Assembly: GCA_964621395.1 (NCBI GenBank) | Contig: CAZULS010000001.1 | Coordinates: 64,615-128,614 of the forward strand | DNA from: an uncultured Candidatus Saccharibacteria bacterium | GTDB taxonomy: Bacteria > Patescibacteriota > Minisyncoccia > Phycocordibacterales > JACNGX01 | Length of the DNA: 64,000 bases | Direction: 5' to 3' | In this document: piece after piece, positions 1 through 64,000 of the stretch | Numbering within the stretch: position 1 is the stretch's first letter | Layout: every line of letters begins with the position of its first letter | Translations under genes and position numbers: made by a program | The notes under the pieces: model-generated | What the model was told of the DNA's origin: nothing | The model's database searches: none | The model's input: the letters and a program-made list of their open reading frames with translations, nothing else

Positions 1-518
1 TTGTCGCACGGGTCGTAGCAGCCATCACAGCCACACGGGTCGTAATAACAGGAATCGTAATAGTAGTAATCCTCGTAGACGTACGTGGTATCTTCGTAGT
101 AATAGTCATCATACCCCCAATCGTCATAGCCATGACTGTAATACCCATCGTAAAAATCATCGTAGTAGTTGTACCCCCAGTCGTTGTTGTATGAGAGATT
201 GTAGTAATTGGAGTCGTCCCAGATAATCTGAGGTTCAATCACGATTTCGTGTTCGTACACGACACCATAATCACCTCCATACTCACCATACTGACCATCG
301 TTATCCCAGTCATACGTGCCGCCGAAGCCATAGTATCCGTCATTGTTGTAGTCAAAATCCCAATTACCATGATCGTGATATCCGTAATCAACATCTGATG
401 CACCGGTGCCCCAATTATCGGAGCCGGTGCTTGCCCAATATTCCGTATTATCGGAATCAGCAATATATGCCATTGCCACAGAGGCCGGCATAAGAAGCGA
501 CGCGAGAAGCGCAATCAT
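1..518 (-). CDS. Partial CDS (C-terminus beyond window): secreted, extremely Tyr/Asp/Gly/Trp-rich low-complexity protein. N-terminus MIALLASLLMPASVAMAYIADSDNTEYW..., then DYGYHDHGNWDFDYNNDGYYGFGG... and a C-proximal Cys cluster CYYDPCGCDGCYDPCD.
   Basis: I translated the minus strand manually from the ATG at 518-516. The frame stays open to position 1. It is absent from the ORF track, which appears to list only ORFs with an in-window stop. Hydrophobic signal-like N-terminus. Confidence 0.5.
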   Translation of the reverse strand, partial: MIALLASLLMPASVAMAYIADSDNTEYWASTGSDNWGTGASDVDYGYHDHGNWDFDYNNDGYYGFGGTYDWDNDGQYGEYGGDYGVVYEHEIVIEPQIIWDDSNYYNLSYNNDWGYNYYDDFYDGYYSHGYDDWGYDDYYYEDTTYVYEDYYYYDSCYYDPCGCDGCYDPCD

Positions 519-837
519 GGCACCAAGCGCCGTGACGGTGCGGTACGCGCGCGCATGCATGGTATATGCAAACATATTGTTCATACGAATTGAATTTGCT
601 GCGAGGAATGTGCATCTGCGCACTCCCCACCATCAAATGATTATTTCACCGTGCGGGACAACGCACAGTGTTGATAATGCCTCTATTATACACAAAAGGA
701 GCATTTTGTCAATACCCCTTAAAGAACCTCTTTTCTTACCCCTTTCCTACCATATATAAATTGATTTGTAAATACCTTTGGACATATTGAAAGGGCAGCC
801 TGAGCTGCCCTTTGTTTGTTGTGCCGATTTACCCTGT

Positions 838-1695
838 CTATCGGCGATAATACCTAGGGTGGCGCGGACCACGCCCCTGATGGGAACGTGAGCCCCATTT
901 TTGGACCCTACCTGCCCTCTTCTGGTAGAGCAGGCGTTTCTCGCCCGTCCGGGGATTTACCTGCCAGTGGCGTTCAACTTTATGAACGCTTTTTTTGGCC
1001 CTTACCCTCTTGGGAGCAGGAGCAGGGGAAAGCTTCTGCCGGTGGTAATAGGTGTTTCCCGTCCTTATAATCACTTTGGGACGAAAAACTATCCTTTTTT
1101 TAACCTTTACCGGCTGCTGTCGCCCCACGATAACTGCCTTAGGGGCAACTCGGTCCTTCCTCCAGATCTCCGTGAGAACCACGTTTCCGCAATTCTCTTT
1201 AGTGACGACGCCTGGCTCGTTCTGAAGAACGACCCTCAAGCGCCAACCACCGGGGATGTCCACCTGGACACCAGGACCGACCATGTTTTGTCCCGTCCTG
1301 TTTCTGTACACATGCCCAGACGGTGCCATGTGCACTCCTCTGGCATATGACATACCGAGAAAGTACGCCCCTTCGGGCACATAGACCTTTCTCGGCTCCC
1401 AGAGCTGTCGCAGAACCTGGCGCTGAACGGAATCGAAATCACCCGACTCCATTCTGCCAGGAACTCGCTGCGAGAACATCTGGAATATGCGCTCGGTCAC
1501 CCGAGTTGCATACGCCGGATACTCGTCGCGAGAGAGGCCAGCAAGGCCACCCTTCCAGTCCGAACCACTCCCTATTGGATACTTGTACTCAAGCACCCGA
1601 TAAGTGTGTTGCCGAATATTTACCGTCTCGGCACAGACGTTCGTCGTGAACGCAAAAAGCGCAACGACGAGGAAAAGTAAAGTTTTTTTCATCAC
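838..1695 (-). CDS. Secreted hypothetical protein, 285 aa, with a signal peptide (MMKKTLLFLVVALFAFTTNVCA) and a strongly basic Lys/Arg-rich C-terminal tail.
   Basis: ORF track translation. Signal peptide followed by a folded-looking region, then a K/R-rich tail. No family recognised. Confidence 0.45.
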   Translation of the reverse strand: MMKKTLLFLVVALFAFTTNVCAETVNIRQHTYRVLEYKYPIGSGSDWKGGLAGLSRDEYPAYATRVTERIFQMFSQRVPGRMESGDFDSVQRQVLRQLWEPRKVYVPEGAYFLGMSYARGVHMAPSGHVYRNRTGQNMVGPGVQVDIPGGWRLRVVLQNEPGVVTKENCGNVVLTEIWRKDRVAPKAVIVGRQQPVKVKKRIVFRPKVIIRTGNTYYHRQKLSPAPAPKRVRAKKSVHKVERHWQVNPRTGEKRLLYQKRAGRVQKWGSRSHQGRGPRHPRYYRR

Positions 1696-1793
1696 AAGCC
1701 CCCTCCTTGGGGCATAGGCTTTTCAAGTTACATAAATTATCCTGCCACCATTCTATACCAAAAGAATGGTTTTGTCAAGACCTTGGTAGCTTA

Positions 1794-2032
1794 TGGCTTA
1801 TAGCTTTGAGCTTATAGGAAAAAGAGCGGCGACCGAAGGTCGCCGCTCTTTCTTTTTTGTTCAAACACAATTACAGCGAAGATCCCCGTTCAAGCCGGGA
1901 ATGACAGTATAGATTTGTTTTCTAGGGCGCACGCAGTGCGCCCTTCTAAAAACTACCAACTAATCACTAAAAACTTCCCCATTCTCTCACCACACTCAAA
2001 TAACCACTCCCTCTAAGCTCAAAGCTATAAGC
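1794..2032. repeat. Inverted-repeat-bounded intergenic element. The 22-bp IR GCTTATAGCTTTGAGCTTATAG (1 mismatch) encloses a terminator hairpin, a degenerate GTCAT-hairpin unit and a GTTGGTAG-like motif. A solo copy of the IR lies at ~51075-51096.
   Basis: Left arm 1794-1815 is the reverse complement of 2011-2032. A second copy of the arm, gcttatagcttctagcttatag, is near 51075. Confidence 0.5.
1823..1858. terminator. GC-rich hairpin agagcggcgaccgaaggtcgccgctct flanked by A/T tracts on both sides; a bidirectional rho-independent terminator shape.
   Basis: Perfect 11-bp stem with a GAAG loop and T-tract, seen in the sequence. Confidence 0.5.
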
Positions 2033-2060
2033 TAAAAGCTCGCTATGCTATACTATACCC

Positions 2061-3764
2061 ATGATTACCTTCCGCGATCCGAAACAAAAAGAACGCTACG
2101 AAGAGCTCCATAAACAAGAAGAGGAGGAATTGGTTCGTGTGCTCTCGGCACGCTATGGCGTCCCGTCGACCACCCTTTCGTCCGCTACTGTAAACACCGA
2201 TGCACTCAAGCTCGTTGCCGAAGCGGAGGCACGCAAAGCAGGCATTGCTCCTTTCGCGCTTCTCGGCAAAAAAGTAAAAGTCGCCGCTCTTTCGCCAAAA
2301 ACCAATGAGGTAAAAAGTATACTGGAAGATCTTTCCCGTCGCGGCTATGAGCCGGACATTGTCATGGTCTCCCACGACAGCATCGAGCAGGCATGGTCGC
2401 TGTATCCGGAAATTTCCCGTGCTGAGGAAACAGAGGCCGGTGTGTTTGACATTTCCGGAAGCCAGCTTGAGTCCATGTCGTCGGATATCGCAAAAATCAG
2501 CGACATCACCGCTACCATCGGCTCAATCACCGAGGGCGGTGCGCGTAATAAAGTGACTCGCATCCTTGAAGCACTTCTCGGGGGAGCTATTGCTATCGAT
2601 GCATCCGACGTGCACTTCGAGCCGGAAGAGGGTGGGGCTCGTGTGCGTATTCGCGTTGATGGTGTGCTTGTCGACACAGCCTCGCTCAACACGGATGTCT
2701 ATTCTTTCATCCTCTCTCGTGTCAAGCTTCTCTCCGGACTCAAGCTCAATGTGACGAAAACATCGCAAGACGGCCGTTTCAGTATTCGTCTTCATGATCG
2801 CAATATTGAAATTCGTGCATCGGTGATTCCGGAGGAACACGGCGAATCCATCGTACTCCGACTTCTCGACCCCACATCGCTTGGGCTCGCTTTTGAAGAT
2901 CTCGGTATTGACCCGGCACTCTTTGAAGTGATAAAGCGAGAAATTTCCCGCCCGAATGGCCTTATTCTCACCACCGGTCCGACAGGATCAGGAAAAACAA
3001 CCAGTCTCTACGCATTCTTAAAGCATGTGCATCGTTCGGAGGTAAAAATCATTACGATTGAAAATCCGATTGAATACCATCTCGACGGCATCACACAAAC
3101 ACAAACCAATCTCAAAGAAGGCTACACCTTCGCCCAAGGACTCAAAACCGCCCTCCGCCAAGACCCGGATGTGATCATGGTCGGTGAGATTCGCGATAGC
3201 GACACAGCCCAAACAGCACTCAATGCCGCCTTCACCGGACACCTTGTCTTCTCCACGCTCCACACCAACAATGCCGCCGGTGTTATCCCGCGCCTGGTAA
3301 ATCTCGGTGTGAATCCAAAGCTTATCTCTTCAGGATTAAATCTTTCTCTCGCACAGCGACTCGTGCGTCGCGTGTGTCCTTCCTGTCGTCGTCCGTATGA
3401 ACCAACGGAAGAAGAAAAAACCCTCATGAAGGGTATTATCGAGCGTTTTAACGCAAAGCGCGGTACCGAAGAAACGCTCGAGGGACACACGCTCTATGAA
3501 GCAAACACTGACCCGGATAATACATGTCCGGAATGTGGTGGGCTTGGGTATAAAGGGCGCATCGGTGTCTATGAAGGTATCCTCACCGACGGTGCCATTG
3601 AGCGCGTCGTTCTCTCCGACATGCTCACCGAACGAGAGATACGCAAGGCGGCCGAAGCGCAGGGAATCCCAACGATGGCCGAGGATGGTATTGTGAATAA
3701 AGTCCTCGCAGGTTTGACCTCATTTTGGGAACTTCGTCGAGTTGTGGATTTGGATGAATCGTGA
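2061..3764 (+). CDS. pilB: Type IV pilus assembly / type II secretion ATPase (PilB/GspE family)
   Basis: Walker A GPTGSGKTT; GspE-type Asp/His boxes; C-terminal tetracysteine CPSC...CPEC zinc-binding motif; 567 aa. Confidence 0.85.
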   Translation: MITFRDPKQKERYEELHKQEEEELVRVLSARYGVPSTTLSSATVNTDALKLVAEAEARKAGIAPFALLGKKVKVAALSPKTNEVKSILEDLSRRGYEPDIVMVSHDSIEQAWSLYPEISRAEETEAGVFDISGSQLESMSSDIAKISDITATIGSITEGGARNKVTRILEALLGGAIAIDASDVHFEPEEGGARVRIRVDGVLVDTASLNTDVYSFILSRVKLLSGLKLNVTKTSQDGRFSIRLHDRNIEIRASVIPEEHGESIVLRLLDPTSLGLAFEDLGIDPALFEVIKREISRPNGLILTTGPTGSGKTTSLYAFLKHVHRSEVKIITIENPIEYHLDGITQTQTNLKEGYTFAQGLKTALRQDPDVIMVGEIRDSDTAQTALNAAFTGHLVFSTLHTNNAAGVIPRLVNLGVNPKLISSGLNLSLAQRLVRRVCPSCRRPYEPTEEEKTLMKGIIERFNAKRGTEETLEGHTLYEANTDPDNTCPECGGLGYKGRIGVYEGILTDGAIERVVLSDMLTEREIRKAAEAQGIPTMAEDGIVNKVLAGLTSFWELRRVVDLDES

Positions 3765-3778
3765 GAATATACAAAAAG

Positions 3779-3953
3779 GTACGAAGTACGAACGCCTACG
3801 AACATACGAATCTTGTTTCTTGAAAGAAAACGGCTGTCATTCTGAACTTGATTCAGAATCCAGGAATAAATCTTATGGACTTCTAATCAAGTTGGGAATG
3901 ACAGCAAAAATGGGTGATGGAGCAAAAGCCATGTTCGTATGTTCGTATTGATT
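3779..3953. repeat. TACGAA-array inverted-repeat cassette. (TACGAA)n at 3779-3812 and (TTCGTA)n at 3936-3953 bracket a GTCAT-hairpin unit (3835-3863).
   Basis: gtacgaagtacgaacgcctacgaacatacgaatc ... gttcgtatgttcgtattg; internal tgtcattctgaacttgattcagaatcc. Confidence 0.6.
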
Positions 3954-4278
3954 TGTAGTTCGCAACCCAAAAGAAAAGAACGCATAATCCTCTAAACAAA
4001 ACTTTAAGTAAGACACTAAAAGGAGAATATACACTGGGGATAGTGTCAGCACTTTCCACGGAAAGTGAAACACCAACACGTCCTTGCATATATTCCGATC
4101 ATTTGTTTAGAGGATTATACGTTCTTTTGCATCAAAAATATTCGTCTTTTTTGAGATGCAAAACAACACGCCGCATCAATCTTTCGATTATGCGGACGAT
4201 TTCGAATATTTTGTTTTCAAGTGCGTGGTGTCACTGCCGACTACCAACGTGCGGATATCCTATCATACTTGAAAAAAT

Positions 4279-5313
4279 ATGTCAACCCCCTCTCCTCACA
4301 ACAATACTCCACCTGAAAACACGCCCAAAGACGAGCAAGTCCTGGATACAACGCTTCGTCCGACAAAATGGAACGACTATATCGGACAAGAACAAATTAA
4401 AAGCAATCTCCAAATCCTCCTTTCGGCGGCACATGAGCGCAACCAAGCGCCCGAACACCTCCTTTTTTATGGCCCTCCCGGTTTGGGGAAGACAACACTC
4501 GCGCATTTGATTGCGAAAGAAATGAATGCACAAATGAAGAGCACGTCGGGGCCGGCAATTGAGAAGGTGGGTGACCTTGCATCTATTCTCACCAATCTTT
4601 CCCCGGGTGATATTCTCTTCATCGACGAAATCCATCGCTTGAATAAGCTCATTGAGGAAATTCTCTATCCGGCAATGGAAACAGGTTCACTCGATATCAT
4701 TATCGGCAAAGGACCTTCCGCGCGTACTATTCAGCTCGACCTTCCTCCCTTTACCTTAATTGCCGCAACCACACGTGTCTCTCTGCTCTCCTCCCCTCTT
4801 CGCTCACGATTTTCAGGCGGCACATTCCGACTTGAGTTTTATACCGACGAAGAGATTGCACACATTGTAAAACGTTCTGCCGATATCTTGGGTATCAATG
4901 CTTCAGACGACGCAGCGGGAAAAATCGCCGAGCGAAGCCGAAAAACGCCCCGCACCGCCAATTATCTCTTAAAGCGATGTCGCGACTTCGCCCAGGTCCA
5001 CGGCAATTCCCTTGATGAGGGCGCGGTAAGTGGCGCACTCGAGCTTCTTGCCATCGATGAGCTTGGCTTAAATGCGGGCGACCGTGCCATTCTCGATACC
5101 CTTATCACCAAATTCGGTGGCGGACCGGTAGGCCTGAAGACAATTGCTGCGGCAATCTCCGAAGAAGAGAGCACGATTGAAGAAGTTCACGAACCATACT
5201 TGCTTCAACTCGGTCTCATCGACAGAACCCCACGCGGACGCATTGCCACAGAGAAAGCATATCGACATCTGGGACATGACATACCCGATGACGCGCAAGG
5301 AAAGTTACTGTGA
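4279..5313 (+). CDS. ruvB: Holliday junction branch migration helicase RuvB
   Basis: [25 protein letters not shown], and the RuvB-type C-terminal winged helix; 344 aa. Confidence 0.9.
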
Positions 5314-5317
5314 CATA

Positions 5318-5510
5318 ACAATACATTACGAATTACGAATATAATACGAATCTACGAATGGGTTATATGACTGCTTCGGACTTGCGACTTCCCCATATCA
5401 CGATATATTTTAAAGTGACATTTCTCTGGGACATCTTCTGAGAAAAACAAAACGTAAACCTAAAACTCCAAATAGAGTATTCGTATATTCGCGATATTCG
5501 TAATTCGTAA
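5318..5510. repeat. TACGAA-array inverted-repeat cassette, with (TACGAA)n at 5318-5360 and (TTCGTA)n at 5478-5510.
   Basis: acattacgaattacgaatataatacgaatctacgaatgg ... attcgtatattcgcgatattcgtaattcgtaatt. Confidence 0.6.
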
Positions 5511-5555
5511 TTTACCTTATTCTCCTACCATATTAACCTCCTAACCTCCTACCAT

Positions 5556-6086
5556 ATGTCTGGACATAATAAATGGTCAAAGATCAAACATAAAAAAGCT
5601 GCGACTGACGCGGCAAAGAGCAAGGTATTCGGCAAGATTGTGAAACTCATTGCAGCTGAGTCAAAGAAGTGCGGGGGCGATGTAAATGCACCGGGTTTGC
5701 GTGCAGCGATTGAAAAAGCAAAAGCGGTAAACATGCCATCGGACAATATCGATCGTGCGGTGAAGAAAGGCCAGAGTGCTGATCACACGGCAATGGAAGT
5801 GGTGCAATATGAAGCATACGGCCCCGGGGGCTGCGGTATCATCATTACCGGACTCACCGATAATAAAAACCGCACCGCCCAGGAGATAAAACATGCATTG
5901 TCGAAACAGGGCATTGACCTTGCGGCTCCCGGGAGTGCTTCGTGGATGTTTGAAAACACGCAGGGAGACTTCACCCCCGCAACCACCATTGCCCTTGGAG
6001 ATGACGATATGGAAAAACTCGAGAAACTTGTTGAGGTACTGGAAGAAAACGATGACGTGCAAGAGGTGTTCACAAACGTAGGATAG
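5556..6086 (+). CDS. yebC: YebC/PmpR-family protein, shortened to 176 aa (lacks about 70 aa of the C-terminal domain relative to canonical ~245-aa members)
   Basis: N-terminus MSGHNKWSKIKHKKAA...YEAYGPGG and C-terminal DDVQEVFTNV match the family. The middle region is missing. Confidence 0.75.
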   Translation: MSGHNKWSKIKHKKAATDAAKSKVFGKIVKLIAAESKKCGGDVNAPGLRAAIEKAKAVNMPSDNIDRAVKKGQSADHTAMEVVQYEAYGPGGCGIIITGLTDNKNRTAQEIKHALSKQGIDLAAPGSASWMFENTQGDFTPATTIALGDDDMEKLEKLVEVLEENDDVQEVFTNVG

Positions 6087-6292
6087 TTACGAACATACGA
6101 ATACATACCATTAATTGCTCCGTTTCTTCAATCCTCAAATCAGACCTCAATATCTAAAGTAAGACCTCTGCCACTTTATTTTATAATGAGTGAAAGAAAT
6201 TTACACGCTTTAATCAGGAGTACAACACAAAAACATGCTTAACCCTCAAACACTAGCTTCGTATGTTCGTATGTGTTCGTACTTCGTACCCC
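6084..6292. repeat. TACGAA-array inverted-repeat cassette between yebC and ruvC
   Basis: ttacgaacatacgaatacatacc ... cttcgtatgttcgtatgtgttcgtacttcgtacc. Confidence 0.6.
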
Positions 6293-6293
6293 T

Positions 6294-6770
6294 ATGCGTA
6301 TTATAGGTATCGACCCAGGTTTTGATCGTATTGGTATTGCGATTGTTGAGAAAGAGGACGGCTCTGATGTACTTGTGCATTCCACCTGTGTCGTTACCGA
6401 CCGCACCGATTCCTTTGCAGACCGACTCGTGACAATTGCCACGGAGCTTCGCACCCTCATTGAAAAGTACCAGCCCGACATGTGCGCTATCGAAACACTT
6501 CTCTTTGCGGCAAACAAAAAGACAGCCATGCAAGTAGGTGAGGCTCGTGGCGCTATGCTTCTCGTCTGTCGAGAAGCGCATCTCGATATTGTGGAATATT
6601 CACCGCTTCAGATAAAGACGGCCCTCACCGGCTATGGAAAGGCGGAGAAGTCTCAGGTTGAACAAATGGTGCGACAATTGGTGGATGTCCCCGGAGGAAA
6701 ACGACTAGACGATGAGATGGACGCTATCGCCGTTGGACTTACCGCTCTCGCACACGTGCATCATCACTGA
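6294..6770 (+). CDS. ruvC: Crossover junction endodeoxyribonuclease RuvC
   Basis: MRIIGIDPGFDRIGIAIVE... with RuvC catalytic Asp/Glu positions. Start moved to the MRIIG Met inside track ORF 6273..6770. Confidence 0.85.
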   Translation: MRIIGIDPGFDRIGIAIVEKEDGSDVLVHSTCVVTDRTDSFADRLVTIATELRTLIEKYQPDMCAIETLLFAANKKTAMQVGEARGAMLLVCREAHLDIVEYSPLQIKTALTGYGKAEKSQVEQMVRQLVDVPGGKRLDDEMDAIAVGLTALAHVHHH

Positions 6771-6830
6771 ATTGTATGAATTGACCTTCTTGTACCATCT
6801 CAGTATTAAGTAAAATATTTTGTTATGTTG

Positions 6831-7012
6831 GGTACGAAGTACGAACACATACGAACATACGAAGATAACCTCTTAAAAGGGGAGTTCTCGTCATTCCTGG
6901 CTCGACCAGGAATCCAGTAACAAACTCCTAGATCCCGCATCAAGTGCGGGATGACAGTAAAAATGAGGACTACGTCAAAAGCTGTATTCGTATGTTCGTA
7001 GTCATTCGTAGT
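6831..7012. repeat. TACGAA-array inverted-repeat cassette carrying two GTCAT-hairpin units (6890-6916 and 6931-6956)
   Basis: ggtacgaagtacgaacacatacgaacatacgaag ... gtattcgtatgttcgtagtcattcgtagtcc; internal gtcattcctggctcgaccaggaatc and gatcccgcatcaagtgcgggatgaca. Confidence 0.6.
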
Positions 7013-7202
7013 CCACTTGCAAAGAATATCAAAATGGATTACAAATAGTGTAATTATACGTTCATCATTTTTTACTTGTTTCTATGTCTATCGAAACCAC
7101 TCTTTACGAAGAGGATACACTCCTTGAAGGACTTGGTGAAAATGAAATAGTTGAAGATGGATGCGACGAAGTGACTCACGAAAATTTTGATATATAACAT
7201 AC

Positions 7203-7230
7203 AAAAAACACGGTTCTCGCCGTGTTTTTT
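7203..7230 (-). terminator. Rho-independent terminator downstream of tyrS (aaaaaacacggttctcgccgtgtttttt, bidirectional shape)
   Basis: Stem-loop plus U-tract 55 nt past the tyrS stop. It is preceded by a TTAAGGTTAAACCTTAA hairpin motif (7255-7273). Confidence 0.6.
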
Positions 7231-7284
7231 GTATGAATCACAAGACCTCAATATATTAAGGTTAAACCTTAATTTAATATTGGC

Positions 7285-8673
7285 TTATTCAACAGCAATT
7301 TTCACAAAACGATGTTTCCCAATGCGATACGTGTGTGTCACCTCAACAACCGTATCAATACCGGTGACCGTTTCTTTTGTCTCGAGAATATGCACCCCCC
7401 CTTGAGTCACGAGCCGACGCGCATCACTCTTTGAATTTGCAAAACCCCGCTGCGCCAAAATATCTACCAACTTCTCTCCTTTCTGCGCACTAATCTCTTC
7501 GGCGTCTTCAGGGATTTCCTTTTTAGAGAACGTGTTGATGAATGTCTCTCGCGCTGTGTCTGCCGATTCCGTACCGTGGTAAATCGCAACGATCTGGTGT
7601 GCCAATGCCATCTTCGCATCACGTGGATTGAGTGTTCCCTTCTTCATGCCTCGCACAATATCTTCCACGTCTTTTTCCGGCGTGAATGTCGCAAGTGTAT
7701 GATACTGCTTGATTGCGCTGTCAGGAATCGACATCACTTTTCCAAACATACCGGTTGGACCCTCGGTGATTCCGATATAATTATCCAAGCTCTTACTCAT
7801 CTTTTCTTTTCCTTCCGTTCCCACGAGAATATCCATCGCCATGACCGCCTGCTGCTCCATCCCATTTGCCTTCATCACATCACGACCCATGTGCATATTA
7901 AAGAGTTGGTCAGACCCGCCAATTTCCAAATCGCACGATCCGTACACACGAGAAAGTACCACCGAATCAATCCCCTGAAGAACCGGATACATCATCTCGT
8001 GTATATGGAGTTCTTTGCCTCCTCTCAGGCGCTCTTGGAACATGTCGCGTTCGATTAATTGTCCGTGGGTGAGCTTTCGAAGCGTGGCGAGGAGTCCGCG
8101 CAATGTGATATTCACAATCTCTTTTCTGCCAAGCGTCTTTTTCTGCATGCGTGTATTCTCAAAGAGAAGCGCTTTTCCGAGGAATGAGCGTGGGTTGATA
8201 GGGGTCACGCCCAAGCGCATCATGAGTCCGCGCTTTGGTTCCATATCCGACACTGAGAGGAACCAGTCGGAATTACGAATCCAAGAGAATACTTCCGCTT
8301 CAGTACGGAGCACGTTCCCTACCTGGTCCAGATACGTTTGCATATTCGCCTCCACTTCACGTTGATCAATTTCCGGACGCACCTTACTCTTCCCTGAAGG
8401 ATCACCAATTTTTGCGGTAAAATCTCCCACCAAAAATATCACTCTGCAGCCAATATCCTGCAGGGCACGGAGCTTTCGAAGCACAACAGCATGCCCGAGA
8501 TGAATATCCGGACGCGTAGGATCGACACCGAATTTCACAATAATGTCGTCGGTATTCTCTCCTCGCATCTTCGCTTCGAGTTTTTTTCTGAATATATTCT
8601 CCGGATCGATGAAGTCAGTAACCCCCCGAGAAAATAATGCATCAAGTGTTGATTGAATCTCTTTTTCGTCCAT
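7285..8673 (-). CDS. tyrS: Tyrosine--tRNA ligase
   Basis: HIGH motif (HLGH), KMSKS, GGSDQ, C-terminal S4-like domain. Start moved to MDEKEIQ (Met54 of the track ORF) because the upstream extension runs into repeat units. Confidence 0.85.
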   Translation of the reverse strand: MDEKEIQSTLDALFSRGVTDFIDPENIFRKKLEAKMRGENTDDIIVKFGVDPTRPDIHLGHAVVLRKLRALQDIGCRVIFLVGDFTAKIGDPSGKSKVRPEIDQREVEANMQTYLDQVGNVLRTEAEVFSWIRNSDWFLSVSDMEPKRGLMMRLGVTPINPRSFLGKALLFENTRMQKKTLGRKEIVNITLRGLLATLRKLTHGQLIERDMFQERLRGGKELHIHEMMYPVLQGIDSVVLSRVYGSCDLEIGGSDQLFNMHMGRDVMKANGMEQQAVMAMDILVGTEGKEKMSKSLDNYIGITEGPTGMFGKVMSIPDSAIKQYHTLATFTPEKDVEDIVRGMKKGTLNPRDAKMALAHQIVAIYHGTESADTARETFINTFSKKEIPEDAEEISAQKGEKLVDILAQRGFANSKSDARRLVTQGGVHILETKETVTGIDTVVEVTHTYRIGKHRFVKIAVE

Positions 8674-8820
8674 ATATACGCTGTAATATATCACATTATG
8701 AGTAAATGTCCCATAGGAAAAAGTTATCCTGATATGGAGAAATAATAGAGTGGTTGTTAGTTGGTAGTTTTTAGTTGTGTGTTTGGCGCGGCTCACGCCG
8801 CGCCAAACACACAAGCCACT

Positions 8821-8934
8821 GTCATCCCGCACTTGATGCGGGATCTTGCAAAACCAAAGATAGTCTTTGGTTTTGTCCGTAACCCACTTTTCGAAACAAC
8901 TCGCTCGAGATCCCGCATCAAGTGCGGGATGACA
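8821..8934. repeat. Palindromic composite. Two identical GTCATCCCGCACTTGATGCGGGATC hairpin units in inverted orientation flank a 63-bp core with a central palindrome aaaccaaagatagtctttggtttt.
   Basis: 8821-8845 and the reverse complement of 8909-8934 are identical; seen in sequence. Confidence 0.6.
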
Positions 8935-9014
8935 CCTATGGAGACATTACCGTGTCGCGCTATACATATTTCGTATTTCATTTTTCATATTTCAATTATG
9001 CTATACTCTATAGT

Positions 9015-11540
9015 ATGAAAAAACGAAAGAAGACACGTCGGCTGCTGCATACTCTCAAAACACTGTTCATCGTTCTTTTTAGTGTTGGGCTTGTGTCACT
9101 GGGAGCACTTTTTCTATGGATGGCACTCATACCTCTCCCCGATTTTGAATCATTCGAAGAACGTATCGTCGCTCAGTCGACAAAAATCTACGACCGTACG
9201 GGCGAAATCCTCCTTTACGATGTTCATGAAGACATCACGCGCACCGTCGTTTTAGGGGGCGACATCGCACAGGTCATGAAGGATGCGACAATCGCTATTG
9301 AAGACGCAACGTTTTACGAGCACGCCGGCGTGCGCCCACTCGCTACACTGCGTGCCTTGTTCCTCCAGCCAATTCGCGGCAAAGGGGTGCAAGGAGGATC
9401 CACTATCACTCAACAGGTGGTAAAAAACACACTCCTCACAAACGACCGCACAGTCCAACGAAAAATCAAGGAGTGGGTGTTGTCATTCCGTCTTGAGCAG
9501 ATGTATTCCAAGGATGATATTCTCACCCTCTATCTCAATGAAGCTCCGTATGGCGGAACAATATACGGCATACAGGAGGCATCGCTCGCTTTTTTCGGTA
9601 TTCCGGCAAGTGAGCTCTCACTCCCGCAAGCAGCCGTGCTTGCCGCGCTTCCTCAGGCACCGACCTATTACTCCCCGTACGGAAACAACACCGATGCACT
9701 CAATGAACGAAAAAACCTCGTTCTCTACCGCATGTTTGAAGAGAATATGATTTCGGAAAAAGAATATTCTGATGCGAAAAAAGAAGATATTGTATTTCTT
9801 CCGCAACGTGATACCGGTATCAAAGCTCCACACTTTGTGATGTATGTGATTTCATATCTTGAAGAGGTGTATGGAAAAGATATCATCGAGCAGGGAGGAC
9901 TTGAAGTGATCACCACACTCGATTATGAGCTCCAAGCCCGGGCGGAAGAAATCGTGAACCGCTACGCGCTCGAAAATACGGAAAAGTTTAATGCGGAAAA
10001 CGCCGGCCTTATTGCCACCGACCCAAAGACCGGGCAGATTTTGGTCATGGTGGGTTCACGCGATTATTTTGACGAAGACATAGACGGCAACTTTAATGTC
10101 GCCATCGACCCCAACCGCCAACCAGGGTCGGCATTCAAGCCGTTTGTGTATGCAACAGCGTTTGAAAAAGGATACACACCCGACACAGTCGTCTTTGATC
10201 TCCCCACTGTCTTCGACACCCGCTGCAACCCTGACGGCACACCGGCATATTCGGAAGTTGACCCTGACGATTGCTATGCGCCGGTCAACTACGACGGGAA
10301 TTACAACGGACCAATGAGCTTGCGCAATGCACTGGCTCAATCAGTCAATGTGCCGGCGGTAAAAACACTCTACCTGGCAGGTCTCCGCGATTCACTACAA
10401 ACCGCCAAACATATGGGTATTTCCGGGCTCGGCGACGTGAATCAATATGGGCTCACGCTCGTCTTAGGAGGTGGTGAAGTGTCGCTTCTTGATATGACGA
10501 ATGCGTACGGCACCTTCGCTTCCGAGGGGCTCTATAAAGACAGTGCGGCAATTCTTTCCATCACAGATTCATCGGGAAATGAACTGGAAACATGGAAAGA
10601 AAACGTGAAGCGGGTCATGGATCCGGAGATCACCCGTCTCATTTCCGATGTACTTTCGGATAATGTCGCTCGCACTCCGGCATTTGGTGCCAATTCATAT
10701 CTCCATTTCGGCAACCGCGATGTGGCCGCAAAAACAGGTACCACCAACGATTACCGCGATGCCTGGATTATCGGATACACTCCGTCGATATCGGTGGGTG
10801 CATGGGCGGGAAACAACGACAACTCTCCCATGGAGAAAAAAGTTGCCGGTTTTATCATCGCCCCGCTCTGGAATGAATTCATGCAAGTAGCACTTGAACA
10901 TCTTCCGTATGAATCTTTTACCGACCCGGCACCCACCTCTAAAGAGATCCCCCCAATGCTCCGCGGTATCTGGCAAGGAGGAGAGATATATGAAATCGAC
11001 ACTATCAGTGGCAATCTTGCAACGCAGTATACTCCGGAAGAAACCAGGGAGGAAATTGCGCTAGAGAACGTGCATTCTATTCTCCACTGGATCGATAAAA
11101 CCAATCCAACACATGACATACATCCTGAGGACCCAACACTCGACCCGCAATTTACACTATGGGAACATCCGGTAGGTATATGGGCACAAGAACATGGCTA
11201 CAACACGGCAGGGACGGGAGAAAAACCGACTGCCTATGACACCATCCACACACCGGAGAACACACCACGTGTCACAATATCAGCCCCGGGAGCTGAAGGC
11301 TCATACACCTCAGATGAATTCATTTCCGTTCTTTTCGACACACAGAGCGTCTATCCGATTACAAAGGTAGATTTCTTTGTGAACGGCGTCTTTATAGGCT
11401 CCTCCACACGCGCACCGTTTTCATTCTCCTTCTCCCCCACCCACATCTCTTCCATTTCCACACACAACACCCTAAAAGTCGTCGCAACCGACGCGGTGTT
11501 TAACAAGGGAGAAGCCACGTCTGAGTTTAATGTGTGGTAG
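9015..11540 (+). CDS. Class A penicillin-binding protein (glycosyltransferase GT51 + transpeptidase), with an N-terminal TM anchor and a C-terminal extension
   Basis: GT51 motifs (EDATFYEHAGV, GGSTITQQVVKN); transpeptidase SxxK/SxN/KTG region. Start at MKKRKK. Confidence 0.85.
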   Translation: MKKRKKTRRLLHTLKTLFIVLFSVGLVSLGALFLWMALIPLPDFESFEERIVAQSTKIYDRTGEILLYDVHEDITRTVVLGGDIAQVMKDATIAIEDATFYEHAGVRPLATLRALFLQPIRGKGVQGGSTITQQVVKNTLLTNDRTVQRKIKEWVLSFRLEQMYSKDDILTLYLNEAPYGGTIYGIQEASLAFFGIPASELSLPQAAVLAALPQAPTYYSPYGNNTDALNERKNLVLYRMFEENMISEKEYSDAKKEDIVFLPQRDTGIKAPHFVMYVISYLEEVYGKDIIEQGGLEVITTLDYELQARAEEIVNRYALENTEKFNAENAGLIATDPKTGQILVMVGSRDYFDEDIDGNFNVAIDPNRQPGSAFKPFVYATAFEKGYTPDTVVFDLPTVFDTRCNPDGTPAYSEVDPDDCYAPVNYDGNYNGPMSLRNALAQSVNVPAVKTLYLAGLRDSLQTAKHMGISGLGDVNQYGLTLVLGGGEVSLLDMTNAYGTFASEGLYKDSAAILSITDSSGNELETWKENVKRVMDPEITRLISDVLSDNVARTPAFGANSYLHFGNRDVAAKTGTTNDYRDAWIIGYTPSISVGAWAGNNDNSPMEKKVAGFIIAPLWNEFMQVALEHLPYESFTDPAPTSKEIPPMLRGIWQGGEIYEIDTISGNLATQYTPEETREEIALENVHSILHWIDKTNPTHDIHPEDPTLDPQFTLWEHPVGIWAQEHGYNTAGTGEKPTAYDTIHTPENTPRVTISAPGAEGSYTSDEFISVLFDTQSVYPITKVDFFVNGVFIGSSTRAPFSFSFSPTHISSISTHNTLKVVATDAVFNKGEATSEFNVW

Positions 11541-11580
11541 ACATGAAATTAGAAGTTAGGAATTCGGAATTAGAAAAAAC

Positions 11581-11615
11581 AAAAGCGCGGCAACCTCCGG
11601 TCGCCGCGCTTTTGT
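11581..11615 (+). terminator. Rho-independent terminator after the PBP gene (aaaagcgcggcaacctccggtcgccgcgcttttgt)
   Basis: GC stem with U-tract. Preceded by the AGAAGTTAGGAATTCGGAATTAG motif, which is also seen after jag. Confidence 0.6.
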
Positions 11616-11633
11616 ATGATACACTTATTCGCC

Positions 11634-11748
11634 GTCATTCCTGGCTCCTACCGAGCTCGACCTAGCTCTTTCTCGGAAAAGGGCTGGGTGGGAATCTGGT
11701 GACCAGGAATCCAGGATTTCTGGATCCCGCATCAAGTGCGGGATGACA
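11634..11748. repeat. Composite of two GTCAT-hairpin units. The first, gtcattcctgg...ccaggaatc, carries a 58-nt insertion inside its loop. The second is gatcccgcatcaagtgcgggatgaca.
   Basis: Same unit pair and order as at 6890-6956, but with an inserted loop segment. Confidence 0.55.
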
Positions 11749-11803
11749 AGGTTAGTTGAGATAATAGATTTAGATTAAGGTGAAACCTTAATCTAGAAAA
11801 AAA

Positions 11804-12139
11804 TTATACATATTTCCCCTCACTGTCGGTATGTTCCAACACGTCTTTCATCATTTCTTTTGTAGAAGTATAAGAACGAGTTTTCCTTTTCTTTTTCTCC
11901 TGTGTATATTCTTCCACATTTCGGAGAATCTCCTTTTCTCTTTTCAAAGAATATCCATCTTCCGTACGCACTTCAAAAGGAATACTCTGAGTAGCAACAA
12001 CAGTGTGGAGAAAGAGATTTATTCCTGAAGAAAGATCTATGCCCATATCCTCAAAGGTTTTTTGTGCGCGCTTTTTTGTGCGCGCATCAACACGCACATT
12101 CACAACACTATTTTGTTTTTTTGTGGTTGATGTATTCAT
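11804..12139 (-). CDS. RelB/DinJ-family antitoxin-like protein with an extended basic C-terminus, 111 aa. No adjacent toxin gene found.
   Basis: VNVRVDARTKKRAQKTFEDMGIDLSSGINLFLHTVV matches the DinJ/RelB ribbon-helix-helix pattern. Confidence 0.4.
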   Translation of the reverse strand: MNTSTTKKQNSVVNVRVDARTKKRAQKTFEDMGIDLSSGINLFLHTVVATQSIPFEVRTEDGYSLKREKEILRNVEEYTQEKKKRKTRSYTSTKEMMKDVLEHTDSEGKYV

Positions 12140-12216
12140 ACATCATTAGTATATACAATGTATATACTTTGTCAATATAATGTATACACAATATTAAGGT
12201 TTAACCTTAATCTATA

Positions 12217-12449
12217 TTAGAACCGGTCTCACTGAAAATGGCTGTTCTCGCGCCCACACTGCGAGCGAACCGTCGTCGCGGAGACCACAACGTACTACTC
12301 GTACGTTATGGTTGAGCGACAAGGTGCAGCCGCAGTGTGGGCGCGAGAACGGCGCATGCGTAGCTCTTGAATATGTTTCTATTATTTTTCAACGTTTTCA
12401 GTGAGACTGGTTCTATTATTTTTCAACGTTTTCAGTGAGACTGGTTCTA
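12217..12449. mobile_element. MITE-like element, M family, about 200 bp, TIR TAGAACCGGTCTCACTGAAAA / TTTTCAGTGAGACTGGTTCTA. The 3-prime terminal 33 bp is tandemly duplicated (12381-12415 and 12416-12449).
   Basis: Terminal inverted repeats and a conserved core (gagaccacaacgtac...ggttgagcgacaaggtgcagcc) shared with the copies at 20100, 35707 and 40392. Confidence 0.7.
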
Positions 12450-12707
12450 CTACCGAATATCTCGCGGGGCGCTGTCGCGGAGTGTTTTTTTAAGAGTAGA
12501 GAGGATAGTTTTTTTTCTCATCGAAATCTCTGCTTTTATAAGCGGACTGGTTTCTATATACACAACTTCCTTTTGCACCCTCACATCGCCGATATCGAGC
12601 AAAATATTGTAATCCGACTCAAGTATCCTCACCACCTCTTTGCGTACCGACTCATCGGGAGGGGTGATGGATGTAAATTTCTTAAGGAGTGAGGAGATAG
12701 AATCCAT
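12450..12707 (-). CDS. Small hypothetical protein (85 aa) immediately downstream of dnaN, possibly DUF721/DciA-like
   Basis: Position after dnaA-dnaN and the segment DVRVQKEVVYIETSPLIKAEISMRKKTIL loosely resemble DUF721. Weak. Confidence 0.3.
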   Translation of the reverse strand: MDSISSLLKKFTSITPPDESVRKEVVRILESDYNILLDIGDVRVQKEVVYIETSPLIKAEISMRKKTILSTLKKTLRDSAPRDIR

Positions 12708-13029
12708 ACATGAAATAAAATATCAAATACCAAAACACAAATTCCAAATAATACCGAATATCAAAATCTCAAAACCCATTTGCTGTCATTCCTGGCTTGA
12801 CCAGGAATCTACAAGGCTATACGACCCACTCACGTCTGCCTGGACCGAGCACCACACTTATGTGTTTGAGAATAAAATTTTTTGTCAGTAAGATAGGTTA
12901 CTAGGAAGATTATATCCTCCATGAAATCAAAAGTGTGGTGCTTGGTGACGACAAAAGAGAGTTTGGAGATTAGAATTTTGGTCATTGAGATTTATTTGTC
13001 ATTTGGTGCTTGTGATTTGTAATTTTATT

Positions 13030-14130
13030 TTACTTATTCATCGGCATCACGAGTGAGAGAAACGACTGATCGCCCACTGATTCAATAATGAGTGGTTTAT
13101 TCTCTCCTGAAAACGACACTGACACACTGTCTCCTGAGAGTGACGCGAAGCTATCGGTAATATATTTATAATTCACACTGATTGTTATCTGCTCGCCGGA
13201 GAGTGATGCTTGGAGCGGCATCTTACTCTCACCCACATCGGCATTTTTTGTTTCAATGATATAGGTTTTTTCTTTTGGATTGAGTGACATGGTTGCTTGT
13301 TTGAATGTATTTGAAAACACCATACTCACCTTCAAAGCATCAATAAAATCTTTTTTAAGAACAATAGCGGTTGTGGTATATTCCTTCGGTATAATTTGGC
13401 GATAATCGGGAAACGAGCCGTCGATAATGCGAGAAGTAACATACACCCCTTCTTTCTCAAAGACAATCTGATGATCATTGAAACGAATATCCACATCACC
13501 TTGCTGTTGCTCAAAGATGCGAATAATTTCCAGTGCATTTTTATGTGGGACAAGAATACCACCCCAATCATTCACATTAGTATGTGCTATTTTCTTCTCA
13601 GCCAAACGAAACGAGTCAGTGGCAACAAACACTATGGTATTGTGTTCAGGATACATATACACACTTCCAAGCTCAGGCTTCACATCAGAAAGCGATGAGC
13701 TGTACACCACACTCTTCAATCCCTCAACAAGTTTCTTTACCGGAAGAGAAAAGCTGGTTCCTTGATCAATAACAGGAAGGGAAGGGAATTCCTCTGTGGG
13801 GAGACATTTGATAAGGGTGTTATTCCCTTGCATCGAAAGAGTAAGATTCCCTTCTTTTTCTTCAATATCAATCGCTCCCTCACCTGAAATACCTGAAAGG
13901 AAACCACTGAACACCGATGCTGGTACCGCAACGATACCATCACGCTCGGCCTTGACCGGAAGTTCAACTTCAATACCAATATCAAGATTGGTTGCACGAA
14001 TGACCATACGCTTTCCCGACACCTCTAAAAGAACTGAAGAGAGGATGGGAAGAGAAAGATTTTTTCCTGTTACTTTCTCCGCAAGAGAGATTGTTTCGGA
14101 AAGAAGTTTTTTTGAACATGAGCATTTCAT
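13030..14130 (-). CDS. dnaN: DNA polymerase III beta subunit (sliding clamp)
   Basis: 366 aa, three-domain beta-clamp pattern, dnaA-dnaN synteny. Confidence 0.85.
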   Translation of the reverse strand: MKCSCSKKLLSETISLAEKVTGKNLSLPILSSVLLEVSGKRMVIRATNLDIGIEVELPVKAERDGIVAVPASVFSGFLSGISGEGAIDIEEKEGNLTLSMQGNNTLIKCLPTEEFPSLPVIDQGTSFSLPVKKLVEGLKSVVYSSSLSDVKPELGSVYMYPEHNTIVFVATDSFRLAEKKIAHTNVNDWGGILVPHKNALEIIRIFEQQQGDVDIRFNDHQIVFEKEGVYVTSRIIDGSFPDYRQIIPKEYTTTAIVLKKDFIDALKVSMVFSNTFKQATMSLNPKEKTYIIETKNADVGESKMPLQASLSGEQITISVNYKYITDSFASLSGDSVSVSFSGENKPLIIESVGDQSFLSLVMPMNK

Positions 14131-14415
14131 ACTAATTCAAATGATTACATTATCCCCAAGGGTGTTTTGTATATTATTAAATAAAATTATTATTATTATA
14201 GACTCGGTGGAAAAGTGGAAAGGTATTCTTTTTCGTTATATATCAATGACGGAGCGATATATTCTCATGTGAATAACGTCGGCATAGAAGTGAGTGATTC
14301 TGTTTGCCTGTGTATAGTATATTCACTCCCTCTCTTTTTCCACATATTGTTATATTTTTATACACATACACATACAGGTACTTTTCCCGAGGCTCTACAC
14401 ATATTTTACCCCGCT

Positions 14416-15750
14416 CTACACCAGTGATCGAATTTTTTCCACCTCACTACGAAGACTATTGTCGTCGCTTAAATCTTTTTTCATCTTCTCACAGGAATGC
14501 ATCACTGTGGTGTGGTCTCTTCCCCCAAGATTTTTTCCAATCATCGGATAGGATGCATCATAATCTTCTCGCAAGATATACATCACAATTTGTCGCGGTT
14601 TTACAATCTCTTTTCGTCTCGTTTTCTCATAAATATCCTTTTCAGGAATATCATAGAAGCCGGCAACAGTCTTCACCACATCTTTCACAGAGATGTTCTT
14701 CTTCGGTTTTTCAGCGTGTTTGATGATACGTTTTACTTCATCGAGTGTGAGACCTTTCTCTCCCACTGAGGAATGGCACATGAGGGTGTTAATAGCGCCC
14801 TCAAGCTCGCGAATATTCCCTTCAATGGAAAGAGCAAGATAATCAACAACATCCCCGGGTACTTCAATACCCCGTGAACGAAGCTTCATGGTAATAATAG
14901 AGCTTCGAGCCTCATATTCCGGCTGATTAATGTCCACAATCATGCCGGCGCTAAAGCGTGATTTGAGACGTGACTCAAGACCGGGAATGAAATTGGGGTG
15001 TACGTCGGAGGAGAAAATAATTTGCTTATTACTGTCGTAGAGAGCATTAAAGACGTGGAAGAGTTCCTCTTGCGTTTTTTCTTTATTGGAAAGAAACTGA
15101 ATGTCATCCATGATGAGAGTATCGAAATTGCGATATTTTTCTTTGAAGACATTCGTCGTGTCATTTTGAAGAGAGGAAATGTAGTCAACGAGAAATTTTT
15201 CCGATGTGATGTAGAGTACACGCTTCTTCAAATCTTTTCTCAAATGATTTCCCACCGATTGGATGAGATGGGTCTTCCCCACTCCTGTTCCTCCATAGAC
15301 AAAAAGCGGATTATAGGTGACACCAGGATTTTTAATAATCGCCTGGGCCGCGGCGTACGCTAAATTATTGAATGATCCAACAATAAACGATTCGAATGTG
15401 TAGCGTGGATTGAGATTGCTCTCTTTGTCGACATACACGTCAGCAAGGGGTAGCTCTCCCACCTCACAGCTTTGTACTTTTTTCTCCTCTCCTTCTTTTG
15501 GCACCTTCGCAATAACATATTCGAGCCCACGTACACCGTCGGAGAGCTCACGCAATGACTTTAAAATCATTGTGTGAAATTTTTGTGACAACCATTCTTT
15601 CACGAATTCGTTGGGCACGGCGACGAAGACAGTCCCCTCGTCTTGCTTGACGATGTAGGTGTTGCGAAACCAGGTGCTGAAGTTTGCTCGAGAGATTTGC
15701 GACTCCACTTCGCTGAGTACACTATTCCAAAGTTGAGAGTTGTCGACCAT
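14416..15750 (-). CDS. dnaA: Chromosomal replication initiator DnaA
   Basis: AAA+ Walker A GTGVGKTHL, box VII, C-terminal DnaA-box-binding HTH (MYILREDYDASYPMIGKNLGGRDHTTVMH). Start moved to MVDNSQLW (Met75 of track ORF 14416..15972). Confidence 0.9.
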   Translation of the reverse strand: MVDNSQLWNSVLSEVESQISRANFSTWFRNTYIVKQDEGTVFVAVPNEFVKEWLSQKFHTMILKSLRELSDGVRGLEYVIAKVPKEGEEKKVQSCEVGELPLADVYVDKESNLNPRYTFESFIVGSFNNLAYAAAQAIIKNPGVTYNPLFVYGGTGVGKTHLIQSVGNHLRKDLKKRVLYITSEKFLVDYISSLQNDTTNVFKEKYRNFDTLIMDDIQFLSNKEKTQEELFHVFNALYDSNKQIIFSSDVHPNFIPGLESRLKSRFSAGMIVDINQPEYEARSSIITMKLRSRGIEVPGDVVDYLALSIEGNIRELEGAINTLMCHSSVGEKGLTLDEVKRIIKHAEKPKKNISVKDVVKTVAGFYDIPEKDIYEKTRRKEIVKPRQIVMYILREDYDASYPMIGKNLGGRDHTTVMHSCEKMKKDLSDDNSLRSEVEKIRSLV

Positions 15751-16060
15751 AGAACATGAGATATGTGACACGAATAACGTCACACCATTATAGTATGAGT
15801 GGACACTGTGTGGAAACTTGCAAACCTTGGAAAAGTCTGTTGATAACATGTGGAAAACCTCTTCGAGGCAATATAACAAAAACCAAAAAACAAATTCCAA
15901 ATAATACCCAATATAAAAATACCAATACCAAAACACTCTTGTAACTTTTTTGAATTTTGAATATTTGGTCATTGGTTTTTATTTGTGATTTGGTGCTTGT
16001 GATTTGGTTTTTCACTTGTCCCCTTGCATTTTTACGCCAATACGGTATAGTGGTCCCACT
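15751..16060. promoter_or_regulatory. Candidate oriC / dnaA control region, AT-rich with DnaA-box-like 9-mers (TGTGGAAAC, TTGATAACATGTGGAAAA). A ~50-bp repeat tttggtcattg...tatttgtgatttggtgcttgtgatttgg and a caaattccaaataataccNaatat motif recur downstream of dnaN at 12722-13026.
   Basis: Sequence inspection and dnaA-rpmH divergent arrangement. Direct repeats flank the dnaA-dnaN unit. A second DnaA-box-like/AT-rich tract lies between dnaA and dnaN (14131-14415). Confidence 0.45.
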
Positions 16061-16195
16061 ATGTCAAAGACGTATAACCCCAGCAACAGAAAACGCAAGA
16101 CAACCCACGGGTTTTTGGTCCGTAAGGCAACACCAGGCGGTCGTGCAGTACTCAAAAATCGCCGCCGCAAAGGACGCACGAAGCTTTCTGTGTAA
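16061..16195 (+). CDS. rpmH: 50S ribosomal protein L34
   Basis: [44 protein letters not shown]. Confidence 0.9.
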
Positions 16196-16342
16196 TATTT
16201 CATTCTACAAAAATCATCCGACACCACTCCCAGATTTGAGAAGTGTAATAAGATTTCATAAAAAACATTACATTTCCAGGTAATGTTTTTTATTTGGACG
16301 CACAAGAGTGGTGTCGGATTGGTTTTTGTATACAATATACTT

Positions 16343-16690
16343 ATGCTTCCGAAAAAAAGACGTATTCCCACAGTGTGGTTTAAGGGGCGATATCGCCGTG
16401 TTGGAGCACAAAAAGGATCTCATGTATCAGTGAGCGTTTTTGAGGCGTCTGAAAAAAGCTCCCCTACTCGTTTTGCGTGTGTTGTCTCAAAGAAAGGCGG
16501 AGTAAATGCCGCTATGCGCAACAGTATCCGTCGCAGAGTATATGCAATCATTGAGGAGTTACTTCCTCGTGTGCAAAACGGCCTCTATTGCACTCTTTCA
16601 CTTTCAAAAGATGTGCAGGACATTTCACATGAGGAATTGAAGAGCGAGATTCAAGATCTTTTGGAGAAAAGCAATGTGATTAATACGTAG
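16343..16690 (+). CDS. rnpA: Ribonuclease P protein component
   Basis: RFACVVSKKGGVNAAMRNSIRRRVYAII matches the RnpA RNR motif region; rpmH-rnpA synteny. Confidence 0.8.
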   Translation: MLPKKRRIPTVWFKGRYRRVGAQKGSHVSVSVFEASEKSSPTRFACVVSKKGGVNAAMRNSIRRRVYAIIEELLPRVQNGLYCTLSLSKDVQDISHEELKSEIQDLLEKSNVINT

Positions 16691-16714
16691 GTATACCAAT
16701 GAACATACCGTGGT

Positions 16715-16972
16715 ATGTTCATTGGTATGGTTGTGTCATCTTTCTTTATATTCTGTATTCGTGTTTATCAAACGCTCTTTTCCCGAGAACAAAGTGTCTG
16801 GGTGAAGTGGGGTATTGTGCGTGAGAAAAAGACCTGTATCTTTTATCCCACGTGCTCCGAATACATGATTCTCGCAATCAAAAAATATGGCCCATGGAAA
16901 GGAGTGAAAAAAGGCCTGAACCGCATAAGACGCTGCAACCCCAACACTCCCCCGTCGGTAGATATTCCCTAG
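16715..16972 (+). CDS. yidD: Membrane protein insertion efficiency factor YidD
   Basis: [34 protein letters not shown] motif. Confidence 0.8.
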
Positions 16973-17718
16973 AGACTTTTCCACACGAATGTTAGGAATG
17001 TGCGCTGCATGTCAGCGATTGCTTTATCTGTGATGACGACAGCGACGCGGTTTTCAAAGGAGATAAGTGCGAGTTTGTCTCCGGTTACGAGAAGGTCCGA
17101 CTGGAATTTCATTGACGTGGAAAGGGTTTTGTTTTTTACGAAACTTACGTATTCTTTCATATTCAATTGTTCTGTTGCCGCTTCGGATTTTTCAATCAGG
17201 TTGTGTATAGTGATTTCGTGCTCTTTTACTTTCATAAGAAGGGCATGATTTTCTTCTTTTGAGAACAGTGAGAAGAATGCTTCAGGTGAGTAAATGGTAT
17301 AAATATCCTGCCAGGTATTAAAAATTTCTTCATATGCGGCTATAAGCCCTCTCCTCCCCTCGTAGGTGACGATATTTGGCTTGGAGGCCGATTGAGCATA
17401 GAGTGATTCAAGCTCTGGAATAATCGCATTTATCCGATTTTTTGTGTAATCAAGAGACCGTTTTTCTTTTTCGAGATATGACACAATAGAACGAGGGTGT
17501 GTCGCTGCATATTCTAGACGTTTCCCCCGTTTGGTTTGTTGAATTAAACCTTTTTCTAAAAGCTCCTCAAGATACTGATATGTGGTTGTGCGTTTAATGC
17601 CCGTCTTTTTTGCAATGTCTGTTATATTCCCACTCCCCATACGGAGAATGGTGATATACACGGAAATGCTTGTCTCTTTGAGTCCGAGACGCATGAGATT
17701 TTTTTGTATATGTTCCAT
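16969..17718 (-). CDS. TrmB-family HTH transcriptional regulator, inserted antisense between yidD and yidC
   Basis: N-terminal winged HTH ([42 protein letters not shown]) with a TrmB-like C-terminal domain. Confidence 0.6.
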
Positions 17719-17909
17719 ACTATAAATATACACAAACTATAAAGAGTGTCAATATATTTTGGCACATTTTATCCATATATTATAATCAGACTCTTTATTT
17801 ACAACGTATGATGAGTTTTGTCTCTGTATAACTTGACAGAAATAGAGAACGATATACGTTATGTGCAGATTCAATTTTTCTTCCTCAAACAATATAAAAG
17901 GAGAAAATA

Positions 17910-18227
17910 ATGTATTCATTAGCACAAAAGGCACTCGATTATAAAATCGACAGACCAAGCACTCCTGCTTGGAAAGAGCAGCTGCTCAGTAGTATGTTCG
18001 ATGATTTTTTCTCCACCACAGAATCTTCGGACACTCTAATGGCTGGCTTTTTCTTGGTACCTATAACCTTGCTCGGTCTATTGGCAGGCATGTATGTGTT
18101 GCAGGGTACGTATGATCGCGCAATTGTGACTATAGTATTTGCTATGGTTCTTGTACTACTCTTTCTCTCTATGTGCCTCAATGCCAATGCGGTCGATGAA
18201 AGGAGGTTGTGGAAATACTCATTATAG
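17910..18227 (+). CDS. Small 2-TM membrane protein (105 aa)
   Basis: ORF track. Hydrophobic helices. Its 5-prime leader and N-terminus resemble the next gene (taatgtattcattagcacaaaag vs taatgcattattcattagtacac). Confidence 0.45.
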   Translation: MYSLAQKALDYKIDRPSTPAWKEQLLSSMFDDFFSTTESSDTLMAGFFLVPITLLGLLAGMYVLQGTYDRAIVTIVFAMVLVLLFLSMCLNANAVDERRLWKYSL

Positions 18228-18288
18228 GAGCCATTAAAAAACTAAAAGTCACTAAAATTGTTCGATACAAGAAAAATAAAGGAGGATA

Positions 18289-18609
18289 ATGCATTATTCA
18301 TTAGTACACCACTCTGTCTCTCATAAGGTTGAGAGAGAAAAAGAAAGAAAAAAGAGGAGAAATATCTTATTTCTCCTCAAGAAAAACATCTCCTGGGTAA
18401 TAGGAGTTGTAATATGCAGCTTACTTGGCTTCGTATGCTTCAAAGCGGGTTTCGGAGGTATGCCAGAGGCAGCTGCTTCCGAGGAGAGAGACGCGTGGGC
18501 ATTTGTCGTGGTTCTAGGATGTTTTTTCCTTTTTCTTGGTTTCGGCGCTTATCTCAATTTAAGAGATGAGGTTATTGAAGAAAAGAGAAAGTTGCATCCA
18601 AAACTTTAG
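18289..18609 (+). CDS. Small 2-TM membrane protein (106 aa), paralog of 17910..18227
   Basis: Similar start context and topology. Confidence 0.45.
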   Translation: MHYSLVHHSVSHKVEREKERKKRRNILFLLKKNISWVIGVVICSLLGFVCFKAGFGGMPEAAASEERDAWAFVVVLGCFFLFLGFGAYLNLRDEVIEEKRKLHPKL

Positions 18610-18681
18610 GACTTGAGGCGATCATGCGTGGTCGCCTTTTTCTTGCTTTTAAGGATTAAACAGCGTACAATAGCTTGTACT

Positions 18682-19482
18682 ATGATTGGTTTTTTCGAGA
18701 CAATTATTTACCAACCTCTGTACAACGGTCTCGTGTTTTTGGCGTATTTTATGCCGTGGGCGGATATTGGCTTGGCGGTGATTGCGCTCACGCTCATTGT
18801 GAAGTTTGCACTCTTCCCGCTCATGCATACCACCACAAAAAGTCAGGTGAAGATGCGTGAAATTGAGCCGGAGCTTAATAAGCTCAAAGAAGATCTCAAA
18901 GACGACAAAGAAAAGCAGGCACGCGAACTCATTGCGCTGTATAACAAGCACGGCATTAATCCGGCAACAGGGTGTGTGGCGCTTATTATTCAGCTACCGA
19001 TTATTCTCGGGCTCTATTGGGTCTTTAAGGATATTCAATTTGATCCGGCAACAACCGGTGCGATGATTGAAAACGGTGTACGAGCTGCCGGCGCTTTTCT
19101 CAATGAAGCGATTCTCTATCCCTTCACTCCCCGACCGGAGTATCTTCACACGGAATTTCTCGGATTTATTGATATGACCGGCCGAAGTATTCTTCTGGCA
19201 GTATTTGCGGGTATGACGCAATATTACCAAATGAAACTCTCTATGCCCGGAGAGAGGCCAACGTTGCAGAACACAGGATCGTTCAAAGATGACCTTATGC
19301 AGAACATGAAATTCCAAATGCGCTACGTCTTTCCTTTCTTTGTGGTTATCTTTGCCTACACTATTTCATCGGCTATTGCATTGTATTGGGTTATCAGTAA
19401 TATGTTTGCTATCGGGCATGAATGGCATGTGCGGAGAGAATATGAACGCTCGAAGGAAAGTGCCCAGGAGGGTGCCGCATAA
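18682..19482 (+). CDS. yidC: Membrane protein insertase YidC (short form)
   Basis: YidC/Oxa1 core helices, and yidD...yidC-jag synteny. Start at MIGFFETI. Confidence 0.8.
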   Translation: MIGFFETIIYQPLYNGLVFLAYFMPWADIGLAVIALTLIVKFALFPLMHTTTKSQVKMREIEPELNKLKEDLKDDKEKQARELIALYNKHGINPATGCVALIIQLPIILGLYWVFKDIQFDPATTGAMIENGVRAAGAFLNEAILYPFTPRPEYLHTEFLGFIDMTGRSILLAVFAGMTQYYQMKLSMPGERPTLQNTGSFKDDLMQNMKFQMRYVFPFFVVIFAYTISSAIALYWVISNMFAIGHEWHVRREYERSKESAQEGAA

Positions 19483-19498
19483 ATTATCCCCTTATCTT

Positions 19499-19954
19499 AT
19501 GGAATACGCTGAAATCAAAACAATTATCACGGGAATCTTGGATGCCATGGAGGCGCCGTATTCGGAGGTGGATATTGTGGAGGATGGTGTGGGTACGGTC
19601 TTTATGATTCGCACAGACGATGCCAAGCACTTAATCGGCTATCGAGGGGCAACGCTTTCGGCGCTGAATCATATTGTGAAGCGTATTATAGAGAAGGACG
19701 GATATGAAAGGGACGGAGTGCGTTTCTCTATCGATGTGAATGACTATCAAAAAGAGGCTAATGATCAGTTGCGTGTACGAGCAAACATGCTTGCCGAGCG
19801 TGTGCGGGCACTCTCCTCACGTACCGAGCTTGAGCCCATGTCTTCATATGAGCGTATGATTATTCACACAACGCTTGAGCCACTTTCTGATATTCATACT
19901 GAATCAATTGGAAAAGGAAAAGAGCGCCGCGTGGTGATTTCGCATAAGGGATAG
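19499..19954 (+). CDS. jag: RNA-binding protein Jag/KhpB (KH + R3H domains)
   Basis: LIGYRGATLSALNHIV (KH) and ERMIIHTTLE (R3H). Start moved to MEYAEIK. Confidence 0.75.
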   Translation: MEYAEIKTIITGILDAMEAPYSEVDIVEDGVGTVFMIRTDDAKHLIGYRGATLSALNHIVKRIIEKDGYERDGVRFSIDVNDYQKEANDQLRVRANMLAERVRALSSRTELEPMSSYERMIIHTTLEPLSDIHTESIGKGKERRVVISHKG

Positions 19955-20099
19955 AAGTTAGGAATTAGGAATTAGATTGCGCTTCGTGCAAAGGAAAAGA
20001 CAAAGAAAAAAATAAAAAAGCCAAAATACAAAACACACGGCGGCACCGAAGGTGCCGCCGTGTGTTGTATACATATTTCGTATTTCATTTTTCTTATTT

Positions 20100-20298
20100 C
20101 TAGAACCCATCTCATATTAAATGACTTATTCTCGTGCCACATATTCGCAGCGTAGATGTCTCGGAGACCGTGCCGCACTTTTGTGCGGTGCAGTTGAGAG
20201 ACAAGGTGCAGCCGAATATGTGGTGCGAGAATTGCCAAGCTCTTACACGAAGTGTAAAAAGTATTATCTTAGCGGTTTAATATGAGATGGGTTCTAGT
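20100..20298. mobile_element. MITE-like element, M family variant (TIR CTAGAACCCATCTCATATTAAA / TTTAATATGAGATGGGTTCTAG), 199 bp
   Basis: Perfect 22-bp TIRs, and an internal core homologous to the other M copies (gagaccgtgccgcacttttgtgcggtgcagttgagagacaaggtgcagcc). Confidence 0.7.
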
Positions 20299-20299
20299 T

Positions 20300-21595
20300 T
20301 CAGTAATTCACATTCTCCATTGCCTCATCGATGCGGAGAATCCATGGCGTCATGTCGCGCTTATTGGTAAAGAGAAGGAGTGAGCCGTCGTCGCTCAGAA
20401 TTGGGTTGATCAAGTCGATGGTGGCATCATACATATTTGGATCAACAAGAAAGAAGCCGGTAGACTCTTCGACATCGTAGTACCATATATCATCTTCAAA
20501 GAACATTTCCCCTTTGTACCACGTGTCGGGATATTGGATAAAAGGAAGGGAAAATGGCACTCCGCAATAGACACCCTCCCCCGCCGTGTCCCAGACACAT
20601 TTTTCAGGAAGTGTATCAAAAAGGAGCGCTGTTTCTTCCCCATCTGAGAAGACTTTTAGTATGAGCGTGTTCCCCAAGCTTTCAGAGAAAAGCACTTTCG
20701 TGCCGTCGGGGTTGACGAGTGTGGTGAGACCATTTATGCCGCTCAATAGAGGATTAAGTGTGCTTGAGGAGAGCGATGTGTAGTAGCTGTACCCGGGAAC
20801 AGATGCCGAGGGCTTTGTGGTGAGGTAGATATAGTCGTCTTCCGCCCAGTCGATAAGCCATTCGGAGAGCGGCGAAGAGAATGTCTCTTTCGGGCCTTCT
20901 CCGGAGAATGGCACAATAATGCCGCGAGAGCCACTTTGCGTTCGCTCAAGGAGAAAGAGTGAGTCTTGCGAGGGGTTGGTATCGAATGTAAGAGTACCGG
21001 TGCGGAGGAATTCTGCCTGAGCAACACCAATGACTTCCCCCTCTTCTTCTGCCGTGGAGATTGAAATGCCGGTCCCCTCAACAACATCAGTATCATTCAG
21101 TGAACGAGTAAAAAGCTGTGATCCGTCGGCACTGAAGAGTGCATCGTGAATATGCGGGATGGTTGTGTTGGTAATACGCGTTGCCTCAAGTGTGTCAACG
21201 GGGATATCAAATATATGTCCGGTCGCTTTTGTGATCACGCGAATAGCAAGAACATCCTCAGCCCCTTCTGTTTCTTCCTGTATTTCGGAGAGAGTGACAA
21301 ATGTCGCTCCTGACACGGGCTCGGGGAATACTTGGGAGATAAGGTCGATAGCGGGTTGAGTGCCGTCACTTGGCGTTGTGCCTCCCTGGGTACCATTCTC
21401 CTCTCCCCCACCGAAGAGAGAACCGAGAACACCCCCTCCTTCACCGCCAAAGAGAAAGCTAAAAAAACCACCACTTTGTATTTCCTCGGAAGTGTTATTG
21501 CGGTTGAGAAACATCATTCCCGCACCAGCAAGGATGGCGACGATAATGAGGATGAATCCCCAGAGAATAATTTGTTTTTGTCGTGCGCTGTTCAT
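20300..21595 (-). CDS. N-terminally membrane-anchored extracytoplasmic protein with a Gly-rich linker; last gene of the T4SS-like operon
   Basis: TM helix at residues 12-30, GGEGGG linker, and beta-rich C-terminal region. Confidence 0.5.
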   Translation of the reverse strand: MNSARQKQIILWGFILIIVAILAGAGMMFLNRNNTSEEIQSGGFFSFLFGGEGGGVLGSLFGGGEENGTQGGTTPSDGTQPAIDLISQVFPEPVSGATFVTLSEIQEETEGAEDVLAIRVITKATGHIFDIPVDTLEATRITNTTIPHIHDALFSADGSQLFTRSLNDTDVVEGTGISISTAEEEGEVIGVAQAEFLRTGTLTFDTNPSQDSLFLLERTQSGSRGIIVPFSGEGPKETFSSPLSEWLIDWAEDDYIYLTTKPSASVPGYSYYTSLSSSTLNPLLSGINGLTTLVNPDGTKVLFSESLGNTLILKVFSDGEETALLFDTLPEKCVWDTAGEGVYCGVPFSLPFIQYPDTWYKGEMFFEDDIWYYDVEESTGFFLVDPNMYDATIDLINPILSDDGSLLLFTNKRDMTPWILRIDEAMENVNY

Positions 21596-21600
21596 AGATG

Positions 21601-22623
21601 TTATTGAAAGAATGTCTTTTGAGTCTCTCCGAAGATGATGGATAGTGTCTCCGAAAAAGCTTGAAGTATGTATTCGGGGGAGGTAATGGAGAGGGAGACA
21701 GCCGTGTTCCCCGTTGTACCTTCCGGAACATCAATAGCCAAATCCCCCGGATTACTCCAATGCGACGGAACGGACACGCCTCCCACAGACCAGTCGTAAG
21801 AAAGCGACGAACGATTCAAATCATACGTGGAAAAGAAATACGGTTCGGCACGAAGGACGGTTTCTCTGTCTTCAAATACAGCACCGTCTGCAAGGGCTTC
21901 ATGGAAACGCACGCCGAGCGCTGGATGCTCTTCATAGAGTATGATTTCCGGATCGACTTCGGGAATGGAAATTGCCGCGCTTGCGCCAAGCGTGCCGCTC
22001 TGGGAGAGTGCTTCAACGGCAATTGTCTCAGCGGGGAGAAGTATATTTTTTTTCATTGTGAGGGTTGATTTCCCATATCCCGATTGGCTTTGTACATCGC
22101 GTTTGAAATTGTTACGGCTCCACGTATAGACAAGATTATTTTCAGAAATGCGCGCGCCACCTTGAGTGGTGATGTGTGGAACGGCAATGACCTTCACAAA
22201 TGCACCGGAAGCCGGAAGCGCCTTTCCTTTATAAAAAGGGGGTGTGTATGTTTGGGAGGCCTCCCAGAGGAGATCAATACTTTGTGGTGTGACAGAAAGA
22301 AACTTTTCATACACCGCATTCCCAATGCTGATTGTGGTGCGTATGGATGTCGTTTCCCCGGCGGAAGAAACAGGAAGAGAGAGGATCGTCATGCCGGGAG
22401 CGCTGTCCGAGAGAACACCGTCGACATACCAGGTAATGGTTGCTCTATCAAGATCGACGGCGTATGACGAGAGGGAGACGGTGACTGTTTCTCCCGGGCG
22501 CGGATACGCCGGCGAGATGCTCACGTCGATGTGCGGTTCGAATGCGTGTACCGCTCTCGTAGAAAGGAGAGTGGCACAGAGTACCAGAGGAAACAGGATT
22601 GTTGTGAGGAGAGTTTTTACCAT
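21601..22623 (-). CDS. Secreted hypothetical protein (signal peptide MVKTLLTTILFPLVLCATLLSTRAVHA)
   Basis: ORF track. Start moved to Met31, 7 nt after the VirB4 stop. Confidence 0.5.
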   Translation of the reverse strand: MVKTLLTTILFPLVLCATLLSTRAVHAFEPHIDVSISPAYPRPGETVTVSLSSYAVDLDRATITWYVDGVLSDSAPGMTILSLPVSSAGETTSIRTTISIGNAVYEKFLSVTPQSIDLLWEASQTYTPPFYKGKALPASGAFVKVIAVPHITTQGGARISENNLVYTWSRNNFKRDVQSQSGYGKSTLTMKKNILLPAETIAVEALSQSGTLGASAAISIPEVDPEIILYEEHPALGVRFHEALADGAVFEDRETVLRAEPYFFSTYDLNRSSLSYDWSVGGVSVPSHWSNPGDLAIDVPEGTTGNTAVSLSITSPEYILQAFSETLSIIFGETQKTFFQ

Positions 22624-22630
22624 AGATGTA

Positions 22631-24496
22631 TTATACCACGCCAGCAATGCTTGAAAGCGGATTGTCCGGAGCCTCATTCCCGCCGCTTTCTTTGAGGGCT
22701 TTCTTTGCTTCACGAATCTGGAGTACCTGTGAAGGATCGGAGGTGATGATTTGCTCCTCGGTGTAGGAAGCGAGGATTTTTATGGCAACGTGCTTGAGCC
22801 CTGCGAAGAATATACCTTCGCCGACATCGGATTCAAGAAGCAAAAATTTCTCTTCGTCGGTGAGATTGAATGTCTTTTGAACGGTGTCGATGGCTGTCGG
22901 TGATTGCTTGAGGAGAAGCTGGATTGAGGAGTTGGTGATAATCGGCAAGCCATACGGTGAACGAAGGAAGTCGGACACATCTTGGGTGATGGTTGCCACG
23001 CCAAGATAGTATTTTCGACCACGTTTCGTCATGCCAAAGAGGAACGATGCCGTGTCTTCGGATTTCATCATCCACCATGCCTCATCGATCACGAGAAGTC
23101 GCTTTTTAAGCTCGCGGCGAACGGCATTCCAGATAAAGTGGGTGATGATGTGCATGGCAACCGTCTTAAGCTCATCTTCCATATCACGCACAGAGAAGAC
23201 CACAAACTTTTTATTGATATTGATATTGGTTGGGCGGTTGATAAATTCAGACCACGTACCTTTTGTGTATTTTGAAAGACGATTGAGAAGTGACTCCCCT
23301 CCTTCCATGCCGGAGAGTACCATTTCAAAATCGGAAAGAAGCGGCGGTACAACATGCGAGAGGTCTGAATCGGGTGTAATGTCTTTGAGTGCGTAGGTTT
23401 CCGTGATGGCACGGTCGATGATGGAATCTTCCTCGGGAGACAGTCCTCCAAGCATGATACGGAAAAGACCGACGAGCGAAATGGTATTGGCACGAAGAAC
23501 ATCAGCCGCCGTCTCATCCTCACTGGGCATGGGAAGGTCGAAAGGATTGATGTGATGAGGAGATGTGAGCGAGATATTAAAATAGCGACCGCCTGCGGCT
23601 TCTGCCATAAATTCATATTCGCGCTCCGGGTCAATCACAATCACCTCCGTATCAAACATGAGGGTGCGAAGAATTTCAAGCTTGGTAGCAAACGATTTTC
23701 CGGCACCTGAGGTGGCGAAGATCACGGAATTGTAATTTTCCATTGAGAAACGGTCGAAAAGAACGAGGCTGTAATTGTGTCGGTTGATACCGTAGAGAAT
23801 ACCGCGATCGGATGTGAGATTAAATGAGATAAACGGAAAGATGCTAGAGAGCGGCGAAGAATTAAGCTTTGAGTGAATACCGAGCGAGTCGGACCCTGAG
23901 GGAATAACGCTCTTAAACGCGTCTTCTTGCTGGAAGAGGCTGGGCTTGAGATAGACGAGCTTTGATTCGAGAATCGACTTGATTTCCGATTCGATACGAT
24001 CGAGCTCTTCTTCTGTTTTTCCATAGACGGTGATGTAGAGGCCGACATCAAAGAGACGCTCTTGGGCCTGTTGGAGCTGGTCGCGAAGGTTTTCAAGATT
24101 GGCATAGGCGGCGGCAAGCTTCGGATCGCGCACCATACCGCGTTCCTCGCGCATCATAATTTGACTTTCCACCTCGGCAACTTTTTTCTGGAATTTGCGC
24201 AAAATAGCGGCGGTGTCCACCGGATGAATATGGATGGACACATCAAAGACAGCATCGAGGTTTACAATCGGGGAGAACCAGCTGTCGGCGAGATAACGCG
24301 GATAGGAGATGACAAAGAACGTGCGGGCAATACGGTCGCCCAAATTGAGCTCGCGAGGGGTGATTTTAAGTGCCGAGGGAGCAATAACGTCCTTCAATTC
24401 CAATACTGCCGATTCATATATTTCATGCGGCAATACAGGCACCACTTCCGGTGTGTCTTTCCCCTTCCCTATTCCCAATGTATCAAGAAGTGACAT
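22631..24496 (-). CDS. VirB4/TrbE/CagE-family type IV secretion ATPase
   Basis: Walker A IFATSGAGKSFATK, Walker B VIDEAW, 621 aa, domain order typical of VirB4. Confidence 0.8.
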   Translation of the reverse strand: MSLLDTLGIGKGKDTPEVVPVLPHEIYESAVLELKDVIAPSALKITPRELNLGDRIARTFFVISYPRYLADSWFSPIVNLDAVFDVSIHIHPVDTAAILRKFQKKVAEVESQIMMREERGMVRDPKLAAAYANLENLRDQLQQAQERLFDVGLYITVYGKTEEELDRIESEIKSILESKLVYLKPSLFQQEDAFKSVIPSGSDSLGIHSKLNSSPLSSIFPFISFNLTSDRGILYGINRHNYSLVLFDRFSMENYNSVIFATSGAGKSFATKLEILRTLMFDTEVIVIDPEREYEFMAEAAGGRYFNISLTSPHHINPFDLPMPSEDETAADVLRANTISLVGLFRIMLGGLSPEEDSIIDRAITETYALKDITPDSDLSHVVPPLLSDFEMVLSGMEGGESLLNRLSKYTKGTWSEFINRPTNININKKFVVFSVRDMEDELKTVAMHIITHFIWNAVRRELKKRLLVIDEAWWMMKSEDTASFLFGMTKRGRKYYLGVATITQDVSDFLRSPYGLPIITNSSIQLLLKQSPTAIDTVQKTFNLTDEEKFLLLESDVGEGIFFAGLKHVAIKILASYTEEQIITSDPSQVLQIREAKKALKESGGNEAPDNPLSSIAGVV

Positions 24497-24686
24497 ATAG
24501 ATTACAACTGTATTGGCTTACCCAGCCCCACTTTCACCGACAGAGTTGTAATTTTTACGTGCGTTAGAGGCTTCATATACCTTCAAATGATTAATGAAAT
24601 GAATGAGTGAAAGTGGGGCTGGATTGCAGAGGAGTTATCTTACCTTGAACGTTGGATACCTTGTTACTCATTGTATCACGCTTTTA

Positions 24687-25337
24687 CTACAACTGAATCG
24701 GTTTATCGAGCTCGCCGGGGTTAAAGATGCGGTAAAAGAGTTCGATCAATTCTTCCGTACCCAGCGGCGATGTGCGGATGCCGGTGCGTACGAGACCTTG
24801 CTGGACGATGTACGCACGTTGTTCGAGCTGAGAGCGATTGACCTCGAATTCGTCTTCCCCTTTCTTTCCCTCGGGGAACTGTTTTTTCTTCGTTCCCAAA
24901 ACGTCACCGAGGACGCCCGTGTTTGTCGCGATAATTGATGGCGTATACGGGACGACAATGAAGAAATTCTTCGACATGATATTGGTTTGTTCGGTGAATG
25001 TTTTGATGAAGCGAATGTATTCGCGGATCTGCACTTTCGAAAGATCATTCACCTGCTCTTTTTCGCGTCGTTCAAGGAGGGCAACATATGGACGGACATC
25101 ATAGCGGCGGGATTGAATGTAGATTTGCACCGAAAAATCAAGTGAATTGAGGAAATTTTGAAATTGGATGAGGATAGACTGCTGCTCATCCGGAGACTTC
25201 AGCGACATATTTACCGAGGATGTCATCAGTACCATTTTCAGTGACCCATCTTCCATCACAGCCACACCATCCCGCACTTCTTTGATAGGGACGAATTTCT
25301 GAGACGCTTCTGATTTTTTTGCTGTTGATGTTGGCAT
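24687..25337 (-). CDS. T4SS-operon hypothetical protein (216 aa)
   Basis: Operon context only. FVPIKEVRDGVAVMEDGSLKMVL... has no confident family. Confidence 0.45.
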   Translation of the reverse strand: MPTSTAKKSEASQKFVPIKEVRDGVAVMEDGSLKMVLMTSSVNMSLKSPDEQQSILIQFQNFLNSLDFSVQIYIQSRRYDVRPYVALLERREKEQVNDLSKVQIREYIRFIKTFTEQTNIMSKNFFIVVPYTPSIIATNTGVLGDVLGTKKKQFPEGKKGEDEFEVNRSQLEQRAYIVQQGLVRTGIRTSPLGTEELIELFYRIFNPGELDKPIQL

Positions 25338-25352
25338 GGTGATAATAATAGC

Positions 25353-25772
25353 TTACTGTATATTTTTTTGCACATCCAAACTCCAGGCAATATCTTTGAG
25401 CTTGCTTTGCGAGAGTGACGGCACGTGCATCGTCTCTTGAGATGGCATACTCTCTTGGTTAGCCGCTTTTTTCTGTGCCTCTTTCTTTTTCCAATCTTGG
25501 CTCCAGAGGTAAAGCTTGGCTCGCGTTGCATACATGAAGGCAGCTTCCAAGACATCAATGAAAGGGCGGTTGTGTATTTTGAGGAATGCAAGTGCAATGC
25601 CCAAACTCGCAATCGGGAGGATGAGAAGTGCGGCGAAGAAGAGAGGCAACGATACGTAGAGGACATAGGAAATACCTGCTGCTCCCACCAAGTAGAGAAA
25701 CTGGCGAAACGAAAGTGTTCCGGCAAAGATTTTGTCCTCTACCTCGATGAATTGTGGTGTTTGGAATTGCAT
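25353..25772 (-). CDS. PrgI/VirB3-like small 2-TM T4SS protein
   Basis: EDKIFAGTLSFRQFLYLVGAAG followed by two TM helices, a pattern typical of PrgI-family proteins. Immediately upstream of the VirB4-like gene. Confidence 0.55.
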   Translation of the reverse strand: MQFQTPQFIEVEDKIFAGTLSFRQFLYLVGAAGISYVLYVSLPLFFAALLILPIASLGIALAFLKIHNRPFIDVLEAAFMYATRAKLYLWSQDWKKKEAQKKAANQESMPSQETMHVPSLSQSKLKDIAWSLDVQKNIQ

Positions 25773-25855
25773 AAGTGAGTTGCGAGTATCGAGTATCGAG
25801 TTTCAAGCATGGGCACCTACGGTGCCCATAGGCATACTAATCGCGTGTCTTTTTC

Positions 25856-26539
25856 CTACTCCACCGGCTCACGATACGGATCAAGAGGTGTCTTAGGAGA
25901 TGGAGAAGGAGCGGTATCGGACGGTGTTTCTTCACTTCGTGCTTCCTTGAGGACGGTTGTGTCAATCATTTTCTTCTCAACGATATTTTCATGGCGTGGC
26001 TCTCTCTCTTGCGCCGGTAATGCTCCCCCCTCTTGTTCTTTCATGAAGGTGTCCCCCGGCGCTTTTTGTGTCATGCGAGGCTCCTTTCGCTCGGCTGCCG
26101 GAGCAGGATTCTCAATTTCTTTGAGAAGTTCAGCGCGGGTTGGTAAGTGCATTGCCATTTCTTCGTCCTCTTCCTCGGCCGATTCCGCTTTAGCGGGGTT
26201 TAGGCTTTCCTCCACAGCACTCTCTTTCGGACCGCCGAGAGACGCACGCATCGGCTCAAGAATTTCGGTGTTCACATCGATGAGAATTGCTTCAGCAACC
26301 TCCGTAGGTATACCAAGTTCTTCGGTAAGTGTTGGAAGATAGTCCGAGCGCTCTACAAAGCCGAGAATGACCAATCCGGTAACATCATTGAGTATGCCGA
26401 GCTGATCGATATGCAGGTTGTGACGCGTACCAATACGGCGAAGCTGCTCGCCCGTTTCTGCCGAAGCGAGTGCTTCTTGCACCGGTGCGGGCATAGAGGC
26501 AAACCGCTCATCCAATTGTTCTTGTGTGAAGTCAATCAT
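25856..26539 (-). CDS. Acidic hypothetical protein of the T4SS-like operon
   Basis: ORF track; no motif recognised. Confidence 0.4.
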   Translation of the reverse strand: MIDFTQEQLDERFASMPAPVQEALASAETGEQLRRIGTRHNLHIDQLGILNDVTGLVILGFVERSDYLPTLTEELGIPTEVAEAILIDVNTEILEPMRASLGGPKESAVEESLNPAKAESAEEEDEEMAMHLPTRAELLKEIENPAPAAERKEPRMTQKAPGDTFMKEQEGGALPAQEREPRHENIVEKKMIDTTVLKEARSEETPSDTAPSPSPKTPLDPYREPVE

Positions 26540-26555
26540 ATGTGTCTATATGTGA

Positions 26556-29066
26556 TTATTTCTTCTCCGCATCTTTTTTATCTCCACTGCCCTCGCTTGA
26601 TTTATTCAGAGCATCGCGGAGATTGCGACCTGTTTTTTCAGCCAGCTTTGATAGTTGCTCAAGGTCCTTCTTTTTACCCTCGAGATCTATCTTATTTTTT
26701 TCATGTCTGTATTTCGCATCACGAGCAGTTTCCAGTTCACGGGTCTTTGCTTTTCCTTCCGGTCCGGTGCGCTCTGATTGAGTCATACTGTTTAATGTTG
26801 CCAAGAGAGATTCTTCACGTTTTGCTTCTTTCTTCAGACTGAGGTTAATGTTGCGAAGGTTTACGTTGAGTACTCCAAGTGTATTTTCAGAGGCCGTTTT
26901 CCATTCACCAGGGGAGGCATCAGCTGCCGCAAGACTACTGAAACGATCGTCTTTCTTCAGGGCTTCAAATTTCGCTTCATCCCGTTCTTTCTCAAGACGT
27001 TTATCTTTACCCGCATCTACTTTCTTAAGAATCTTTCCACTCGCTTCCATCTTTCCTCCCTTCGGTGCGCTTTGGTAGAGGCCCTTCATATCTTCCGCCT
27101 GCTGAGCTCTTCGTGCTTTGATTTCTTCTTTCTGCTGTGTCAGCTTAGCGTCAATTGCCCCACGCTCTTCCTCCGACTTGCCTATCTTCTTAAGTTTGCC
27201 GAAAATAGAGTTTACGGCAAGTCCTGCGGACTCCGGAATATTACCAATCTTCATGAATGTTGGCAGAGATTCCTTCTGAAGGTTCTCAGCGAATTCTTTT
27301 CGTGCAGCATCAGCGTACTTGTCGCCCACTTTGCCAAATGAATCAGCAAGTTTGATATTTTCTTTCTCTCGTTGTTCCATCTTTCCTTTGAACCCTCCCT
27401 TGCCGCGATCTTTGCCCCATGCTCCAATATTTTTGTCAGCTCCCACTTGACCGCCAATTTTCGTTCTCCTGATATCAAAGCTGCTCGTTGCTGCTGTATC
27501 CAAGCCGCGAAGCGCCAATCGCCCTGCCCAGTTTTGTCCCCATGATTGTCGTCTTGCTTCATCTTTACCAAGACTGGTTGCAAGACCGCCAAGTCTCTTT
27601 CGAAGCACTGCTCCGCCAACGCCGCCTGCCGCAAGACCAAGCGCTCCGCCGGCGAGTCCGGCGACTCTTTTACTGATGTCGAGAGAGACTCCGGCAAACG
27701 AGCCACATCTTTTGTCCGTCTGATCTTTGCCATATTTCAGAAGGAGAATGATGACACCAAACTTAAGCGCAAGCACAATGATGAATTCAAGGAAGTTGAG
27801 ACCCGATGTATTGTCGCTTGCCAGGAAGAGATTTGTTGCGTTAGAGGGGTCAGCAAAAATGACAGCAAGCCACACGAAGAAGAGAAAGATGACAATACAA
27901 AACGATTTACCTACAAGCTCTTTCCAGAAATATTTTTGTGTGGGGCTACTCGACTGTGGCAGTATCATGCTCACAAACGCCAAAGGCGAAGCGGCCATGA
28001 GTATCCACAAAACGACAATACGGGAAAGGAACAGAAATCCCGTGATAAAAAATATCCATGCCATGTAAAACATCATGGTAAAGGAGGCGACATAGAGAAA
28101 TACGAGTTTCCATACATCCCCTGTTTGTGCCATGTCTTCTCGTTCCTGGAGCATTTGCTGCGGGTCAATTTTTGTCATGAGCGTTGTGGAAACACCTTTT
28201 ACTTCTCTTCCGTCTCTATTTATAGCATCGGATTTGAGAGCAGCACCTTGCTCAGCCCTTCCATTGAGATTGCCGATTTCTGTTGTTTTAAAGCTATCGT
28301 AGAAAAACAGCGCAGCCATATTGCCAGCATCAATAATGACGCGGGTTACAAAGAGGCTGAAATTAATGAGAAGGGCAACGATGATGACCTTATGCAGAAG
28401 GTCTTTCGCCGTATTTTTGGGGATTCGAAGGATGGTGGCAATGGAAATCCACAGGAGGATGAAAATAAATGCAGCATTTGCCAAATCGCGGATATTTTCC
28501 CATGCACCTTCTACGAAGGTCTGGTTAATAATGTTGGGACTGATACCAAAATGGAGGAGGTAGTCGAAAAGAATGCCGGCACCCGCCATGGTGTGTCCGG
28601 AGACGATGAAGATGCCGTACATGACATGTCCGATACAGTTTCCTATCCCCACATTGTCAAGCCCACAACTGCCGAAAGGGCTGCTCCCCGTTGCTCCACT
28701 AAGAGGATTTGCCTCGTTTTGCATGTCCTCCAATGCTTGCTGACCCTCCTCTTCGCTTTGGCAGGTTGCCGGGAGACATGTGATATTATAGCCTCCTTGG
28801 TTTGCAAGGCTTACCTCCATGTTTTTTACGGACTGATCATTACAGCTTGTTGACCCATGTACTGTCTGGTGTGCACTGTACGAGGTTCCATACATGTCCC
28901 TAACGTATTGTATTCGACAATCAGCAGAAGCAATTGAGGGAATACAGACGAATAAAAAAAGCACAGGAAAAAACCATATGTTTTTGGGGAAGCTGTTGCC
29001 TTGTGTTTTGAAAAAAGACGTGAAGAAAGAAAACATACTACACATATATTGTACCAAAACATACAC
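26556..29066 (-). CDS. VirB6/TrbL-like polytopic membrane protein with an N-terminal Cys-rich extracellular domain and a long charged coiled-coil C-terminal tail (836 aa)
   Basis: Signal/TM, at least 6 TM helices mid-protein, K/E-rich repetitive tail, operon context. Exact start uncertain (Met1/8/11). Confidence 0.5.
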   Translation of the reverse strand: MYVLVQYMCSMFSFFTSFFKTQGNSFPKNIWFFPVLFLFVCIPSIASADCRIQYVRDMYGTSYSAHQTVHGSTSCNDQSVKNMEVSLANQGGYNITCLPATCQSEEEGQQALEDMQNEANPLSGATGSSPFGSCGLDNVGIGNCIGHVMYGIFIVSGHTMAGAGILFDYLLHFGISPNIINQTFVEGAWENIRDLANAAFIFILLWISIATILRIPKNTAKDLLHKVIIVALLINFSLFVTRVIIDAGNMAALFFYDSFKTTEIGNLNGRAEQGAALKSDAINRDGREVKGVSTTLMTKIDPQQMLQEREDMAQTGDVWKLVFLYVASFTMMFYMAWIFFITGFLFLSRIVVLWILMAASPLAFVSMILPQSSSPTQKYFWKELVGKSFCIVIFLFFVWLAVIFADPSNATNLFLASDNTSGLNFLEFIIVLALKFGVIILLLKYGKDQTDKRCGSFAGVSLDISKRVAGLAGGALGLAAGGVGGAVLRKRLGGLATSLGKDEARRQSWGQNWAGRLALRGLDTAATSSFDIRRTKIGGQVGADKNIGAWGKDRGKGGFKGKMEQREKENIKLADSFGKVGDKYADAARKEFAENLQKESLPTFMKIGNIPESAGLAVNSIFGKLKKIGKSEEERGAIDAKLTQQKEEIKARRAQQAEDMKGLYQSAPKGGKMEASGKILKKVDAGKDKRLEKERDEAKFEALKKDDRFSSLAAADASPGEWKTASENTLGVLNVNLRNINLSLKKEAKREESLLATLNSMTQSERTGPEGKAKTRELETARDAKYRHEKNKIDLEGKKKDLEQLSKLAEKTGRNLRDALNKSSEGSGDKKDAEKK

Positions 29067-29106
29067 AGAAGAACACTATTGATTTGTGTATATAAAAACT
29101 CCCGCA

Positions 29107-29631
29107 TCAATATGCACGGGAGTTTTGGGCAAGTTTTTCCACGCCCTGAAAATAACCCTTTTCTCTCAGAGTATCGTAGTCGTCCGGACGCATACCAAAC
29201 CCTTCAGTGTAGAAACGAAACAGCAAGACATCCACGTCCAGTTTCTTCTTACGCATTATTGTTTCATATACCTCATAATAGAGCGAGTCAAATGCGGGGT
29301 CATAGAGCCCGCCTGTCGTCTCTACCGCTATAACGAATATAATATCTGACTTTATTCGTTCTGCTGAGAATCCGTTTTCGTTGCCCCCTTTCTCTATCTT
29401 AGCAAACATGCCCTGTTGCTTGTTGCGCACGACAACAGTAACAACGCGCATGAAGAATTTTTTCGATTCTTTAAGTATTTTCTGGTCGTCGATAGGGACT
29501 TCATTGAGGACCCATTTCTCGACCTGGTTAAGGTTAAGGGAGTCCTCATATACCTGCTTCTCTGTGGTTTTGCATCCACCGAAGAAGAGGATGGGTGCGA
29601 TAACGAGCAGTATCGGTATTATTTTTTTCAT
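29107..29631 (-). CDS. Lipoprotein (MKKIIPILLVIAPILFFGGC lipobox)
   Basis: Signal peptide with Cys at the lipobox position. Confidence 0.55.
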   Translation of the reverse strand: MKKIIPILLVIAPILFFGGCKTTEKQVYEDSLNLNQVEKWVLNEVPIDDQKILKESKKFFMRVVTVVVRNKQQGMFAKIEKGGNENGFSAERIKSDIIFVIAVETTGGLYDPAFDSLYYEVYETIMRKKKLDVDVLLFRFYTEGFGMRPDDYDTLREKGYFQGVEKLAQNSRAY

Positions 29632-29849
29632 TTCGTTCTCCGTTTGGGGCGGCGGCGTGAGCCGCCGCTAGGGTTTATTTGTACAAGTACAAAATAGATT
29701 ATTCTGCCCACATACTAAACAATTTAGACTGTTTTGTCAATAGGACGTGTTGGGGGACATGTGGATAACTCAAGTTCTCGACATTTGGAAGATTTGGAGA
29801 GCCCTTACTGTGGACGAGAGTCTTTTAGTCGTTGTCTCCTTCTCCGTCG

Positions 29850-31376
29850 CTATTCATTTGAGCTGAGGCTGAGAAAGCTGTTGTAATTTATGGCGACGAT
29901 ATCATATATTTCATGCGCACGAGCAATCATTGCCGTGTGCGCGGGAGACTGTTCAAGCGCAATACTTGTTCCGAACATTCTCGTCATAGCAGCATTTCTT
30001 TGCTTGAAATTATTGTATGCTTCCCATGCATTAATTTTGTCGACTGACTCTCTCGCCACTTCTGCCTGAGCAAGAAGTGATTCCAACTCTGAGATATAGA
30101 CCTCAAGAGACCCTGTTGAGTCGGCTTGAGTGAGTATGAGCGTTGTTTCGTCTTGAATGGTGATGGCTTCACCGCGGAGTCCGGAGAGCTCGTTCACGGA
30201 GAGGAGTCCGGGGTATCCCAACAGTGCGTCTTCATAGTCGTCTTGGTCAGAAAGAGTGGCATCGATAGTGATAATGGCTTCCCTCACAGCTTCTCGTGCG
30301 TCAATCACATTGGCAAGGAAGTCATTTGTCGAGTGTACGAGCGCGAGGTCTTCCTCGATAGCTTTAATAAGATTTTGGTCGGGTTCGGGTGCGTACGATC
30401 CGCTCCCGTAGAATCCATACGACGAAGATCCGCCGCCGGTGAGTGTGTCGCGGACACCGCTTCGAATACTGCTTCGTGCCGCGTCAAAACCATTATTAAT
30501 AATACCTGCAACAAGCTCTTGGAGCGTTGCGGTGAGGATTTCTCCAATATCGTCGGCATTTTCAAGGGAATCTACTCGTGAACCGAGAGCATTGCTCATT
30601 TCCGCAGCAACGAATTGTCCCGGATTGACTCGTTCCCAGTTAATACAACCGTCTGAAGCATCGATGGAGCCGTCGCCATTGGTGTCGATACCAACCGACT
30701 CAATACAATTTCCCGGAAGTGAAAGGACGCCTCCCCCCTCGTTGAGCTCACGATAGATTTCGTTTTTCTTCTCCTCTACGCGCCGCCGATTTTCTTCCAT
30801 CGCCATATAATACTGGCCATAGGGGTTATTTTGCGGTTCAAGCGTTGAAAGGAAACCGGTCCAGCCTCCCTGAGAGAAATCGTCAAAAAATGCTTCCGGC
30901 TCCACGAGAACATCTTCAATTGTGGACTGCGCGCGGATTGCGTATGGCGTGTAGGTAACAGAGAGAAGTTTCATCATGCCTCGTTTGAGCGGTTCGTAGG
31001 TGTCGAGACCGGCGATTTCTCCGATAAGGTTGTTGGTGACATCTCGGGAAAGCTTGGCAATAAACGCTTGAGGATCCACCAAGAACATAAGATCACCGAA
31101 AAATCCTTGCTCCACAAGTGTTTTTACTTCCATCACGATGTCATTGATGATTGTTTTGGCGAGCATCCATGCGACGGTGTCGAGACCTATGGTGCCGGCG
31201 ATGCCCTCGCGAGGATCACGCGTAAGGTCGGATGTGACGATAACGGCGCTTCCTGATGCTGTGGCATGTGTGTGCGTGGGCACGAGAGTTATCCCAAGGG
31301 GAAGAACAAAAAGCGCAATCGCAATGCCAGCGCCCCAACGGGAGAAAGAAAATGTTGTGTGTCCGAACATGTACAT
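29850..31376 (-). CDS. Large secreted hypothetical protein (508 aa)
   Basis: N-terminal signal/TM; no family recognised; operon context. Confidence 0.45.
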   Translation of the reverse strand: MYMFGHTTFSFSRWGAGIAIALFVLPLGITLVPTHTHATASGSAVIVTSDLTRDPREGIAGTIGLDTVAWMLAKTIINDIVMEVKTLVEQGFFGDLMFLVDPQAFIAKLSRDVTNNLIGEIAGLDTYEPLKRGMMKLLSVTYTPYAIRAQSTIEDVLVEPEAFFDDFSQGGWTGFLSTLEPQNNPYGQYYMAMEENRRRVEEKKNEIYRELNEGGGVLSLPGNCIESVGIDTNGDGSIDASDGCINWERVNPGQFVAAEMSNALGSRVDSLENADDIGEILTATLQELVAGIINNGFDAARSSIRSGVRDTLTGGGSSSYGFYGSGSYAPEPDQNLIKAIEEDLALVHSTNDFLANVIDAREAVREAIITIDATLSDQDDYEDALLGYPGLLSVNELSGLRGEAITIQDETTLILTQADSTGSLEVYISELESLLAQAEVARESVDKINAWEAYNNFKQRNAAMTRMFGTSIALEQSPAHTAMIARAHEIYDIVAINYNSFLSLSSNE

Positions 31377-31400
31377 GGAATAAAAGAAAACGGATAAATA

Positions 31401-32396
31401 TTACTCACTTGAGAGGGTAAAGATAGTTCCCGACTCAGAGGAAGAAAAGGTTATGCCGCGACGTGCAATTTCCGCAACGACCTCATCCACGGATTCCCAG
31501 AAAACGGTAAGGGTTGTTTGGTACTGTGCGAGACCGGCAAAACCAAGAACGATATCATCTTCACTTGCGGCAATACGCGAAAGTGTTTCGGCGATGATTG
31601 CCACGGCATTCACAAGGGAGAGATGGATATCGGAGAGTGATGCGGGTGCGGTGTGTGAAAGAAGAGAATCGGCGGTATGGGAGAAAAATGTGGCGAATCG
31701 CCCAAGTGCGCGCAAATCGCCCAAACGATCGTTCGTAACGGCCTCAGAGATGATCGCGAGCTCATAGGGGCTTCCCAGTGTGTTGTATTCAGCGATATGC
31801 TCCCCTAAAGCGTTGGCGTATGTGCGCAGTGTTTCGTCGGAATCGTCGCCGATGGAGATGTTCTCTTCTGTGTAGGGATTGGTAATGGCGTTTTGGAGCA
31901 CTTCAGTGGCAAGGAGCGTGTTGAGTACGTCCATATCTCCGAGTGTTGTGCCACCGCTCTTTTGGGAACTTTCATGGAGAGAACTCAGGAAAGCACGCGC
32001 CATTGAATTGGTGCGTGTGGATGAGGCATCATTAACATCTTCAGCGCTTCCGGGAACAAGCGGATATGACTCCAGTGAATCATCGCTCTGATTGATGAGG
32101 GGATTTCTCCGAGACGCGATTTCAATGCCGTCTTCTGTGCCGTCACCGTCGGAATCGGCGACGTTCGGATTTGTCCCCCAGAGCGCTTCTTCCCACATGG
32201 CAAGACCGTCACCGTCGGCGTCGGATGAGAAATGAGCCAATTCTTCTTCGGTGTGAGTCGGGGTGGACGCATCTTCTTGGGATATATATTTCTCCGTGTT
32301 GGAAAAGAGGTACGACGAGACGACAAAAAGAGCAATAAGGACGAGCACGACAAGCGTGAATCTCTTACTGGGGAGATAGTGGGTGATGTGTTCCAT
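31401..32396 (-). CDS. Membrane-anchored protein with DGDG/DSDGDG calcium-binding-like repeats
   Basis: N-terminal TM; SSDADGDGLAMWEEALWGTNPNVADSDGDGTEDGIE; first gene of the minus-strand operon. Confidence 0.45.
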   Translation of the reverse strand: MEHITHYLPSKRFTLVVLVLIALFVVSSYLFSNTEKYISQEDASTPTHTEEELAHFSSDADGDGLAMWEEALWGTNPNVADSDGDGTEDGIEIASRRNPLINQSDDSLESYPLVPGSAEDVNDASSTRTNSMARAFLSSLHESSQKSGGTTLGDMDVLNTLLATEVLQNAITNPYTEENISIGDDSDETLRTYANALGEHIAEYNTLGSPYELAIISEAVTNDRLGDLRALGRFATFFSHTADSLLSHTAPASLSDIHLSLVNAVAIIAETLSRIAASEDDIVLGFAGLAQYQTTLTVFWESVDEVVAEIARRGITFSSSESGTIFTLSSE

Positions 32397-32455
32397 TGAT
32401 TTCTATTATACAAAAAGAATGGATGTCAACCAATAGGGGTGTGTATGAACAGGCT

Positions 32456-32644
32456 CTTAGAACCAATTAAATAACCTACGCAAAAAAGTAAAAGAGGGAT
32501 GCTCCGGGCAGTCGACGAGCAACATCCGGCATAAAAACCGCGAAAATTCTTCACCATATCTCGATATGGCTCAAAATTTGATCAATTTTTCTGCTCGAAT
32601 GTTGCTCGTCTTTATGCTCCGGAGGTTATGTAATCGGTTCTAAG
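32456..32644. mobile_element. MITE-like element, L family, copy 1 (TIR CTTAGAACCAAT...ATCGGTTCTAAG), 189 bp
   Basis: About 90 percent identical to the reverse complement of 34736-34924. Its right TIR supplies the TAG stop of the lnt-like gene. Confidence 0.7.
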
Positions 32645-34178
32645 GTATGGAAACAATGAGAAGCTCCGCTTTTCCACGGGCGGTACTGTGAGTGATTGTG
32701 CCGGAAGGGTTAATGAGAAAAGACGGTACACCATTTCCCGCGTGGATAAAGTGTCGACCGTGTGTCACGGCGTGGATACGTGCTTGGCGAGTGACGAATG
32801 TCCGGAGTGTGTCGCTGCCGTGAAACGATGAATGAGATGCTGTATTTACAAAAAGATCACTTCCCTCACGCGCTCCGGCAGCGTAAAGTTGTGGGGGTGT
32901 GATTTCCGCACAGAAAAGTGCGGTGATTGTGTAATTATGTACGGAGCCGAGGGTGACGGGTGCGTCGAAAGGATCGGGTGTGTACACGCGACGGTTGCGA
33001 AATGTGTCACGCCACTGGGGAGCGATTGTTTCGGCGATGGTGGCAGCGAAAGCGGGCAGGTATTCGCCAAATGGTGTGAGGAAGCGTTTGTGATATGTGC
33101 CCGCAATTGTGCCCTCCGAAGTGTAGAGGTGGTGTGCCAAACGCAAATCACCGCTTTCCTCTCGGTATGTGGTTGAATCTATGGTCGCGCCCCGAGGTGA
33201 AAGATGGGAAGAGAGAAACGTGCCGCGCTCTTCTTCGGAAAGCGACGAAAGGAAGCGAGAATCTTCGGGAAAGACAAGGAGGTCAAGGGTCGGAGTGTTT
33301 TCGGAGAAGAGCGCGGCTATGTCGCTGTGAGTGTGCTTAAGGGTGGTTTGGGTTGAGCCGAATTCGGATATGCTTTCCGTGTGGATGATACCAATAGTGA
33401 GTGAATCGGAAGAGGAGAGTACAGAGCTGCCCTCCTTTCGAGACAATACTGATGGAACAATGATAATGCCGACAAGAGAGAGGATGATTAGTGCTCGAGA
33501 CATGAGAGACGATGCGCGGTCAATACACACAGCAATTCCCATATTGATATAGACAGCGATAAGAGAAAGGGCCGTGAGACCGCCTATGCTTGCGTACAAC
33601 AGAAGTGATGTGTCACTGAGGGGGGCGCCGGCAAAACCGAATGTCCAATACGGACCGATAGCGGCTTCAGGAGCATACCAAAGAACAGAAAAGAGAAAGG
33701 CGCGGAGGTATTCTGTGAGCACAAAAAGGAGTGTTCCCAAGGAAAGAGTACGGAATACTCCACCTTTAAGCCGTGCAATGAGCCAGGCAAAGAGCGCAGG
33801 GCCGATTGAAAGGACAAGCGTCCCTAAGAGCCATACGGAAGCAATAACCGCATATGACACAACAGGGCTTTCAATGCCGACCCATGTGAGCGGGTATGTG
33901 TCGAAAAACCAAAAAATACTGGCACCGAGCCCGAGGATGCCATAGATGAATCCGCCGATAGCGGCGCGCTTCGGTGATTGTGCGCGAAACACAAAGAAGA
34001 AAAACGGCACGAGCGCGATGAGTGAGAAGAGGCCGGTACCGGGAAAGAGAAACAGACTTGCACTCATCATACCGCTCAAAAGCGGGAGAAGATATGAATC
34101 AGGGCGAGTGAATGGTGAGAGGTGCTCGGGCATGGGTATAGTATAAATGAAAAAGAACAAACAAAAAACGGAAAACAA
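32640..34178 (-). CDS. lnt: Apolipoprotein N-acyltransferase-like protein (polytopic N-terminal domain + C-terminal CN-hydrolase)
   Basis: 7-8 N-terminal TM helices; LLVFPEDSRF (Glu), ALFCAEITPPQL (Cys of the catalytic triad). Confidence 0.55.
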   Translation of the reverse strand: MFSVFCLFFFIYTIPMPEHLSPFTRPDSYLLPLLSGMMSASLFLFPGTGLFSLIALVPFFFFVFRAQSPKRAAIGGFIYGILGLGASIFWFFDTYPLTWVGIESPVVSYAVIASVWLLGTLVLSIGPALFAWLIARLKGGVFRTLSLGTLLFVLTEYLRAFLFSVLWYAPEAAIGPYWTFGFAGAPLSDTSLLLYASIGGLTALSLIAVYINMGIAVCIDRASSLMSRALIILSLVGIIIVPSVLSRKEGSSVLSSSDSLTIGIIHTESISEFGSTQTTLKHTHSDIAALFSENTPTLDLLVFPEDSRFLSSLSEEERGTFLSSHLSPRGATIDSTTYREESGDLRLAHHLYTSEGTIAGTYHKRFLTPFGEYLPAFAATIAETIAPQWRDTFRNRRVYTPDPFDAPVTLGSVHNYTITALFCAEITPPQLYAAGAREGSDLFVNTASHSSFHGSDTLRTFVTRQARIHAVTHGRHFIHAGNGVPSFLINPSGTITHSTARGKAELLIVSIP

Positions 34179-34239
34179 AAAGGGGCGCGGCTTCGCCGCG
34201 CCCCTTTTTGTTTATAACAACACGCATCCGCAAGCGATG

Positions 34240-34722
34240 TTATCGCCCAACGATATCCCCTATCCTCACATTGTGCAGACGTGTGAAACCTGAGGGTACC
34301 TCAAGAACATATGAGGCCGGAATCGGCGAGCCAAACAATGTCGGATATGTATCGGGGGAAACACGTCTTTCAATATGAATAATGGTATGTGTCTCATCGA
34401 GCCAGAGAATATCGATAGAGAAGTGCATATCTTTCATCCACATATTGTGAGACCCGGGTGTATCGAAGACAAAAAGCATGCCGGTATCGGGAAGAAGTGC
34501 TTTGCGGCCAGAAAGACCGAGAGCACGCTTTTCTTCCGTGTCGGCAATGTCGGCGGTGATGAGCGTGCCGCCGATTGCGATAAGTTCTCGCTGGTATCCT
34601 TCGGCGAATGATATGTTTCCAAAAGAGAAAGAGAAGGGATCGCCTTGTGCGGAAGAGACGACGATATTGCCGGCAATAAAGGCGACGGCAAGTGTAATGA
34701 GAATGCCAATGAGTGATTTCAT
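34240..34722 (-). CDS. DUF192 (COG1430) family secreted protein
   Basis: GLSGRKALLPDTGMLFVFD, NMWMKDMHFSIDILWLD; signal peptide. Start moved to MKSLIG. Confidence 0.7.
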   Translation of the reverse strand: MKSLIGILITLAVAFIAGNIVVSSAQGDPFSFSFGNISFAEGYQRELIAIGGTLITADIADTEEKRALGLSGRKALLPDTGMLFVFDTPGSHNMWMKDMHFSIDILWLDETHTIIHIERRVSPDTYPTLFGSPIPASYVLEVPSGFTRLHNVRIGDIVGR

Positions 34723-34735
34723 GAATGTATTATAA

Positions 34736-34924
34736 CTTAGAACCAATGAAATAACCTCCGGAGCACAAAGACGAGCAACATTCGAGCAGAAAAATTGATA
34801 CACATTCTGAGCCATATCGAGATATGGTGAGGAATGTTAGCGGTTTTTATACCGAATGTTGCTCGTCGACTGCCCGGAGCAGTGACTTCTTATTTTTTGC
34901 GTAGGTTATTTAATTGGTTCTTGG
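34736..34924. mobile_element. MITE-like element, L family, copy 2 (inverted relative to copy 1), 189 bp
   Basis: TIR CTTAGAACCAATG...ATTGGTTCTTGG. Overlaps the last 6 codons and TAA stop of rsmA. Confidence 0.7.
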
Positions 34925-35691
34925 AGCGCTCGTGCGAGGCAATGCCATGCTTCGGGCGATGCATCTTCCGGACGAATATTTGGGTCAATGTTGCATGCAA
35001 TGAGTGTCTCCGGCGAGCATCCGAGATTTTTTACAAGCTTTTTTCTTTTATGAGCAAATCCTGTGCGGAGGATATCGAAAAAACGTTCTTCATCTTTCTG
35101 TGATTGGAAAGGGTCACGCATGTGTTCAACAACAAGCACGGCAGAATCTACCTTGGGTTGCGGACGAAACGCTCCGCGAGCGACAGTGCGGAGTATGCGC
35201 GGCGTGCCAAATGTTTTCACGGCTACGGAGAGAATGCTCTCTTTTCCGTCCCTTGCGACAATACGCTCGGCAACTTCTTTTTGCACGAGAAGTACCGCTT
35301 TTTTCGGTAGATGTGCACGGGTGAAAAACGTGCGAATGAGAAGGCCGGTAATGTAATACGGAATATTTGCCGCGAGCGTGTAAGAGAGGGGTGTGAGATT
35401 GAGTGTTTCGAAATCAAGCTCGAGTGCATCGCCATACATGAGGGAAAACCGCCCACTCTTCTCCTCTTGCGCGAAGCGCTCTTTCAAATGCTCAATAAGA
35501 CGGTCATCTTTTTCAATGGCCGTGAGGCGCGCCCCACCCCGAAGGAGCGCTTCGGTGAGCACGCCTTCACCCGGACCAATTTCCAGGACCCTTTCCTCTC
35601 CTTCAGAAAGTGCGGCGTGCGCAATATCCGCCACCGCTTTTTCAGAGGTAAGAAAATGCTGCCCAAGAGATTTTTTCGCAAATATACTCAT
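34906..35691 (-). CDS. rsmA: 16S rRNA (adenine1518/1519-N6)-dimethyltransferase
   Basis: LGQHFLTSEKAVADIA, LEIGPGEGVLT SAM motif, 261 aa. Confidence 0.85.
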   Translation of the reverse strand: MSIFAKKSLGQHFLTSEKAVADIAHAALSEGEERVLEIGPGEGVLTEALLRGGARLTAIEKDDRLIEHLKERFAQEEKSGRFSLMYGDALELDFETLNLTPLSYTLAANIPYYITGLLIRTFFTRAHLPKKAVLLVQKEVAERIVARDGKESILSVAVKTFGTPRILRTVARGAFRPQPKVDSAVLVVEHMRDPFQSQKDEERFFDILRTGFAHKRKKLVKNLGCSPETLIACNIDPNIRPEDASPEAWHCLARALQEPIK

Positions 35692-35706
35692 GAATTCATA
35701 TTATAG

Positions 35707-35906
35707 CTAGAACCAGTCTCACTGAAAATGGCTTGTTCTCGCGCCCAAACAGCGAGCGAGCCGATGTCGCGGAGACCGCGCCGCACTCTCGTGCGGTGCG
35801 GTTGAGCGACAAGGCGCAGCCGCTGTTTGGGCGTGGGAACTGCCAAGCGCAGCTCTTGAGTACGATTCCCTTATTTTTTCAATGTTTTCAGTGAGACTGG
35901 TTCTAG
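35707..35906. mobile_element. MITE-like element, M family, 200 bp, immediately upstream of rsmA
   Basis: TIR CTAGAACCAGTCTCACTGAAAA / TTTTCAGTGAGACTGGTTCTAG; conserved core. Confidence 0.75.
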
Positions 35907-36050
35907 GTCCTTCCTAGCTACACTCTTTACGTTGTCATCCCGCACTTGATCCTACACCACAAGCGGTCGGATATAATGCGGGATCTCCCCAATGTTCACC
36001 ACATTACACCACACTTTTCCGCATTTTTTAAAGCCGGACTTTGCAGAGTG

Positions 36051-37031
36051 TTATGTTGCAACGTTTTTTCGTTGCGTGTGTCGCATAAGTGCACGAAACG
36101 GAATAAAGAGAAGTGCCCAAGGAATCACCGAGAGAATGGTGGGCACTACAATCGAGGGCATGTCGCCGAAGAATGTGTCGGAAAGATCAATGGCGAGTGT
36201 GAAGTTCATATAGGTGAGGCATGTGGCAATGGCAATGCGTTCTTTTTTCTTCTTCCACCAAATAGCCGTGTAGCCGAGCACATGCAGCACGATGAAGAGA
36301 ACGATGAGCGCAAAAAGATACAGGAGCGACTCTCCCCCGCTTCCGAGAGCAAGGATTTCTTCCGGGCGTTTGGCAACGACAAAAGCAATGAGGATGGCAA
36401 GGAGGCCGGTGGAAATCGGCGTGAAGGACTGCTCAATACGATTGATCGTGCGGGGAATAATGCGCTTAATGATTTGCGCCAGAATAAATGGCAGGAAGAT
36501 AATAATGGCGAGGCGGCTAAACATGGCGAATGCATCAATGGAAATGTCCGCACCAACCATAAGCGCCACGACAAGCGGCACAGAAAGCGGCGCAAGGAGC
36601 GAGGTAAGGACGGCTTCGACAAGCGCGTACTCTTCCCTTCCACCGGCAAGCGAGGTGAGAAACGGTGCTGTCATGCCCGACGGCATTGCCGAAAGAAGCA
36701 GGAAGGCAATGGCTACTTCCGGATACAGCGCCTCGGTGACAAAAAAGACAACGACCGGCAAAAGCACAAGCATAAAAAGCGCCGAGATGAGGAGCGTTTT
36801 CACATCGCTGAGCGCACCGCGCACTTCATGGAAATCAATTTTAAGAGCGCTCAAAAAGAAAATACCCGCAAGCGCCACAAGCGATACATACGGATACTTC
36901 CCCACCACCTCAGGTGTATGGGTGCCGATACCAATACCAATCACAAACGCCACGCCGATAATAAAGAGAAGTGACGAGCTGATTTTTGCCACAATACGTC
37001 CAAGTGAATGCATGATGTTACTAGTATACAT
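36051..37031 (-). CDS. Bile acid:sodium symporter (BASS/SBF) family transporter
   Basis: About 10 TM helices in a 5+5 repeat organisation typical of the SBF family; 326 aa. Confidence 0.55.
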   Translation of the reverse strand: MYTSNIMHSLGRIVAKISSSLLFIIGVAFVIGIGIGTHTPEVVGKYPYVSLVALAGIFFLSALKIDFHEVRGALSDVKTLLISALFMLVLLPVVVFFVTEALYPEVAIAFLLLSAMPSGMTAPFLTSLAGGREEYALVEAVLTSLLAPLSVPLVVALMVGADISIDAFAMFSRLAIIIFLPFILAQIIKRIIPRTINRIEQSFTPISTGLLAILIAFVVAKRPEEILALGSGGESLLYLFALIVLFIVLHVLGYTAIWWKKKKERIAIATCLTYMNFTLAIDLSDTFFGDMPSIVVPTILSVIPWALLFIPFRALMRHTQRKNVAT

Positions 37032-37135
37032 GACTTTGCCAACAAGAATGACATTTGTATAGATTCTGAATCACCAAGCACCATTTTCACTAAAGTGAAA
37101 AAAGTACTCGACACGAGCTCAGAGTGACAAGTATG

Positions 37136-37501
37136 TTATTTTTTCATGCTCCAAAATCCACGAACAACAATTGTGAGTAAACCGGCGATGAAGCTAATAG
37201 CCGCGAAAAAGATGGGGCCGAAAGCTATGTCTTTGAAAAACTTGATAATCATCTCCGTGTTTCTTTCAAAGAAATAAAACACGGCGGCATAGAGAACAAA
37301 AACACCGATGCCGAATATAACGGAACCGATGGCAAGCCGCGGGATAAATCGTATGCTCGTGTTCTCTTTTTGGATTGCAATGAGAGCCACACCAACGAGA
37401 GCGGCAGTGATAAGATCTAAGTACGCATTACTGAACAAGAAAACATATCCGGCAATGATTCCCGAAAGAATAACGATGACGTCTGAGTATACGTGTTTCA
37501 T
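37136..37501 (-). CDS. Small membrane protein (about 122 aa)
   Basis: Four hydrophobic helices. Start moved to MKHVYS because the upstream in-frame extension (37502-37678) is a read-through of three hairpin repeat units. Confidence 0.4.
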   Translation of the reverse strand: MKHVYSDVIVILSGIIAGYVFLFSNAYLDLITAALVGVALIAIQKENTSIRFIPRLAIGSVIFGIGVFVLYAAVFYFFERNTEMIIKFFKDIAFGPIFFAAISFIAGLLTIVVRGFWSMKK

Positions 37502-37571
37502 AAAATAAAATAAGATGATGAATAAAAAAAGAGGACGGTCCTTTCGAAATAGTTTCCATACTCTCTTTGCC

Positions 37572-37698
37572 GTCATTCCCGCCCCCGAGCGGGAATCTAT
37601 AAGTCTATATAACCAACCTGCGTCTGCCCTGGATCCTGAATCAAGTTCAGGATGACACCAATATGTATTGGGTGTCATTCCGGGCTTGACCCGGAATC
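37572..37698. repeat. Cluster of three GTCAT-hairpin units with different stems: gtcattcccgcccccgagcgggaatc (+), ggatcctgaatcaagttcaggatgaca (-), gtcattccgggcttgacccggaatc (+)
   Basis: Seen in sequence. The third unit encodes the last residues (DSGSSPE) and TGA stop of gene 37675..38310. Confidence 0.65.
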
Positions 37699-38310
37699 TA
37701 TAGCATTCTCTATCATTCTAAATAGATATCCCCAAACGGCATTTCGAAAAGAGATTTCCCTTATTGTATCCATTTTTGAGCCTTCCTTGGGTGTGGTCCC
37801 TTGTTTTTTTGCAACATCAAAAAAATTCCATAATCTTTTTTCCACAATATCGTTAAATTCACCAATTATTCCTTCATGGATTATATATTCCTTCGCCACA
37901 CCATCAAGAGAAATCTGACTACTTTGAGAATCTATGTAGTCCGCAATCTCTCTTATTGTTTCTAGCTTCGTCTGTTTTTTGCTAGGGCTGTGTTCAATGT
38001 TAATGGTTTTATCCCCATCCAAGAACCTCTCTTCGGCAAGTCGAATTGTATATCCTGTTATCAACATAACATTCAGGAGACGTGTTTTTGAGGGGAGAAA
38101 CCCAAAAGGATATTCCTCCAAGAATTCTTTAAACTCAGATGAAAATATATCTTCATGTTGATCAGATAAATAATTGAAGACAATAGAAAAGTTCTCACTA
38201 GAAAATGAATCAATTTTTCTTTTCCCGCAATTACCACAATAGTTATCAGGCAGGTCGCTCATGCAAAACCTACATTTCTTACTTGTATTTGGTTTCAGAG
38301 TATATTTCAT
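37675..38310 (-). CDS. Hypothetical protein with an N-terminal zinc ribbon (CRFC...CGNCG)
   Basis: ORF track; Cys4 motif near the N-terminus; C-terminus derived from a repeat unit. Confidence 0.45.
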   Translation of the reverse strand: MKYTLKPNTSKKCRFCMSDLPDNYCGNCGKRKIDSFSSENFSIVFNYLSDQHEDIFSSEFKEFLEEYPFGFLPSKTRLLNVMLITGYTIRLAEERFLDGDKTINIEHSPSKKQTKLETIREIADYIDSQSSQISLDGVAKEYIIHEGIIGEFNDIVEKRLWNFFDVAKKQGTTPKEGSKMDTIREISFRNAVWGYLFRMIENAIDSGSSPE

Positions 38311-38389
38311 AGTTCTTTACTTTTTGATAATAACAAAATATCAAACAAAAACAATACTTTTTCTCTTTCACTCTCCTCTCTTCACTCTT

Positions 38390-40348
38390 TTACTCCACCT
38401 CAATCGTCGGTAATTCATCAGGGTCTTCGGTTTCTGTGTATGTGTCGCTTAAGTCCATTAGAAATTCTGAGGGAGTTTGGGCGCTGATTGAGCCGAAGAT
38501 GGTGCGTGTGTGGGCGTAGGAGAGCCACACTTTTTTCTCCGCACGAGTGATGGCGACATAAAAGAGACGGCGTTCTTCTTCAGCACGCTCGGGACTTACG
38601 ACTGGTCCATCGAAACCGCGGTGTGGGAAAAGTCCGTCTTCAAGGCCGGTGATAAAGACATACGGAAATTCCAATCCCTTGGAAGCGTGCACGGTCATAA
38701 GGCGGACGGCATTTTCATCTTTCTTTTTCTTGGCATCGCCGAGCGAGTCTTGATCGGAAGCAAGGGCCGCGTCGGAGAGGAGCGTTTCAATTCCCTCTTC
38801 GGGTGTGAGGTGGTCGTATTTGGTCGCCAAGCCGACGAGCTCATAGACATTCTCCAGGCGCTCTTCCCCTTCTTCTTTGTCTTTGCGAAAAGCATCCTCA
38901 AGACCGGAACGCTTAATTACATGCTTGAGCGTTTGCGATACAGGGAGATTGGCGCAGTCGTGGGCGATATCGGAAAGAATGTCACGGAAAGCGTGTACCT
39001 TTGCTTGCGTTGCCGGCGGCAGTGTTGCTTCTTCTCCGGAAAGGACTTTTGCCAATGTCACCTTGCCAATACCGCGTGCGGGGACATTCACAATGCGGGA
39101 GAAATCAGCCGTGGCTGCAGGATTAAGAGCGGCGCGGATGTATGCGAGGACATCTTTCACCTCTTTGCGGGCGAAGAATTTCACACCGAGGACTTGATAC
39201 GGAATATTTTTCCCCAGCATGGCTTCTTCAAGAACGCGTGATTGAAAATTTGCTCTGTAGAGAATGGCGATGTCTTTTGGTTCTGCGCCCTGCCGGATAA
39301 GTTCTTGTATTTTTTGAGCGGCAAAGTCCGCCTCAGCTTTCTCGTCCCCGCAAGCAACAACGCTCAATCTCTCGCCCCCCTCTTTGCGGGTGAAAAGATT
39401 TTTTTCTTTGCGCAGTGTGTTTTTGCTAATGATATCGTTGGCCGCCTCAAGAATAGGCGCGGTGGAGCGATAATTTTCTTCCAAGAGCACCACGGTTGCT
39501 TCAGGGTAATCTTCTTCAAAGAGCATCATGTTGCGGAAGTCGGCACCGCGCCAGCCATAAATACTTTGATCGGTGTCGCCCACCACGCAAATATTTTTTC
39601 GCTCACCGGCGAGAAGTTTGGAAAGGGTGTATTGCGCAAAGTTGGTGTCTTGGTATTCGTCGATGTGAATGTGTGACCAGCGTGAATGATAGGTGTTGCG
39701 GATGGTTGGGTCGTTCTTAAGGAGGAGTGTGGTATGGAGAATGAGATCATCAAAATCAAGAGAACCTTCTTCTTCGAGGAGCTTTTCGTATTCGCTCCAC
39801 ACACGTGCCACGATGCGCGGGAAATATTCGTTTTCCACCGACGCTTTGTAGTTTTCGGCAGTGCGAAGCTCCCCTTTCTCGCGAGAGATGGCATTCTTCA
39901 TACGGCGCGGTTCAAATTGCTTTGGGTCGAGCTCGCATTGCTGCAACGCTTTTTTCATGAGACGCGATGTGTCGTCGTCGTCAAGAATAGTGAAATGCTT
40001 CGGACGATTGATAGCTGCAAATTCACGGCGGAGAATGTAGACGCCAAGCGCATGAAAGGTGGAGACAAACGGCGCGGAACCATCGTATGCTCGGACAGGA
40101 TCTGCCGAGAGAAGTTTTACCACACGCTCCTTCATTTCCGCCGCCGCTTTATTGGTGAAGGTAATGGCAAGGATTTGTTCCGGCGCCACGCCTGAGTGAA
40201 TGAGGTTGAGCATGCGGTGCGTGAGGGTTTTGGTCTTCCCCGCGCCGGCACCGGCCACGATAGAGAGCGGGCCGGTTGTGTGCTCGGCTGCTTTTCTCTG
40301 CTCCGGATTGAGTCCTTCGAGGTGATCCATAGGGGGTAAGTATAGCAT
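38390..40348 (-). CDS. pcrA: ATP-dependent DNA helicase PcrA/UvrD
   Basis: Motif I AGAGAGKTKTLTHR, motifs II-VI, 650 aa. Start moved to the Met at MLYLPPMDHLEGLNPEQ because the upstream extension lies inside the MITE. Confidence 0.85.
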   Translation of the reverse strand: MLYLPPMDHLEGLNPEQRKAAEHTTGPLSIVAGAGAGKTKTLTHRMLNLIHSGVAPEQILAITFTNKAAAEMKERVVKLLSADPVRAYDGSAPFVSTFHALGVYILRREFAAINRPKHFTILDDDDTSRLMKKALQQCELDPKQFEPRRMKNAISREKGELRTAENYKASVENEYFPRIVARVWSEYEKLLEEEGSLDFDDLILHTTLLLKNDPTIRNTYHSRWSHIHIDEYQDTNFAQYTLSKLLAGERKNICVVGDTDQSIYGWRGADFRNMMLFEEDYPEATVVLLEENYRSTAPILEAANDIISKNTLRKEKNLFTRKEGGERLSVVACGDEKAEADFAAQKIQELIRQGAEPKDIAILYRANFQSRVLEEAMLGKNIPYQVLGVKFFARKEVKDVLAYIRAALNPAATADFSRIVNVPARGIGKVTLAKVLSGEEATLPPATQAKVHAFRDILSDIAHDCANLPVSQTLKHVIKRSGLEDAFRKDKEEGEERLENVYELVGLATKYDHLTPEEGIETLLSDAALASDQDSLGDAKKKKDENAVRLMTVHASKGLEFPYVFITGLEDGLFPHRGFDGPVVSPERAEEERRLFYVAITRAEKKVWLSYAHTRTIFGSISAQTPSEFLMDLSDTYTETEDPDELPTIEVE

Positions 40349-40391
40349 ACGAGTTTCGAGTATCGAGTTGCGAGCAGTGTCGCTTCGCGAC

Positions 40392-40600
40392 ATGAAAGTT
40401 GTTAGAACCAGTCTCACTGAAAATGGCTTGTTCACACGCCCAAACTGCGAGCGAGCCGACGTCGCGGAGACCGTGCCGCACTGCCGTGCGGTGCGGTTGA
40501 GCGACAAGGCGCAGCCGCTGTTTGGGCGTGGGAACTGCCAAGCGTAGCTCTTGAATATGTTTCCCTTATTTTTCAACGTTTTCAGTGAGACTGGTTCTAG
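40392..40600. mobile_element. MITE-like element, M family, 208 bp, immediately upstream of pcrA/uvrD. Flanked by TCGAG-hexamer repeats on the left and a GTTGGTAGTTTTTAG + GC-hairpin motif on the right.
   Basis: TIRs TAGAACCAGTCTCACTGAAAA / TTTTCAGTGAGACTGGTTCTAG; core about 90 percent identical to 35707-35906. Confidence 0.75.
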
Positions 40601-41409
40601 TTGGTAGTTTTTAGTTTTTAGTGGGCGCGGCTACGCCGCGCCTCATAAATTACACTTCCTGTCATCCCGCACTTGATGCGGGATCTCCGCTATATTGTTT
40701 CCAGACATGGTTGGGGAAGATCCTGAATCGAGTTCAGGATGACACAGGGAACATGGGTGCCAGCACATCTGCATTTCATATCATACAAAAAAACAAAGGG
40801 CCCGTTAGAAACGGACCCCTCAGGAGGTGAAGCATGGCATCCGGGATAATCGATATCAAATGACTGATAAATGTCTTAAGTAATGAACATGAGAAAAAGT
40901 AAAAAAGAGGAGAGTGCGTGGCGCCACGCAGCATGTTCAAAAAGAAAGACAAAAATCAACCAACTGATATACGACTATGTCGAATCAAGCTTCACTTAAA
41001 AAAGAACAGGTACAAAAGAGCGCAAGTAACGATAGCTGATACTATTCTCGCATATCTCACGCATTCGTCAAGTGCGATTGTGGATAAAACTAGCCCCGCC
41101 TTTTTACGGGCGGGGCCTGCGACGAACATCTTTGCGCGGGGTTTGCACTACCGTGTGATGCTGCTCATATCGCGGCAACCTGTTTCAGAGACACTGACAC
41201 AGGTTGTGGTAATCGGGGATGCACGTTTCATAACGTTCTCCTTTTACCGAATTTGGGAATTCAGTAAAGGTAATGCAAGGGCATTACCCCTTGTTCTTCC
41301 ATTCCCATAGAGAAGAACAAACGAATTTCAATATAACATATCTAAGACACAAAGTTAAATATATTTCTGCTCAAAAGATTTTCTGTAACAGATGTGACAT
41401 TATCAAAAA

Positions 41410-43803
41410 TTATGCAATATCCTCCGGCGAAAGAGTGAGTGATTGTCCGCGGGCGATTGTTTTTGCGATGAGACCGTCGGCAATGTATTGTTCGATATGC
41501 TGCTGGATGTAGCGTTTCATTGGGCGGGCACCGAACGCTCTGTCGTAGCCTTCACGCGCGACATGAGCCGCCATCTCGGGGGCAAATGACACACGTACAC
41601 CTCCCTCTTCCTCAATACGCAGAGCAACTTTCCGGAGCATGATGTGAGCAATGGCTTCCACGTCTTTTGGTGAGAGCGGATGGAAGAGAATGGTGCCGGA
41701 GAAGCGGTTGAGGAGTTCGGGCTTAAAGAGGCCATGTTCGATTATCATTGCGATGAAGGTGTCATGCTCTTCGGAAACGTCGCGACCTTCTTCAGTCGCT
41801 TTCCAGATGATGTCGGAGCCGGCATTGGATGTGGCAATAAAGAGAATGTTGCGTGCGTTGACGCGCCTCCCCTCTCCATCGGTAAAGATTCCTTCATCGA
41901 GAATCTGCAAGAACAGATCGTGAACATCCGGATTTGTTTTTTCGAATTCGTCGAGAAGTAACACGCCGTGGGGATGTTCTCGGATCATTGTGGCAAGCAT
42001 GCCCGCCTCCCCGGACGGTGTGCCGATCAAGCGAGCAAGTGCGTCGTGTCCGCGGTATTCCGACATATCAAGACGCAGGAGCGAAGACTCGCCGCCAAAG
42101 ACGACACGCGAGAGCGCTTTGGCGGTTTCTGTTTTCCCGACTCCGGTCGGGCCGAAGAAGATAAATGAGCCGATTGGTTTGCGCGTGTCGGAAACTCCCG
42201 CGCGAGCTCTTCTGAGTGTTTGTGCGATGGCGGAGATTGCCGTCTCTTGACCCACGATGTGTTTGTGGAGGTGTGTTTCAAGATCGGAGAGGACGAGACG
42301 TTCGGAATCTGAGAGCGCGTCAACTGGCACGCTACTTTTCTCGGCGATGAGTGAGCGAATGGTTTCGGGAGTGATGAGCCGCTCTTTTTCCGCAACAGCA
42401 ACTCGGGCGGCGGCTTCGGAGAGGAGATCGCGCGCTTTGTCTACCGGGTCTGCCGACATGAAGTATCGCTCAGCTCCGGAAAGCGCCTTCTCGATTGCCG
42501 GATAGGTGAAGAAGACGTGATAGTTCTTTTCAAGATCGGCAACATCGGACTCCAAAAAGATGAGGAGATCGCTTGAGTCTACGCGCGGAGGACGGACGAT
42601 TTCGAAGCGGCGCATGAGCGACATGTCGCGTTCAAGTTCGCGTGTGTAGGTGCGTGTATCGGAAAACGCGATGAACGCTAGTGACGAATCGGTGAGGAAA
42701 GGATCGAGTATCGAGCGGATATCCGCACCAATTGTGTGTGCTGAGGCCATGAATGCGTGAAGGCGCGGTATGCCGATAATGATATCTCCGGCGTGCCGCG
42801 CTTCTTCCAGGAGTGCTCGGAGGATGCGTTCAAAGGTGATTTTGTCACCCGTCTCGGCGATGAGAAGATCGGTGTCAAGGAGTGCGATGCGTGTATGTTT
42901 CTTTTCTCCAGTGGGGCGGCTGCGAAGCTCGCTTAGGAGGCTTCCGAGGAATACAGGAGCATCAAAAGGACCGACGACAAGCACATTGGATTCATGTGAT
43001 TTTGAAAGACCGCCCAATACACGCGAAAGGGTACGCTCTCCAAGAACACTTCCTTGTGACGCATACGGTACCGTACGGAGGAATGCATCAAGTGTATCGG
43101 TGCGTTTTTTGTGAAATGTTGCGCCAAGTGTTTTTTTGCTTAAGAGCCGCTCGGTATGCCACCAGAAGATTCTATCCAGTTCTCTCTCGCGCATGCGTCC
43201 ACACCACCCGGCTGTGCTTGCGGCGACGTGGCGTGTGATGCCTTTGGAAAAAAGAAAGTCGCTCAAAGGTTCGTCATGTGCGATGAGTTCGGCGACAAAA
43301 TCTTCAAGAGAATACCACGGCGAGTGATCGGTGTCGGTAAAGGAGAGTTTCGTTTTTTGCACACCTCTTTTTTTGAGAAAAGCGCGTACTTCTTTTGGTG
43401 AGAGTCCGAGGCGGTGCGTGTATGCAGTGCCGATTGGCGAGCGAAAGAGCGCACGAACCAAATCACCGCGATGCATACTTTCGGTGATGGAAAGGACAGC
43501 AAGAGAGATAAGCCTCTCGACGCCCTCGGTGGTTTTTGTGCCGCGTGCGCGGAAATACAGTGAGCGGAAAAAAAGCTCCGCCATGAAAAGAACAAGTGTG
43601 CAGCCAAAGAGTATGAGGCCGATACCGGCGATGATGTTTCCGTATGTGTGCGTGTGAAAGGTTGCCGCGCCGAAGAAAAGAATGATTGCCAGCATGAGTG
43701 CCCCTGCGGCAATTCTCATACGAGCTCGGCGCGGAAGCAATCGCTCAAGGACGGAAAGCGGATACAGTGCCGAGCGTGAAGTTGTGTTCCTGAGTGTGCT
43801 CAT
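41410..43803 (-). CDS. Membrane-anchored ClpA/ClpB-family AAA+ protein with a degenerate (Walker A/B-less) first nucleotide-binding domain and an intact second one
   Basis: Two N-terminal TM helices. D1 GPFDAPVF (no GKT) and IIIGIPRLH (no DE). D2 FFGPTGVGKTE, LLLDEFEK, sensor/arginine finger region. No middle domain or ClpP loop recognised. Start set at MSTLRNT, overlapping the upstream gene stop by 4 nt. Confidence 0.65.
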   Translation of the reverse strand: MSTLRNTTSRSALYPLSVLERLLPRRARMRIAAGALMLAIILFFGAATFHTHTYGNIIAGIGLILFGCTLVLFMAELFFRSLYFRARGTKTTEGVERLISLAVLSITESMHRGDLVRALFRSPIGTAYTHRLGLSPKEVRAFLKKRGVQKTKLSFTDTDHSPWYSLEDFVAELIAHDEPLSDFLFSKGITRHVAASTAGWCGRMRERELDRIFWWHTERLLSKKTLGATFHKKRTDTLDAFLRTVPYASQGSVLGERTLSRVLGGLSKSHESNVLVVGPFDAPVFLGSLLSELRSRPTGEKKHTRIALLDTDLLIAETGDKITFERILRALLEEARHAGDIIIGIPRLHAFMASAHTIGADIRSILDPFLTDSSLAFIAFSDTRTYTRELERDMSLMRRFEIVRPPRVDSSDLLIFLESDVADLEKNYHVFFTYPAIEKALSGAERYFMSADPVDKARDLLSEAAARVAVAEKERLITPETIRSLIAEKSSVPVDALSDSERLVLSDLETHLHKHIVGQETAISAIAQTLRRARAGVSDTRKPIGSFIFFGPTGVGKTETAKALSRVVFGGESSLLRLDMSEYRGHDALARLIGTPSGEAGMLATMIREHPHGVLLLDEFEKTNPDVHDLFLQILDEGIFTDGEGRRVNARNILFIATSNAGSDIIWKATEEGRDVSEEHDTFIAMIIEHGLFKPELLNRFSGTILFHPLSPKDVEAIAHIMLRKVALRIEEEGGVRVSFAPEMAAHVAREGYDRAFGARPMKRYIQQHIEQYIADGLIAKTIARGQSLTLSPEDIA

Positions 43804-44189
43804 AGAAAAAGAATGAAGAATCCGAGGAGTATGACGGCGATTGCGGCAAACGGAAGAAGAAGCCAGAGTATGAAGGAAAAGAGAAGAATCGGCAGCGAAC
43901 AGAGTGTGACAATCAGCCATCCGAGGAGGAGAACGCTTCGGGCGATTATGCCGACAATGCGCATGAGTGTGTTGACGATAAACGCTTCAAAGAATTTGGT
44001 CGGTGAGAGATCTTTCGGATACGCTTCCCCTTCCGCTTTCCAGGGACGGAAGAAGGTGGCAAGAAGAGTGGGCACGGAAAACGTGTGCGCGAGAAAGCGA
44101 AGTGCCGTGAGCGCAAGAGAAGCTCCATCGGAGATGCCGATAGAGTAATGCCACAAAAGATAACGACTCGAAAGCGCGAGAGGATTCAT
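43800..44189 (-). CDS. Small polytopic membrane protein (129 aa) translationally coupled to the Clp-like ATPase gene
   Basis: ORF track; 3 hydrophobic helices; its stop overlaps the start of the downstream gene. Confidence 0.45.
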   Translation of the reverse strand: MNPLALSSRYLLWHYSIGISDGASLALTALRFLAHTFSVPTLLATFFRPWKAEGEAYPKDLSPTKFFEAFIVNTLMRIVGIIARSVLLLGWLIVTLCSLPILLFSFILWLLLPFAAIAVILLGFFILFL

Positions 44190-44318
44190 GATGTAAGTAT
44201 ATCAATGCCGCACCTCTGCCGCTACTTTTTGTGTGCATGAATTTTCTGTATTTGTAGTACTGTATAAAAAGACGAGCCCAGAATGCCCGTCTTTTTATAA
44301 TTATACACAGCGAAATTT

Positions 44319-44639
44319 CTACGCTGTTTTTGTTTTAAATTCCTCAATGGTCTCGGTCATAACCTGAGACATGACTGAATCCCAATCGGGAATATGTGTC
44401 GCAATAAATGCTGACACCTCAGCTGAGGTCACCCCTCCATCTTCTTCGGAGAGACGGTTGAATTCTTCTTGATGCTCTAAAGGAATGCGGTCAATTGCTG
44501 CAAGGAGAAGGCGTTTTACGATAATTTCTCCCAATTGTTCAATAACCTGCTCTTGCTCTTCTTCGGAGAAACCTTCAAGGCCGAGCTTTTCGACGATAAT
44601 CGCATGGAGTGCATCGTATGTTGCAATTGATGAAGACAT
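44319..44639 (-). CDS. Small acidic hypothetical protein (106 aa)
   Basis: ORF track only. Confidence 0.35.
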   Translation of the reverse strand: MSSSIATYDALHAIIVEKLGLEGFSEEEQEQVIEQLGEIIVKRLLLAAIDRIPLEHQEEFNRLSEEDGGVTSAEVSAFIATHIPDWDSVMSQVMTETIEEFKTKTA

Positions 44640-44674
44640 AAGGAACGAAATGATTACGAAAGATTGATAAATTA

Positions 44675-46042
44675 CTATTTGTTTTGAAGATTCTGTGCAA
44701 TGCTATCGATTTCCGCCTGAGAAAGATTGAGTGCATCTTGATACGCGGTATTTACATTTCCATCGTTGAGCACAGAGGACAAATCAAGCGTATCTCCCGG
44801 GAAAATCATATCGGGATCGCCGCTTTCAATACCGACAGCTTGGAGCTGGCCAGGGTTCATAGCCTCAACACGATCCTTTAGCGCATCCACAACATGCGTT
44901 TGCTGCTCGGCGCCCATGGCATCGAATGTGGATTGACCGGACAGTTTCTCTTTGATGATATCCCACACGGTATCACCTTCTTCGACAGGGATGTTGCTTG
45001 TGTTACCTAGGAGACCTTCAACTGCGCTGCTCGCACCATCTCCGACACCGGAAAGCAGCTCACCAAAGAGGCGGCCAAGTAAGACAGTGGCAACGACACC
45101 GCCGCCCGCGGAGACAAGAGTGTGAACATTTTTCTTAACGGTAGAGCGCTGATCGACACCCTCCCCTTTCTTCTTTGCGTATTTTTCAAATGCTCCTTCA
45201 AAAGTTGCATAGAGTGCCGAGCCGGTCAAAACGCGACCCACTATTGCCGGAGCGAAAAATGCGGGAAAACCCGTAAAAGTTCCCACAACAGCGCTTCCAA
45301 CCGCTGCTGCGGCAAGACCACGTTTAACCCACTTTGGACATCCTTTTTTCCACCATTCCCCGAAACGACGTCCGACATTCCACCCCTCTTTTTCTTTTTG
45401 AGCAAGTTTTTCTTCGTCGCGGCGTTGCATTTCTTCTAGCGCCTTTTTGACATCTTCCTGACGCTCCGCCTTCTCTCGCAAATCTTCCATATCGGTGAGC
45501 GGTTCAAGACGGTCCTTCTCTACGGTACCGTCACCCACTTCTCCTTGAGTGTTTTCCACCTCTCCTTCTTTGTCGTCAGTATTGCGATTTTCAAAACCGG
45601 CACGAAGGCCAGCGCCCTTTTCCGTGTCATCCAACGGACTCCCTGCTCCTTGCTCTTTGCCCGGAACCTCAGTTGTTACAGATCCTTGAGGAGGAGTATT
45701 CGGATCGTATGCTTGTTCCGAAGAGATTTGCTCTCCCATGACGAAATTAGACTCTTCTTTCTCGTTCTCGTTGTCGTCGGTATTGCGATTTTCAAAGCAT
45801 TCTTTCAGAGCTGCGCCTTTTGTTGTGTCATCCAACGGACTCCCTGCTCCCTGCTCTTTGGGCACAGACTTCTTTTTTGAGCGGAGTTTTTCCATTGGGT
45901 TAAAGGAGAAGGCGGTCCCTCCTTCTTTTTCTTTCGGTTTTTGTAATTCCTCTTTTGGATTAAAAGAGAACGAATCACGCGGACGTTCCCCATTGACGAT
46001 ATCTTCCAGGCTAGGAAAATCTTTTTCAGGTGAAGACGACAT
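44675..46042 (-). CDS. LysM-domain membrane protein with a tandemly repeated acidic N-terminal region (KEQGAGSPLDDTxKGA...FENRNTDD x2)
   Basis: C-terminal LysM (EEGDTVWDIIKEKL...IFPGDTLDL), a central TM/Gly-Ala helix, and an internal ~45-aa repeat. Confidence 0.55.
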   Translation of the reverse strand: MSSSPEKDFPSLEDIVNGERPRDSFSFNPKEELQKPKEKEGGTAFSFNPMEKLRSKKKSVPKEQGAGSPLDDTTKGAALKECFENRNTDDNENEKEESNFVMGEQISSEQAYDPNTPPQGSVTTEVPGKEQGAGSPLDDTEKGAGLRAGFENRNTDDKEGEVENTQGEVGDGTVEKDRLEPLTDMEDLREKAERQEDVKKALEEMQRRDEEKLAQKEKEGWNVGRRFGEWWKKGCPKWVKRGLAAAAVGSAVVGTFTGFPAFFAPAIVGRVLTGSALYATFEGAFEKYAKKKGEGVDQRSTVKKNVHTLVSAGGGVVATVLLGRLFGELLSGVGDGASSAVEGLLGNTSNIPVEEGDTVWDIIKEKLSGQSTFDAMGAEQQTHVVDALKDRVEAMNPGQLQAVGIESGDPDMIFPGDTLDLSSVLNDGNVNTAYQDALNLSQAEIDSIAQNLQNK

Positions 46043-46148
46043 AGGTAATAGTAGACAAATATGAATAACGATTGCATTGTATACTTTTCTTTCTATGTTG
46101 TCAAGTGTGTGTGGAAAATTTTCGTTTTGAGGTTATCCCCAGACCCTC

Positions 46149-46176
46149 TTGACTGTGATTTTGGATGCGCTATACT
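46149..46176 (+). promoter_or_regulatory. Sigma70-like promoter (TTGACT-16-TATACT) about 260 nt upstream of the M23 peptidase gene
   Basis: Seen in sequence. Implies a long 5-prime UTR. Confidence 0.4.
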
Positions 46177-46438
46177 CGCTCTATACGAAAGAAACGGCTG
46201 GTTTGACGCGCCCGAAGCATATACTCACCGAACCGATCCAAAACGGCTTCGTTGAGCCATATCATTCGGATTCTGCACGATAGACACACCCTCGGAATAG
46301 CTTGAAAACCCTTGAAATACGGCATATTACGCCTGTATGTGCGGGGCAGAAGAGCTCTTTCCCCTACGGCTTATAATACCCTCAATACAAGATCCTGGCA
46401 GTTTCCTTGTTATTGCAAGTCAGGTGAACATACTGTAT

Positions 46439-47458
46439 ATGAGACGCTCCGCAGCGTTCCGTGCGGTGGCTATTGTCGTGTCTCTCTCCATCCCGCTCTT
46501 TACGCATGCGGGTGTATTCTCTTTTGTCGGCGGTCTTCTCGGAAGTGAAGAAAAGACAGAGACGATTGCGCTTTCCGAAGAGAATTCTCAGACCATGGCG
46601 TTGCTCTCCCCTGCGCTTCACCCGGATCCGAATCCGGCAAAGGGTGGTGGTGATATTTCCGTGGTAGACGGCGCAGCGCTTTTGCCGGAGGCGGGTCCCT
46701 CAGGCACCCTTGCCGATATTGAAGAAATTTCTCTTACATCCGATCATATTTCTTTGTATGTGGTGCGTCCGGGCGACTCCCTTTCTCAGATTGCGGAAAT
46801 GTTTAATGTCTCACCGAGCACGATTAAATGGGCGAATGATATTTCTTCAAGCGATGTGATTGTTCCCGGCGACACATTGGTGATTTTACCGATTTCCGGT
46901 ATTCGCCACACGGTGAAGAGCGGCGATACTGTGGGAAGCATTGCAAAGAAGTATGGTGGTGATATTGATGAGATTCTCGAATACAATGCCCTTGAAAGCG
47001 CGACACTTTCTGTGGGTGATATCCTCATCATTCCCGATGGAGAAATGGGCACACCTGCCGGCACATCTTCATACTCTCGCGGAGCAACACCGACATATTC
47101 TTCCACCGCTTCATCAGGATATTACATGCGTCCGATTTCCGGAGGATATCGTTCCCAGGGATTGCATGGATACAATGCCGTTGACCTTGCTGCGCCGATT
47201 GGCACACCGATTTATGCATCAGCATCCGGTGACGTGATTCTTTCCCGCGGCAGCGGATGGAATGGTGGCTATGGAAGTTATATTGTGATCAGACATCCAA
47301 ATGGCACGCAAACACTCTACGCGCACAACTCTCAGAATATCGTTTCCGCCGGTCAGCATGTGGTGCAAGGTCAGATTATTGGATACGTCGGCTCAACCGG
47401 ACGCTCAACCGGACCGCACATCCACTTTGAAATCCGCGGCGCGGCGAATCCATTTTAA
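46439..47458 (+). CDS. Secreted M23-family peptidoglycan metallopeptidase with two LysM domains
   Basis: Signal peptide; LysM x2 (YVVRPGDSLSQIA, HTVKSGDTVGSIA); M23 motifs HxxxD-like GLHGYNAVDLAAPIGTPIYA and HIHFEIR. Confidence 0.8.
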   Translation: MRRSAAFRAVAIVVSLSIPLFTHAGVFSFVGGLLGSEEKTETIALSEENSQTMALLSPALHPDPNPAKGGGDISVVDGAALLPEAGPSGTLADIEEISLTSDHISLYVVRPGDSLSQIAEMFNVSPSTIKWANDISSSDVIVPGDTLVILPISGIRHTVKSGDTVGSIAKKYGGDIDEILEYNALESATLSVGDILIIPDGEMGTPAGTSSYSRGATPTYSSTASSGYYMRPISGGYRSQGLHGYNAVDLAAPIGTPIYASASGDVILSRGSGWNGGYGSYIVIRHPNGTQTLYAHNSQNIVSAGQHVVQGQIIGYVGSTGRSTGPHIHFEIRGAANPF

Positions 47459-47702
47459 TACGAACGATAAATAAAAAACGATAAACGATAAATCAAAAAA
47501 CACGAGCTCGCGCTCGTATTTTTTGTGTAAAAGATAAACCTGTAACGATATTACTTTCCACTGTCATCCCGCACTTGATGCGGAATCCAGGCAGAAGTGG
47601 GTGGTTATATATACTTTTAGATTCCCGCTCGGAGGCGGGAATGACAATCTTTCTTACTCATAAGCAGAAAATGGCACATAAAAACCCCGCACAGAGCGAG
47701 GT

Positions 47703-48227
47703 TCAATGAAGACGATACACCGAATCATGTTCCCAAGAGTCTTGGAGATATTTTTTCGTCTTCAGGGAAAAAGCAGACACCCTCATTTTTTCTCCAGCAT
47801 ACGAATGAGAGAGGGTTGGTTTGCACTCTCCTCTATTTAAGCTGAAGTGAGGGATATACCAGTTCCCGCCAATGTCGCGCGCCATTTTATCAAAGAGATC
47901 AGGACTTCTATCAAGATCTCTGAGACTACTCAAGAGATCTCCGTGGAGATGCCAGAGTGGAACGGGTCGAGTGGTTTGTAGCGCCCACACCTTCTTCCCA
48001 TCTCTTCCCAGAGAAATAAGGTCTCCTATTTCTAGGGTAAATTTTTTACGCCTTTGCGCGATTTTCTGCAGGGCTTCTCGGACATTCTCTATGTTTTCAT
48101 CATGTGGAGTAAAACGCCACAGAATTATGTGGTACCCGCTTGGAGGAGGGTATACATATTCGGATGGTTCGTTTTCGAGAAGATCAAGAATATGTCTGGA
48201 TAGCTCAAGGCAAACAAGACAGTGCAT
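47703..48227 (-). CDS. 2H phosphoesterase superfamily protein (LigT / 2-prime-5-prime RNA ligase-like)
   Basis: Two H-x-T/S-x-like motifs (HIIL, HFSL) at the spacing expected for LigT. Start moved to MHCLV because the upstream extension covers a hairpin repeat. Confidence 0.45.
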   Translation of the reverse strand: MHCLVCLELSRHILDLLENEPSEYVYPPPSGYHIILWRFTPHDENIENVREALQKIAQRRKKFTLEIGDLISLGRDGKKVWALQTTRPVPLWHLHGDLLSSLRDLDRSPDLFDKMARDIGGNWYIPHFSLNRGECKPTLSHSYAGEKMRVSAFSLKTKKYLQDSWEHDSVYRLH

Positions 48228-48407
48228 AGCTACGTGTTTTGTTGTTGTGCAAGATTTCTTCCGATATCCTACCCAAAACATGCCGAAGGTGCAAGGGAAA
48301 TTCTTTTTGTCATCCCGCACTTGATCCTAAATCGCAAGCGTCGGATACAATGCGGGATCTCGAGAGTATTGTTTCAAGAAGTGACGGCAAGTGAAGAGAA
48401 GCAAGAA

Positions 48408-48442
48408 AAGCACGGCAACCGAAGGTTGCCGTGCTTTTGTAT
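48408..48442 (-). terminator. Rho-independent terminator downstream of yifB/comM (aaaagcacggcaaccgaaggttgccgtgctttt)
   Basis: GC stem with a GAAG loop and flanking T tracts. Confidence 0.55.
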
Positions 48443-48510
48443 GCTTAATTCGTAACTCGTAATTCCCTAGGCCGACCGTGCCGGTTGCACGGGCTAGGCT
48501 TTATTCTGCT

Positions 48511-50079
48511 TTACATTTCCCACACCTGCGGTCGATACCGCAGTGCTTCAAGAACATGTCGTTCTTCAATGGTGTCGGAATTGTCCAAGTCGGCGATGGT
48601 GCGGGCGACTTTGGTTGTCTTGTGATAGCCGCGTGCTGAGAGTCCGAGTGATTTCGCCGATTGTGTGAGGGTGTTGCGCGCCGCTTCCCCGAGATGCGCA
48701 TGAGCATCAATCATGCGCGCAGACATATCGGCATTGGTACGCGCCGGTGTGTCTCTCAGTCGAGATGCACTTTTCTCCCGTGCGCCTTCCACCCGACTCC
48801 TGAGAGTTTCGCTCCCTTCCCCCCGAGGTGCTTCAGCAGCAAGCTTTTCATGATTGATAGCATCAACCGACAGCCACATATCAATGCGATCCATAATCGG
48901 CCCTGACAATTTTTTACGATAGGACAGAAGCTGGCTCTGGGTGCAGGTGCAATGTTTACTTGAGCCAAAGTTTCCACACGGACACGGATTCATTGCCGCG
49001 ACCAAAATAATATTTGCGGGAAACGTTTCGGTGCCGCGCACACGGGAGACGGTCACAATACTGTCTTCAAGTGGCTGGCGTAGTGTTTCAATCACCCGCT
49101 TATCGAATTCAGGGAATTCATCCAAGAAAAGTACGCCGCGATGCGCGAGGGTGATCTCACCCGGCTTCGGTACTGAGCCGCCACCGATGATTGCCGTGTG
49201 TGATGCGGTATGATGTGGTGCACGAAATGGCGCAGTAGTCTGGAGTACTTCCTCTAAAGCACCCGCAATAGAATGGATGGCGGTTACTTCAAGCGCATCC
49301 TCAGGTGAGAGCGCGGGCAAGATGCCGGTGAATGCTCGGGCAAGCATGGTCTTTCCGGTACCCGGAGGACCATACATGCACACATTGTGTCCGCCCGCTG
49401 CCGCGATTTCGAGCCCGCGCTTGGCAGATTCTTGCCCGCGCACATCACTGAAATCGACATGGCTTTTTGTGTGAGAGATAACGATGGGTGTTGGCGGTTG
49501 AGGTTGCAACAGTACCTTCTCCCTTCTTTTCTTATCCTTTTTCTCTAGAGGTGTTTCGTCGATGTGATTAATGATATCAAGAAGCGTGTGTGCCGGATAA
49601 ATGGCGATGCCATCAATGAGTGCTGCTTCCTCGGCGTTTTCGAGAGGGACGAAGACCGATTCAAATCCTCTCTTCCGCGCCTCGCGCACAAGCGCCAATA
49701 TTCCTTTTTGCGGGCGCAGTGTCCCGTCGAGGGCAAGTTCTCCCAAGAAAAGTGTCTTTTCCGGATGAAAGATAATTTGTTCATCGGCGAGAAGATATCC
49801 GAGAGCAATGGCGACATCAAAAAGCGGACCTTCTTTGCGAATGTCCGCCGGGGCAAGAGAGACAACTGTTTTTTGCTGACTTGATTTCGGTGAGGAGAAG
49901 TCGATATTTTTAATCGCGGCACCGACGCGATCGCGCGCCTCTTCCACCGCCTTGTCGGGGAGTCCAACAACAGAAAATGCATATAGAGTGTTTTTTACAA
50001 TGTCGGTTTCCACATTGACGATTGTTGCAGAAAGTCCGACAGTCTGGGCTGCATATACACGAGAGAAGTGAGTACTCAT
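48511..50079 (-). CDS. comM: YifB/ComM-family Mg-chelatase-like AAA+ ATPase
   Basis: N-terminal Lon-protease-like domain, Walker A MYGPPGTGKT, arginine finger region, 522 aa. Confidence 0.8.
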   Translation of the reverse strand: MSTHFSRVYAAQTVGLSATIVNVETDIVKNTLYAFSVVGLPDKAVEEARDRVGAAIKNIDFSSPKSSQQKTVVSLAPADIRKEGPLFDVAIALGYLLADEQIIFHPEKTLFLGELALDGTLRPQKGILALVREARKRGFESVFVPLENAEEAALIDGIAIYPAHTLLDIINHIDETPLEKKDKKRREKVLLQPQPPTPIVISHTKSHVDFSDVRGQESAKRGLEIAAAGGHNVCMYGPPGTGKTMLARAFTGILPALSPEDALEVTAIHSIAGALEEVLQTTAPFRAPHHTASHTAIIGGGSVPKPGEITLAHRGVLFLDEFPEFDKRVIETLRQPLEDSIVTVSRVRGTETFPANIILVAAMNPCPCGNFGSSKHCTCTQSQLLSYRKKLSGPIMDRIDMWLSVDAINHEKLAAEAPRGEGSETLRSRVEGAREKSASRLRDTPARTNADMSARMIDAHAHLGEAARNTLTQSAKSLGLSARGYHKTTKVARTIADLDNSDTIEERHVLEALRYRPQVWEM

Positions 50080-50146
50080 GAGTATAGTATATCAGGGAGT
50101 TGGTGCGTTAGTAAGTTGATATTAAAAATTTCAGCACCAAAAGTAA

Positions 50147-50614
50147 TTATGCGGCACGTTCCTTGTGAGTGACGTCCGATATTCGCGCGATATGGAGAGC
50201 AAGGGTATTACTGTTGAGATGACTGAGTTCTTCGTCGGAAATGTATGTAAGGAAAAATAGAGGACTGCCTTCTTCAGGTTCTTGACCACTTTCTTTTAAG
50301 GAGTTCATTAATGCTTTTGTCGCCTCCTTGACTGCTTTTTCAAATACAGCGTGCACATTCTTTTCTTTGTCTGTATTTGAGAGACCTTTAGAGAAGCCTT
50401 TTTCCTTAAGCTCCGTAAATGCTTCCTGAAAATGCAGTGCAGCATTGGTCACCTTGCGGTACAATTCGGTCCATTCTTCTCCCCGAGTGTTTGCGAGAGT
50501 TTCGAGCTCTGAAAGGAAGAGTTCCGTTTCTTCGGGGGTGAAACGATGAAATTCCCTCACTTTTTCTTCAGAAGTAGTAGGTTCGTCTTGAGGCGCTTCT
50601 TCGTGTGTGGCCAT
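50147..50614 (-). CDS. Hypothetical acidic protein (155 aa)
   Basis: ORF track only. Confidence 0.35.
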   Translation of the reverse strand: MATHEEAPQDEPTTSEEKVREFHRFTPEETELFLSELETLANTRGEEWTELYRKVTNAALHFQEAFTELKEKGFSKGLSNTDKEKNVHAVFEKAVKEATKALMNSLKESGQEPEEGSPLFFLTYISDEELSHLNSNTLALHIARISDVTHKERAA

Positions 50615-50667
50615 ATGTGGAGAGGAAAGGGCGCGGACATTTTATGTCCGCGCCCGTTTCAAGATAG

Positions 50668-51027
50668 TTAATCATTCATGTGTGCCTTGCAGGTACGTGC
50701 CGCCGGATTGGCTTCCAGGCGATCTTCTTCAATCTTTGCGCCGGAGACTTCGCAGACGCCGTAGGTGCCTTCCTCGATGCGGAGGAGGGCGGCACTCACT
50801 TCGGCGAGACGTGCCTCAAGCGGCGCGCTCACTCCGATACGATTGGCATATTCTTCAATAGCATCGGCGCGAATGTTTTTATCCGGATCGGCATTATCCA
50901 TATCTTCCGGCGGGGTTGCTTCCCAGTCGCCGGAATTATTCGGATTCTTCTGACCAATATCACTCAATTCTTCTTCCAATTTCGCGCGCTCGGCAAGGAG
51001 CTTTTGTTTGTAGGTGTCGGTATTCAT
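50668..51027 (-). CDS. DksA/TraR-family protein (zinc finger partly degenerate)
   Basis: Coiled-coil N-terminus plus C-terminal YGVCEVSGAKIEEDRLEANPAARTCKAH; 119 aa. Confidence 0.5.
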   Translation of the reverse strand: MNTDTYKQKLLAERAKLEEELSDIGQKNPNNSGDWEATPPEDMDNADPDKNIRADAIEEYANRIGVSAPLEARLAEVSAALLRIEEGTYGVCEVSGAKIEEDRLEANPAARTCKAHMND

Positions 51028-51179
51028 ATATCACAATATAGCACGGGTGGCGGCGGGTGTCCATGTAGCTGAGAGCTTATAGCTTCTAGCTTATAGAAGA
51101 CATACAATAAAAGCGCGCGGTAGCGCGCTTTTGAGTGTCGCGAAGCGACACTACCAGCTGCCACATACCGGCAACCATT

Positions 51180-52571
51180 TTACAATTCTCGGCGTTCTTG
51201 AATCACACGAGCAATAACCTCATCAATGGTATCAATGCTGGTACTTATAATCAGCGTGTCTCTCCCAAAGAATGTGTATGCGAGGACAATTGCCCCACTT
51301 CCATCACGCAATACGCGCATGTCTCTGTTTTTGACGAGATAATCTTCCCACGGTGCGGTGTAGACACTTCTTTCAACCTCCGTGCCGATAAGGGGGAGAA
51401 AATCATCAGGAAGATCTTTTTCCCACTTGAGCATGTTGGAGAATGCGCTGTCGAAGTCATTGGTAAAGAAGAGAAGGAATGCCTGATTACCGTTCCAGGA
51501 GTGGATACCAAACATATGCTCTCCTTCAAGAGCGCGAAGCATGTCGGGAGGAATGAGCCCTCCAACGAGTATGGAGAAACGCTCCGTGTCGGCGATTTGC
51601 CGATAAGGATTTTCTTTCGGATCAATGGGTTCGATGAGCTCGGTAAGATACAGATATTCAATAGCGTCCGGCGGCAAAGCAACATTTACAACTTCTTCGG
51701 TAATGACGGTGCGAAGTTTTCCGGTGGAGAGTTCATCAGCTTTAAATTCGACTGATTTTTCAATAAATATGGAAGCGGTTACTCTCGGCTCAAGGAGGGA
51801 AAGAACTGTGTCACCGGTAAAGATATACCATGCGCCTGTCGCAATCACTCCGACGCTGAGGATGATAAGAACAATACTCCCCCACATAAACGAGTTGTGT
51901 GCTTTTTTCTCACCAACGGCAATCTCTTCCTTTTCTTGTTTGACGTTGTGTTCGGCGAGGACCATTTGCACCATTGAGGTTTTGTTCCCTTTCATTGCTT
52001 CAGCGATATCCGATTCAAACGTGCGCAAACTTTTGAGCTTGTGTGCTTTACCGACTTCCTCGGCTTTTTTGTGACCGCGCCTGGTTGCCTCCTTTTCTCG
52101 CTTCTGTGCCATCTCTTTACTCTCTTCAGCCGCCTGCTTTTTTTCGCTCATGACATTGGAAGCAAAGAGAGGGTCACCTTCTATGGTGTCTCTTCTCACA
52201 ACTTTGGGATCAACGACTTCCTTTTCTCGTTTGATTTCCCCGGCGATGGCTGTGAGGTGTGGAGCGGCACCGCGGGAGATCGGTGATTTCACACTCTTCT
52301 TTCTGAGCTCTTTTGCCACCGATGTGTCCGGGACAGTTGTCGTGCTTTCAGATGTTTGTGGGTTTTGTGAAACAGCACGCTCCTCTTTCTGTACTTCATT
52401 CTTGGGAATGGAAGAAAAAGCGGCAGGTTCTTCTCCCCGCATCATGGCGTCGAGATCGACAGGTTCGCGATATGAGGTGTCTGCCGAAGGAGACGTCGAC
52501 TCAGAAGACGCGGCGGCGTTTGTACTGGGAGAAGGAGTATTTGGTTCGTCCGGGAGTTGAGTCGGTTCCAT
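51180..52571 (-). CDS. Hypothetical protein with a disordered N-terminus, a central TM helix and a C-terminal globular domain (463 aa)
   Basis: ORF track; TM SFMWGSIVLIILSVGVIATGAWYIF. Confidence 0.4.
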   Translation of the reverse strand: MEPTQLPDEPNTPSPSTNAAASSESTSPSADTSYREPVDLDAMMRGEEPAAFSSIPKNEVQKEERAVSQNPQTSESTTTVPDTSVAKELRKKSVKSPISRGAAPHLTAIAGEIKREKEVVDPKVVRRDTIEGDPLFASNVMSEKKQAAEESKEMAQKREKEATRRGHKKAEEVGKAHKLKSLRTFESDIAEAMKGNKTSMVQMVLAEHNVKQEKEEIAVGEKKAHNSFMWGSIVLIILSVGVIATGAWYIFTGDTVLSLLEPRVTASIFIEKSVEFKADELSTGKLRTVITEEVVNVALPPDAIEYLYLTELIEPIDPKENPYRQIADTERFSILVGGLIPPDMLRALEGEHMFGIHSWNGNQAFLLFFTNDFDSAFSNMLKWEKDLPDDFLPLIGTEVERSVYTAPWEDYLVKNRDMRVLRDGSGAIVLAYTFFGRDTLIISTSIDTIDEVIARVIQERREL

Positions 52572-52639
52572 TACGTGTAGTATACCAAAAAGAGGTGTGT
52601 GAAACGAGAGAGCAAGTAAAAAGACCGGAGTGTGTCCGG

Positions 52640-52975
52640 TCAGTTTTCTGTGTAATAGGGGAAAGAAAAAAGTGAAAAAGGCACCAGTCTTTCAAGACAT
52701 GCTCGAAACCGTTCTTGATTCTCTGGACGAGCAAGAAAGTTCCCTAGCCGTGTTCCGCTGATAACTTCAGAAGGGTTGATATGAAGAGCGCAACATATGT
52801 GAGTAACGCCCTTTATAAAAGAACCGCATCCCCTGCCCTCCTCGATATCTAAAATATCTTCTTTCGATATACCAGTCAGAAGAGAGAGCTCGAGTCGTGT
52901 TTTGTCCTTCTTTTTCCTTTCTTTTTGTATTCTTTCCCCAATGAGTATCCTTTCGGACCGTAGGTATATGCTCAT
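52640..52975 (-). CDS. XRE-family HTH transcriptional regulator
   Basis: LELSLLTGISKEDILDIEEG helix-turn-helix. Confidence 0.5.
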   Translation of the reverse strand: MSIYLRSERILIGERIQKERKKKDKTRLELSLLTGISKEDILDIEEGRGCGSFIKGVTHICCALHINPSEVISGTRLGNFLARPENQERFRACLERLVPFSLFSFPYYTEN

Positions 52976-53122
52976 GGTACAGGTTGTATTTGTGTAGTGA
53001 AAGAACCTCTTTATTCAAGGATATAAAAAAGAAGGATTACATGCAAGGACAGTGTACAAGAAAAACATGCGCGCGGCCGAAGGCCGCGCGCATGTTTTGT
53101 CTTTACACAGTGAAACCTTTTT

Positions 53123-55318
53123 TTATCTCCTCTCTCCTCGTCCGCCTCCGTGAGGTCCGCGATCATCTCTCCTCTGAGGGCGCGAAGGCGCTTCGGAAGG
53201 TTTGACACCCTTCTTTTCGGCATAGGTCGGATCAGCTGTTTTGAGTGACAGGCGCAATTTCTCCGGATCATCAGAAGGGATGACCACCACCGGAATCACC
53301 TCCCCTTCTTTCACCACGTCGGAGACATTGCCCACGCGAAACGGCGCGAGCTCGGAGACATGCACGAGTCCTTCGGTATACGGATTGATTTTCACTAATG
53401 CGCCGAAATCGAAGATTTTGATGACCGTTGCATCGAAGCGCTCACCGGGGTGGTATTCGCGGGTCATGTCGCTGATTGCTTCATAGGCTTTTTCTGCACT
53501 GCCGTTTTTACCGGTAATGTAGACGGTGCCATCGTCTTCAATTTCAATTTCGCTGGTACCACTGTCTTCACGAAGCTTCTTGATGGTTTTCCCCGACGGG
53601 CCAATCACCTTCCCAATCTGATCTTCAAGAATGGTGAGTGTGAGAATCTTCGGCGCCGAAGCGTGAATGTCTGCACGCGGTTCGGAAATCGCCTTTTCAA
53701 TGACATCAAGAATGTGCAAGCGAGCCGCCTTCGCCTTTTCAAGCGCATCGCGCAAGATGGCCACGGGAATACCGCCGATTTTAATATCCATCTGAATAGC
53801 GGTGACACCCTCTCGTGTGCCGGCAACCTTGAAGTCCATGTCGCCGTGATGATCTTCCGGTCCTTGGATGTCGGTGAGGATTTGTGTGCGTGATGCGTCT
53901 TCAAAGTCGGTCATGAGTCCCATGGCAATTCCCGCAACCGGTGCTTTAATCGGCACACCCGCATCCATAAGCGCAAGGGTTGAGCCACACACCGATGCCA
54001 TGGAGGTGGAGCCATTGGAAGCAAGTGATTCGGAAACAATACGAATGGTATACGGGAATGCGTCTTTTTCGGGAATCACATACGAGAGTGCTTTTTCCGC
54101 GAGCGCTCCGTGTCCGATAGCGCGACGATTCATACCGCCCATGCGCCCTGTCTCTCCGGTGGAGAATGGCGGGAAGTTGTAGTGGTGCATGAAACGCTTC
54201 GCGGCGTCTTGCTCTTCCATGCTGTCGATGAGCTGTGCATCGCGCGGACCGCCCAAGGTGAGCGCTGAGAGCACATGCGTACCACCGCGGTAGAAGATAC
54301 CGGTGCCGTGAATGGAAGGTGCAATACCGCCCGCTTGTGCAAAGAGCGGACGCACCTCATCCATACCGCGTCCGTCGACACGCTTCCCTTCTTTGGTGGC
54401 ACCGCGGTGAATCTCCGCGTCTACCTGCTCCTCATAATATTCTTCACACAAGCCTTTCGGCTCTTCCGGAAGCGCCTCAACAACCGCATCCATCCACATA
54501 TCTTTGAGTGCATGAAGACTCTCCTTGCCCGGCTTTCCCGAGAACACATACTCGGTGAGTTTCGGCGCGATTGTTTCCGTGAAGAGCGCTTTTGCTTCTT
54601 CAGAAATGTGTGCAATCTCAACCACGCGCTTTTCTTTCCCCACAGAGGCAATGATGTCGCTCTGGAATTTTTCTATAGCGGCGATTTTCTCCACCGCTTT
54701 TTCCAAGCCTTCGGCAATGGCAGTTTCGGCAGCTTGTGATGCGCCGGCCTCAATCATGTTGATATCACCTCCTTTGCCACAGACGGTGAGTTCCAGATCA
54801 CTTGCATTTCTTTCTTCAAAGGAAGGGTTTACGATGAAAGCGCCGTTTTCTTTGGAGCGAGCAATACGCACAGCACTCACCGGTCCATTCCACGGAATGT
54901 TTGATGTGGCGAGTGCGAGAGATGCAGCATTGACCGCGAGAATATCGGAATCAGTATCGCCGAGTGAAAGCACGGTGGTAACCACCTGCACTTCATTGCG
55001 GATACCGTGATCAAACAGCGGACGAATGGTGCGATCAATAATACGGCCGGAAAGGATTGCTTCTTCCGACGGACGCCCTTCCCTTCTTTGAAAACGGCTC
55101 CCTAAGATTTCTCCCGCAGCATAAAATTTCTCTTCATAATCAACGACCAACGGGAAGAAATCGATGTCGCGTGTGGAATCCGACATCACCGCGGTTGCCA
55201 GAACAACAGTGTCGCCGTAGCGGAGGATAACGGAGCCATGCGCCTGGTCCGCCAAATCGGTACATTCAGCGACCATCTTTTTGCCGCCGATTTCCGTCTC
55301 AAATGTTTGTTTTTCCAT
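53123..55318 (-). CDS. pnp: Polyribonucleotide nucleotidyltransferase (PNPase) with an RGG-rich C-terminal tail
   Basis: Two RNase PH domains, KH (LTILEDQIGKVIGPSGKTIKKL), S1 (GERFDATVIKIFDFGALVKI). Start moved to MEKQTFETEI. Confidence 0.9.
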   Translation of the reverse strand: MEKQTFETEIGGKKMVAECTDLADQAHGSVILRYGDTVVLATAVMSDSTRDIDFFPLVVDYEEKFYAAGEILGSRFQRREGRPSEEAILSGRIIDRTIRPLFDHGIRNEVQVVTTVLSLGDTDSDILAVNAASLALATSNIPWNGPVSAVRIARSKENGAFIVNPSFEERNASDLELTVCGKGGDINMIEAGASQAAETAIAEGLEKAVEKIAAIEKFQSDIIASVGKEKRVVEIAHISEEAKALFTETIAPKLTEYVFSGKPGKESLHALKDMWMDAVVEALPEEPKGLCEEYYEEQVDAEIHRGATKEGKRVDGRGMDEVRPLFAQAGGIAPSIHGTGIFYRGGTHVLSALTLGGPRDAQLIDSMEEQDAAKRFMHHYNFPPFSTGETGRMGGMNRRAIGHGALAEKALSYVIPEKDAFPYTIRIVSESLASNGSTSMASVCGSTLALMDAGVPIKAPVAGIAMGLMTDFEDASRTQILTDIQGPEDHHGDMDFKVAGTREGVTAIQMDIKIGGIPVAILRDALEKAKAARLHILDVIEKAISEPRADIHASAPKILTLTILEDQIGKVIGPSGKTIKKLREDSGTSEIEIEDDGTVYITGKNGSAEKAYEAISDMTREYHPGERFDATVIKIFDFGALVKINPYTEGLVHVSELAPFRVGNVSDVVKEGEVIPVVVIPSDDPEKLRLSLKTADPTYAEKKGVKPSEAPSRPQRRDDRGPHGGGRGERR

Positions 55319-55577
55319 GAGTATATGCTCATCGACACATGGCAGCGCTGAAAAAATCGTGAAATCGATTTCAACACCGGGCATGTGGCGATGAGAAAGT
55401 AAAATGATGAATAAAATATGAAAGACACCTGACACCACTTTTACATTTCTGTTCTCTGTATGAACGCAATTAGTTATTGGTTGTTTTGCAAATAAACACG
55501 TTTGGGAGAAGCGAAAGTGGTGTCAGGCGCGCGTAACATGATGGAGTATACCCCAAAAACACCTCACCCAGAACCCC

Positions 55578-55606
55578 TTGACTTTTAAAATCAAGTATGC
55601 TATCAT
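55578..55606 (+). promoter_or_regulatory. Sigma70-like promoter TTGACT-17-TATCAT upstream of gene 55669..56337
   Basis: Seen in sequence, 60 nt upstream of the start codon. Confidence 0.45.
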
Positions 55607-55668
55607 GGGGAAAGAAAAACGGGGTAGTAAAACCAATAATAATGTAGTTTGAAACAAAGGAGATAGTC

Positions 55669-56337
55669 ATGTTATTAGCGTTTACTCTCTGGTTTGTTGT
55701 GTTTGTGGTATTGGCGATTGTTGCCGCGGTAATGAGCAACAGAGCCGACGAAGAGAAGGAAAAGTGGCGCGAAAGGACCTTGAACGGTGTCGCGTTTATT
55801 ATTTTCCTTGCGGGACTGTTTTCCGCTCTGTACATTGAATACCCTGCGTATAACGGCAAAATTGTTGCCGTCAAAGATGGTAACGTCGTCGCTGAATATC
55901 CTGCGGGGGTATTCGAACCCCTTGCGAAGGGAAAGCTTGTGCGAGTTTTAGGGGGAGAGCATAGAGTAAATTACTCCTCTTTGCGTTTTTACGACAAGTA
56001 TCCTTTTGTCGCGGAGCTCGCAGGAGTAGAACTCACTTTGCGTGTGCAAGACGAGGAAAGGTATGCTATCACGCGTGCCGCAGAAGACGGTTTCAGATAC
56101 ACCGTGTTGCTTTCTTTGGAACAGGAAGTGGTTGCACTCCAAGTACGGTACGGGAGAGCAAATCGTGATAATCCTTCTCTTGGAGGATACGAAAGATTCA
56201 TGAAAAGAGGTATCGCCTCTTATCTCAAACCAAGAGGTTTGATCATGACAGATTTCGTGGTCGCTCATTCAAACTTTGAGGATATGGAGGAGCGCGAGAA
56301 GGAAATGGACAAGCTCGAAAAAAGCAGACGCAGGTAA
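55669..56337 (+). CDS. Membrane-anchored hypothetical protein (222 aa)
   Basis: N-terminal TM helices; rest unassigned. Confidence 0.4.
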   Translation: MLLAFTLWFVVFVVLAIVAAVMSNRADEEKEKWRERTLNGVAFIIFLAGLFSALYIEYPAYNGKIVAVKDGNVVAEYPAGVFEPLAKGKLVRVLGGEHRVNYSSLRFYDKYPFVAELAGVELTLRVQDEERYAITRAAEDGFRYTVLLSLEQEVVALQVRYGRANRDNPSLGGYERFMKRGIASYLKPRGLIMTDFVVAHSNFEDMEEREKEMDKLEKSRRR

Positions 56338-56544
56338 TATCCAACAGCAACAGAAATGCCCCCGCAGGTTTCGGCCTTCGGGGGATGTTTATTTGTATAC
56401 AAAAGCAGGGGTGTGCTGTGCACGCCCCTGCTCTTTTACTCTTAGATCCCGCATCACCCACGTCGCCAAGGCTTTGCGGGGCAAGCGTGCGGGATGACAC
56501 ACAACAAAAGGGCGCGCAAAGCGCGCCCTTTTGTTGCCGTCCGC

Positions 56545-57270
56545 TTACGCAAATCGTTTGATTTCCCGTTCCAGCGCGGTTTTGAAATCGCGAATGATTC
56601 TGTGGTGGTCCTTGGGAAGAAACGTTTTGAGTTCCGCGGAAAAATCAATATCACTCGCGCGCAGCGCGCCAATCACGTCGGCAAACAGCTTCGTTTTGTC
56701 CGTCTTTTTAGGAAGCATATTGCGGCGGAGTAAAAAATAAAAATCGTAAAAATCACGCGGCTTTTTGCGCGAAAGAAGTGCGTCTATTTTTCCCGCCACC
56801 AAATCTTCTTCGGCAAGTTGCACGAGCGTGTAGTCAGGAATCATGGCACTTGTGACAAGCGTTGCTGTTCCGCGCGTGTTTCTTTTTCGAAGCGATATTT
56901 CGGTGCGTATCGGTATTGTTTCATCGCCGAACAAAAAGCGCATAATGGAAAGATGTCCGCCACTCGTTTTCTTGACTTCGTCCAGTGCTACATTCGCGCC
57001 GCCGCGCTGCATGTCTTCAAGTGCCGCCGCAATCGCGTCTTCAATGCCACGTACGTTGTTCTCCGAAGCATCAAAATCCAAATCTTCGGAAAAGCGCGGA
57101 CTTCGGTATAAAAGCCGCAGAGCGGTACCACCTTTGAAATACAGCGCGTCAGCGTGCGGGGATCGATACAGCGACGAAAGAAAAAGATGCTGGACATATT
57201 CGCGCCGTACGTTAAGTTCGGACGTGCGCAGCGCGTGGGAAAGACGAGTGATTGCGTCGGGTGAAAGCAT
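56545..57270 (-). CDS. abiEii: AbiEii/AbiGii-family nucleotidyltransferase toxin (type IV TA / abortive infection)
   Basis: FKGGTALRLLYRSPRFSEDLDFD hallmark motif. Start set at MLSPDAI so that it follows the antitoxin stop by a few nt. Confidence 0.75.
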   Translation of the reverse strand: MLSPDAITRLSHALRTSELNVRREYVQHLFLSSLYRSPHADALYFKGGTALRLLYRSPRFSEDLDFDASENNVRGIEDAIAAALEDMQRGGANVALDEVKKTSGGHLSIMRFLFGDETIPIRTEISLRKRNTRGTATLVTSAMIPDYTLVQLAEEDLVAGKIDALLSRKKPRDFYDFYFLLRRNMLPKKTDKTKLFADVIGALRASDIDFSAELKTFLPKDHHRIIRDFKTALEREIKRFA

Positions 57271-57274
57271 ATTA

Positions 57275-57886
57275 CTACGTGAGAGAACGGATAACGGTAT
57301 CGAGTTTTTTTCTGTCAAACAATGTCGCATACGACCGTATTTTATGGTGGTTCAGCCGCGATATGTTCACGCGGTCGTTCATGGTTTTTTTTCCGAGGGC
57401 GACAAAATACGCGTAGTCAACAAGAGCTTTTTCCGGCTCCGCGATGTACACAATGTGTCCGTCAATCGTTTCGGGGACATAGCCTGCGTACGCGCGCGGC
57501 TTGATGGTGGCGTATGTGAATGTTTTTTCATTCACGGAAAACGACGCGGTTGTTTTCGGCGTGACGGACGTGATTGCGTACGGCATCTCGGGAATAATGC
57601 CGAACCGCGCGAGCGCGTATTCGAGAGAAATGTACGAGGGAACGTACAGAGCGTTTGCGATGACTTCTTCCGACGGCATGGCGTGTGCAAGCGCGTAGAG
57701 TCCTTTTTTCAGACGTGTAAATAGTCCGCGCTTTGTGTATGTTTCGAGAAAATATTTTGTCTGCGTCGGCGAAAGGGAAAACAGCCGCCGGATGTCGCGC
57801 GGAGAAAAGACGGCAATATCGTTCTCTTGCAGCGCACGCTGTATTGCCAGCGGTTGATCAAATTTTGATTTGCGAAAAGTGTACAT
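57275..57886 (-). CDS. abiEi: AbiEi-family antitoxin / transcriptional regulator
   Basis: N-terminal wHTH (DIRRLFSLSPTQTKYFLETYTKRGLFTRLKKGLY) and C-terminal AbiEi_3/4-like domain; upstream of and overlapping AbiEii. Confidence 0.7.
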   Translation of the reverse strand: MYTFRKSKFDQPLAIQRALQENDIAVFSPRDIRRLFSLSPTQTKYFLETYTKRGLFTRLKKGLYALAHAMPSEEVIANALYVPSYISLEYALARFGIIPEMPYAITSVTPKTTASFSVNEKTFTYATIKPRAYAGYVPETIDGHIVYIAEPEKALVDYAYFVALGKKTMNDRVNISRLNHHKIRSYATLFDRKKLDTVIRSLT

Positions 57887-57960
57887 ATGTAAACTTTACA
57901 CAAATAATTTTATACCGGTGCGTATGTGCCGTCAAGCGCGCAAACAAAATGGTTGACGTA

Positions 57961-58031
57961 CTAGAACCAATCTCACTGAAAACGTTGAAAAATAAGGAGA
58001 TCATATTCAAGAGCTGCGCTTGGCGGTTCTA
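57961..58031. mobile_element. Miniature (71-bp) derivative of the M-family MITE. It keeps a left TIR CTAGAACCAATCTCACTGAAAA plus about 45 bp matching the right-end subterminal region, and ends ...GGTTCTAA.
   Basis: It is the reverse complement of the right 65 bp of 40392-40600, with a short terminal inverted repeat. Confidence 0.55.
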
Positions 58032-58110
58032 ACAAATACGCTCAGATTAAGGTCTCACCTTAATCTATGTCGCGCAGCGGCACTACCAGATACCAGTGAC
58101 CGGCAACCAC

Positions 58111-58626
58111 CTACCGTCTTTTTCTCCCTCCAATAATGAATTTCTTTGGGTCGAGGTCCATGTCGAGGAAGTCGTCGGCAACCTCCTTGAGTGCCGCTGA
58201 TGATGAACGCCCGAAAGAAACCACTTCTACTTGGGTGTTGTTTTTCAGATATTCCACGAGTGGGACAAAGTCGCCATCTCCGGAGACGAGAATAATGGCA
58301 TCGAGCTTCGGTGCCATACGAATGGCGTCCACCGCTATCCCGACGTCCCAGTCGGCTTTCTTGGCGCCACCGTAAAAAATTTGCAAATCTTTGGTGCGGG
58401 TTTCGATACCGTGCTTGGCAAGGGCGTCGAGGAATGTCTGCTCCTCCCCCGATTCGGTGGTAATGGCATAACAAAATGCGCGGATGAGCTGGCGTCCGCC
58501 GACGGCTTCGCGCATGAGTGCATCAAAGTTTACATTGCCTTTGTAAAGATGTTTTGCGCTGTGATAGAGATTTTGCGCGTCTATAAAAACGCCGACACGC
58601 TGTTGGCGATGTTTAATGATTGGCAT
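58111..58626 (-). CDS. NYN-domain (LabA/PIN-like) protein
   Basis: VFIDAQNLY...DVGIAVDAI...LVSGDGDFVPLVEYLK...VEVVSF. Confidence 0.65.
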   Translation of the reverse strand: MPIIKHRQQRVGVFIDAQNLYHSAKHLYKGNVNFDALMREAVGGRQLIRAFCYAITTESGEEQTFLDALAKHGIETRTKDLQIFYGGAKKADWDVGIAVDAIRMAPKLDAIILVSGDGDFVPLVEYLKNNTQVEVVSFGRSSSAALKEVADDFLDMDLDPKKFIIGGRKRR

Positions 58627-58842
58627 GGATAGTATGTTAGTAGATTAGTAAGTGAGGAGGTTAGTAAAAAGCAATATAGTATCGCGAGCTATCGCCCGCT
58701 CAAAATATAAAAATCATAAAATGAGCTTGTATGTAAATTACGATACTGAGTAATAATGATTGACACAATCTTTGTGTCGGTATACACTATTGATACATGT
58801 GGCAGGAGTGTCACGTGACATCAAATGCGGGGTCCCGAGTCT

Positions 58843-59499
58843 TTACGGCTCGGGGCTCTTTGCGTTCTTTTCCCGTACACGAAGAAATGTGTGCCGGAAA
58901 TTTGCGATATCAAAATAACGGGACAGTGCGGGAGGCAACTCTCTGGCAATGTGTCCGGAACGGGAAAAGCCGATAACTGTTTTTCCTTTTCCCCGCAAAA
59001 ATTTTATCAGATATTCAAAATCGCAATCGCCGGAGAAAAGGATACACGTGTCAAACGTATTGAGAAAGAACGTCGCGTCTGTTGCGATTTCCACATCGAA
59101 ATTCGCTTTTCGGTGGGGCAGTCGTGCTGAGTGATCGTCGTATTCTTTGAGCGGTTTTGTCACCAGTTTGAAGTTGAGATTTTTAGCGAGAAAATATCTG
59201 AATTTCTCATGACCCGTATTTTCAAATGCCGGTGTGTAAAATCGTATTCCTGTGAACGACGGAATGCTTTTGAAAAAATCGTTCAATTTTTTATAATCCG
59301 CTGACCATCGCAGTTGTTCGCTCGGCATATGCTTGTATTCCTCAGGGACATCGTCGGGTCTGACAAACATGTCTTTTACCGATTGCTCAAGATTTGCCGC
59401 GTCGATGTAGACGGCAACGTTTCCTCGCAGTGTTTGTGTAAACTTCTCTTCATATTCACTCATGAGAACAGTATACCACAAGGACATTTTTTGGCGCAT
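58843..59499 (-). CDS. NYN-domain (LabA/PIN-like) protein, divergent paralog of 58111..58626
   Basis: VYIDAANL...DVEIATDA...ILFSGDCDFEYLIKFLRGKGKTVIGF. Confidence 0.6.
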   Translation of the reverse strand: MRQKMSLWYTVLMSEYEEKFTQTLRGNVAVYIDAANLEQSVKDMFVRPDDVPEEYKHMPSEQLRWSADYKKLNDFFKSIPSFTGIRFYTPAFENTGHEKFRYFLAKNLNFKLVTKPLKEYDDHSARLPHRKANFDVEIATDATFFLNTFDTCILFSGDCDFEYLIKFLRGKGKTVIGFSRSGHIARELPPALSRYFDIANFRHTFLRVREKNAKSPEP

Positions 59500-59531
59500 A
59501 GAAAAGGCGCGCTCACGCGCGCCTTTTCATA

Positions 59532-59804
59532 TTACTCCGAAGCCTTAAGCCCGAGTTCGGCAACGACCTTGTCATACGCTTCCTTATCGTGCTTCTTCAA
59601 GTATTTCAAATGTGCGCGGCGATCCGCAACCATCTGAAGAAGACCACGACGGGAGTGATTATCCTTGTGATTCTTCTTCAAGTGGCTCGCAAGCTCATCA
59701 ATGCGCTTGGAAAGAAGACCGATTTGCGTGGACGCCGAACCGGTGTCTTTCTCGTGCTTGGCGGTTTTCTTGATAGCATTGGCTTTTTTCTGTTTCGTAA
59801 GCAT
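59532..59804 (-). CDS. rpsO: 30S ribosomal protein S15
   Basis: HKDNHSRRGLLQMVADRRAHLKYLKKHD...LGLK. Start at MLTKQKK. Confidence 0.85.
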   Translation of the reverse strand: MLTKQKKANAIKKTAKHEKDTGSASTQIGLLSKRIDELASHLKKNHKDNHSRRGLLQMVADRRAHLKYLKKHDKEAYDKVVAELGLKASE

Positions 59805-59914
59805 AGGCACAATGATAGCACACCCTCCAAAATAATGCAAATCAGTAATTTTTGTGCTAGGATTGGGGGAGGTTTGTTGGGATTTCCTGTAACCTCTAGA
59901 ATAAGGAGGCTGTT

Positions 59915-60244
59915 ATGTCGCAAAGAGCGCACAGGGTCTTTGATATTGATCCTGATATGGCCCACGTATCTTGCATGAACTGTGGCGCGGTTACACTGGC
60001 TACTGTAGATTCTAAAAAGATATCCCCTTCCGTTGCTCATATTATTCCCCTGGACGAATTAGAGAGCGTGAAGGTAAAAATCAAGGTGCCTTTTAAAAAA
60101 GAATTTATGAAGACAAAAGCATATAATGGGTATGTAACAAAATGTCCCTTTTGTAGGCTTCAGGAGGAAGCAGAATCAAATCAACTTCTTTTTTATAACG
60201 GGATTATGCTGTTCCCGAAATATTTTGCAAGCGCTCCGGTCTAG
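59915..60244 (+). CDS. Small zinc-ribbon hypothetical protein (CMNCG...CPFC)
   Basis: ORF track; two CxxC pairs. Confidence 0.4.
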   Translation: MSQRAHRVFDIDPDMAHVSCMNCGAVTLATVDSKKISPSVAHIIPLDELESVKVKIKVPFKKEFMKTKAYNGYVTKCPFCRLQEEAESNQLLFYNGIMLFPKYFASAPV

Positions 60245-60565
60245 GGGCGCTTTTTTTGTGTGGGACCATATTACATCAGTTGTCATCCTGAACTCTTGCC
60301 GAGCCCCACCTCGGAGGTCGGAATGGACAAATGAAGGAGTAATATGTCATTCTGAACTTGATTCAGAATCTCATCGAAAAGAAGCAAATAGCGAAGATTC
60401 CGTGTCAAGCACGGAATGACAATGATGGAGTTTTGCACACAAAAGCACGATGGTCGAAGGTCGCCGCGCATTTTTTACCGTTTACATGCCCGAGCACGAC
60501 TTGTCGTGCTTTAGGGTCGTTTAACGTTTATAGTTTATCGTTAGTTTTTTGAGTATAATACCTAT

Positions 60566-61477
60566 ATGTCGCACAATATTGATGAATACATTACGCGCTT
60601 TTTAGAATATGTGGAGATTGAGCGTGGGCGCAGCTTGAAAACGGTACGCAATTACGATCGCTATTTGCGGCGCTTTGTTGCCTACTCCGGTGTGAAGCAC
60701 GTGGAAGATATTACCGATGAAGGGGTGCGGCGTTTTAGACTGTGGCTCAATAAACAGCCCTCTCCCGATGGCGGTACCCTCAAGAAAAAAACACAGAATT
60801 ATTATCTCATTGCCTTGCGGAGTTTTCTCAAATACATGGCGCGCGAGGGTATTAAAACGCTCTCTCCTGAGCGCATTGAGCTTGCGAGTGTGTCTGCGCG
60901 TGATTTGGATCTCATTTCCGTGGAAGAACTCGAGCGCTTGCTTGAAGCTCCCGGGGGGAACGACTTGAAAGCGCTTCGCGACAAGGCAATGCTGGAGCTT
61001 CTTTTCTCCACCGGTTTGCGCGTGTCGGAGCTTGCCTCGCTTTCGCGTGATATTGAAATCGACAAGGACGAATTCTCTGTGCGTGGAAAAGGAGAAAAGA
61101 TTCGCGTGGTTTTCATTTCCCCTTCCGCGCGCGAGGCGGTGAAAACATATTTGGCGGAGCGCACCGATATGGACGACGCTCTTTTTATCCAGCTTGGTCC
61201 GCGTGCAAATGCTGAAGGCGATATGAGGCTTTCGCCGCGCAGTATCGAGCGCATTGTAAAGCACTACGCAATCAAGGCCGGTATTTCTCGTAAGGTGACG
61301 CCGCATGTGATTCGTCACTCGTTTGCCACAGACCTTCTTCAAAACGGCGCCGATTTAAGAAGCGTGCAAGCCATGCTCGGCCACTCCAATATCCAAACGA
61401 CACAAGTCTACACCCACGTGACCGACCGTCAGCTCAGAGAGATTCACAAAGCATTTCATGGGAAGAGGAGGAAATAG
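60566..61477 (+). CDS. xerC: Tyrosine recombinase XerC/XerD
   Basis: R...HxxR...Y catalytic residues (LRVSELASL, HVIRHSFAT, HSNIQTTQVYTHV); N-terminal SAM-like core-binding domain. Confidence 0.85.
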   Translation: MSHNIDEYITRFLEYVEIERGRSLKTVRNYDRYLRRFVAYSGVKHVEDITDEGVRRFRLWLNKQPSPDGGTLKKKTQNYYLIALRSFLKYMAREGIKTLSPERIELASVSARDLDLISVEELERLLEAPGGNDLKALRDKAMLELLFSTGLRVSELASLSRDIEIDKDEFSVRGKGEKIRVVFISPSAREAVKTYLAERTDMDDALFIQLGPRANAEGDMRLSPRSIERIVKHYAIKAGISRKVTPHVIRHSFATDLLQNGADLRSVQAMLGHSNIQTTQVYTHVTDRQLREIHKAFHGKRRK

Positions 61478-62022
61478 GTGAGTTACGAGTTACGAGTTTC
61501 GAGAGGAGAGAGTGGTTGTTTGGGCACGATGACAGAAGAGAGGAGTTTTTAGTTGGTAGTTTTTAGAAAAGGCGCGGCTAATGCCGCGCCATAAGAAAAA
61601 AGAGGGCGGCACCGCAGGTGCCGCCCTCTTTTTTCTCCATGCTCCTCCTGTGTCATTCCCGCCTCCGAGCGGGAATCTTCGCTGTTATATGAGTGAAAGA
61701 TAAGATTCTGAATCAAGTTCAGAATGACAGCAGTATAGATGTTGCAACAGCCGCGCGGACATGAATGTCCGCGCGGCTGTTTGACAATATTTGCACAACG
61801 ATATATCCTCAAAGACAGGTAACAGCTTTTTGAATAAAACGATAAGAGACATGATTATTTTAGAGCTTGGAAAAGGCGGAAAAGTTCACAGGACCCAAAT
61901 CGCCGAAAACGTGTCACTGGAAGAATTTGCGGAAACGTCTGACAGTCGTTGTGTTGTGAGTGTAGACGAGGAAAAGCGAGTGAGAGTTTTAAAAGGGGTG
62001 TATATCTTTTTTTGTTCTCATC

Positions 62023-62379
62023 TTGACACCTTTTTCCCGGGTTGGAGAGTGGTTTCTTGAACTTAAAAATATTTTTGTCATGCAGAAACTAACAGGAAAA
62101 AGTACTGTGTTGTTCATTTCCTTATGCTCACATACTGTAGTGTCTATGGAAGTGCCTTCGGGAATGGTTGATATGCACATACGGCTTTCTAATGAGGCGG
62201 TTGTTATCGTTGTAGAGAGGAAGTATAGAGACAAGTTTTCTCGTAACGGCAAAAAATGTGAGCATGTTCCTTTTCCTGAAGTGACGGTAAAAAGAGGGGC
62301 GATAACTCCCCTGATTGAAAATTACCTCAATGAACACTTTCCTGGATGGGAAAGAGCAGATTTTCAAAAACATTTCTAA
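62023..62379 (+). CDS. Hypothetical small protein, low confidence. Shares an FPGW motif with the overlapping upstream ORF 61791..62060.
   Basis: ORF track only. No SD or obvious promoter. Confidence 0.25.
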   Translation: MTPFSRVGEWFLELKNIFVMQKLTGKSTVLFISLCSHTVVSMEVPSGMVDMHIRLSNEAVVIVVERKYRDKFSRNGKKCEHVPFPEVTVKRGAITPLIENYLNEHFPGWERADFQKHF

Positions 62380-62417
62380 TTTTCATGAGCGGCATAGACC
62401 GCTCTTTTTTGTTACAA

Positions 62418-62530
62418 TAACATACAAATCTACGAATCGTTACATATGTACGAATACTACAAATATACAAATACACGTTTTAATTTGTATTATTTGTACC
62501 ATGTGTAGATTTGTATATATTTGTAGATTC
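62418..62530. repeat. TACGAA/TACAAA-array inverted-repeat cassette immediately upstream of xthA
   Basis: ctacgaatcgttacatatgtacgaatactacaaatatacaaatacacg ... tttgtatatatttgtagattcgtaacc. Confidence 0.55.
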
Positions 62531-62537
62531 GTAACCT

Positions 62538-63314
62538 ATGAAAATTATTTCCTGGAACGTAAACGGTATTCGCGCGGTGGAACGCAAAGGTTTGCTCCGC
62601 CCATTTTTTACTGATACACAAGCAGATATTGTGTGTTTCCAGGAAACAAAAGCTACTGCCGAGCAGATTGAGAAAGAGGCGGGCGCAATCGACGGCTATC
62701 ACAGCTATTTCAATGCTCCCCTTGAGAAAAAGGGCTATAGCGGTGTTGCCATCTATGCAAAAAAAGAGCCACAGGTGGTTTGGAAGGAAGCAGGTAATGA
62801 AGAGTTTGATACGGAAGGACGCCTTATTGGCGCGGATTTTGGTGATGTTGTCGTCTTGAATGTGTATTTCCCTAATGGCGGCGGTGGTCCGGAGCGTTTG
62901 GCGTATAAATTGGCGTTTTATGATTACTTCCTTTCCTACATGGAAGAATTGCGAAAAAAGCACCCCAATATCATTATGTGTGGAGACGTAAATACCGCCC
63001 ATGAAGAAATTGATCTGGCGCGTCCGAAAGAAAATCGCGAAAATACGGGCTTTTTGCCGGAAGAGCGGGCGTGGATTGATGAGGTTATTGCTTCCGGCTA
63101 CACCGATACGTTTCGATATCTCAACCCTGAGAAATCAGGCATGTATACTTATTGGGACATGAAGACTCGCGCTCGTGATAGAAACGTGGGTTGGCGTTTG
63201 GATTATTTCTTTATTTCCTCCGCACTCCTCCCCCGCCTGAAAGATGCGCGTATCTTGAGCGACGTTTACGGCTCCGATCACTGCCCCATTGCAATCGAAC
63301 TCTCTCTGGATTAG
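62538..63314 (+). CDS. xthA: Exodeoxyribonuclease III (AP endonuclease, Xth family)
   Basis: MKIISWNVNGIR, CFQETK, VLNVYFPNGG, GDVNTAHEEIDL, SDHCPI. Confidence 0.9.
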   Translation: MKIISWNVNGIRAVERKGLLRPFFTDTQADIVCFQETKATAEQIEKEAGAIDGYHSYFNAPLEKKGYSGVAIYAKKEPQVVWKEAGNEEFDTEGRLIGADFGDVVVLNVYFPNGGGGPERLAYKLAFYDYFLSYMEELRKKHPNIIMCGDVNTAHEEIDLARPKENRENTGFLPEERAWIDEVIASGYTDTFRYLNPEKSGMYTYWDMKTRARDRNVGWRLDYFFISSALLPRLKDARILSDVYGSDHCPIAIELSLD

Positions 63315-63324
63315 GATTAAGGGT

Positions 63325-63792
63325 ATGAATATTTCACCCGAACAGCATAAAGAAAATCGAAGGATCTTGGAAGAAATACAGGAACGCAAAGGGACATCAG
63401 AGGATCTTGATGTTCTGGGTTCGGAGACATCGGTAGATGATGTAAAGAATGAAAAAGCACTTATTTTGTCATTATATAGCGAAATCAGACCGTTTTTGTA
63501 TGGCGTTGACCCCACTTTTGCTACGGAAGGAAAAGTGAATAAAAAAGATCCTGTGCGTGATATTTTGCAACATCACATCGAGACATATAAAGGAGATCCG
63601 TTTGTAGTGGTTGAGTTGCTGACAATGCTTGTGGAGGAGTTAAAGAATCTCTCTGCTGAAGAATTAACTCCCGATGTAAAAAGACAGGAGGTATACAAAG
63701 TCGTTGCACAACAGTCACTCAAGACAGTTGAAGAATTGTTTCATGACTATTTTCCTGATGAGTATGAGGCACGGTTTGTTGCTTCTGAGTAG
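63325..63792 (+). CDS. Hypothetical protein (about 155 aa)
   Basis: ORF track. Start tentatively at MNISPEQ, overlapping the xthA stop region. Confidence 0.35.
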   Translation: MNISPEQHKENRRILEEIQERKGTSEDLDVLGSETSVDDVKNEKALILSLYSEIRPFLYGVDPTFATEGKVNKKDPVRDILQHHIETYKGDPFVVVELLTMLVEELKNLSAEELTPDVKRQEVYKVVAQQSLKTVEELFHDYFPDEYEARFVASE

Positions 63793-63813
63793 AAAAGTTT
63801 ACTTTCATGCCCC

Positions 63814-64000
63814 ATGAATATTAACACCGAGCAAAATCAAAAATTACTTACTGTGTTGGTAAGATCGCTCCTCGAGTTGGTTTTAAGAGACGGCATTCTT
63901 TTTGATAAAAATATTCATGAACAAGCATTTTCGCACCGACTTGCTGTCTACGTTGAAAAGTATTTGCAGAAAGAATTGAAAGACCCTATTTTAACTCATT
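63814..64000 (+). CDS. Partial CDS (N-terminal 62 aa, continues beyond window): MNINTEQNQKLLTVLVRSLLELVLRDGILF...
   Basis: Manual translation from the ATG at 63814. No stop before the window end. Confidence 0.3.
   Translation, partial: MNINTEQNQKLLTVLVRSLLELVLRDGILFDKNIHEQAFSHRLAVYVEKYLQKELKDPILTH

Follow-up and report, generated by a model that had tools for sequence, protein, structure and literature searches.

A membrane-tethered Clp/Hsp100-like ATPase with a degenerate D1 ring and its small membrane partner in Patescibacteria

The window, by which we mean the whole stretch of 64,000 nucleotides analysed here, carries two adjoining genes on its reverse strand. The upstream one (43800..44189, defined by its open reading frame and translation) encodes a small membrane protein of 129 aa that is identical to database protein P0025. 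The second (41410..43803 including the stop codon, reverse strand) encodes a Clp/Hsp100-like ATPase of 797 aa, which starts at the internal ATG at 43803 of the open reading frame 41410..43920 and is identical to database protein P0001; we characterised it from its reading frame and with Pfam, NCBIfam, HMMER, AlphaFold and Foldseek. The sequence-only reading had placed the start of the ATPase over the stop of the small gene, and this can be read off the sequence itself as an ATGA at 43800..43803 on the reverse strand, a layout that would be expected with translational coupling of the two genes. In related loci the two genes are spaced by a 4-nt overlap or by a gap of at most 10 nt.

A spacer of 129 nt separates the small gene from the DUF5663 gene upstream of it. 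A hairpin within this spacer (44266..44296, reverse strand; AAAAAGACG...CGTCTTTTT), seen on direct reading and unflagged by the consensus scan, likely marks the upstream limit of a two-gene operon. On the other side, about 117 nt 3' of the ATPase stop codon, lies a terminator-like hairpin (41276..41293, reverse strand; a consensus match only). The pair is surrounded by the housekeeping genes serS, dus, uvrD/pcrA and dprA. Tandem Repeats Finder found no tandem repeats in a neighbouring 455-aa gene, and regex searches, which covered the window only, found neither ClpP nor a Clp with the canonical GYVG.

The large protein has the tandem D1-D2 AAA+ modules and the ClpB_D2-small domain that are a trait of class-I Clp/Hsp100 proteins, as seen by Pfam (AAA_lid_9 at residues 423-490, AAA_2 at 542-702, ClpB_D2-small at 710-790), by HMMER, which aligns two domains to ClpC and to ClpB, and by Foldseek. 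With the AlphaFold monomer model (pLDDT 82) as query, the best Foldseek matches are ClpC, ClpB and ClpA at E ~1e-38, with both rings covered and target-normalised TM-scores of 0.73-0.76 over some 570-590 aligned columns. Could it then be an ordinary Clp ATPase of the kind that partners ClpP? Its database names and its best sequence and fold matches would say so. However, its scores fall far short of the NCBIfam cut-offs for ClpA (TIGR02639, 316 bits against 993) and ClpB (TIGR03346, 355 against 1232), and also below that for TssH (TIGR03345, 300 against 885), so that it lies under every NCBIfam equivalog cut-off; no type VI secretion genes were found in the window or in related loci. Moreover, EGRD stands where ClpC has VGF, and the family alignments show no hydrophobic tripeptide there. 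The HMMER alignments likewise show no counterpart to ClpC residues 417-468 or to the ClpB M-domain; a missing middle domain and a missing ClpP-docking loop had both been read from the sequence, and both are borne out. The protein thus differs from ClpA and ClpC by the missing ClpP loop and from ClpB by the missing M-domain, which ClpA lacks as well, and it departs from all of them in adding a membrane hairpin and an obligate small membrane partner. Since its D1 is also dead and its pore loops are degenerate, as described below, and since Southlakia has a separate canonical ClpC (double Clp-N, UVR) and ClpP in addition to its probable orthologue, we consider an ordinary ClpP-dependent role very improbable.

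The membrane hairpin occupies residues 25-89 (43537..43731, reverse strand). Hydropathy (peaks centred on 36-42 and 62-73) and AlphaFold (helices at 25-48 and 52-89) concur on two N-terminal transmembrane helices, and the family profile match starts at residue 1, hairpin included, in at least 150 representatives. The helices are joined by a short HTHTYGN loop and flanked by K/R-rich segments, which suggests that both ends of the hairpin would be cytoplasmic. These helices had been taken to stand instead of a Clp N-domain, and here the sequence-only reading was probably wrong. Behind the hairpin follows an all-helical N-domain (residues 90-215, 43159..43536, reverse strand; from structure models, Foldseek and hhalign), confidently modelled over residues ~100-210, whose best 23 Foldseek matches in the PDB, weak as they are (E 0.14-2.7, probability at most 0.94), are nearly all Clp N-domains; the HSP101 N-domains 4iod and 4irf are among the matches of this region. 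Against Clp_N, hhalign gives probabilities of 33-42%, and in the alignment with 42% probability the two repeats are in register, while Pfam reports no Clp_N in the N-region and neither Pfam nor NCBIfam assigns it to any family. The domain is probably a divergent double Clp_N repeat, and the hairpin would therefore have been added to an N-domain rather than have replaced one.

The D1 module (residues 263-475, 42379..43017, reverse strand; HMMER and family alignments) is a pseudo-ATPase. HMMER alignment to ClpC (3j3t) and ClpB (6oax) sets GPFDAPVF (42949-42972, reverse strand) against the Walker A motif GEPGVGKT of ClpC, and sets IGIPRLH, within the Walker B remnant IIIGIPRLH (42757-42783, reverse strand), against wild-type FIDELH. 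The P-loop Lys and Thr are both gone, while the RR of the arginine-finger motif is kept. The pore loop, too, survives as a remnant only (AETGDKITFE, 42829-42858, reverse strand), in which the KYRGEFE of class-I proteins has become GDKITFE with loss of the pore Tyr. This degeneracy extends across the family: when Walker A K and T/S, Walker B DE and the arginine finger are scored together, none of 162 relatives has four or more of the five features, the Walker B DE is found in at most 3 of the 162, and the pore-loop Tyr is replaced by D, E, N, T or S in every one, leaving no D1 aromatic in any. Two Saccharimonadales loci keep the D1 Walker A motif, and one of them Walker B too, with the D1 arginine finger absent. 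The claim of a membrane-tethered Clp/Hsp100 protein whose first ATPase domain has lost Walker A and Walker B is thus upheld on both counts.

D2, together with the D2-small domain (residues 476-797, 41413..42378, reverse strand; Pfam, HMMER and family alignments), has the motifs of an active ATPase: Walker A GPTGVGKT (42130-42153), Walker B LLLDEFEK (41938-41961), sensor-1 TSN, arginine finger NRF and sensor-2 GARP, all on the reverse strand. It is the most conserved region of the family, with a mean pairwise identity of 0.55 as against 0.23-0.31 in the hairpin, the N-domain and D1, and its catalytic motifs are nearly invariant. The second domain had been described as intact, which holds for the ATPase motifs but not for the pore loop (LIGTPSGEAGMLA, 41992-42030, reverse strand): in 162 of 162 relatives this loop is 4-5 residues shorter than in class-I proteins and the GYVG is deleted. 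In the window protein it reads LIGTPSG-----EAGML (GTPSGEAG). A displaced Phe or Tyr remains in the shortened loop of 91 of the 162 relatives (consensus LIGSFExGKPG), whereas aromatics are missing from the pore loops of both rings in the window protein and in P0002-P0004, its closest relatives; the aromatic-free D2 loop of this clade may be a derived state.

These pore loops bear directly on whether the protein pulls its substrates through the ring. With the D1 Tyr lost, the D2 GYVG deleted and no aromatic in either of its loops, canonical processive threading by the window protein appears doubtful, while the displaced Phe/Tyr in most relatives means that the family at large could still thread. 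The sequence-only reading had suggested a dedicated membrane-protein extraction or secretion-associated unfoldase; a membrane-tethered Clp paired with a small protein is indeed what we find, but threading is in doubt and no secretion genes are conserved in the neighbourhood of the pair. In its strongest form this reading would have a D2-driven hexamer threading membrane or secretory proteins in the manner of Msp1 or FtsH, with the small protein as adaptor or entry gate. The intact D2 ATPase, the membrane anchor, a Clp_N-like domain able to bind clients, the single D2 aromatic of most relatives and one gene placed directly after ftsH (a single case, described below) all fit it. The state of both pore loops, in the window clade and, for the D1 Tyr and the GYVG, in every relative examined, speaks against it, as do the missing secretion neighbours and the want of both a partner protease and a ClpP loop. 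We regard such an extractase as unlikely, though as an explanation that deserves some weight.

The small partner matches no family in Pfam or NCBIfam. Family alignments show a basic N-terminal segment of ~84 residues with conserved W13-H14-Y15, P49-W50, N73, R77, G80 and R84, followed by a C-terminal hydrophobic hairpin (residues ~84-129) with conserved W109 and P113. Family-averaged hydropathy gives one secure hydrophobic block of ~45 residues (84-129) and weaker amphipathic segments. It had been read as a protein with three transmembrane helices: that it is a membrane protein stands, but since a single two-helix block is secure and the other segments are weaker, the third helix is not established.

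Both families are widespread. The ATPase family comprises at least 150 half-identity clusters and the small protein at least 450 homologous clusters, and in both every cluster that bears a name belongs to Patescibacteria. All 12 loci with two separate genes have these side by side, namely the window and 11 others from Yonathbacteria, Taylorbacteria, Parcubacteria and Saccharimonadales, in which the small homologue lies immediately 5' and the flanking genes vary; in a thirteenth locus (L014) they are fused. All thirteen have the hairpin (or the fused small protein), a degenerate D1 and a shortened D2 loop, with the small homologue 5' wherever the genes are separate. The pairing is evolutionarily obligate. 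In the fusion, a single open reading frame, the small protein takes the place of the ATPase's own hairpin, which means that the C-terminus of the small protein faces the same side of the membrane as the ATPase; the fused gene lies directly 3' of ftsH. The locus itself is labelled Gammaproteobacteria. Among the 150 best representatives no further fusion was found. In the contig scan with the family alignment, the chosen patterns turned out to be D2 motifs, so that 74 of the 80 loci returned were canonical Clp genes from other phyla, and the useful loci from it were only L008, L009, L017, L039, L054, L081 and the fusion L014.

Such conservation refutes the idea of a decaying, non-functional Clp paralogue. 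Decay might produce a protein in which the D1 motifs and both pore loops are lost, but full length is conserved across the half-identity clusters, the D2 catalytic residues are near-invariant, the partner is conserved with invariant residues of its own, and the reading frame is intact with no frameshifts; of the readings considered here it is the least credible. A role in anti-phage defence, with the protein as the ClpB-like ATPase of a Dodola (DolB) or PDC-M37B module, is raised by PADLOC matches to PDC-M37B (E 1e-33) and DolB (E 2e-33). These matches are confined to the shared D2 AAA domain (residues 486-664), and since they are only partial we dropped this reading; moreover, neither the small partner nor the neighbouring genes have a PADLOC match, there is no DolA-like gene, and the housekeeping neighbours and superphylum-wide conservation are unlike a defence island. 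We therefore hold a defence function to be highly improbable.

What, then, accompanies the pair? No third gene is universally conserved at the related loci, and the order serS, unknown gene (267-332 aa), small gene, Clp gene, dus recurs in 4 loci only. In the literature we found neither this gene pair nor any membrane-anchored Clp described. SEML1_0700 and SEML1_0701 of Southlakia epibionticum ML1 are the probable Saccharibacteria orthologues, as judged by architecture and gene order rather than by sequence comparison. Tn-seq gives both genes an identical pattern (NE, NE, GD; PMC10633639, Table S1), and transposon insertions in them are tolerated, with a late growth deficit (PMC10633639).

Starting from the domain architecture, the motif states, the family-wide conservation, the gene pairing and the one fusion, we infer the following arrangement. 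We propose, tentatively and with a confidence a little short of even, that the pair constitutes an obligate, ClpP-independent membrane AAA+ complex specific to Patescibacteria, with D2 as the sole motor and D1 as a structural ring. The large protein would be a class-I Clp/Hsp100 derivative forming a hexamer at the cytoplasmic face of the membrane, tethered there by its N-terminal hairpin. D1 would neither bind nor hydrolyse ATP, and would serve as a structural ring. The small protein would contribute a second membrane hairpin and its conserved basic cytoplasmic segment, as a fixed partner under or around the ring; for a putative contact between the two proteins, adjacency and the one fusion are indirect evidence. 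ATP hydrolysis by D2 would then power work such as remodelling, extraction assistance or gating, done either on the partner or on clients that lie in or close to the membrane. Because the pore loops of both rings lack aromatics in the window lineage, we prefer short-stroke, switch-like remodelling to processive threading there.

Several known machines resemble this proposed complex in part. FtsH is an AAA+ ring at the cytoplasmic face of the membrane with two N-terminal transmembrane helices per subunit, the kind of tether that we propose here. However, FtsH is a single-ring classical AAA protein with an M41 peptidase and an aromatic pore loop, whereas the window ATPase is a two-ring Clp with no aromatic in its pore loops and no Pfam match to Peptidase_M41. 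Patescibacteria also carry ftsH, for example 5' of the fusion gene. Msp1/ATAD1 and HSP101-PTEX likewise act at membranes, Msp1 tethered by a transmembrane helix and the ClpB-like HSP101 docked on a membrane pore; these retain canonical pore-loop aromatics and thread their substrates, in contrast to the window ATPase, which lacks such aromatics. In NSF, p97, Pex1/Pex6 and further two-ring AAA+ proteins with a non-catalytic ring, the motor resides in one ring and the second acts chiefly as a scaffold, as we suggest for D1, but those scaffold rings usually still bind nucleotide, while the window D1 lacks the P-loop Lys and Thr.

Torsin offers an analogy of another kind. It is an AAA+ protein related to the Clp D2, without aromatic pore loops, that acts at the membrane and needs the small transmembrane cofactors LAP1/LULL1; it forms a single ring and lacks an arginine finger of its own, which the cofactor supplies. 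Torsin and LAP1/LULL1, which belong to the ER and nuclear envelope of eukaryotes, are thus an analogy in mode of working for an ATPase that depends on a partner and does not thread, although the window D2 retains its arginine finger NRF and sensor-2 and any sequence kinship is limited to the shared AAA clade. Taken further, the pair might be a hitherto unrecognised, Patescibacteria-wide counterpart of torsin, a non-threading Clp-derived ring that uses hydrolysis in D2 to do conformational work on the small hairpin proteins, themselves arranged in a ring. Such a hexamer would contain ~24 transmembrane helices and could serve gating, transport or remodelling of a membrane component, for example lipids or host-derived proteins. 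We think this version distinctly improbable.

More generally, for AAA+ biology the family would offer a natural Hsp100 whose D1 ring is free of nucleotide, whose pore loops are shortened and which has an obligate membrane partner, and it could reveal the extent to which a Clp scaffold is able to depart from threading. Saccharibacteria are now genetically tractable, which opens the pair to testing. Patescibacteria, which live as epibionts and have tiny genomes, make up a large and poorly understood share of bacterial diversity, and a gene pair that is kept so widely despite this genome reduction is probably important to the organisms that carry it.

The larger gene of the pair encodes a membrane-anchored protein with a two-ring Clp scaffold, in which the first AAA+ module (D1) is catalytically dead and the second (D2) is catalytically intact. 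Its open reading frame spans 43920..41410 on the minus strand, and translation from an internal start codon, the ATG at 43803, yields a 797-aa protein identical to the database protein P0001. Pfam places AAA_lid_9 at residues 423-490, AAA_2 at 542-702 (E 4e-39) and ClpB_D2-small at 710-790, and the top solved-structure matches found with HMMER are ClpC and ClpB (E ~1e-87); by fold the protein is a member of the Clp/Hsp100 superfamily, and it fails the defining features of each named subfamily tested, that is ClpA, ClpB, ClpC and ClpV. In the HMMER alignments to ClpC, the D1 Walker A motif reads G-PFDAP-VF against GEPGVGKT, and the Walker B motif reads IIIGIPRLH against IILFIDALH in a DWB-mutant ClpC chain (wild-type IDELH), so that the sequence-only reading, which had called both motifs lost, was correct and was not misled by a translation artefact. 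Alignments to ClpC and ClpB likewise bear out its claim that there is no middle domain and no ClpP-docking loop: nothing in the protein corresponds to the M-domain of either ClpC (residues 417-468) or ClpB, and EGRD stands at the ClpC VGF site. The missing docking loop, together with scores under every NCBIfam cut-off, all but excludes ClpP-coupled proteolysis.

The description of D2 as intact holds for catalysis and does not extend to the pore. All catalytic motifs are present (Walker A GPTGVGKT, Walker B LLLDEFEK, sensor-1 TSN, Arg finger NRF, sensor-2 GARP), but two HMMER alignments and a MAFFT alignment show the D2 pore loop GAPPGYVGYEEGG reduced to GTPSGEAG. The D1 pore loop is GDKITFE as against KYRGEFE. 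Hsp100 proteins grip their substrates with the pore-loop tyrosines of D1 and D2, Tyr251 and Tyr653 in E. coli ClpB; the pore loops of the window ATPase are degenerate or shortened.

These features characterize a whole family. A word-indexed search returned 12 full-length relatives (32-85% identity), of which those with names belong to Candidatus Yonathbacteria and Paceibacterota. When 1.84 billion half-identity representatives were searched with a profile, at least 150 matched end to end, hairpin region included, at more than 740 bits. Among 162 members the D1 Walker A Lys is retained in 46, its Thr/Ser in 9 and the Walker B DE in at most 3, and none has four or more of five D1 competence features. 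The D1 pore position is D, E, N, T or S and never aromatic, and GYVG is deleted from D2 in every member. The D2 Walker motifs, sensors and Arg finger are near-invariant, and D2 is the most conserved region, with a mean pairwise identity of 0.55 compared with 0.23-0.31 for hairpin, N-domain and D1. In more distant loci, from Saccharimonadales and other Patescibacteria, the D2 loop is likewise short and the D1 Tyr missing. Two Saccharimonadales members keep part of the D1 machinery, one both Walker motifs (L054:2575-5004; GQAGTGKT and IDEAQ) and the other Walker A only (L081:2224-4599; GPLGSGKS), but the D1 Arg-finger motif and the pore Tyr are gone from both. Different lineages thus seem to have disabled D1 by different routes, and no examined lineage seems to have a fully competent D1.

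How might such an ATPase act? Since neither pore loop of the window lineage carries an aromatic residue, we favor remodelling directed at a partner or client without reliance on processive threading, a reading we hold tentatively, at slightly less than an even chance. The main rival, proposed in the sequence-only reading, is that the protein is an extractase or unfoldase. We consider this less likely. The short D2 loop of the window ATPase and of its closest relatives P0002-P0004 has no aromatic; the rival stays alive because most relatives (91/162; consensus LIGSFExGKPG) retain one displaced Phe or Tyr there.

The two N-terminal transmembrane helices noted earlier are seen both in hydropathy, with two peaks centered on residues 36-42 and 62-73, and in an AlphaFold model of the full-length protein computed with 13 homologues (helices 25-48 and 52-89; mean pLDDT 82, pTM 0.71). 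Arginine-rich flanks (RRARMR ahead of helix 1, RSLYFRARGTK beyond helix 2) and an uncharged HTHTYGN loop suggest, by the positive-inside rule, that both ends of this hairpin are cytoplasmic. That the helices take the place of a Clp N-domain is, however, probably wrong. Residues ~100-210 form a confident domain of seven to eight helices in the structure models. Pfam finds no Clp_N match in this region, and the sequence link given by hhalign is weak (probability 33% for small alignments, rising to 42% for deep ones), with both repeats in register. In a Foldseek search of the PDB with the isolated N-region, no match was significant (best E 0.14), yet ranks 1-23 were Clp-type N-domains (ClpC, ClpC1, HSP101, Hsp104, ClpA, ClpV, ClpT) or ClpC fragments containing one; the full-length model aligned over 730-815 columns to targets with an N-domain and ~570-590 to those without. 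Probably, the hairpin was added ahead of a divergent Clp_N-like domain and did not replace it.

The partner gene (44189..43800, minus strand) encodes 129 aa and ends in a TGA that overlaps the ATPase ATG as ATGA (...TTTCTATGAGC...), confirming the overlap first read from the sequence. Its product is a membrane protein, as proposed, but three transmembrane helices are not established, since residues 84-129 form a single unambiguous hydrophobic block of ~45 residues, long enough for a two-helix hairpin, and segments ~27-46 and ~64-83 are weaker and amphipathic. The N-terminal 84 residues are net positive; the better fit is a hairpin preceded by a cytoplasmic N-terminal part. The protein belongs to no Pfam or NCBIfam family, but its homologues form 450 clusters at an E-value of 1e-3 or lower; among the 120 listed, nearly all are ~110-150 aa, and the named homologues among the matches listed are all Patescibacteria (Minisyncoccia, Nealsonbacteria, Wildermuthbacteria, Lloydbacteria, Saccharimonadales). 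Across 17 diverse members W13, F37, G80, R84 and W109 are invariant and P49, N73, R77 and P113 at least 90% conserved. Gene decay of the ATPase has a low probability, being contradicted by the conservation of both families.

Pairing is obligate, and the small membrane partner is strictly co-inherited with the ATPase: in the window and 11 other distinct loci (L001, L003, L005-L009, L017, L039, L054, L081) it lies directly upstream on the same strand, overlapping by 4 nt or at most 10 nt away, while flanking genes vary. At L014:2257-4716 (+) a single open reading frame of 820 aa joins the two, with the small-protein hairpin standing in for that of the ATPase; this fusion ties the two proteins functionally and places the C-terminal end of the small protein on the same side of the membrane as the ATPase. 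The fusion lies between ftsH (260-2236) and a DUF6909 gene (4726-6405, -), on a contig whose label, uncultured gammaproteobacterium MAG, may reflect mis-binning. Under the remodelling reading, an ATPase hexamer would sit on the inner membrane face, with D1 as scaffold and D2 as sole motor, and would dock on the hairpins of its partner, a logic comparable by analogy, not by descent, to that of torsin and its transmembrane cofactors.

In the window, a hairpin (44296..44266, minus strand), read from sequence, and a terminator-like site (41293..41276, minus strand) bracket the pair. No universally linked third gene was seen among the loci compared. A role in defence is unlikely, because PADLOC matches are confined to the D2 core and the surrounding genes are housekeeping. 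Upstream of the operon lie a 106-aa acidic, DUF5663-like protein (44319-44639, -; E 1.4e-4, just under the Pfam cut-off) and a 455-aa protein (44675-46042, -) with no Pfam match, a hydrophobic central segment and two copies of KEQGAGSPLDDT.KGA.L...FENRNTDD; the Candidatus Yonathbacteria locus L001 has a Band_7 protein at the equivalent place. Window 46337-50079 and L001:1-2745 also share a local gene order, in which a ComM-like Mg-chelatase ATPase and a LysM-M23 peptidase precede the pair; this is the strongest pointer to the taxonomic surroundings of the window. Four loci carry a homologous 267-332-aa protein between serS and the small gene (L003:4686-5489, L006:2254-3072, L007:3562-4560 with a faint POTRA_1 match, L008:1286-2278) and dus after the ATPase gene; this may be a lineage-specific third partner or mere shared gene order. 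Elsewhere in the window, a 621-aa protein (22631-24496, -) with a TraG/VirB4-type P-loop domain (E 3e-27) may belong to a type IV secretion or conjugation-like apparatus, and three large products, of 836 aa (26556-29066, -), 508 aa (29850-31376, -) and 463 aa (51180-52571, -), match nothing in Pfam at E 1e-4 or better.

Full-text literature searches turned up neither a membrane-anchored Clp/Hsp100 protein nor the pair, and the sole experimental data found that bear on it are Tn-seq results from Southlakia epibionticum (Tables S1/S2 of PMC10633639). There SEML1_0700, an 860-aa 'AAA family ATPase' with AAA_2 (544-706) and ClpB_D2-small (713-792) and without Clp_N, lies directly downstream of the 127-aa hypothetical protein SEML1_0701, on the same strand with a 22-nt overlap (PMC10633639). 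The two resemble loci L054 and L081 and, judged from architecture and gene order, are probable orthologues of the window pair. Each was scored NE, NE and GD at passages 0, 1 and 2, with read counts declining over time; a canonical ClpC (SEML1_0512, double Clp-N plus UVR) and a ClpP (SEML1_0493), both NE, are also encoded in this genome (PMC10633639). If this match is true, the pair would be dispensable for viability while adding to fitness, and would exist alongside a normal ClpC-ClpP system, not in its place.

Follow-up and report, generated by a model that had tools for sequence, protein, structure and literature searches.

Strain-specific DNA at three points in a probable rpsO-NYN1-pnp backbone

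Introduction

What lies between rpsO and pnp at this locus, and did it arrive there as a unit? In the window, the whole 64,000-nucleotide stretch of DNA that was analysed, the core genes rpsO (59532-59804, minus strand; ribosomal protein S15, 90 aa; Pfam S15, 4.5e-28) and pnp (53123-55318, minus strand; PNPase, 731 aa; Pfam RNase_PH twice, KH and S1) are separated by 4213 bp. An initial annotation took the two genes to be normally adjacent and the intervening DNA to be a small defence/accessory island at a conserved site. Its gene inventory and coordinates (rpsO, two NYN genes, AbiEi/AbiEii, a membrane ORF, a MITE derivative and pnp) proved accurate, with all of these present. We favour a different reading, to which we assign a probability of about 80%: a class-wide rpsO-NYN1-pnp backbone with strain-specific DNA at three separate points, referred to here as sites A, B and C. 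The locus is an accessory mosaic of an ordinary kind, and the AbiE module in it is a standard one, a common toxin-antitoxin/phage-defence pair.

A NYN nuclease gene between rpsO and pnp

Synteny was compared across 160 Paceibacteria relatives whose PNPases are 47-66% identical to that of the window at the amino acid level, 138 loci being informative. The order rpsO-NYN1-pnp, with all three genes on the same strand, is present in 125 of these 138, so the supposition of adjacency is wrong for this lineage. NYN1 (58111-58626, minus strand) encodes a 171-aa LabA-type NYN (PIN-like) nuclease (PF01936, 2.5e-35; PDB 2qip, 1.5e-25), in which the catalytic-type Asp residues D16, D92, D94, D100, D117 and D119 are kept in at least 97% of 121 homologues, and its conservation exceeds that of PNPase in 125 of 125 comparisons (mean 64% vs 56.5%). 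Because it is found between rpsO and pnp in so many loci and is better conserved than PNPase, NYN1 appears to be a core member of the cluster rather than cargo, and rpsO-NYN1-pnp is probably the ancestral order for the class.

The two intergenic regions of this cluster can be described as follows. First, the distance from S15 to NYN1 is 98 bp at the median and stays below 600 bp in 124 of 125 loci; that of the window is 905 bp, and no other locus of the set has one as large. Second, the spacer from NYN1 to pnp is repeatedly variable across the class, exceeding 600 bp in 46 of 125 loci (37%), with contents that are unrelated and mostly non-defence.

Several features are shared with E. coli and B. 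subtilis, in which rpsO and pnp form an operon (PMC5029454): the S15 gene precedes the PNPase gene on the same strand, rpsO is followed by a terminator, and the long leader of pnp includes a long hairpin. Unlike that operon, Paceibacteria keep a NYN nuclease gene in between, and in the window the presence of several terminators and of a convergent gene makes read-through from rpsO into pnp implausible; pnp would for the same reason have to use its own promoter. The literature searched gave no account of a LabA-like NYN gene tightly linked to rpsO and pnp across a class. This conserved nuclease-PNPase linkage is worth noting, and is a more interesting by-product than the accessory mosaic, the rest being ordinary gene flux.

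Comparison with strain-level relatives

Four strain-level relatives (~91-95% nucleotide identity, two of them short contigs) served as comparators; all are metagenome assemblies, in which mis-joins at repeats are possible, and the direction of change, gain here versus loss elsewhere, is assigned by parsimony from these four. In L171 the layout is rpsO, 163 bp, NYN1, 40 bp, a REP-terminator, two unrelated genes, a MITE and pnp, with nothing at the AbiE site, and identity to the window is mosaic along the region (rpsO 80%, NYN1 93%, orf463 71% and pnp 95%, the last being 94.9% at the nucleotide level). L172 has a HicB/HicA toxin-antitoxin pair (HicA, 2.5e-16) at the AbiE site, with junctions that differ from those of AbiE at the nucleotide level, and L088 has NYN2 and an empty AbiE site. 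Because NYN2, AbiE and the membrane protein gene (memb) differ in presence and absence across L088, L171 and L172, they appear to be three independently variable segments and not one islet.

The AbiE cassette at site A

The AbiE cassette (56499-58067, minus strand; ~1.57 kb) is delimited by blastn breakpoints and junction sequences. AbiEi (57275-57886, minus strand), a 203-aa antitoxin/transcriptional regulator, has a nearly full-length PADLOC AbiEi match (1.1e-41) together with matches to Pfam AbiEi_4 (7e-06; 26.5 bits, the cut-off being 25) and NCBIfam TAA_AbiEi (9.7e-10), the last with a score of 38, far below the curated equivalog cut-off of 150. Its stop is 4 nt from the start of AbiEii (56545-57270, minus strand), a 241-aa DUF1814 nucleotidyltransferase toxin (Pfam PF08843, 1.2e-27; PADLOC, 1.1e-26) whose start at 57270 follows an independent gene call, the longest ORF reaching 57330. 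AbiEii residues G47-G48, D63, D65, K161, R172, D173 and D176 are kept in at least 97% of 121 homologues; the next-best homologue is 63% identical, and the organism names among the matches listed are all Patescibacteria. The family matches, the conserved motifs, the 4-nt spacing, and a promoter-like site and a terminator belonging to the module uphold the identification of an AbiEi/AbiEii type IV toxin-antitoxin/abortive-infection module.

The biochemistry of the AbiE type IV toxin-antitoxin/abortive-infection system was reportedly described by Dy et al. in 2014; later work includes 10.64898/2026.01.19.700257 and PMC7725324. The window pair resembles AbiE of Lactococcus and Streptococcus agalactiae in several respects: a two-gene operon in which the antitoxin comes first and 4 nt separate the genes, an AbiEi with an N-terminal wHTH-type domain, an AbiEii DUF1814 NTase with GG...DxD and K...RD..D motifs, and its own promoter-like site with a palindrome at the start site. 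It differs in being distant in sequence from characterised members, with its nearest relatives among the matches listed in Patescibacteria. The promoter-like site for abiEi (57888-57935, minus strand; TTGACG-17-TAAAAT), recognised by promoter scan and from the sequence, has downstream of it a palindrome, TGTAAA-G-TTTACA (57888-57900), that may serve as the operator for AbiEi, and an intrinsic-terminator-like hairpin is located just after AbiEii (56508-56536, minus strand; -59 kcal/mol for a 106-nt segment, z = -5.45). By homology, AbiEi would repress its own promoter and neutralise AbiEii, a DUF1814 nucleotidyltransferase toxin expected to cause growth arrest when freed, and the outcome would be abortive-infection defence and/or addiction.

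The cassette is missing from L171, L172 and L088 (~91-94% nucleotide identity), and tblastn detected no homologue of the pair at this locus in 125 more distant relatives. Together with the MITE remnant, the pair is a genuine presence/absence polymorphism, and its description as accessory DNA agrees with three close relatives without AbiE, one of which has HicAB at the site. We propose that site A, between the hairpin 3' of NYN1 and a conserved terminator block, received AbiEi-AbiEii as a self-contained cassette that brings along a promoter and a terminator and is flanked by a truncated MITE on one side and a REP-like palindrome on the other.

Chromosomal integration and defence hotspots lie between core genes in Enterobacteria and Pseudomonas. 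The present locus is similar in having core flanks and alternative cargo at one site according to strain (AbiE, HicAB or empty). It is unlike them in that the cassettes are single and of 0-1.6 kb, there is no integrase, the junctions are not identical, and most of the cargo in distant relatives is not defence-related.

The membrane protein gene at site B

Site B (~55587-56358) contains memb (55669-56337, plus strand), encoding a 222-aa protein with two N-terminal transmembrane helices, predicted as hydrophobic helices; a promoter scan places a promoter-like site, TTGACT-17-TATCAT, upstream of it (55578-55606), as expected of the plus-strand membrane protein gene with its own promoter that had been annotated. 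None of the Pfam, NCBIfam or PADLOC families scores above its cut-off against the protein, of 1.84e9 cluster representatives just 8 are hit with E<1e-3, and its AF2 single-sequence model is poor (pLDDT 49.8). Unrelated genes are present instead in L171 and L088, and there is no gene at site B in L172. Because a Yonathbacteria genome that lacks AbiE (L173/L174) has a 33%-identical homologue in this place, divergent from pnp, memb may be an old resident, ancestral and then lost or replaced in other strains. On the favoured reading, site B, between the terminator block and the pnp promoter region, holds a fast-evolving two-TM gene divergent from pnp.

The terminator block (56359-56456) lies between convergent transcription units and has hairpins at 56404-56432 and ~56362-56385, identified by scan and folds; its identity is 93% with each of L171 and L172 and 85% with L088. 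On the other side of memb, a block common to three strains (55545-55586; 97.6% identical to L171, 91% to L172) bears the -35 of the memb promoter-like site on the plus strand and may be the pnp promoter region, with TATACT on the minus strand. The pnp upstream/leader region (55319-55544, minus strand) is strain-variable, contains a perfect 17-18 bp inverted repeat (55424-55441/55514-55531) and has z = -5.3 for a 251-nt fold; in L171 this stretch is replaced, partly by a MITE copy.

The memb homologue in L173/L174 could also indicate that the whole present gene order is ancestral for the species group and that the relatives without NYN2, AbiE or memb are deletions, which would suit small, deletion-prone genomes and the lack of visible insertion scars at the junctions. 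However, AbiE is missing from its site in three of three strain-level relatives and no homologue was detected in the 125 distant ones, L172 has a different toxin-antitoxin pair there, NYN2 orthologues are in unrelated contexts, and the 905-bp S15-NYN1 gap is unmatched in other loci. We regard an ancestral order as improbable.

NYN2 at site C

Within the backbone that we favour, site C, between rpsO and NYN1, contains the NYN2 segment (58640-59470, minus strand; boundaries approximate, from junction sequences), present in the window and L088 and missing from L171 and L172. NYN2 (58843-59463, minus strand; PF01936, 2.1e-22) is a NYN nuclease of a separate, Parcubacteria-restricted family; its coordinates are those of the conserved 206-aa form, and the longest ORF extends to 59499. 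D21, D123, E125, D129, D146 and D148 are kept in at least 97% of 121 homologues. The AF2 model (pLDDT 89.5) best matches 2qip and the MARF1 NYN domain in the PDB. Both NYN proteins resemble LabA-like NYN proteins (PF01936/NYN.COG1432; 2qip, VPA0982), a family of unknown function (PMC5499597), in having a single domain of ~165-210 aa, conserved acidic residues, and a sequence and fold match to 2qip; NYN2 differs in having additional conserved motifs (PHRKANFDVE) and in its restriction to Parcubacteria-type genomes. Its 315 homologues, 56-74% identical among the matches listed except for one relative at 96%, occur alone and in unrelated genomic contexts elsewhere. NYN2 thus appears to be lineage-specific at this position and mobile between contexts.

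A terminator-like hairpin is located directly after rpsO (59501-59528; terminator scan and fold, z = -4.74), and a TATACT -10-like element, a putative promoter by sequence comparison, is 6 nt upstream of the NYN2 ATG (59470-59475, minus strand); a homologous element precedes NYN1 in L171 and L172. Site C, between this promoter downstream of rpsO and NYN1, would have gained a copy of the context-roaming, Parcubacteria-specific NYN2.

Could the two NYN nucleases cooperate as a defence pair against phage, perhaps along with AbiE? The two genes are adjacent on the same strand, the PADLOC 'NYN' nuclease profile detects both (4.4e-15 and 2.6e-06), and a PemK toxin gene lies beside, or within ~5 kb of, NYN2 orthologues in two of four other contexts. 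However, those matches are confined to the generic NYN domain within a 310-position profile, in essentially all relatives no NYN2 accompanies NYN1, NYN2 stands alone elsewhere, and it has no match in the phage database; such a system is hard to credit. Two divergent NYN genes (28% identical) are indeed present, as annotated, but they do not form a unit.

Composition, repeats and mobility

Under our preferred reading of separate segments in a conserved backbone, gains and losses would most likely have occurred by homologous recombination that used the conserved genes on either side as anchors and was helped by dense intergenic repeats. No integrase, recombinase, tRNA, att site or target-site duplication was found at the locus, and site-specific integration seems unlikely. 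The GC content of the region is unremarkable (0.473 vs 0.472 for the window), with no sign of foreign origin; in tetranucleotide distance the AbiE cassette is the only outlier (99th percentile; pnp itself is at the 96th).

That a single 4.2-kb defence/accessory islet, both NYN genes included, was inserted as a unit between adjacent rpsO and pnp would account for every cargo gene lying between the two, for a recognised defence/toxin-antitoxin system and for a MITE remnant. It is nonetheless very improbable: NYN1 intervenes in 125 of the 138 informative relatives and outdoes PNPase in conservation, NYN2, AbiE and memb follow different presence/absence patterns, and the region lacks an integrase, a tRNA and an att site. 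With one recognised defence/toxin-antitoxin module and relatives' spacers that are mostly non-defence, the proposed island is not supported. An assembly chimera made at the intergenic repeats (MITE, REP) is barely tenable notwithstanding the repeat-rich cassette borders, as the same order extends over 12 kb on contig L081, from Logan's assembly of SRR8146440, both an NCBI 360-kb contig and a Logan contig encode AbiEii and NYN1 proteins identical to those here, and the rpsO-NYN2-NYN1 junction recurs in a different sample (L088).

The repeats are of several types. First, a ~200-nt MITE family has full copies at 12217-12450, 35707-35906 and 40402-40600, and no transposase was identified in the window. 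The 72-nt sequence at 57958-58029 (minus strand; 91% complementary to 40532-40601), annotated as a 71-bp mini-MITE, is MITE-derived but is a remnant rather than a miniature element, because nothing but the right-hand end, with a single terminal inverted repeat, is present. Second, a REP-like family consists of a 25-nt palindrome with 18 intact intergenic copies in the window vs 0.2 in shuffles; the copy that borders the AbiE cassette on the right (56445-56498; GTCATCCCGCAC...GTGATGCGGGATC), identified from junction sequences and fold, has a 29-nt insertion in its loop. Both families resemble known MITEs and REP elements in having, respectively, terminal inverted repeats in several copies and a short palindrome in many, and differ in that they are unnamed, the MITE copy within the region is one-ended and no transposase accompanies them. 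Third, an ATTAAGG-N-CCTTAAT hairpin repeat at 58046-58068 belongs to a family also found at 7255, 11774 and 12193. Finally, a hairpin motif immediately 3' of NYN1 (58069-58110, minus strand) is kept in L171 and L172 and has a similar copy 3' of orf463 (51136-51175); the sharing of this motif with another locus, noted in the initial annotation, is confirmed for 58077-58107 and 51145-51175 (two matches vs 0 expected).

Gene order between rpsO and pnp

Linkage of rpsO and pnp is classical, and the two genes are adjacent in E. coli and B. subtilis. The initial annotation took adjacency to be the rule and read the DNA separating rpsO (59532-59804, minus strand) from pnp (53123-55318, minus strand; two RNase_PH domains, KH and S1) as a single defence/accessory islet inserted between them. 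All of the features that it named are present, and the islet interpretation is partly supported. PNPase-based searches of species-representative genomes and metagenome contigs yielded 160 loci with PNPases 47–66% identical to that of the window, all of them from Patescibacteria of the Paceibacteria/Parcubacteria type; no PNPase relative above 61% identity was found in JGI metagenomes, and closer matches, reached via NYN1, point to Candidatus Yonathbacteria. Gene order was read by tblastn of the window proteins against the related loci, 138 of which were informative. In 125 of these, S15, an orthologue of the NYN-domain (PIN-like nuclease) gene NYN1 and PNPase follow one another on one strand, so that rpsO-pnp contiguity is not the normal state of this class. 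One of the 13 exceptions (locus L159) has NYN1 upstream of pnp and ends before S15 is reached. The window shows the same order of S15, an NYN protein of about 170 aa and PNPase on one strand.

There are several features of NYN1 (58111-58626, minus strand; 171 aa, PF01936 2.5e-35) that bear on its status. First, it lies close to rpsO, with a median S15-NYN1 spacer of 98 bp that is shorter than 600 bp in 124 of 125 loci; the distance to pnp is below 50 bp in eight loci, and in two the estimated gap is negative (overlap). Second, NYN1 proteins of the related loci are 52–74% identical to that of the window, and conservation of NYN1 exceeds that of PNPase in all 125 pairwise comparisons (means of 64.0% versus 56.5%, with S15 at 60.1%). 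Third, residues D16, D92, D94, D100, D117 and D119 are kept in at least 97% of 121 homologues, a set that would be expected of an active NYN/PIN-like nuclease, and among known structures its sequence matches the LabA-like 2qip (1.5e-25). Given the fixed order, the conservation above PNPase and the retained acidic residues, NYN1 belongs to the core of an rpsO-NYN1-pnp cluster in Paceibacteria. Because it is core in the class, an NYN gene located between rpsO and pnp should not be annotated as cargo.

A 2017 survey of the PIN superfamily lists the NYN group (COG1432-type) as of unknown function with its bacterial members uncharacterised, and suggests tRNA/rRNA processing from other neighbourhoods, with PNPase unmentioned (PMC5499597). 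The literature searched for NYN proteins linked to PNPase, rpsO or Patescibacteria gave no match, and contained no description of a class-wide LabA-type NYN between rpsO and pnp.

The genes flanking the cluster vary in their conservation. An XerC/D-like tyrosine recombinase gene (60566-61477) lies divergently beside rpsO and is conserved in most of the 160 relatives; between it and rpsO is a zinc-ribbon-like ORF of 109 aa (59915-60244) that is kept in the closer relatives L173 and L175. Beyond pnp, a conserved 463-aa gene follows closely in many relatives, and the 111-aa weak-HTH ORF (52640-52975) between the two is strain-variable, with an unrelated 158-aa ORF at this position in L171, a close relative.

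A possible role of NYN1 in RNA decay

We tentatively propose, with a probability of about 0.3, a role for NYN1 in Paceibacteria as a core endonuclease that partners or regulates PNPase. The proposal draws on the fixed position of NYN1, which separates rpsO from pnp in about 90% of the sampled genomes, on its conservation above PNPase, and on the overlapping or near-overlapping NYN1 and pnp frames in some lineages. NYN1, acting as a housekeeping endoribonuclease, would make internal cuts, and PNPase would degrade from the resulting 3′ ends. Alternatively, NYN1 may process the rpsO/pnp transcripts for autoregulation, a task that is carried out by RNase III in E. coli. An NYN1-PNPase partnership is not described in the literature searched, and if the proposal is correct NYN1 would be a core part of RNA decay in the reduced Paceibacteria genomes that has so far gone unrecognised. 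The rpsO-NYN-pnp neighbourhood gives a testable clue to what a large, functionally uncharacterised family (LabA-like NYN, COG1432) does, and is relevant to RNA turnover in organisms whose RNase sets are minimal.

Strain-variable sites

Protein look-ups yielded four close-relative entries (L171, L172, L088 and L173-L177), and the strain-level relatives were reached only through NYN1 and NYN2, the second NYN-domain gene. L171 is a 144-kb TARA scaffold (NYN1 99% identical in aa and pnp 94.9% in nt to the window) in which 163 bp separate rpsO from NYN1 and its 3′ hairpin; after a further 40 bp come a REP-like palindrome and a conserved terminator block, and then two unrelated opposite-strand genes of 188 and 84 aa, a copy of the MITE and pnp. 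L172, from a second TARA sample (NYN1 93.7% nt), has rpsO and NYN1 arranged as in L171; there the NYN1 hairpin is followed by hicB-hicA (HicA 2.5e-16) and then the terminator block, with just 178 bp and no gene at the position of the membrane-protein ORF memb. In L088, from another sequencing run (90.8% nt over 1352 nt), the order rpsO-NYN2-NYN1 leads directly to the REP palindrome and terminator block and then to a different membrane ORF. In the more distant L173-L177 (NYN1 82–85%), rpsO-NYN1 is separated from pnp by three opposite-strand genes or by only 395 bp; no NYN2 was detected between their rpsO and NYN1, and no AbiE homologue was found.

Comparison of these strains defines three variable sites. 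Site C (~58640-59470) holds NYN2 and lies between NYN1 and a TATACT promoter-like element (59470-59475) located after the rpsO terminator; site A (~56499-58067) holds the AbiE cassette, with the NYN1 3′ hairpin on one side and the REP/terminator block on the other; and site B holds memb between the terminator block and a conserved block at 55545-55586. Among the strains compared, NYN2 is present in the window and L088, AbiE and memb in the window only, and HicAB in L172 only. The AbiE and HicAB junctions fall at different nucleotides with no visible direct repeats, and no common att site or target duplication was seen at them. Identity to L171 is mosaic (rpsO 80%, NYN1 93%, pnp 95%, the 463-aa gene 71%, xerC 91%), a pattern that probably reflects recombination-driven exchange between conserved flanks and not site-specific integration.

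Swapping of the toxin-antitoxin cassettes AbiE and HicAB at one intergenic site between near-identical strains represents small-scale gene flux in a Patescibacteria genome, and the alternation resembles small-scale integration hotspots. It also fits a report that ranks AbiE among the five defence families most often found in groundwater bacteria (PMC12259885). The finding in the terms first posed adds little that is new, being ordinary accessory gene flux.

Is the region a defence island?

The proposal of a defence island draws on a genuine AbiE pair, but several clustered systems would define such an island and PADLOC recognises the AbiE pair alone in this region of the window, its NYN matches being generic domain matches. 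The region also lacks the marks of a genomic island or integrative element (integrase, tRNA/att site, direct repeats, composition). There is no recombinase within 55319-59531, and no direct repeat at the junctions. A tRNA scan of the window found none, and the region is therefore not a tRNA-linked island; Rfam gave no relevant RNA family in the whole window, L171, L172 or L088, its two matches in L171 being tRNAs located far upstream. Compositional deviation is absent for GC, which is typical (0.473 versus 0.472 for the window), and present for tetranucleotide distance, in which the AbiE cassette is an outlier (99th percentile); however, this is weak evidence because pnp is an outlier too (96th percentile). 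Since most relatives keep it beside rpsO, the XerC-like recombinase at 60566-61477 was rejected as an islet integrase.

The wider set of loci shows how variable this junction is. In 46 of 125 loci NYN1 and pnp lie more than 600 bp apart, and in 37 the spacer is longer than 1 kb, reaching 4.2 kb at most; the spacer ORFs of different loci are almost all mutually unrelated. Pfam scans of 70 spacer ORFs gave matches to DUF475/TerC membrane proteins and TrmB regulators, single matches such as LpxC, NUDIX, PRPP synthase, Pif1 helicase, KAS III, LexA, SET and ComM, and for some ORFs no match. A minority correspond to mobile-element or defence functions (Fic/DOC, ORF6N, Bro-N, SNase, DUF3800 and a few PADLOC candidate families). 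The spacer is thus a generally plastic junction that at times carries toxin-antitoxin or defence genes, and there is no dedicated defence island.

The AbiE cassette

The AbiEi/AbiEii pair is borne out by PADLOC and Pfam matches and by its gene spacing. AbiEii (56545-57270, minus strand; 241 aa) belongs to the DUF1814/AbiEii nucleotidyltransferase family (PF08843 1.2e-27, 97.9 bits versus a cut-off of 22.5; PADLOC 1.1e-26) and retains the nucleotidyltransferase motifs, with G47-G48, D63, D65, K161, R172, D173 and D176 kept in at least 97% of 121 homologues. AbiEi (57275-57886, minus strand) has a PADLOC match of 1.1e-41 spanning residues 23–202 and a Pfam AbiEi_4 score of 26.5 bits versus a cut-off of 25; its NCBIfam equivalog score is below the curated cut-off. 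No protein passed the curated NCBIfam cut-offs among NYN1, AbiEi and the 111-aa weak-HTH ORF (weak sub-threshold matches only), and nothing at all was found for NYN2, memb, AbiEii, or the 109-aa and 463-aa ORFs. The arrangement is canonical, with the antitoxin gene first and 4 nt separating it from the toxin gene in the same operon, and the pair is a further member of a known family.

The cassette has a promoter-like site upstream of abiEi (TTGACG-17-TAAAAT, 57907-57935) and a strong terminator hairpin (56508-56536). Between the -10-like element and the abiEi ATG, abutting the start codon, is a 6+6 palindrome, TGTAAA-G-TTTACA, that is a candidate AbiEi operator. By homology to the AbiE/MenT systems that have been characterised, AbiEi would here repress its own promoter and neutralise AbiEii, and free AbiEii would block growth as a nucleotidyltransferase. 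Among the matches listed, no AbiEii homologue exceeds 63% identity and all organism names are of Patescibacteria; the cassette thus derives from the phylum's own gene pool.

The second NYN gene

The two tandem, divergent NYN genes that had been noted are confirmed by PF01936 matches. NYN2 (58843-59463, minus strand; 206 aa in its conserved form, PF01936 2.1e-22) is only 28% identical to NYN1 and belongs to a distinct family of 315 homologues; the 120 listed of these are 56–74% identical, with one relative at 96%, and bear organism names of Parcubacteria type only. In other genomes NYN2 homologues stand alone in unrelated neighbourhoods, beside methyltransferases, L10/L12 and Bro-N, PemK or FtsH, and there was no match to NYN2 in 50,697 phage records. 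Its acidic residues are conserved, and both NYN proteins share the NYN domain with acidic residues kept in at least 97% of 121 homologues each. The AF2 model of NYN2 (pLDDT 89.5) has a predicted NYN fold, its nearest structural matches being 2qip and the NYN endoribonuclease MARF1; for the NYN proteins, 2qip is matched by both sequence and fold and the MARF1 NYN domain by fold. NYN2 is an accessory predicted nuclease that appears to have landed just downstream of the element that is the putative NYN1 promoter in L171 and L172.

Further NYN genes were seen in two relatives. The Yonathbacteria relative L173 has a 169-aa NYN-domain gene (L173 1-156) about 8 kb upstream of NYN1, indicating that NYN paralogues recur in these genomes, and one metagenome relative has an extra NYN gene inside the NYN1-pnp spacer.

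The membrane-protein gene and the pnp leader

The plus-strand membrane-protein gene is present as an ORF of 222 aa (memb, 55669-56337) with two N-terminal TM helices and a predicted promoter at 55578-55606. It is a near-orphan, with eight HMMER matches in 1.84e9 representatives, one of which is a spurious repeat protein; it has no PADLOC match, and its single-sequence AF2 model is poor (pLDDT 49.8). Since a 33%-identical homologue occupies the same position, divergent from pnp, in the Yonathbacteria relatives L173 and L174, memb may have long resided here and evolved fast, and need not be an insertion. The gene-less 178 bp at this position in L172 (2128-2305) are bounded by a strong, conserved promoter-like site and by the terminator block; they could encode a small RNA and have no Rfam match.

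A perfect 17–18 bp inverted repeat (55424-55441 / 55514-55531) is located in the pnp upstream/leader region, where a 251-nt fold has z = -5.3. The repeat resembles the RNase III hairpin of the E. coli pnp leader, but is not conserved in L171.

Small repeated sequences

The cassette borders are marked by small repeats that are abundant in this genome, namely a MITE remnant, the ATTAAGG hairpin family and a REP-like palindrome. What had been described as a 71-bp MITE derivative (57958-58029) is MITE-derived but is not a miniature element; it aligns as a one-ended remnant of full copies, corresponding to the right-hand end of a ~200-nt MITE. With its one terminal inverted repeat it falls outside the definition of a MITE, to which the full ~200-nt copies (12217-12450, 35707-35906 and 40402-40600) conform. 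The family has terminal inverted repeats TAGAACCAGTCTCACTGAAAA and is also found at 20100-20300 and at L171 9765-9913. The L171 copy is immediately upstream of pnp, a position where the window has none, and the element has therefore been recently active.

A hairpin motif proposed to be common to two loci does occur at both (58077-58107 and 51145-51175; two matches versus 0 expected). The REP-like 25-nt palindrome, GTCATYCY-N4-TNGA-N4-GRATC, is present in 18 copies in 64 kb versus 0.2 in shuffles (e.g. 6931-6955, 8821-8845, 8909-8933, 11723-11747, 40661-40685, 60346-60370 and 61704-61728), with a degenerate copy at 56445-56498. Its stems vary by compensatory changes, and copies are often paired in opposite orientation in intergenic DNA. 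Repeats of the TTCGTATGTTCGTA type occupy several intergenic regions (3766-3968, 6247-6302 and 6830-7021; L172 1499-1536), and one is located at the left border of the L172 HicAB cassette.

Two longer repeats lie elsewhere in the window. Inverted repeats at 32453-32648 and 34732-34927, with arms of ~170–200 nt that are 85–93% complementary, surround a 2.1-kb segment encoding a membrane protein of 512 aa and a protein of 191 aa, and may be two inverted copies of a repeat element or the ends of an invertible or transposable segment. The 93-nt direct repeats at 45567-45659 and 45768-45860 are 81% identical and 201 nt apart, and are probably an internal repeat in a coding region.
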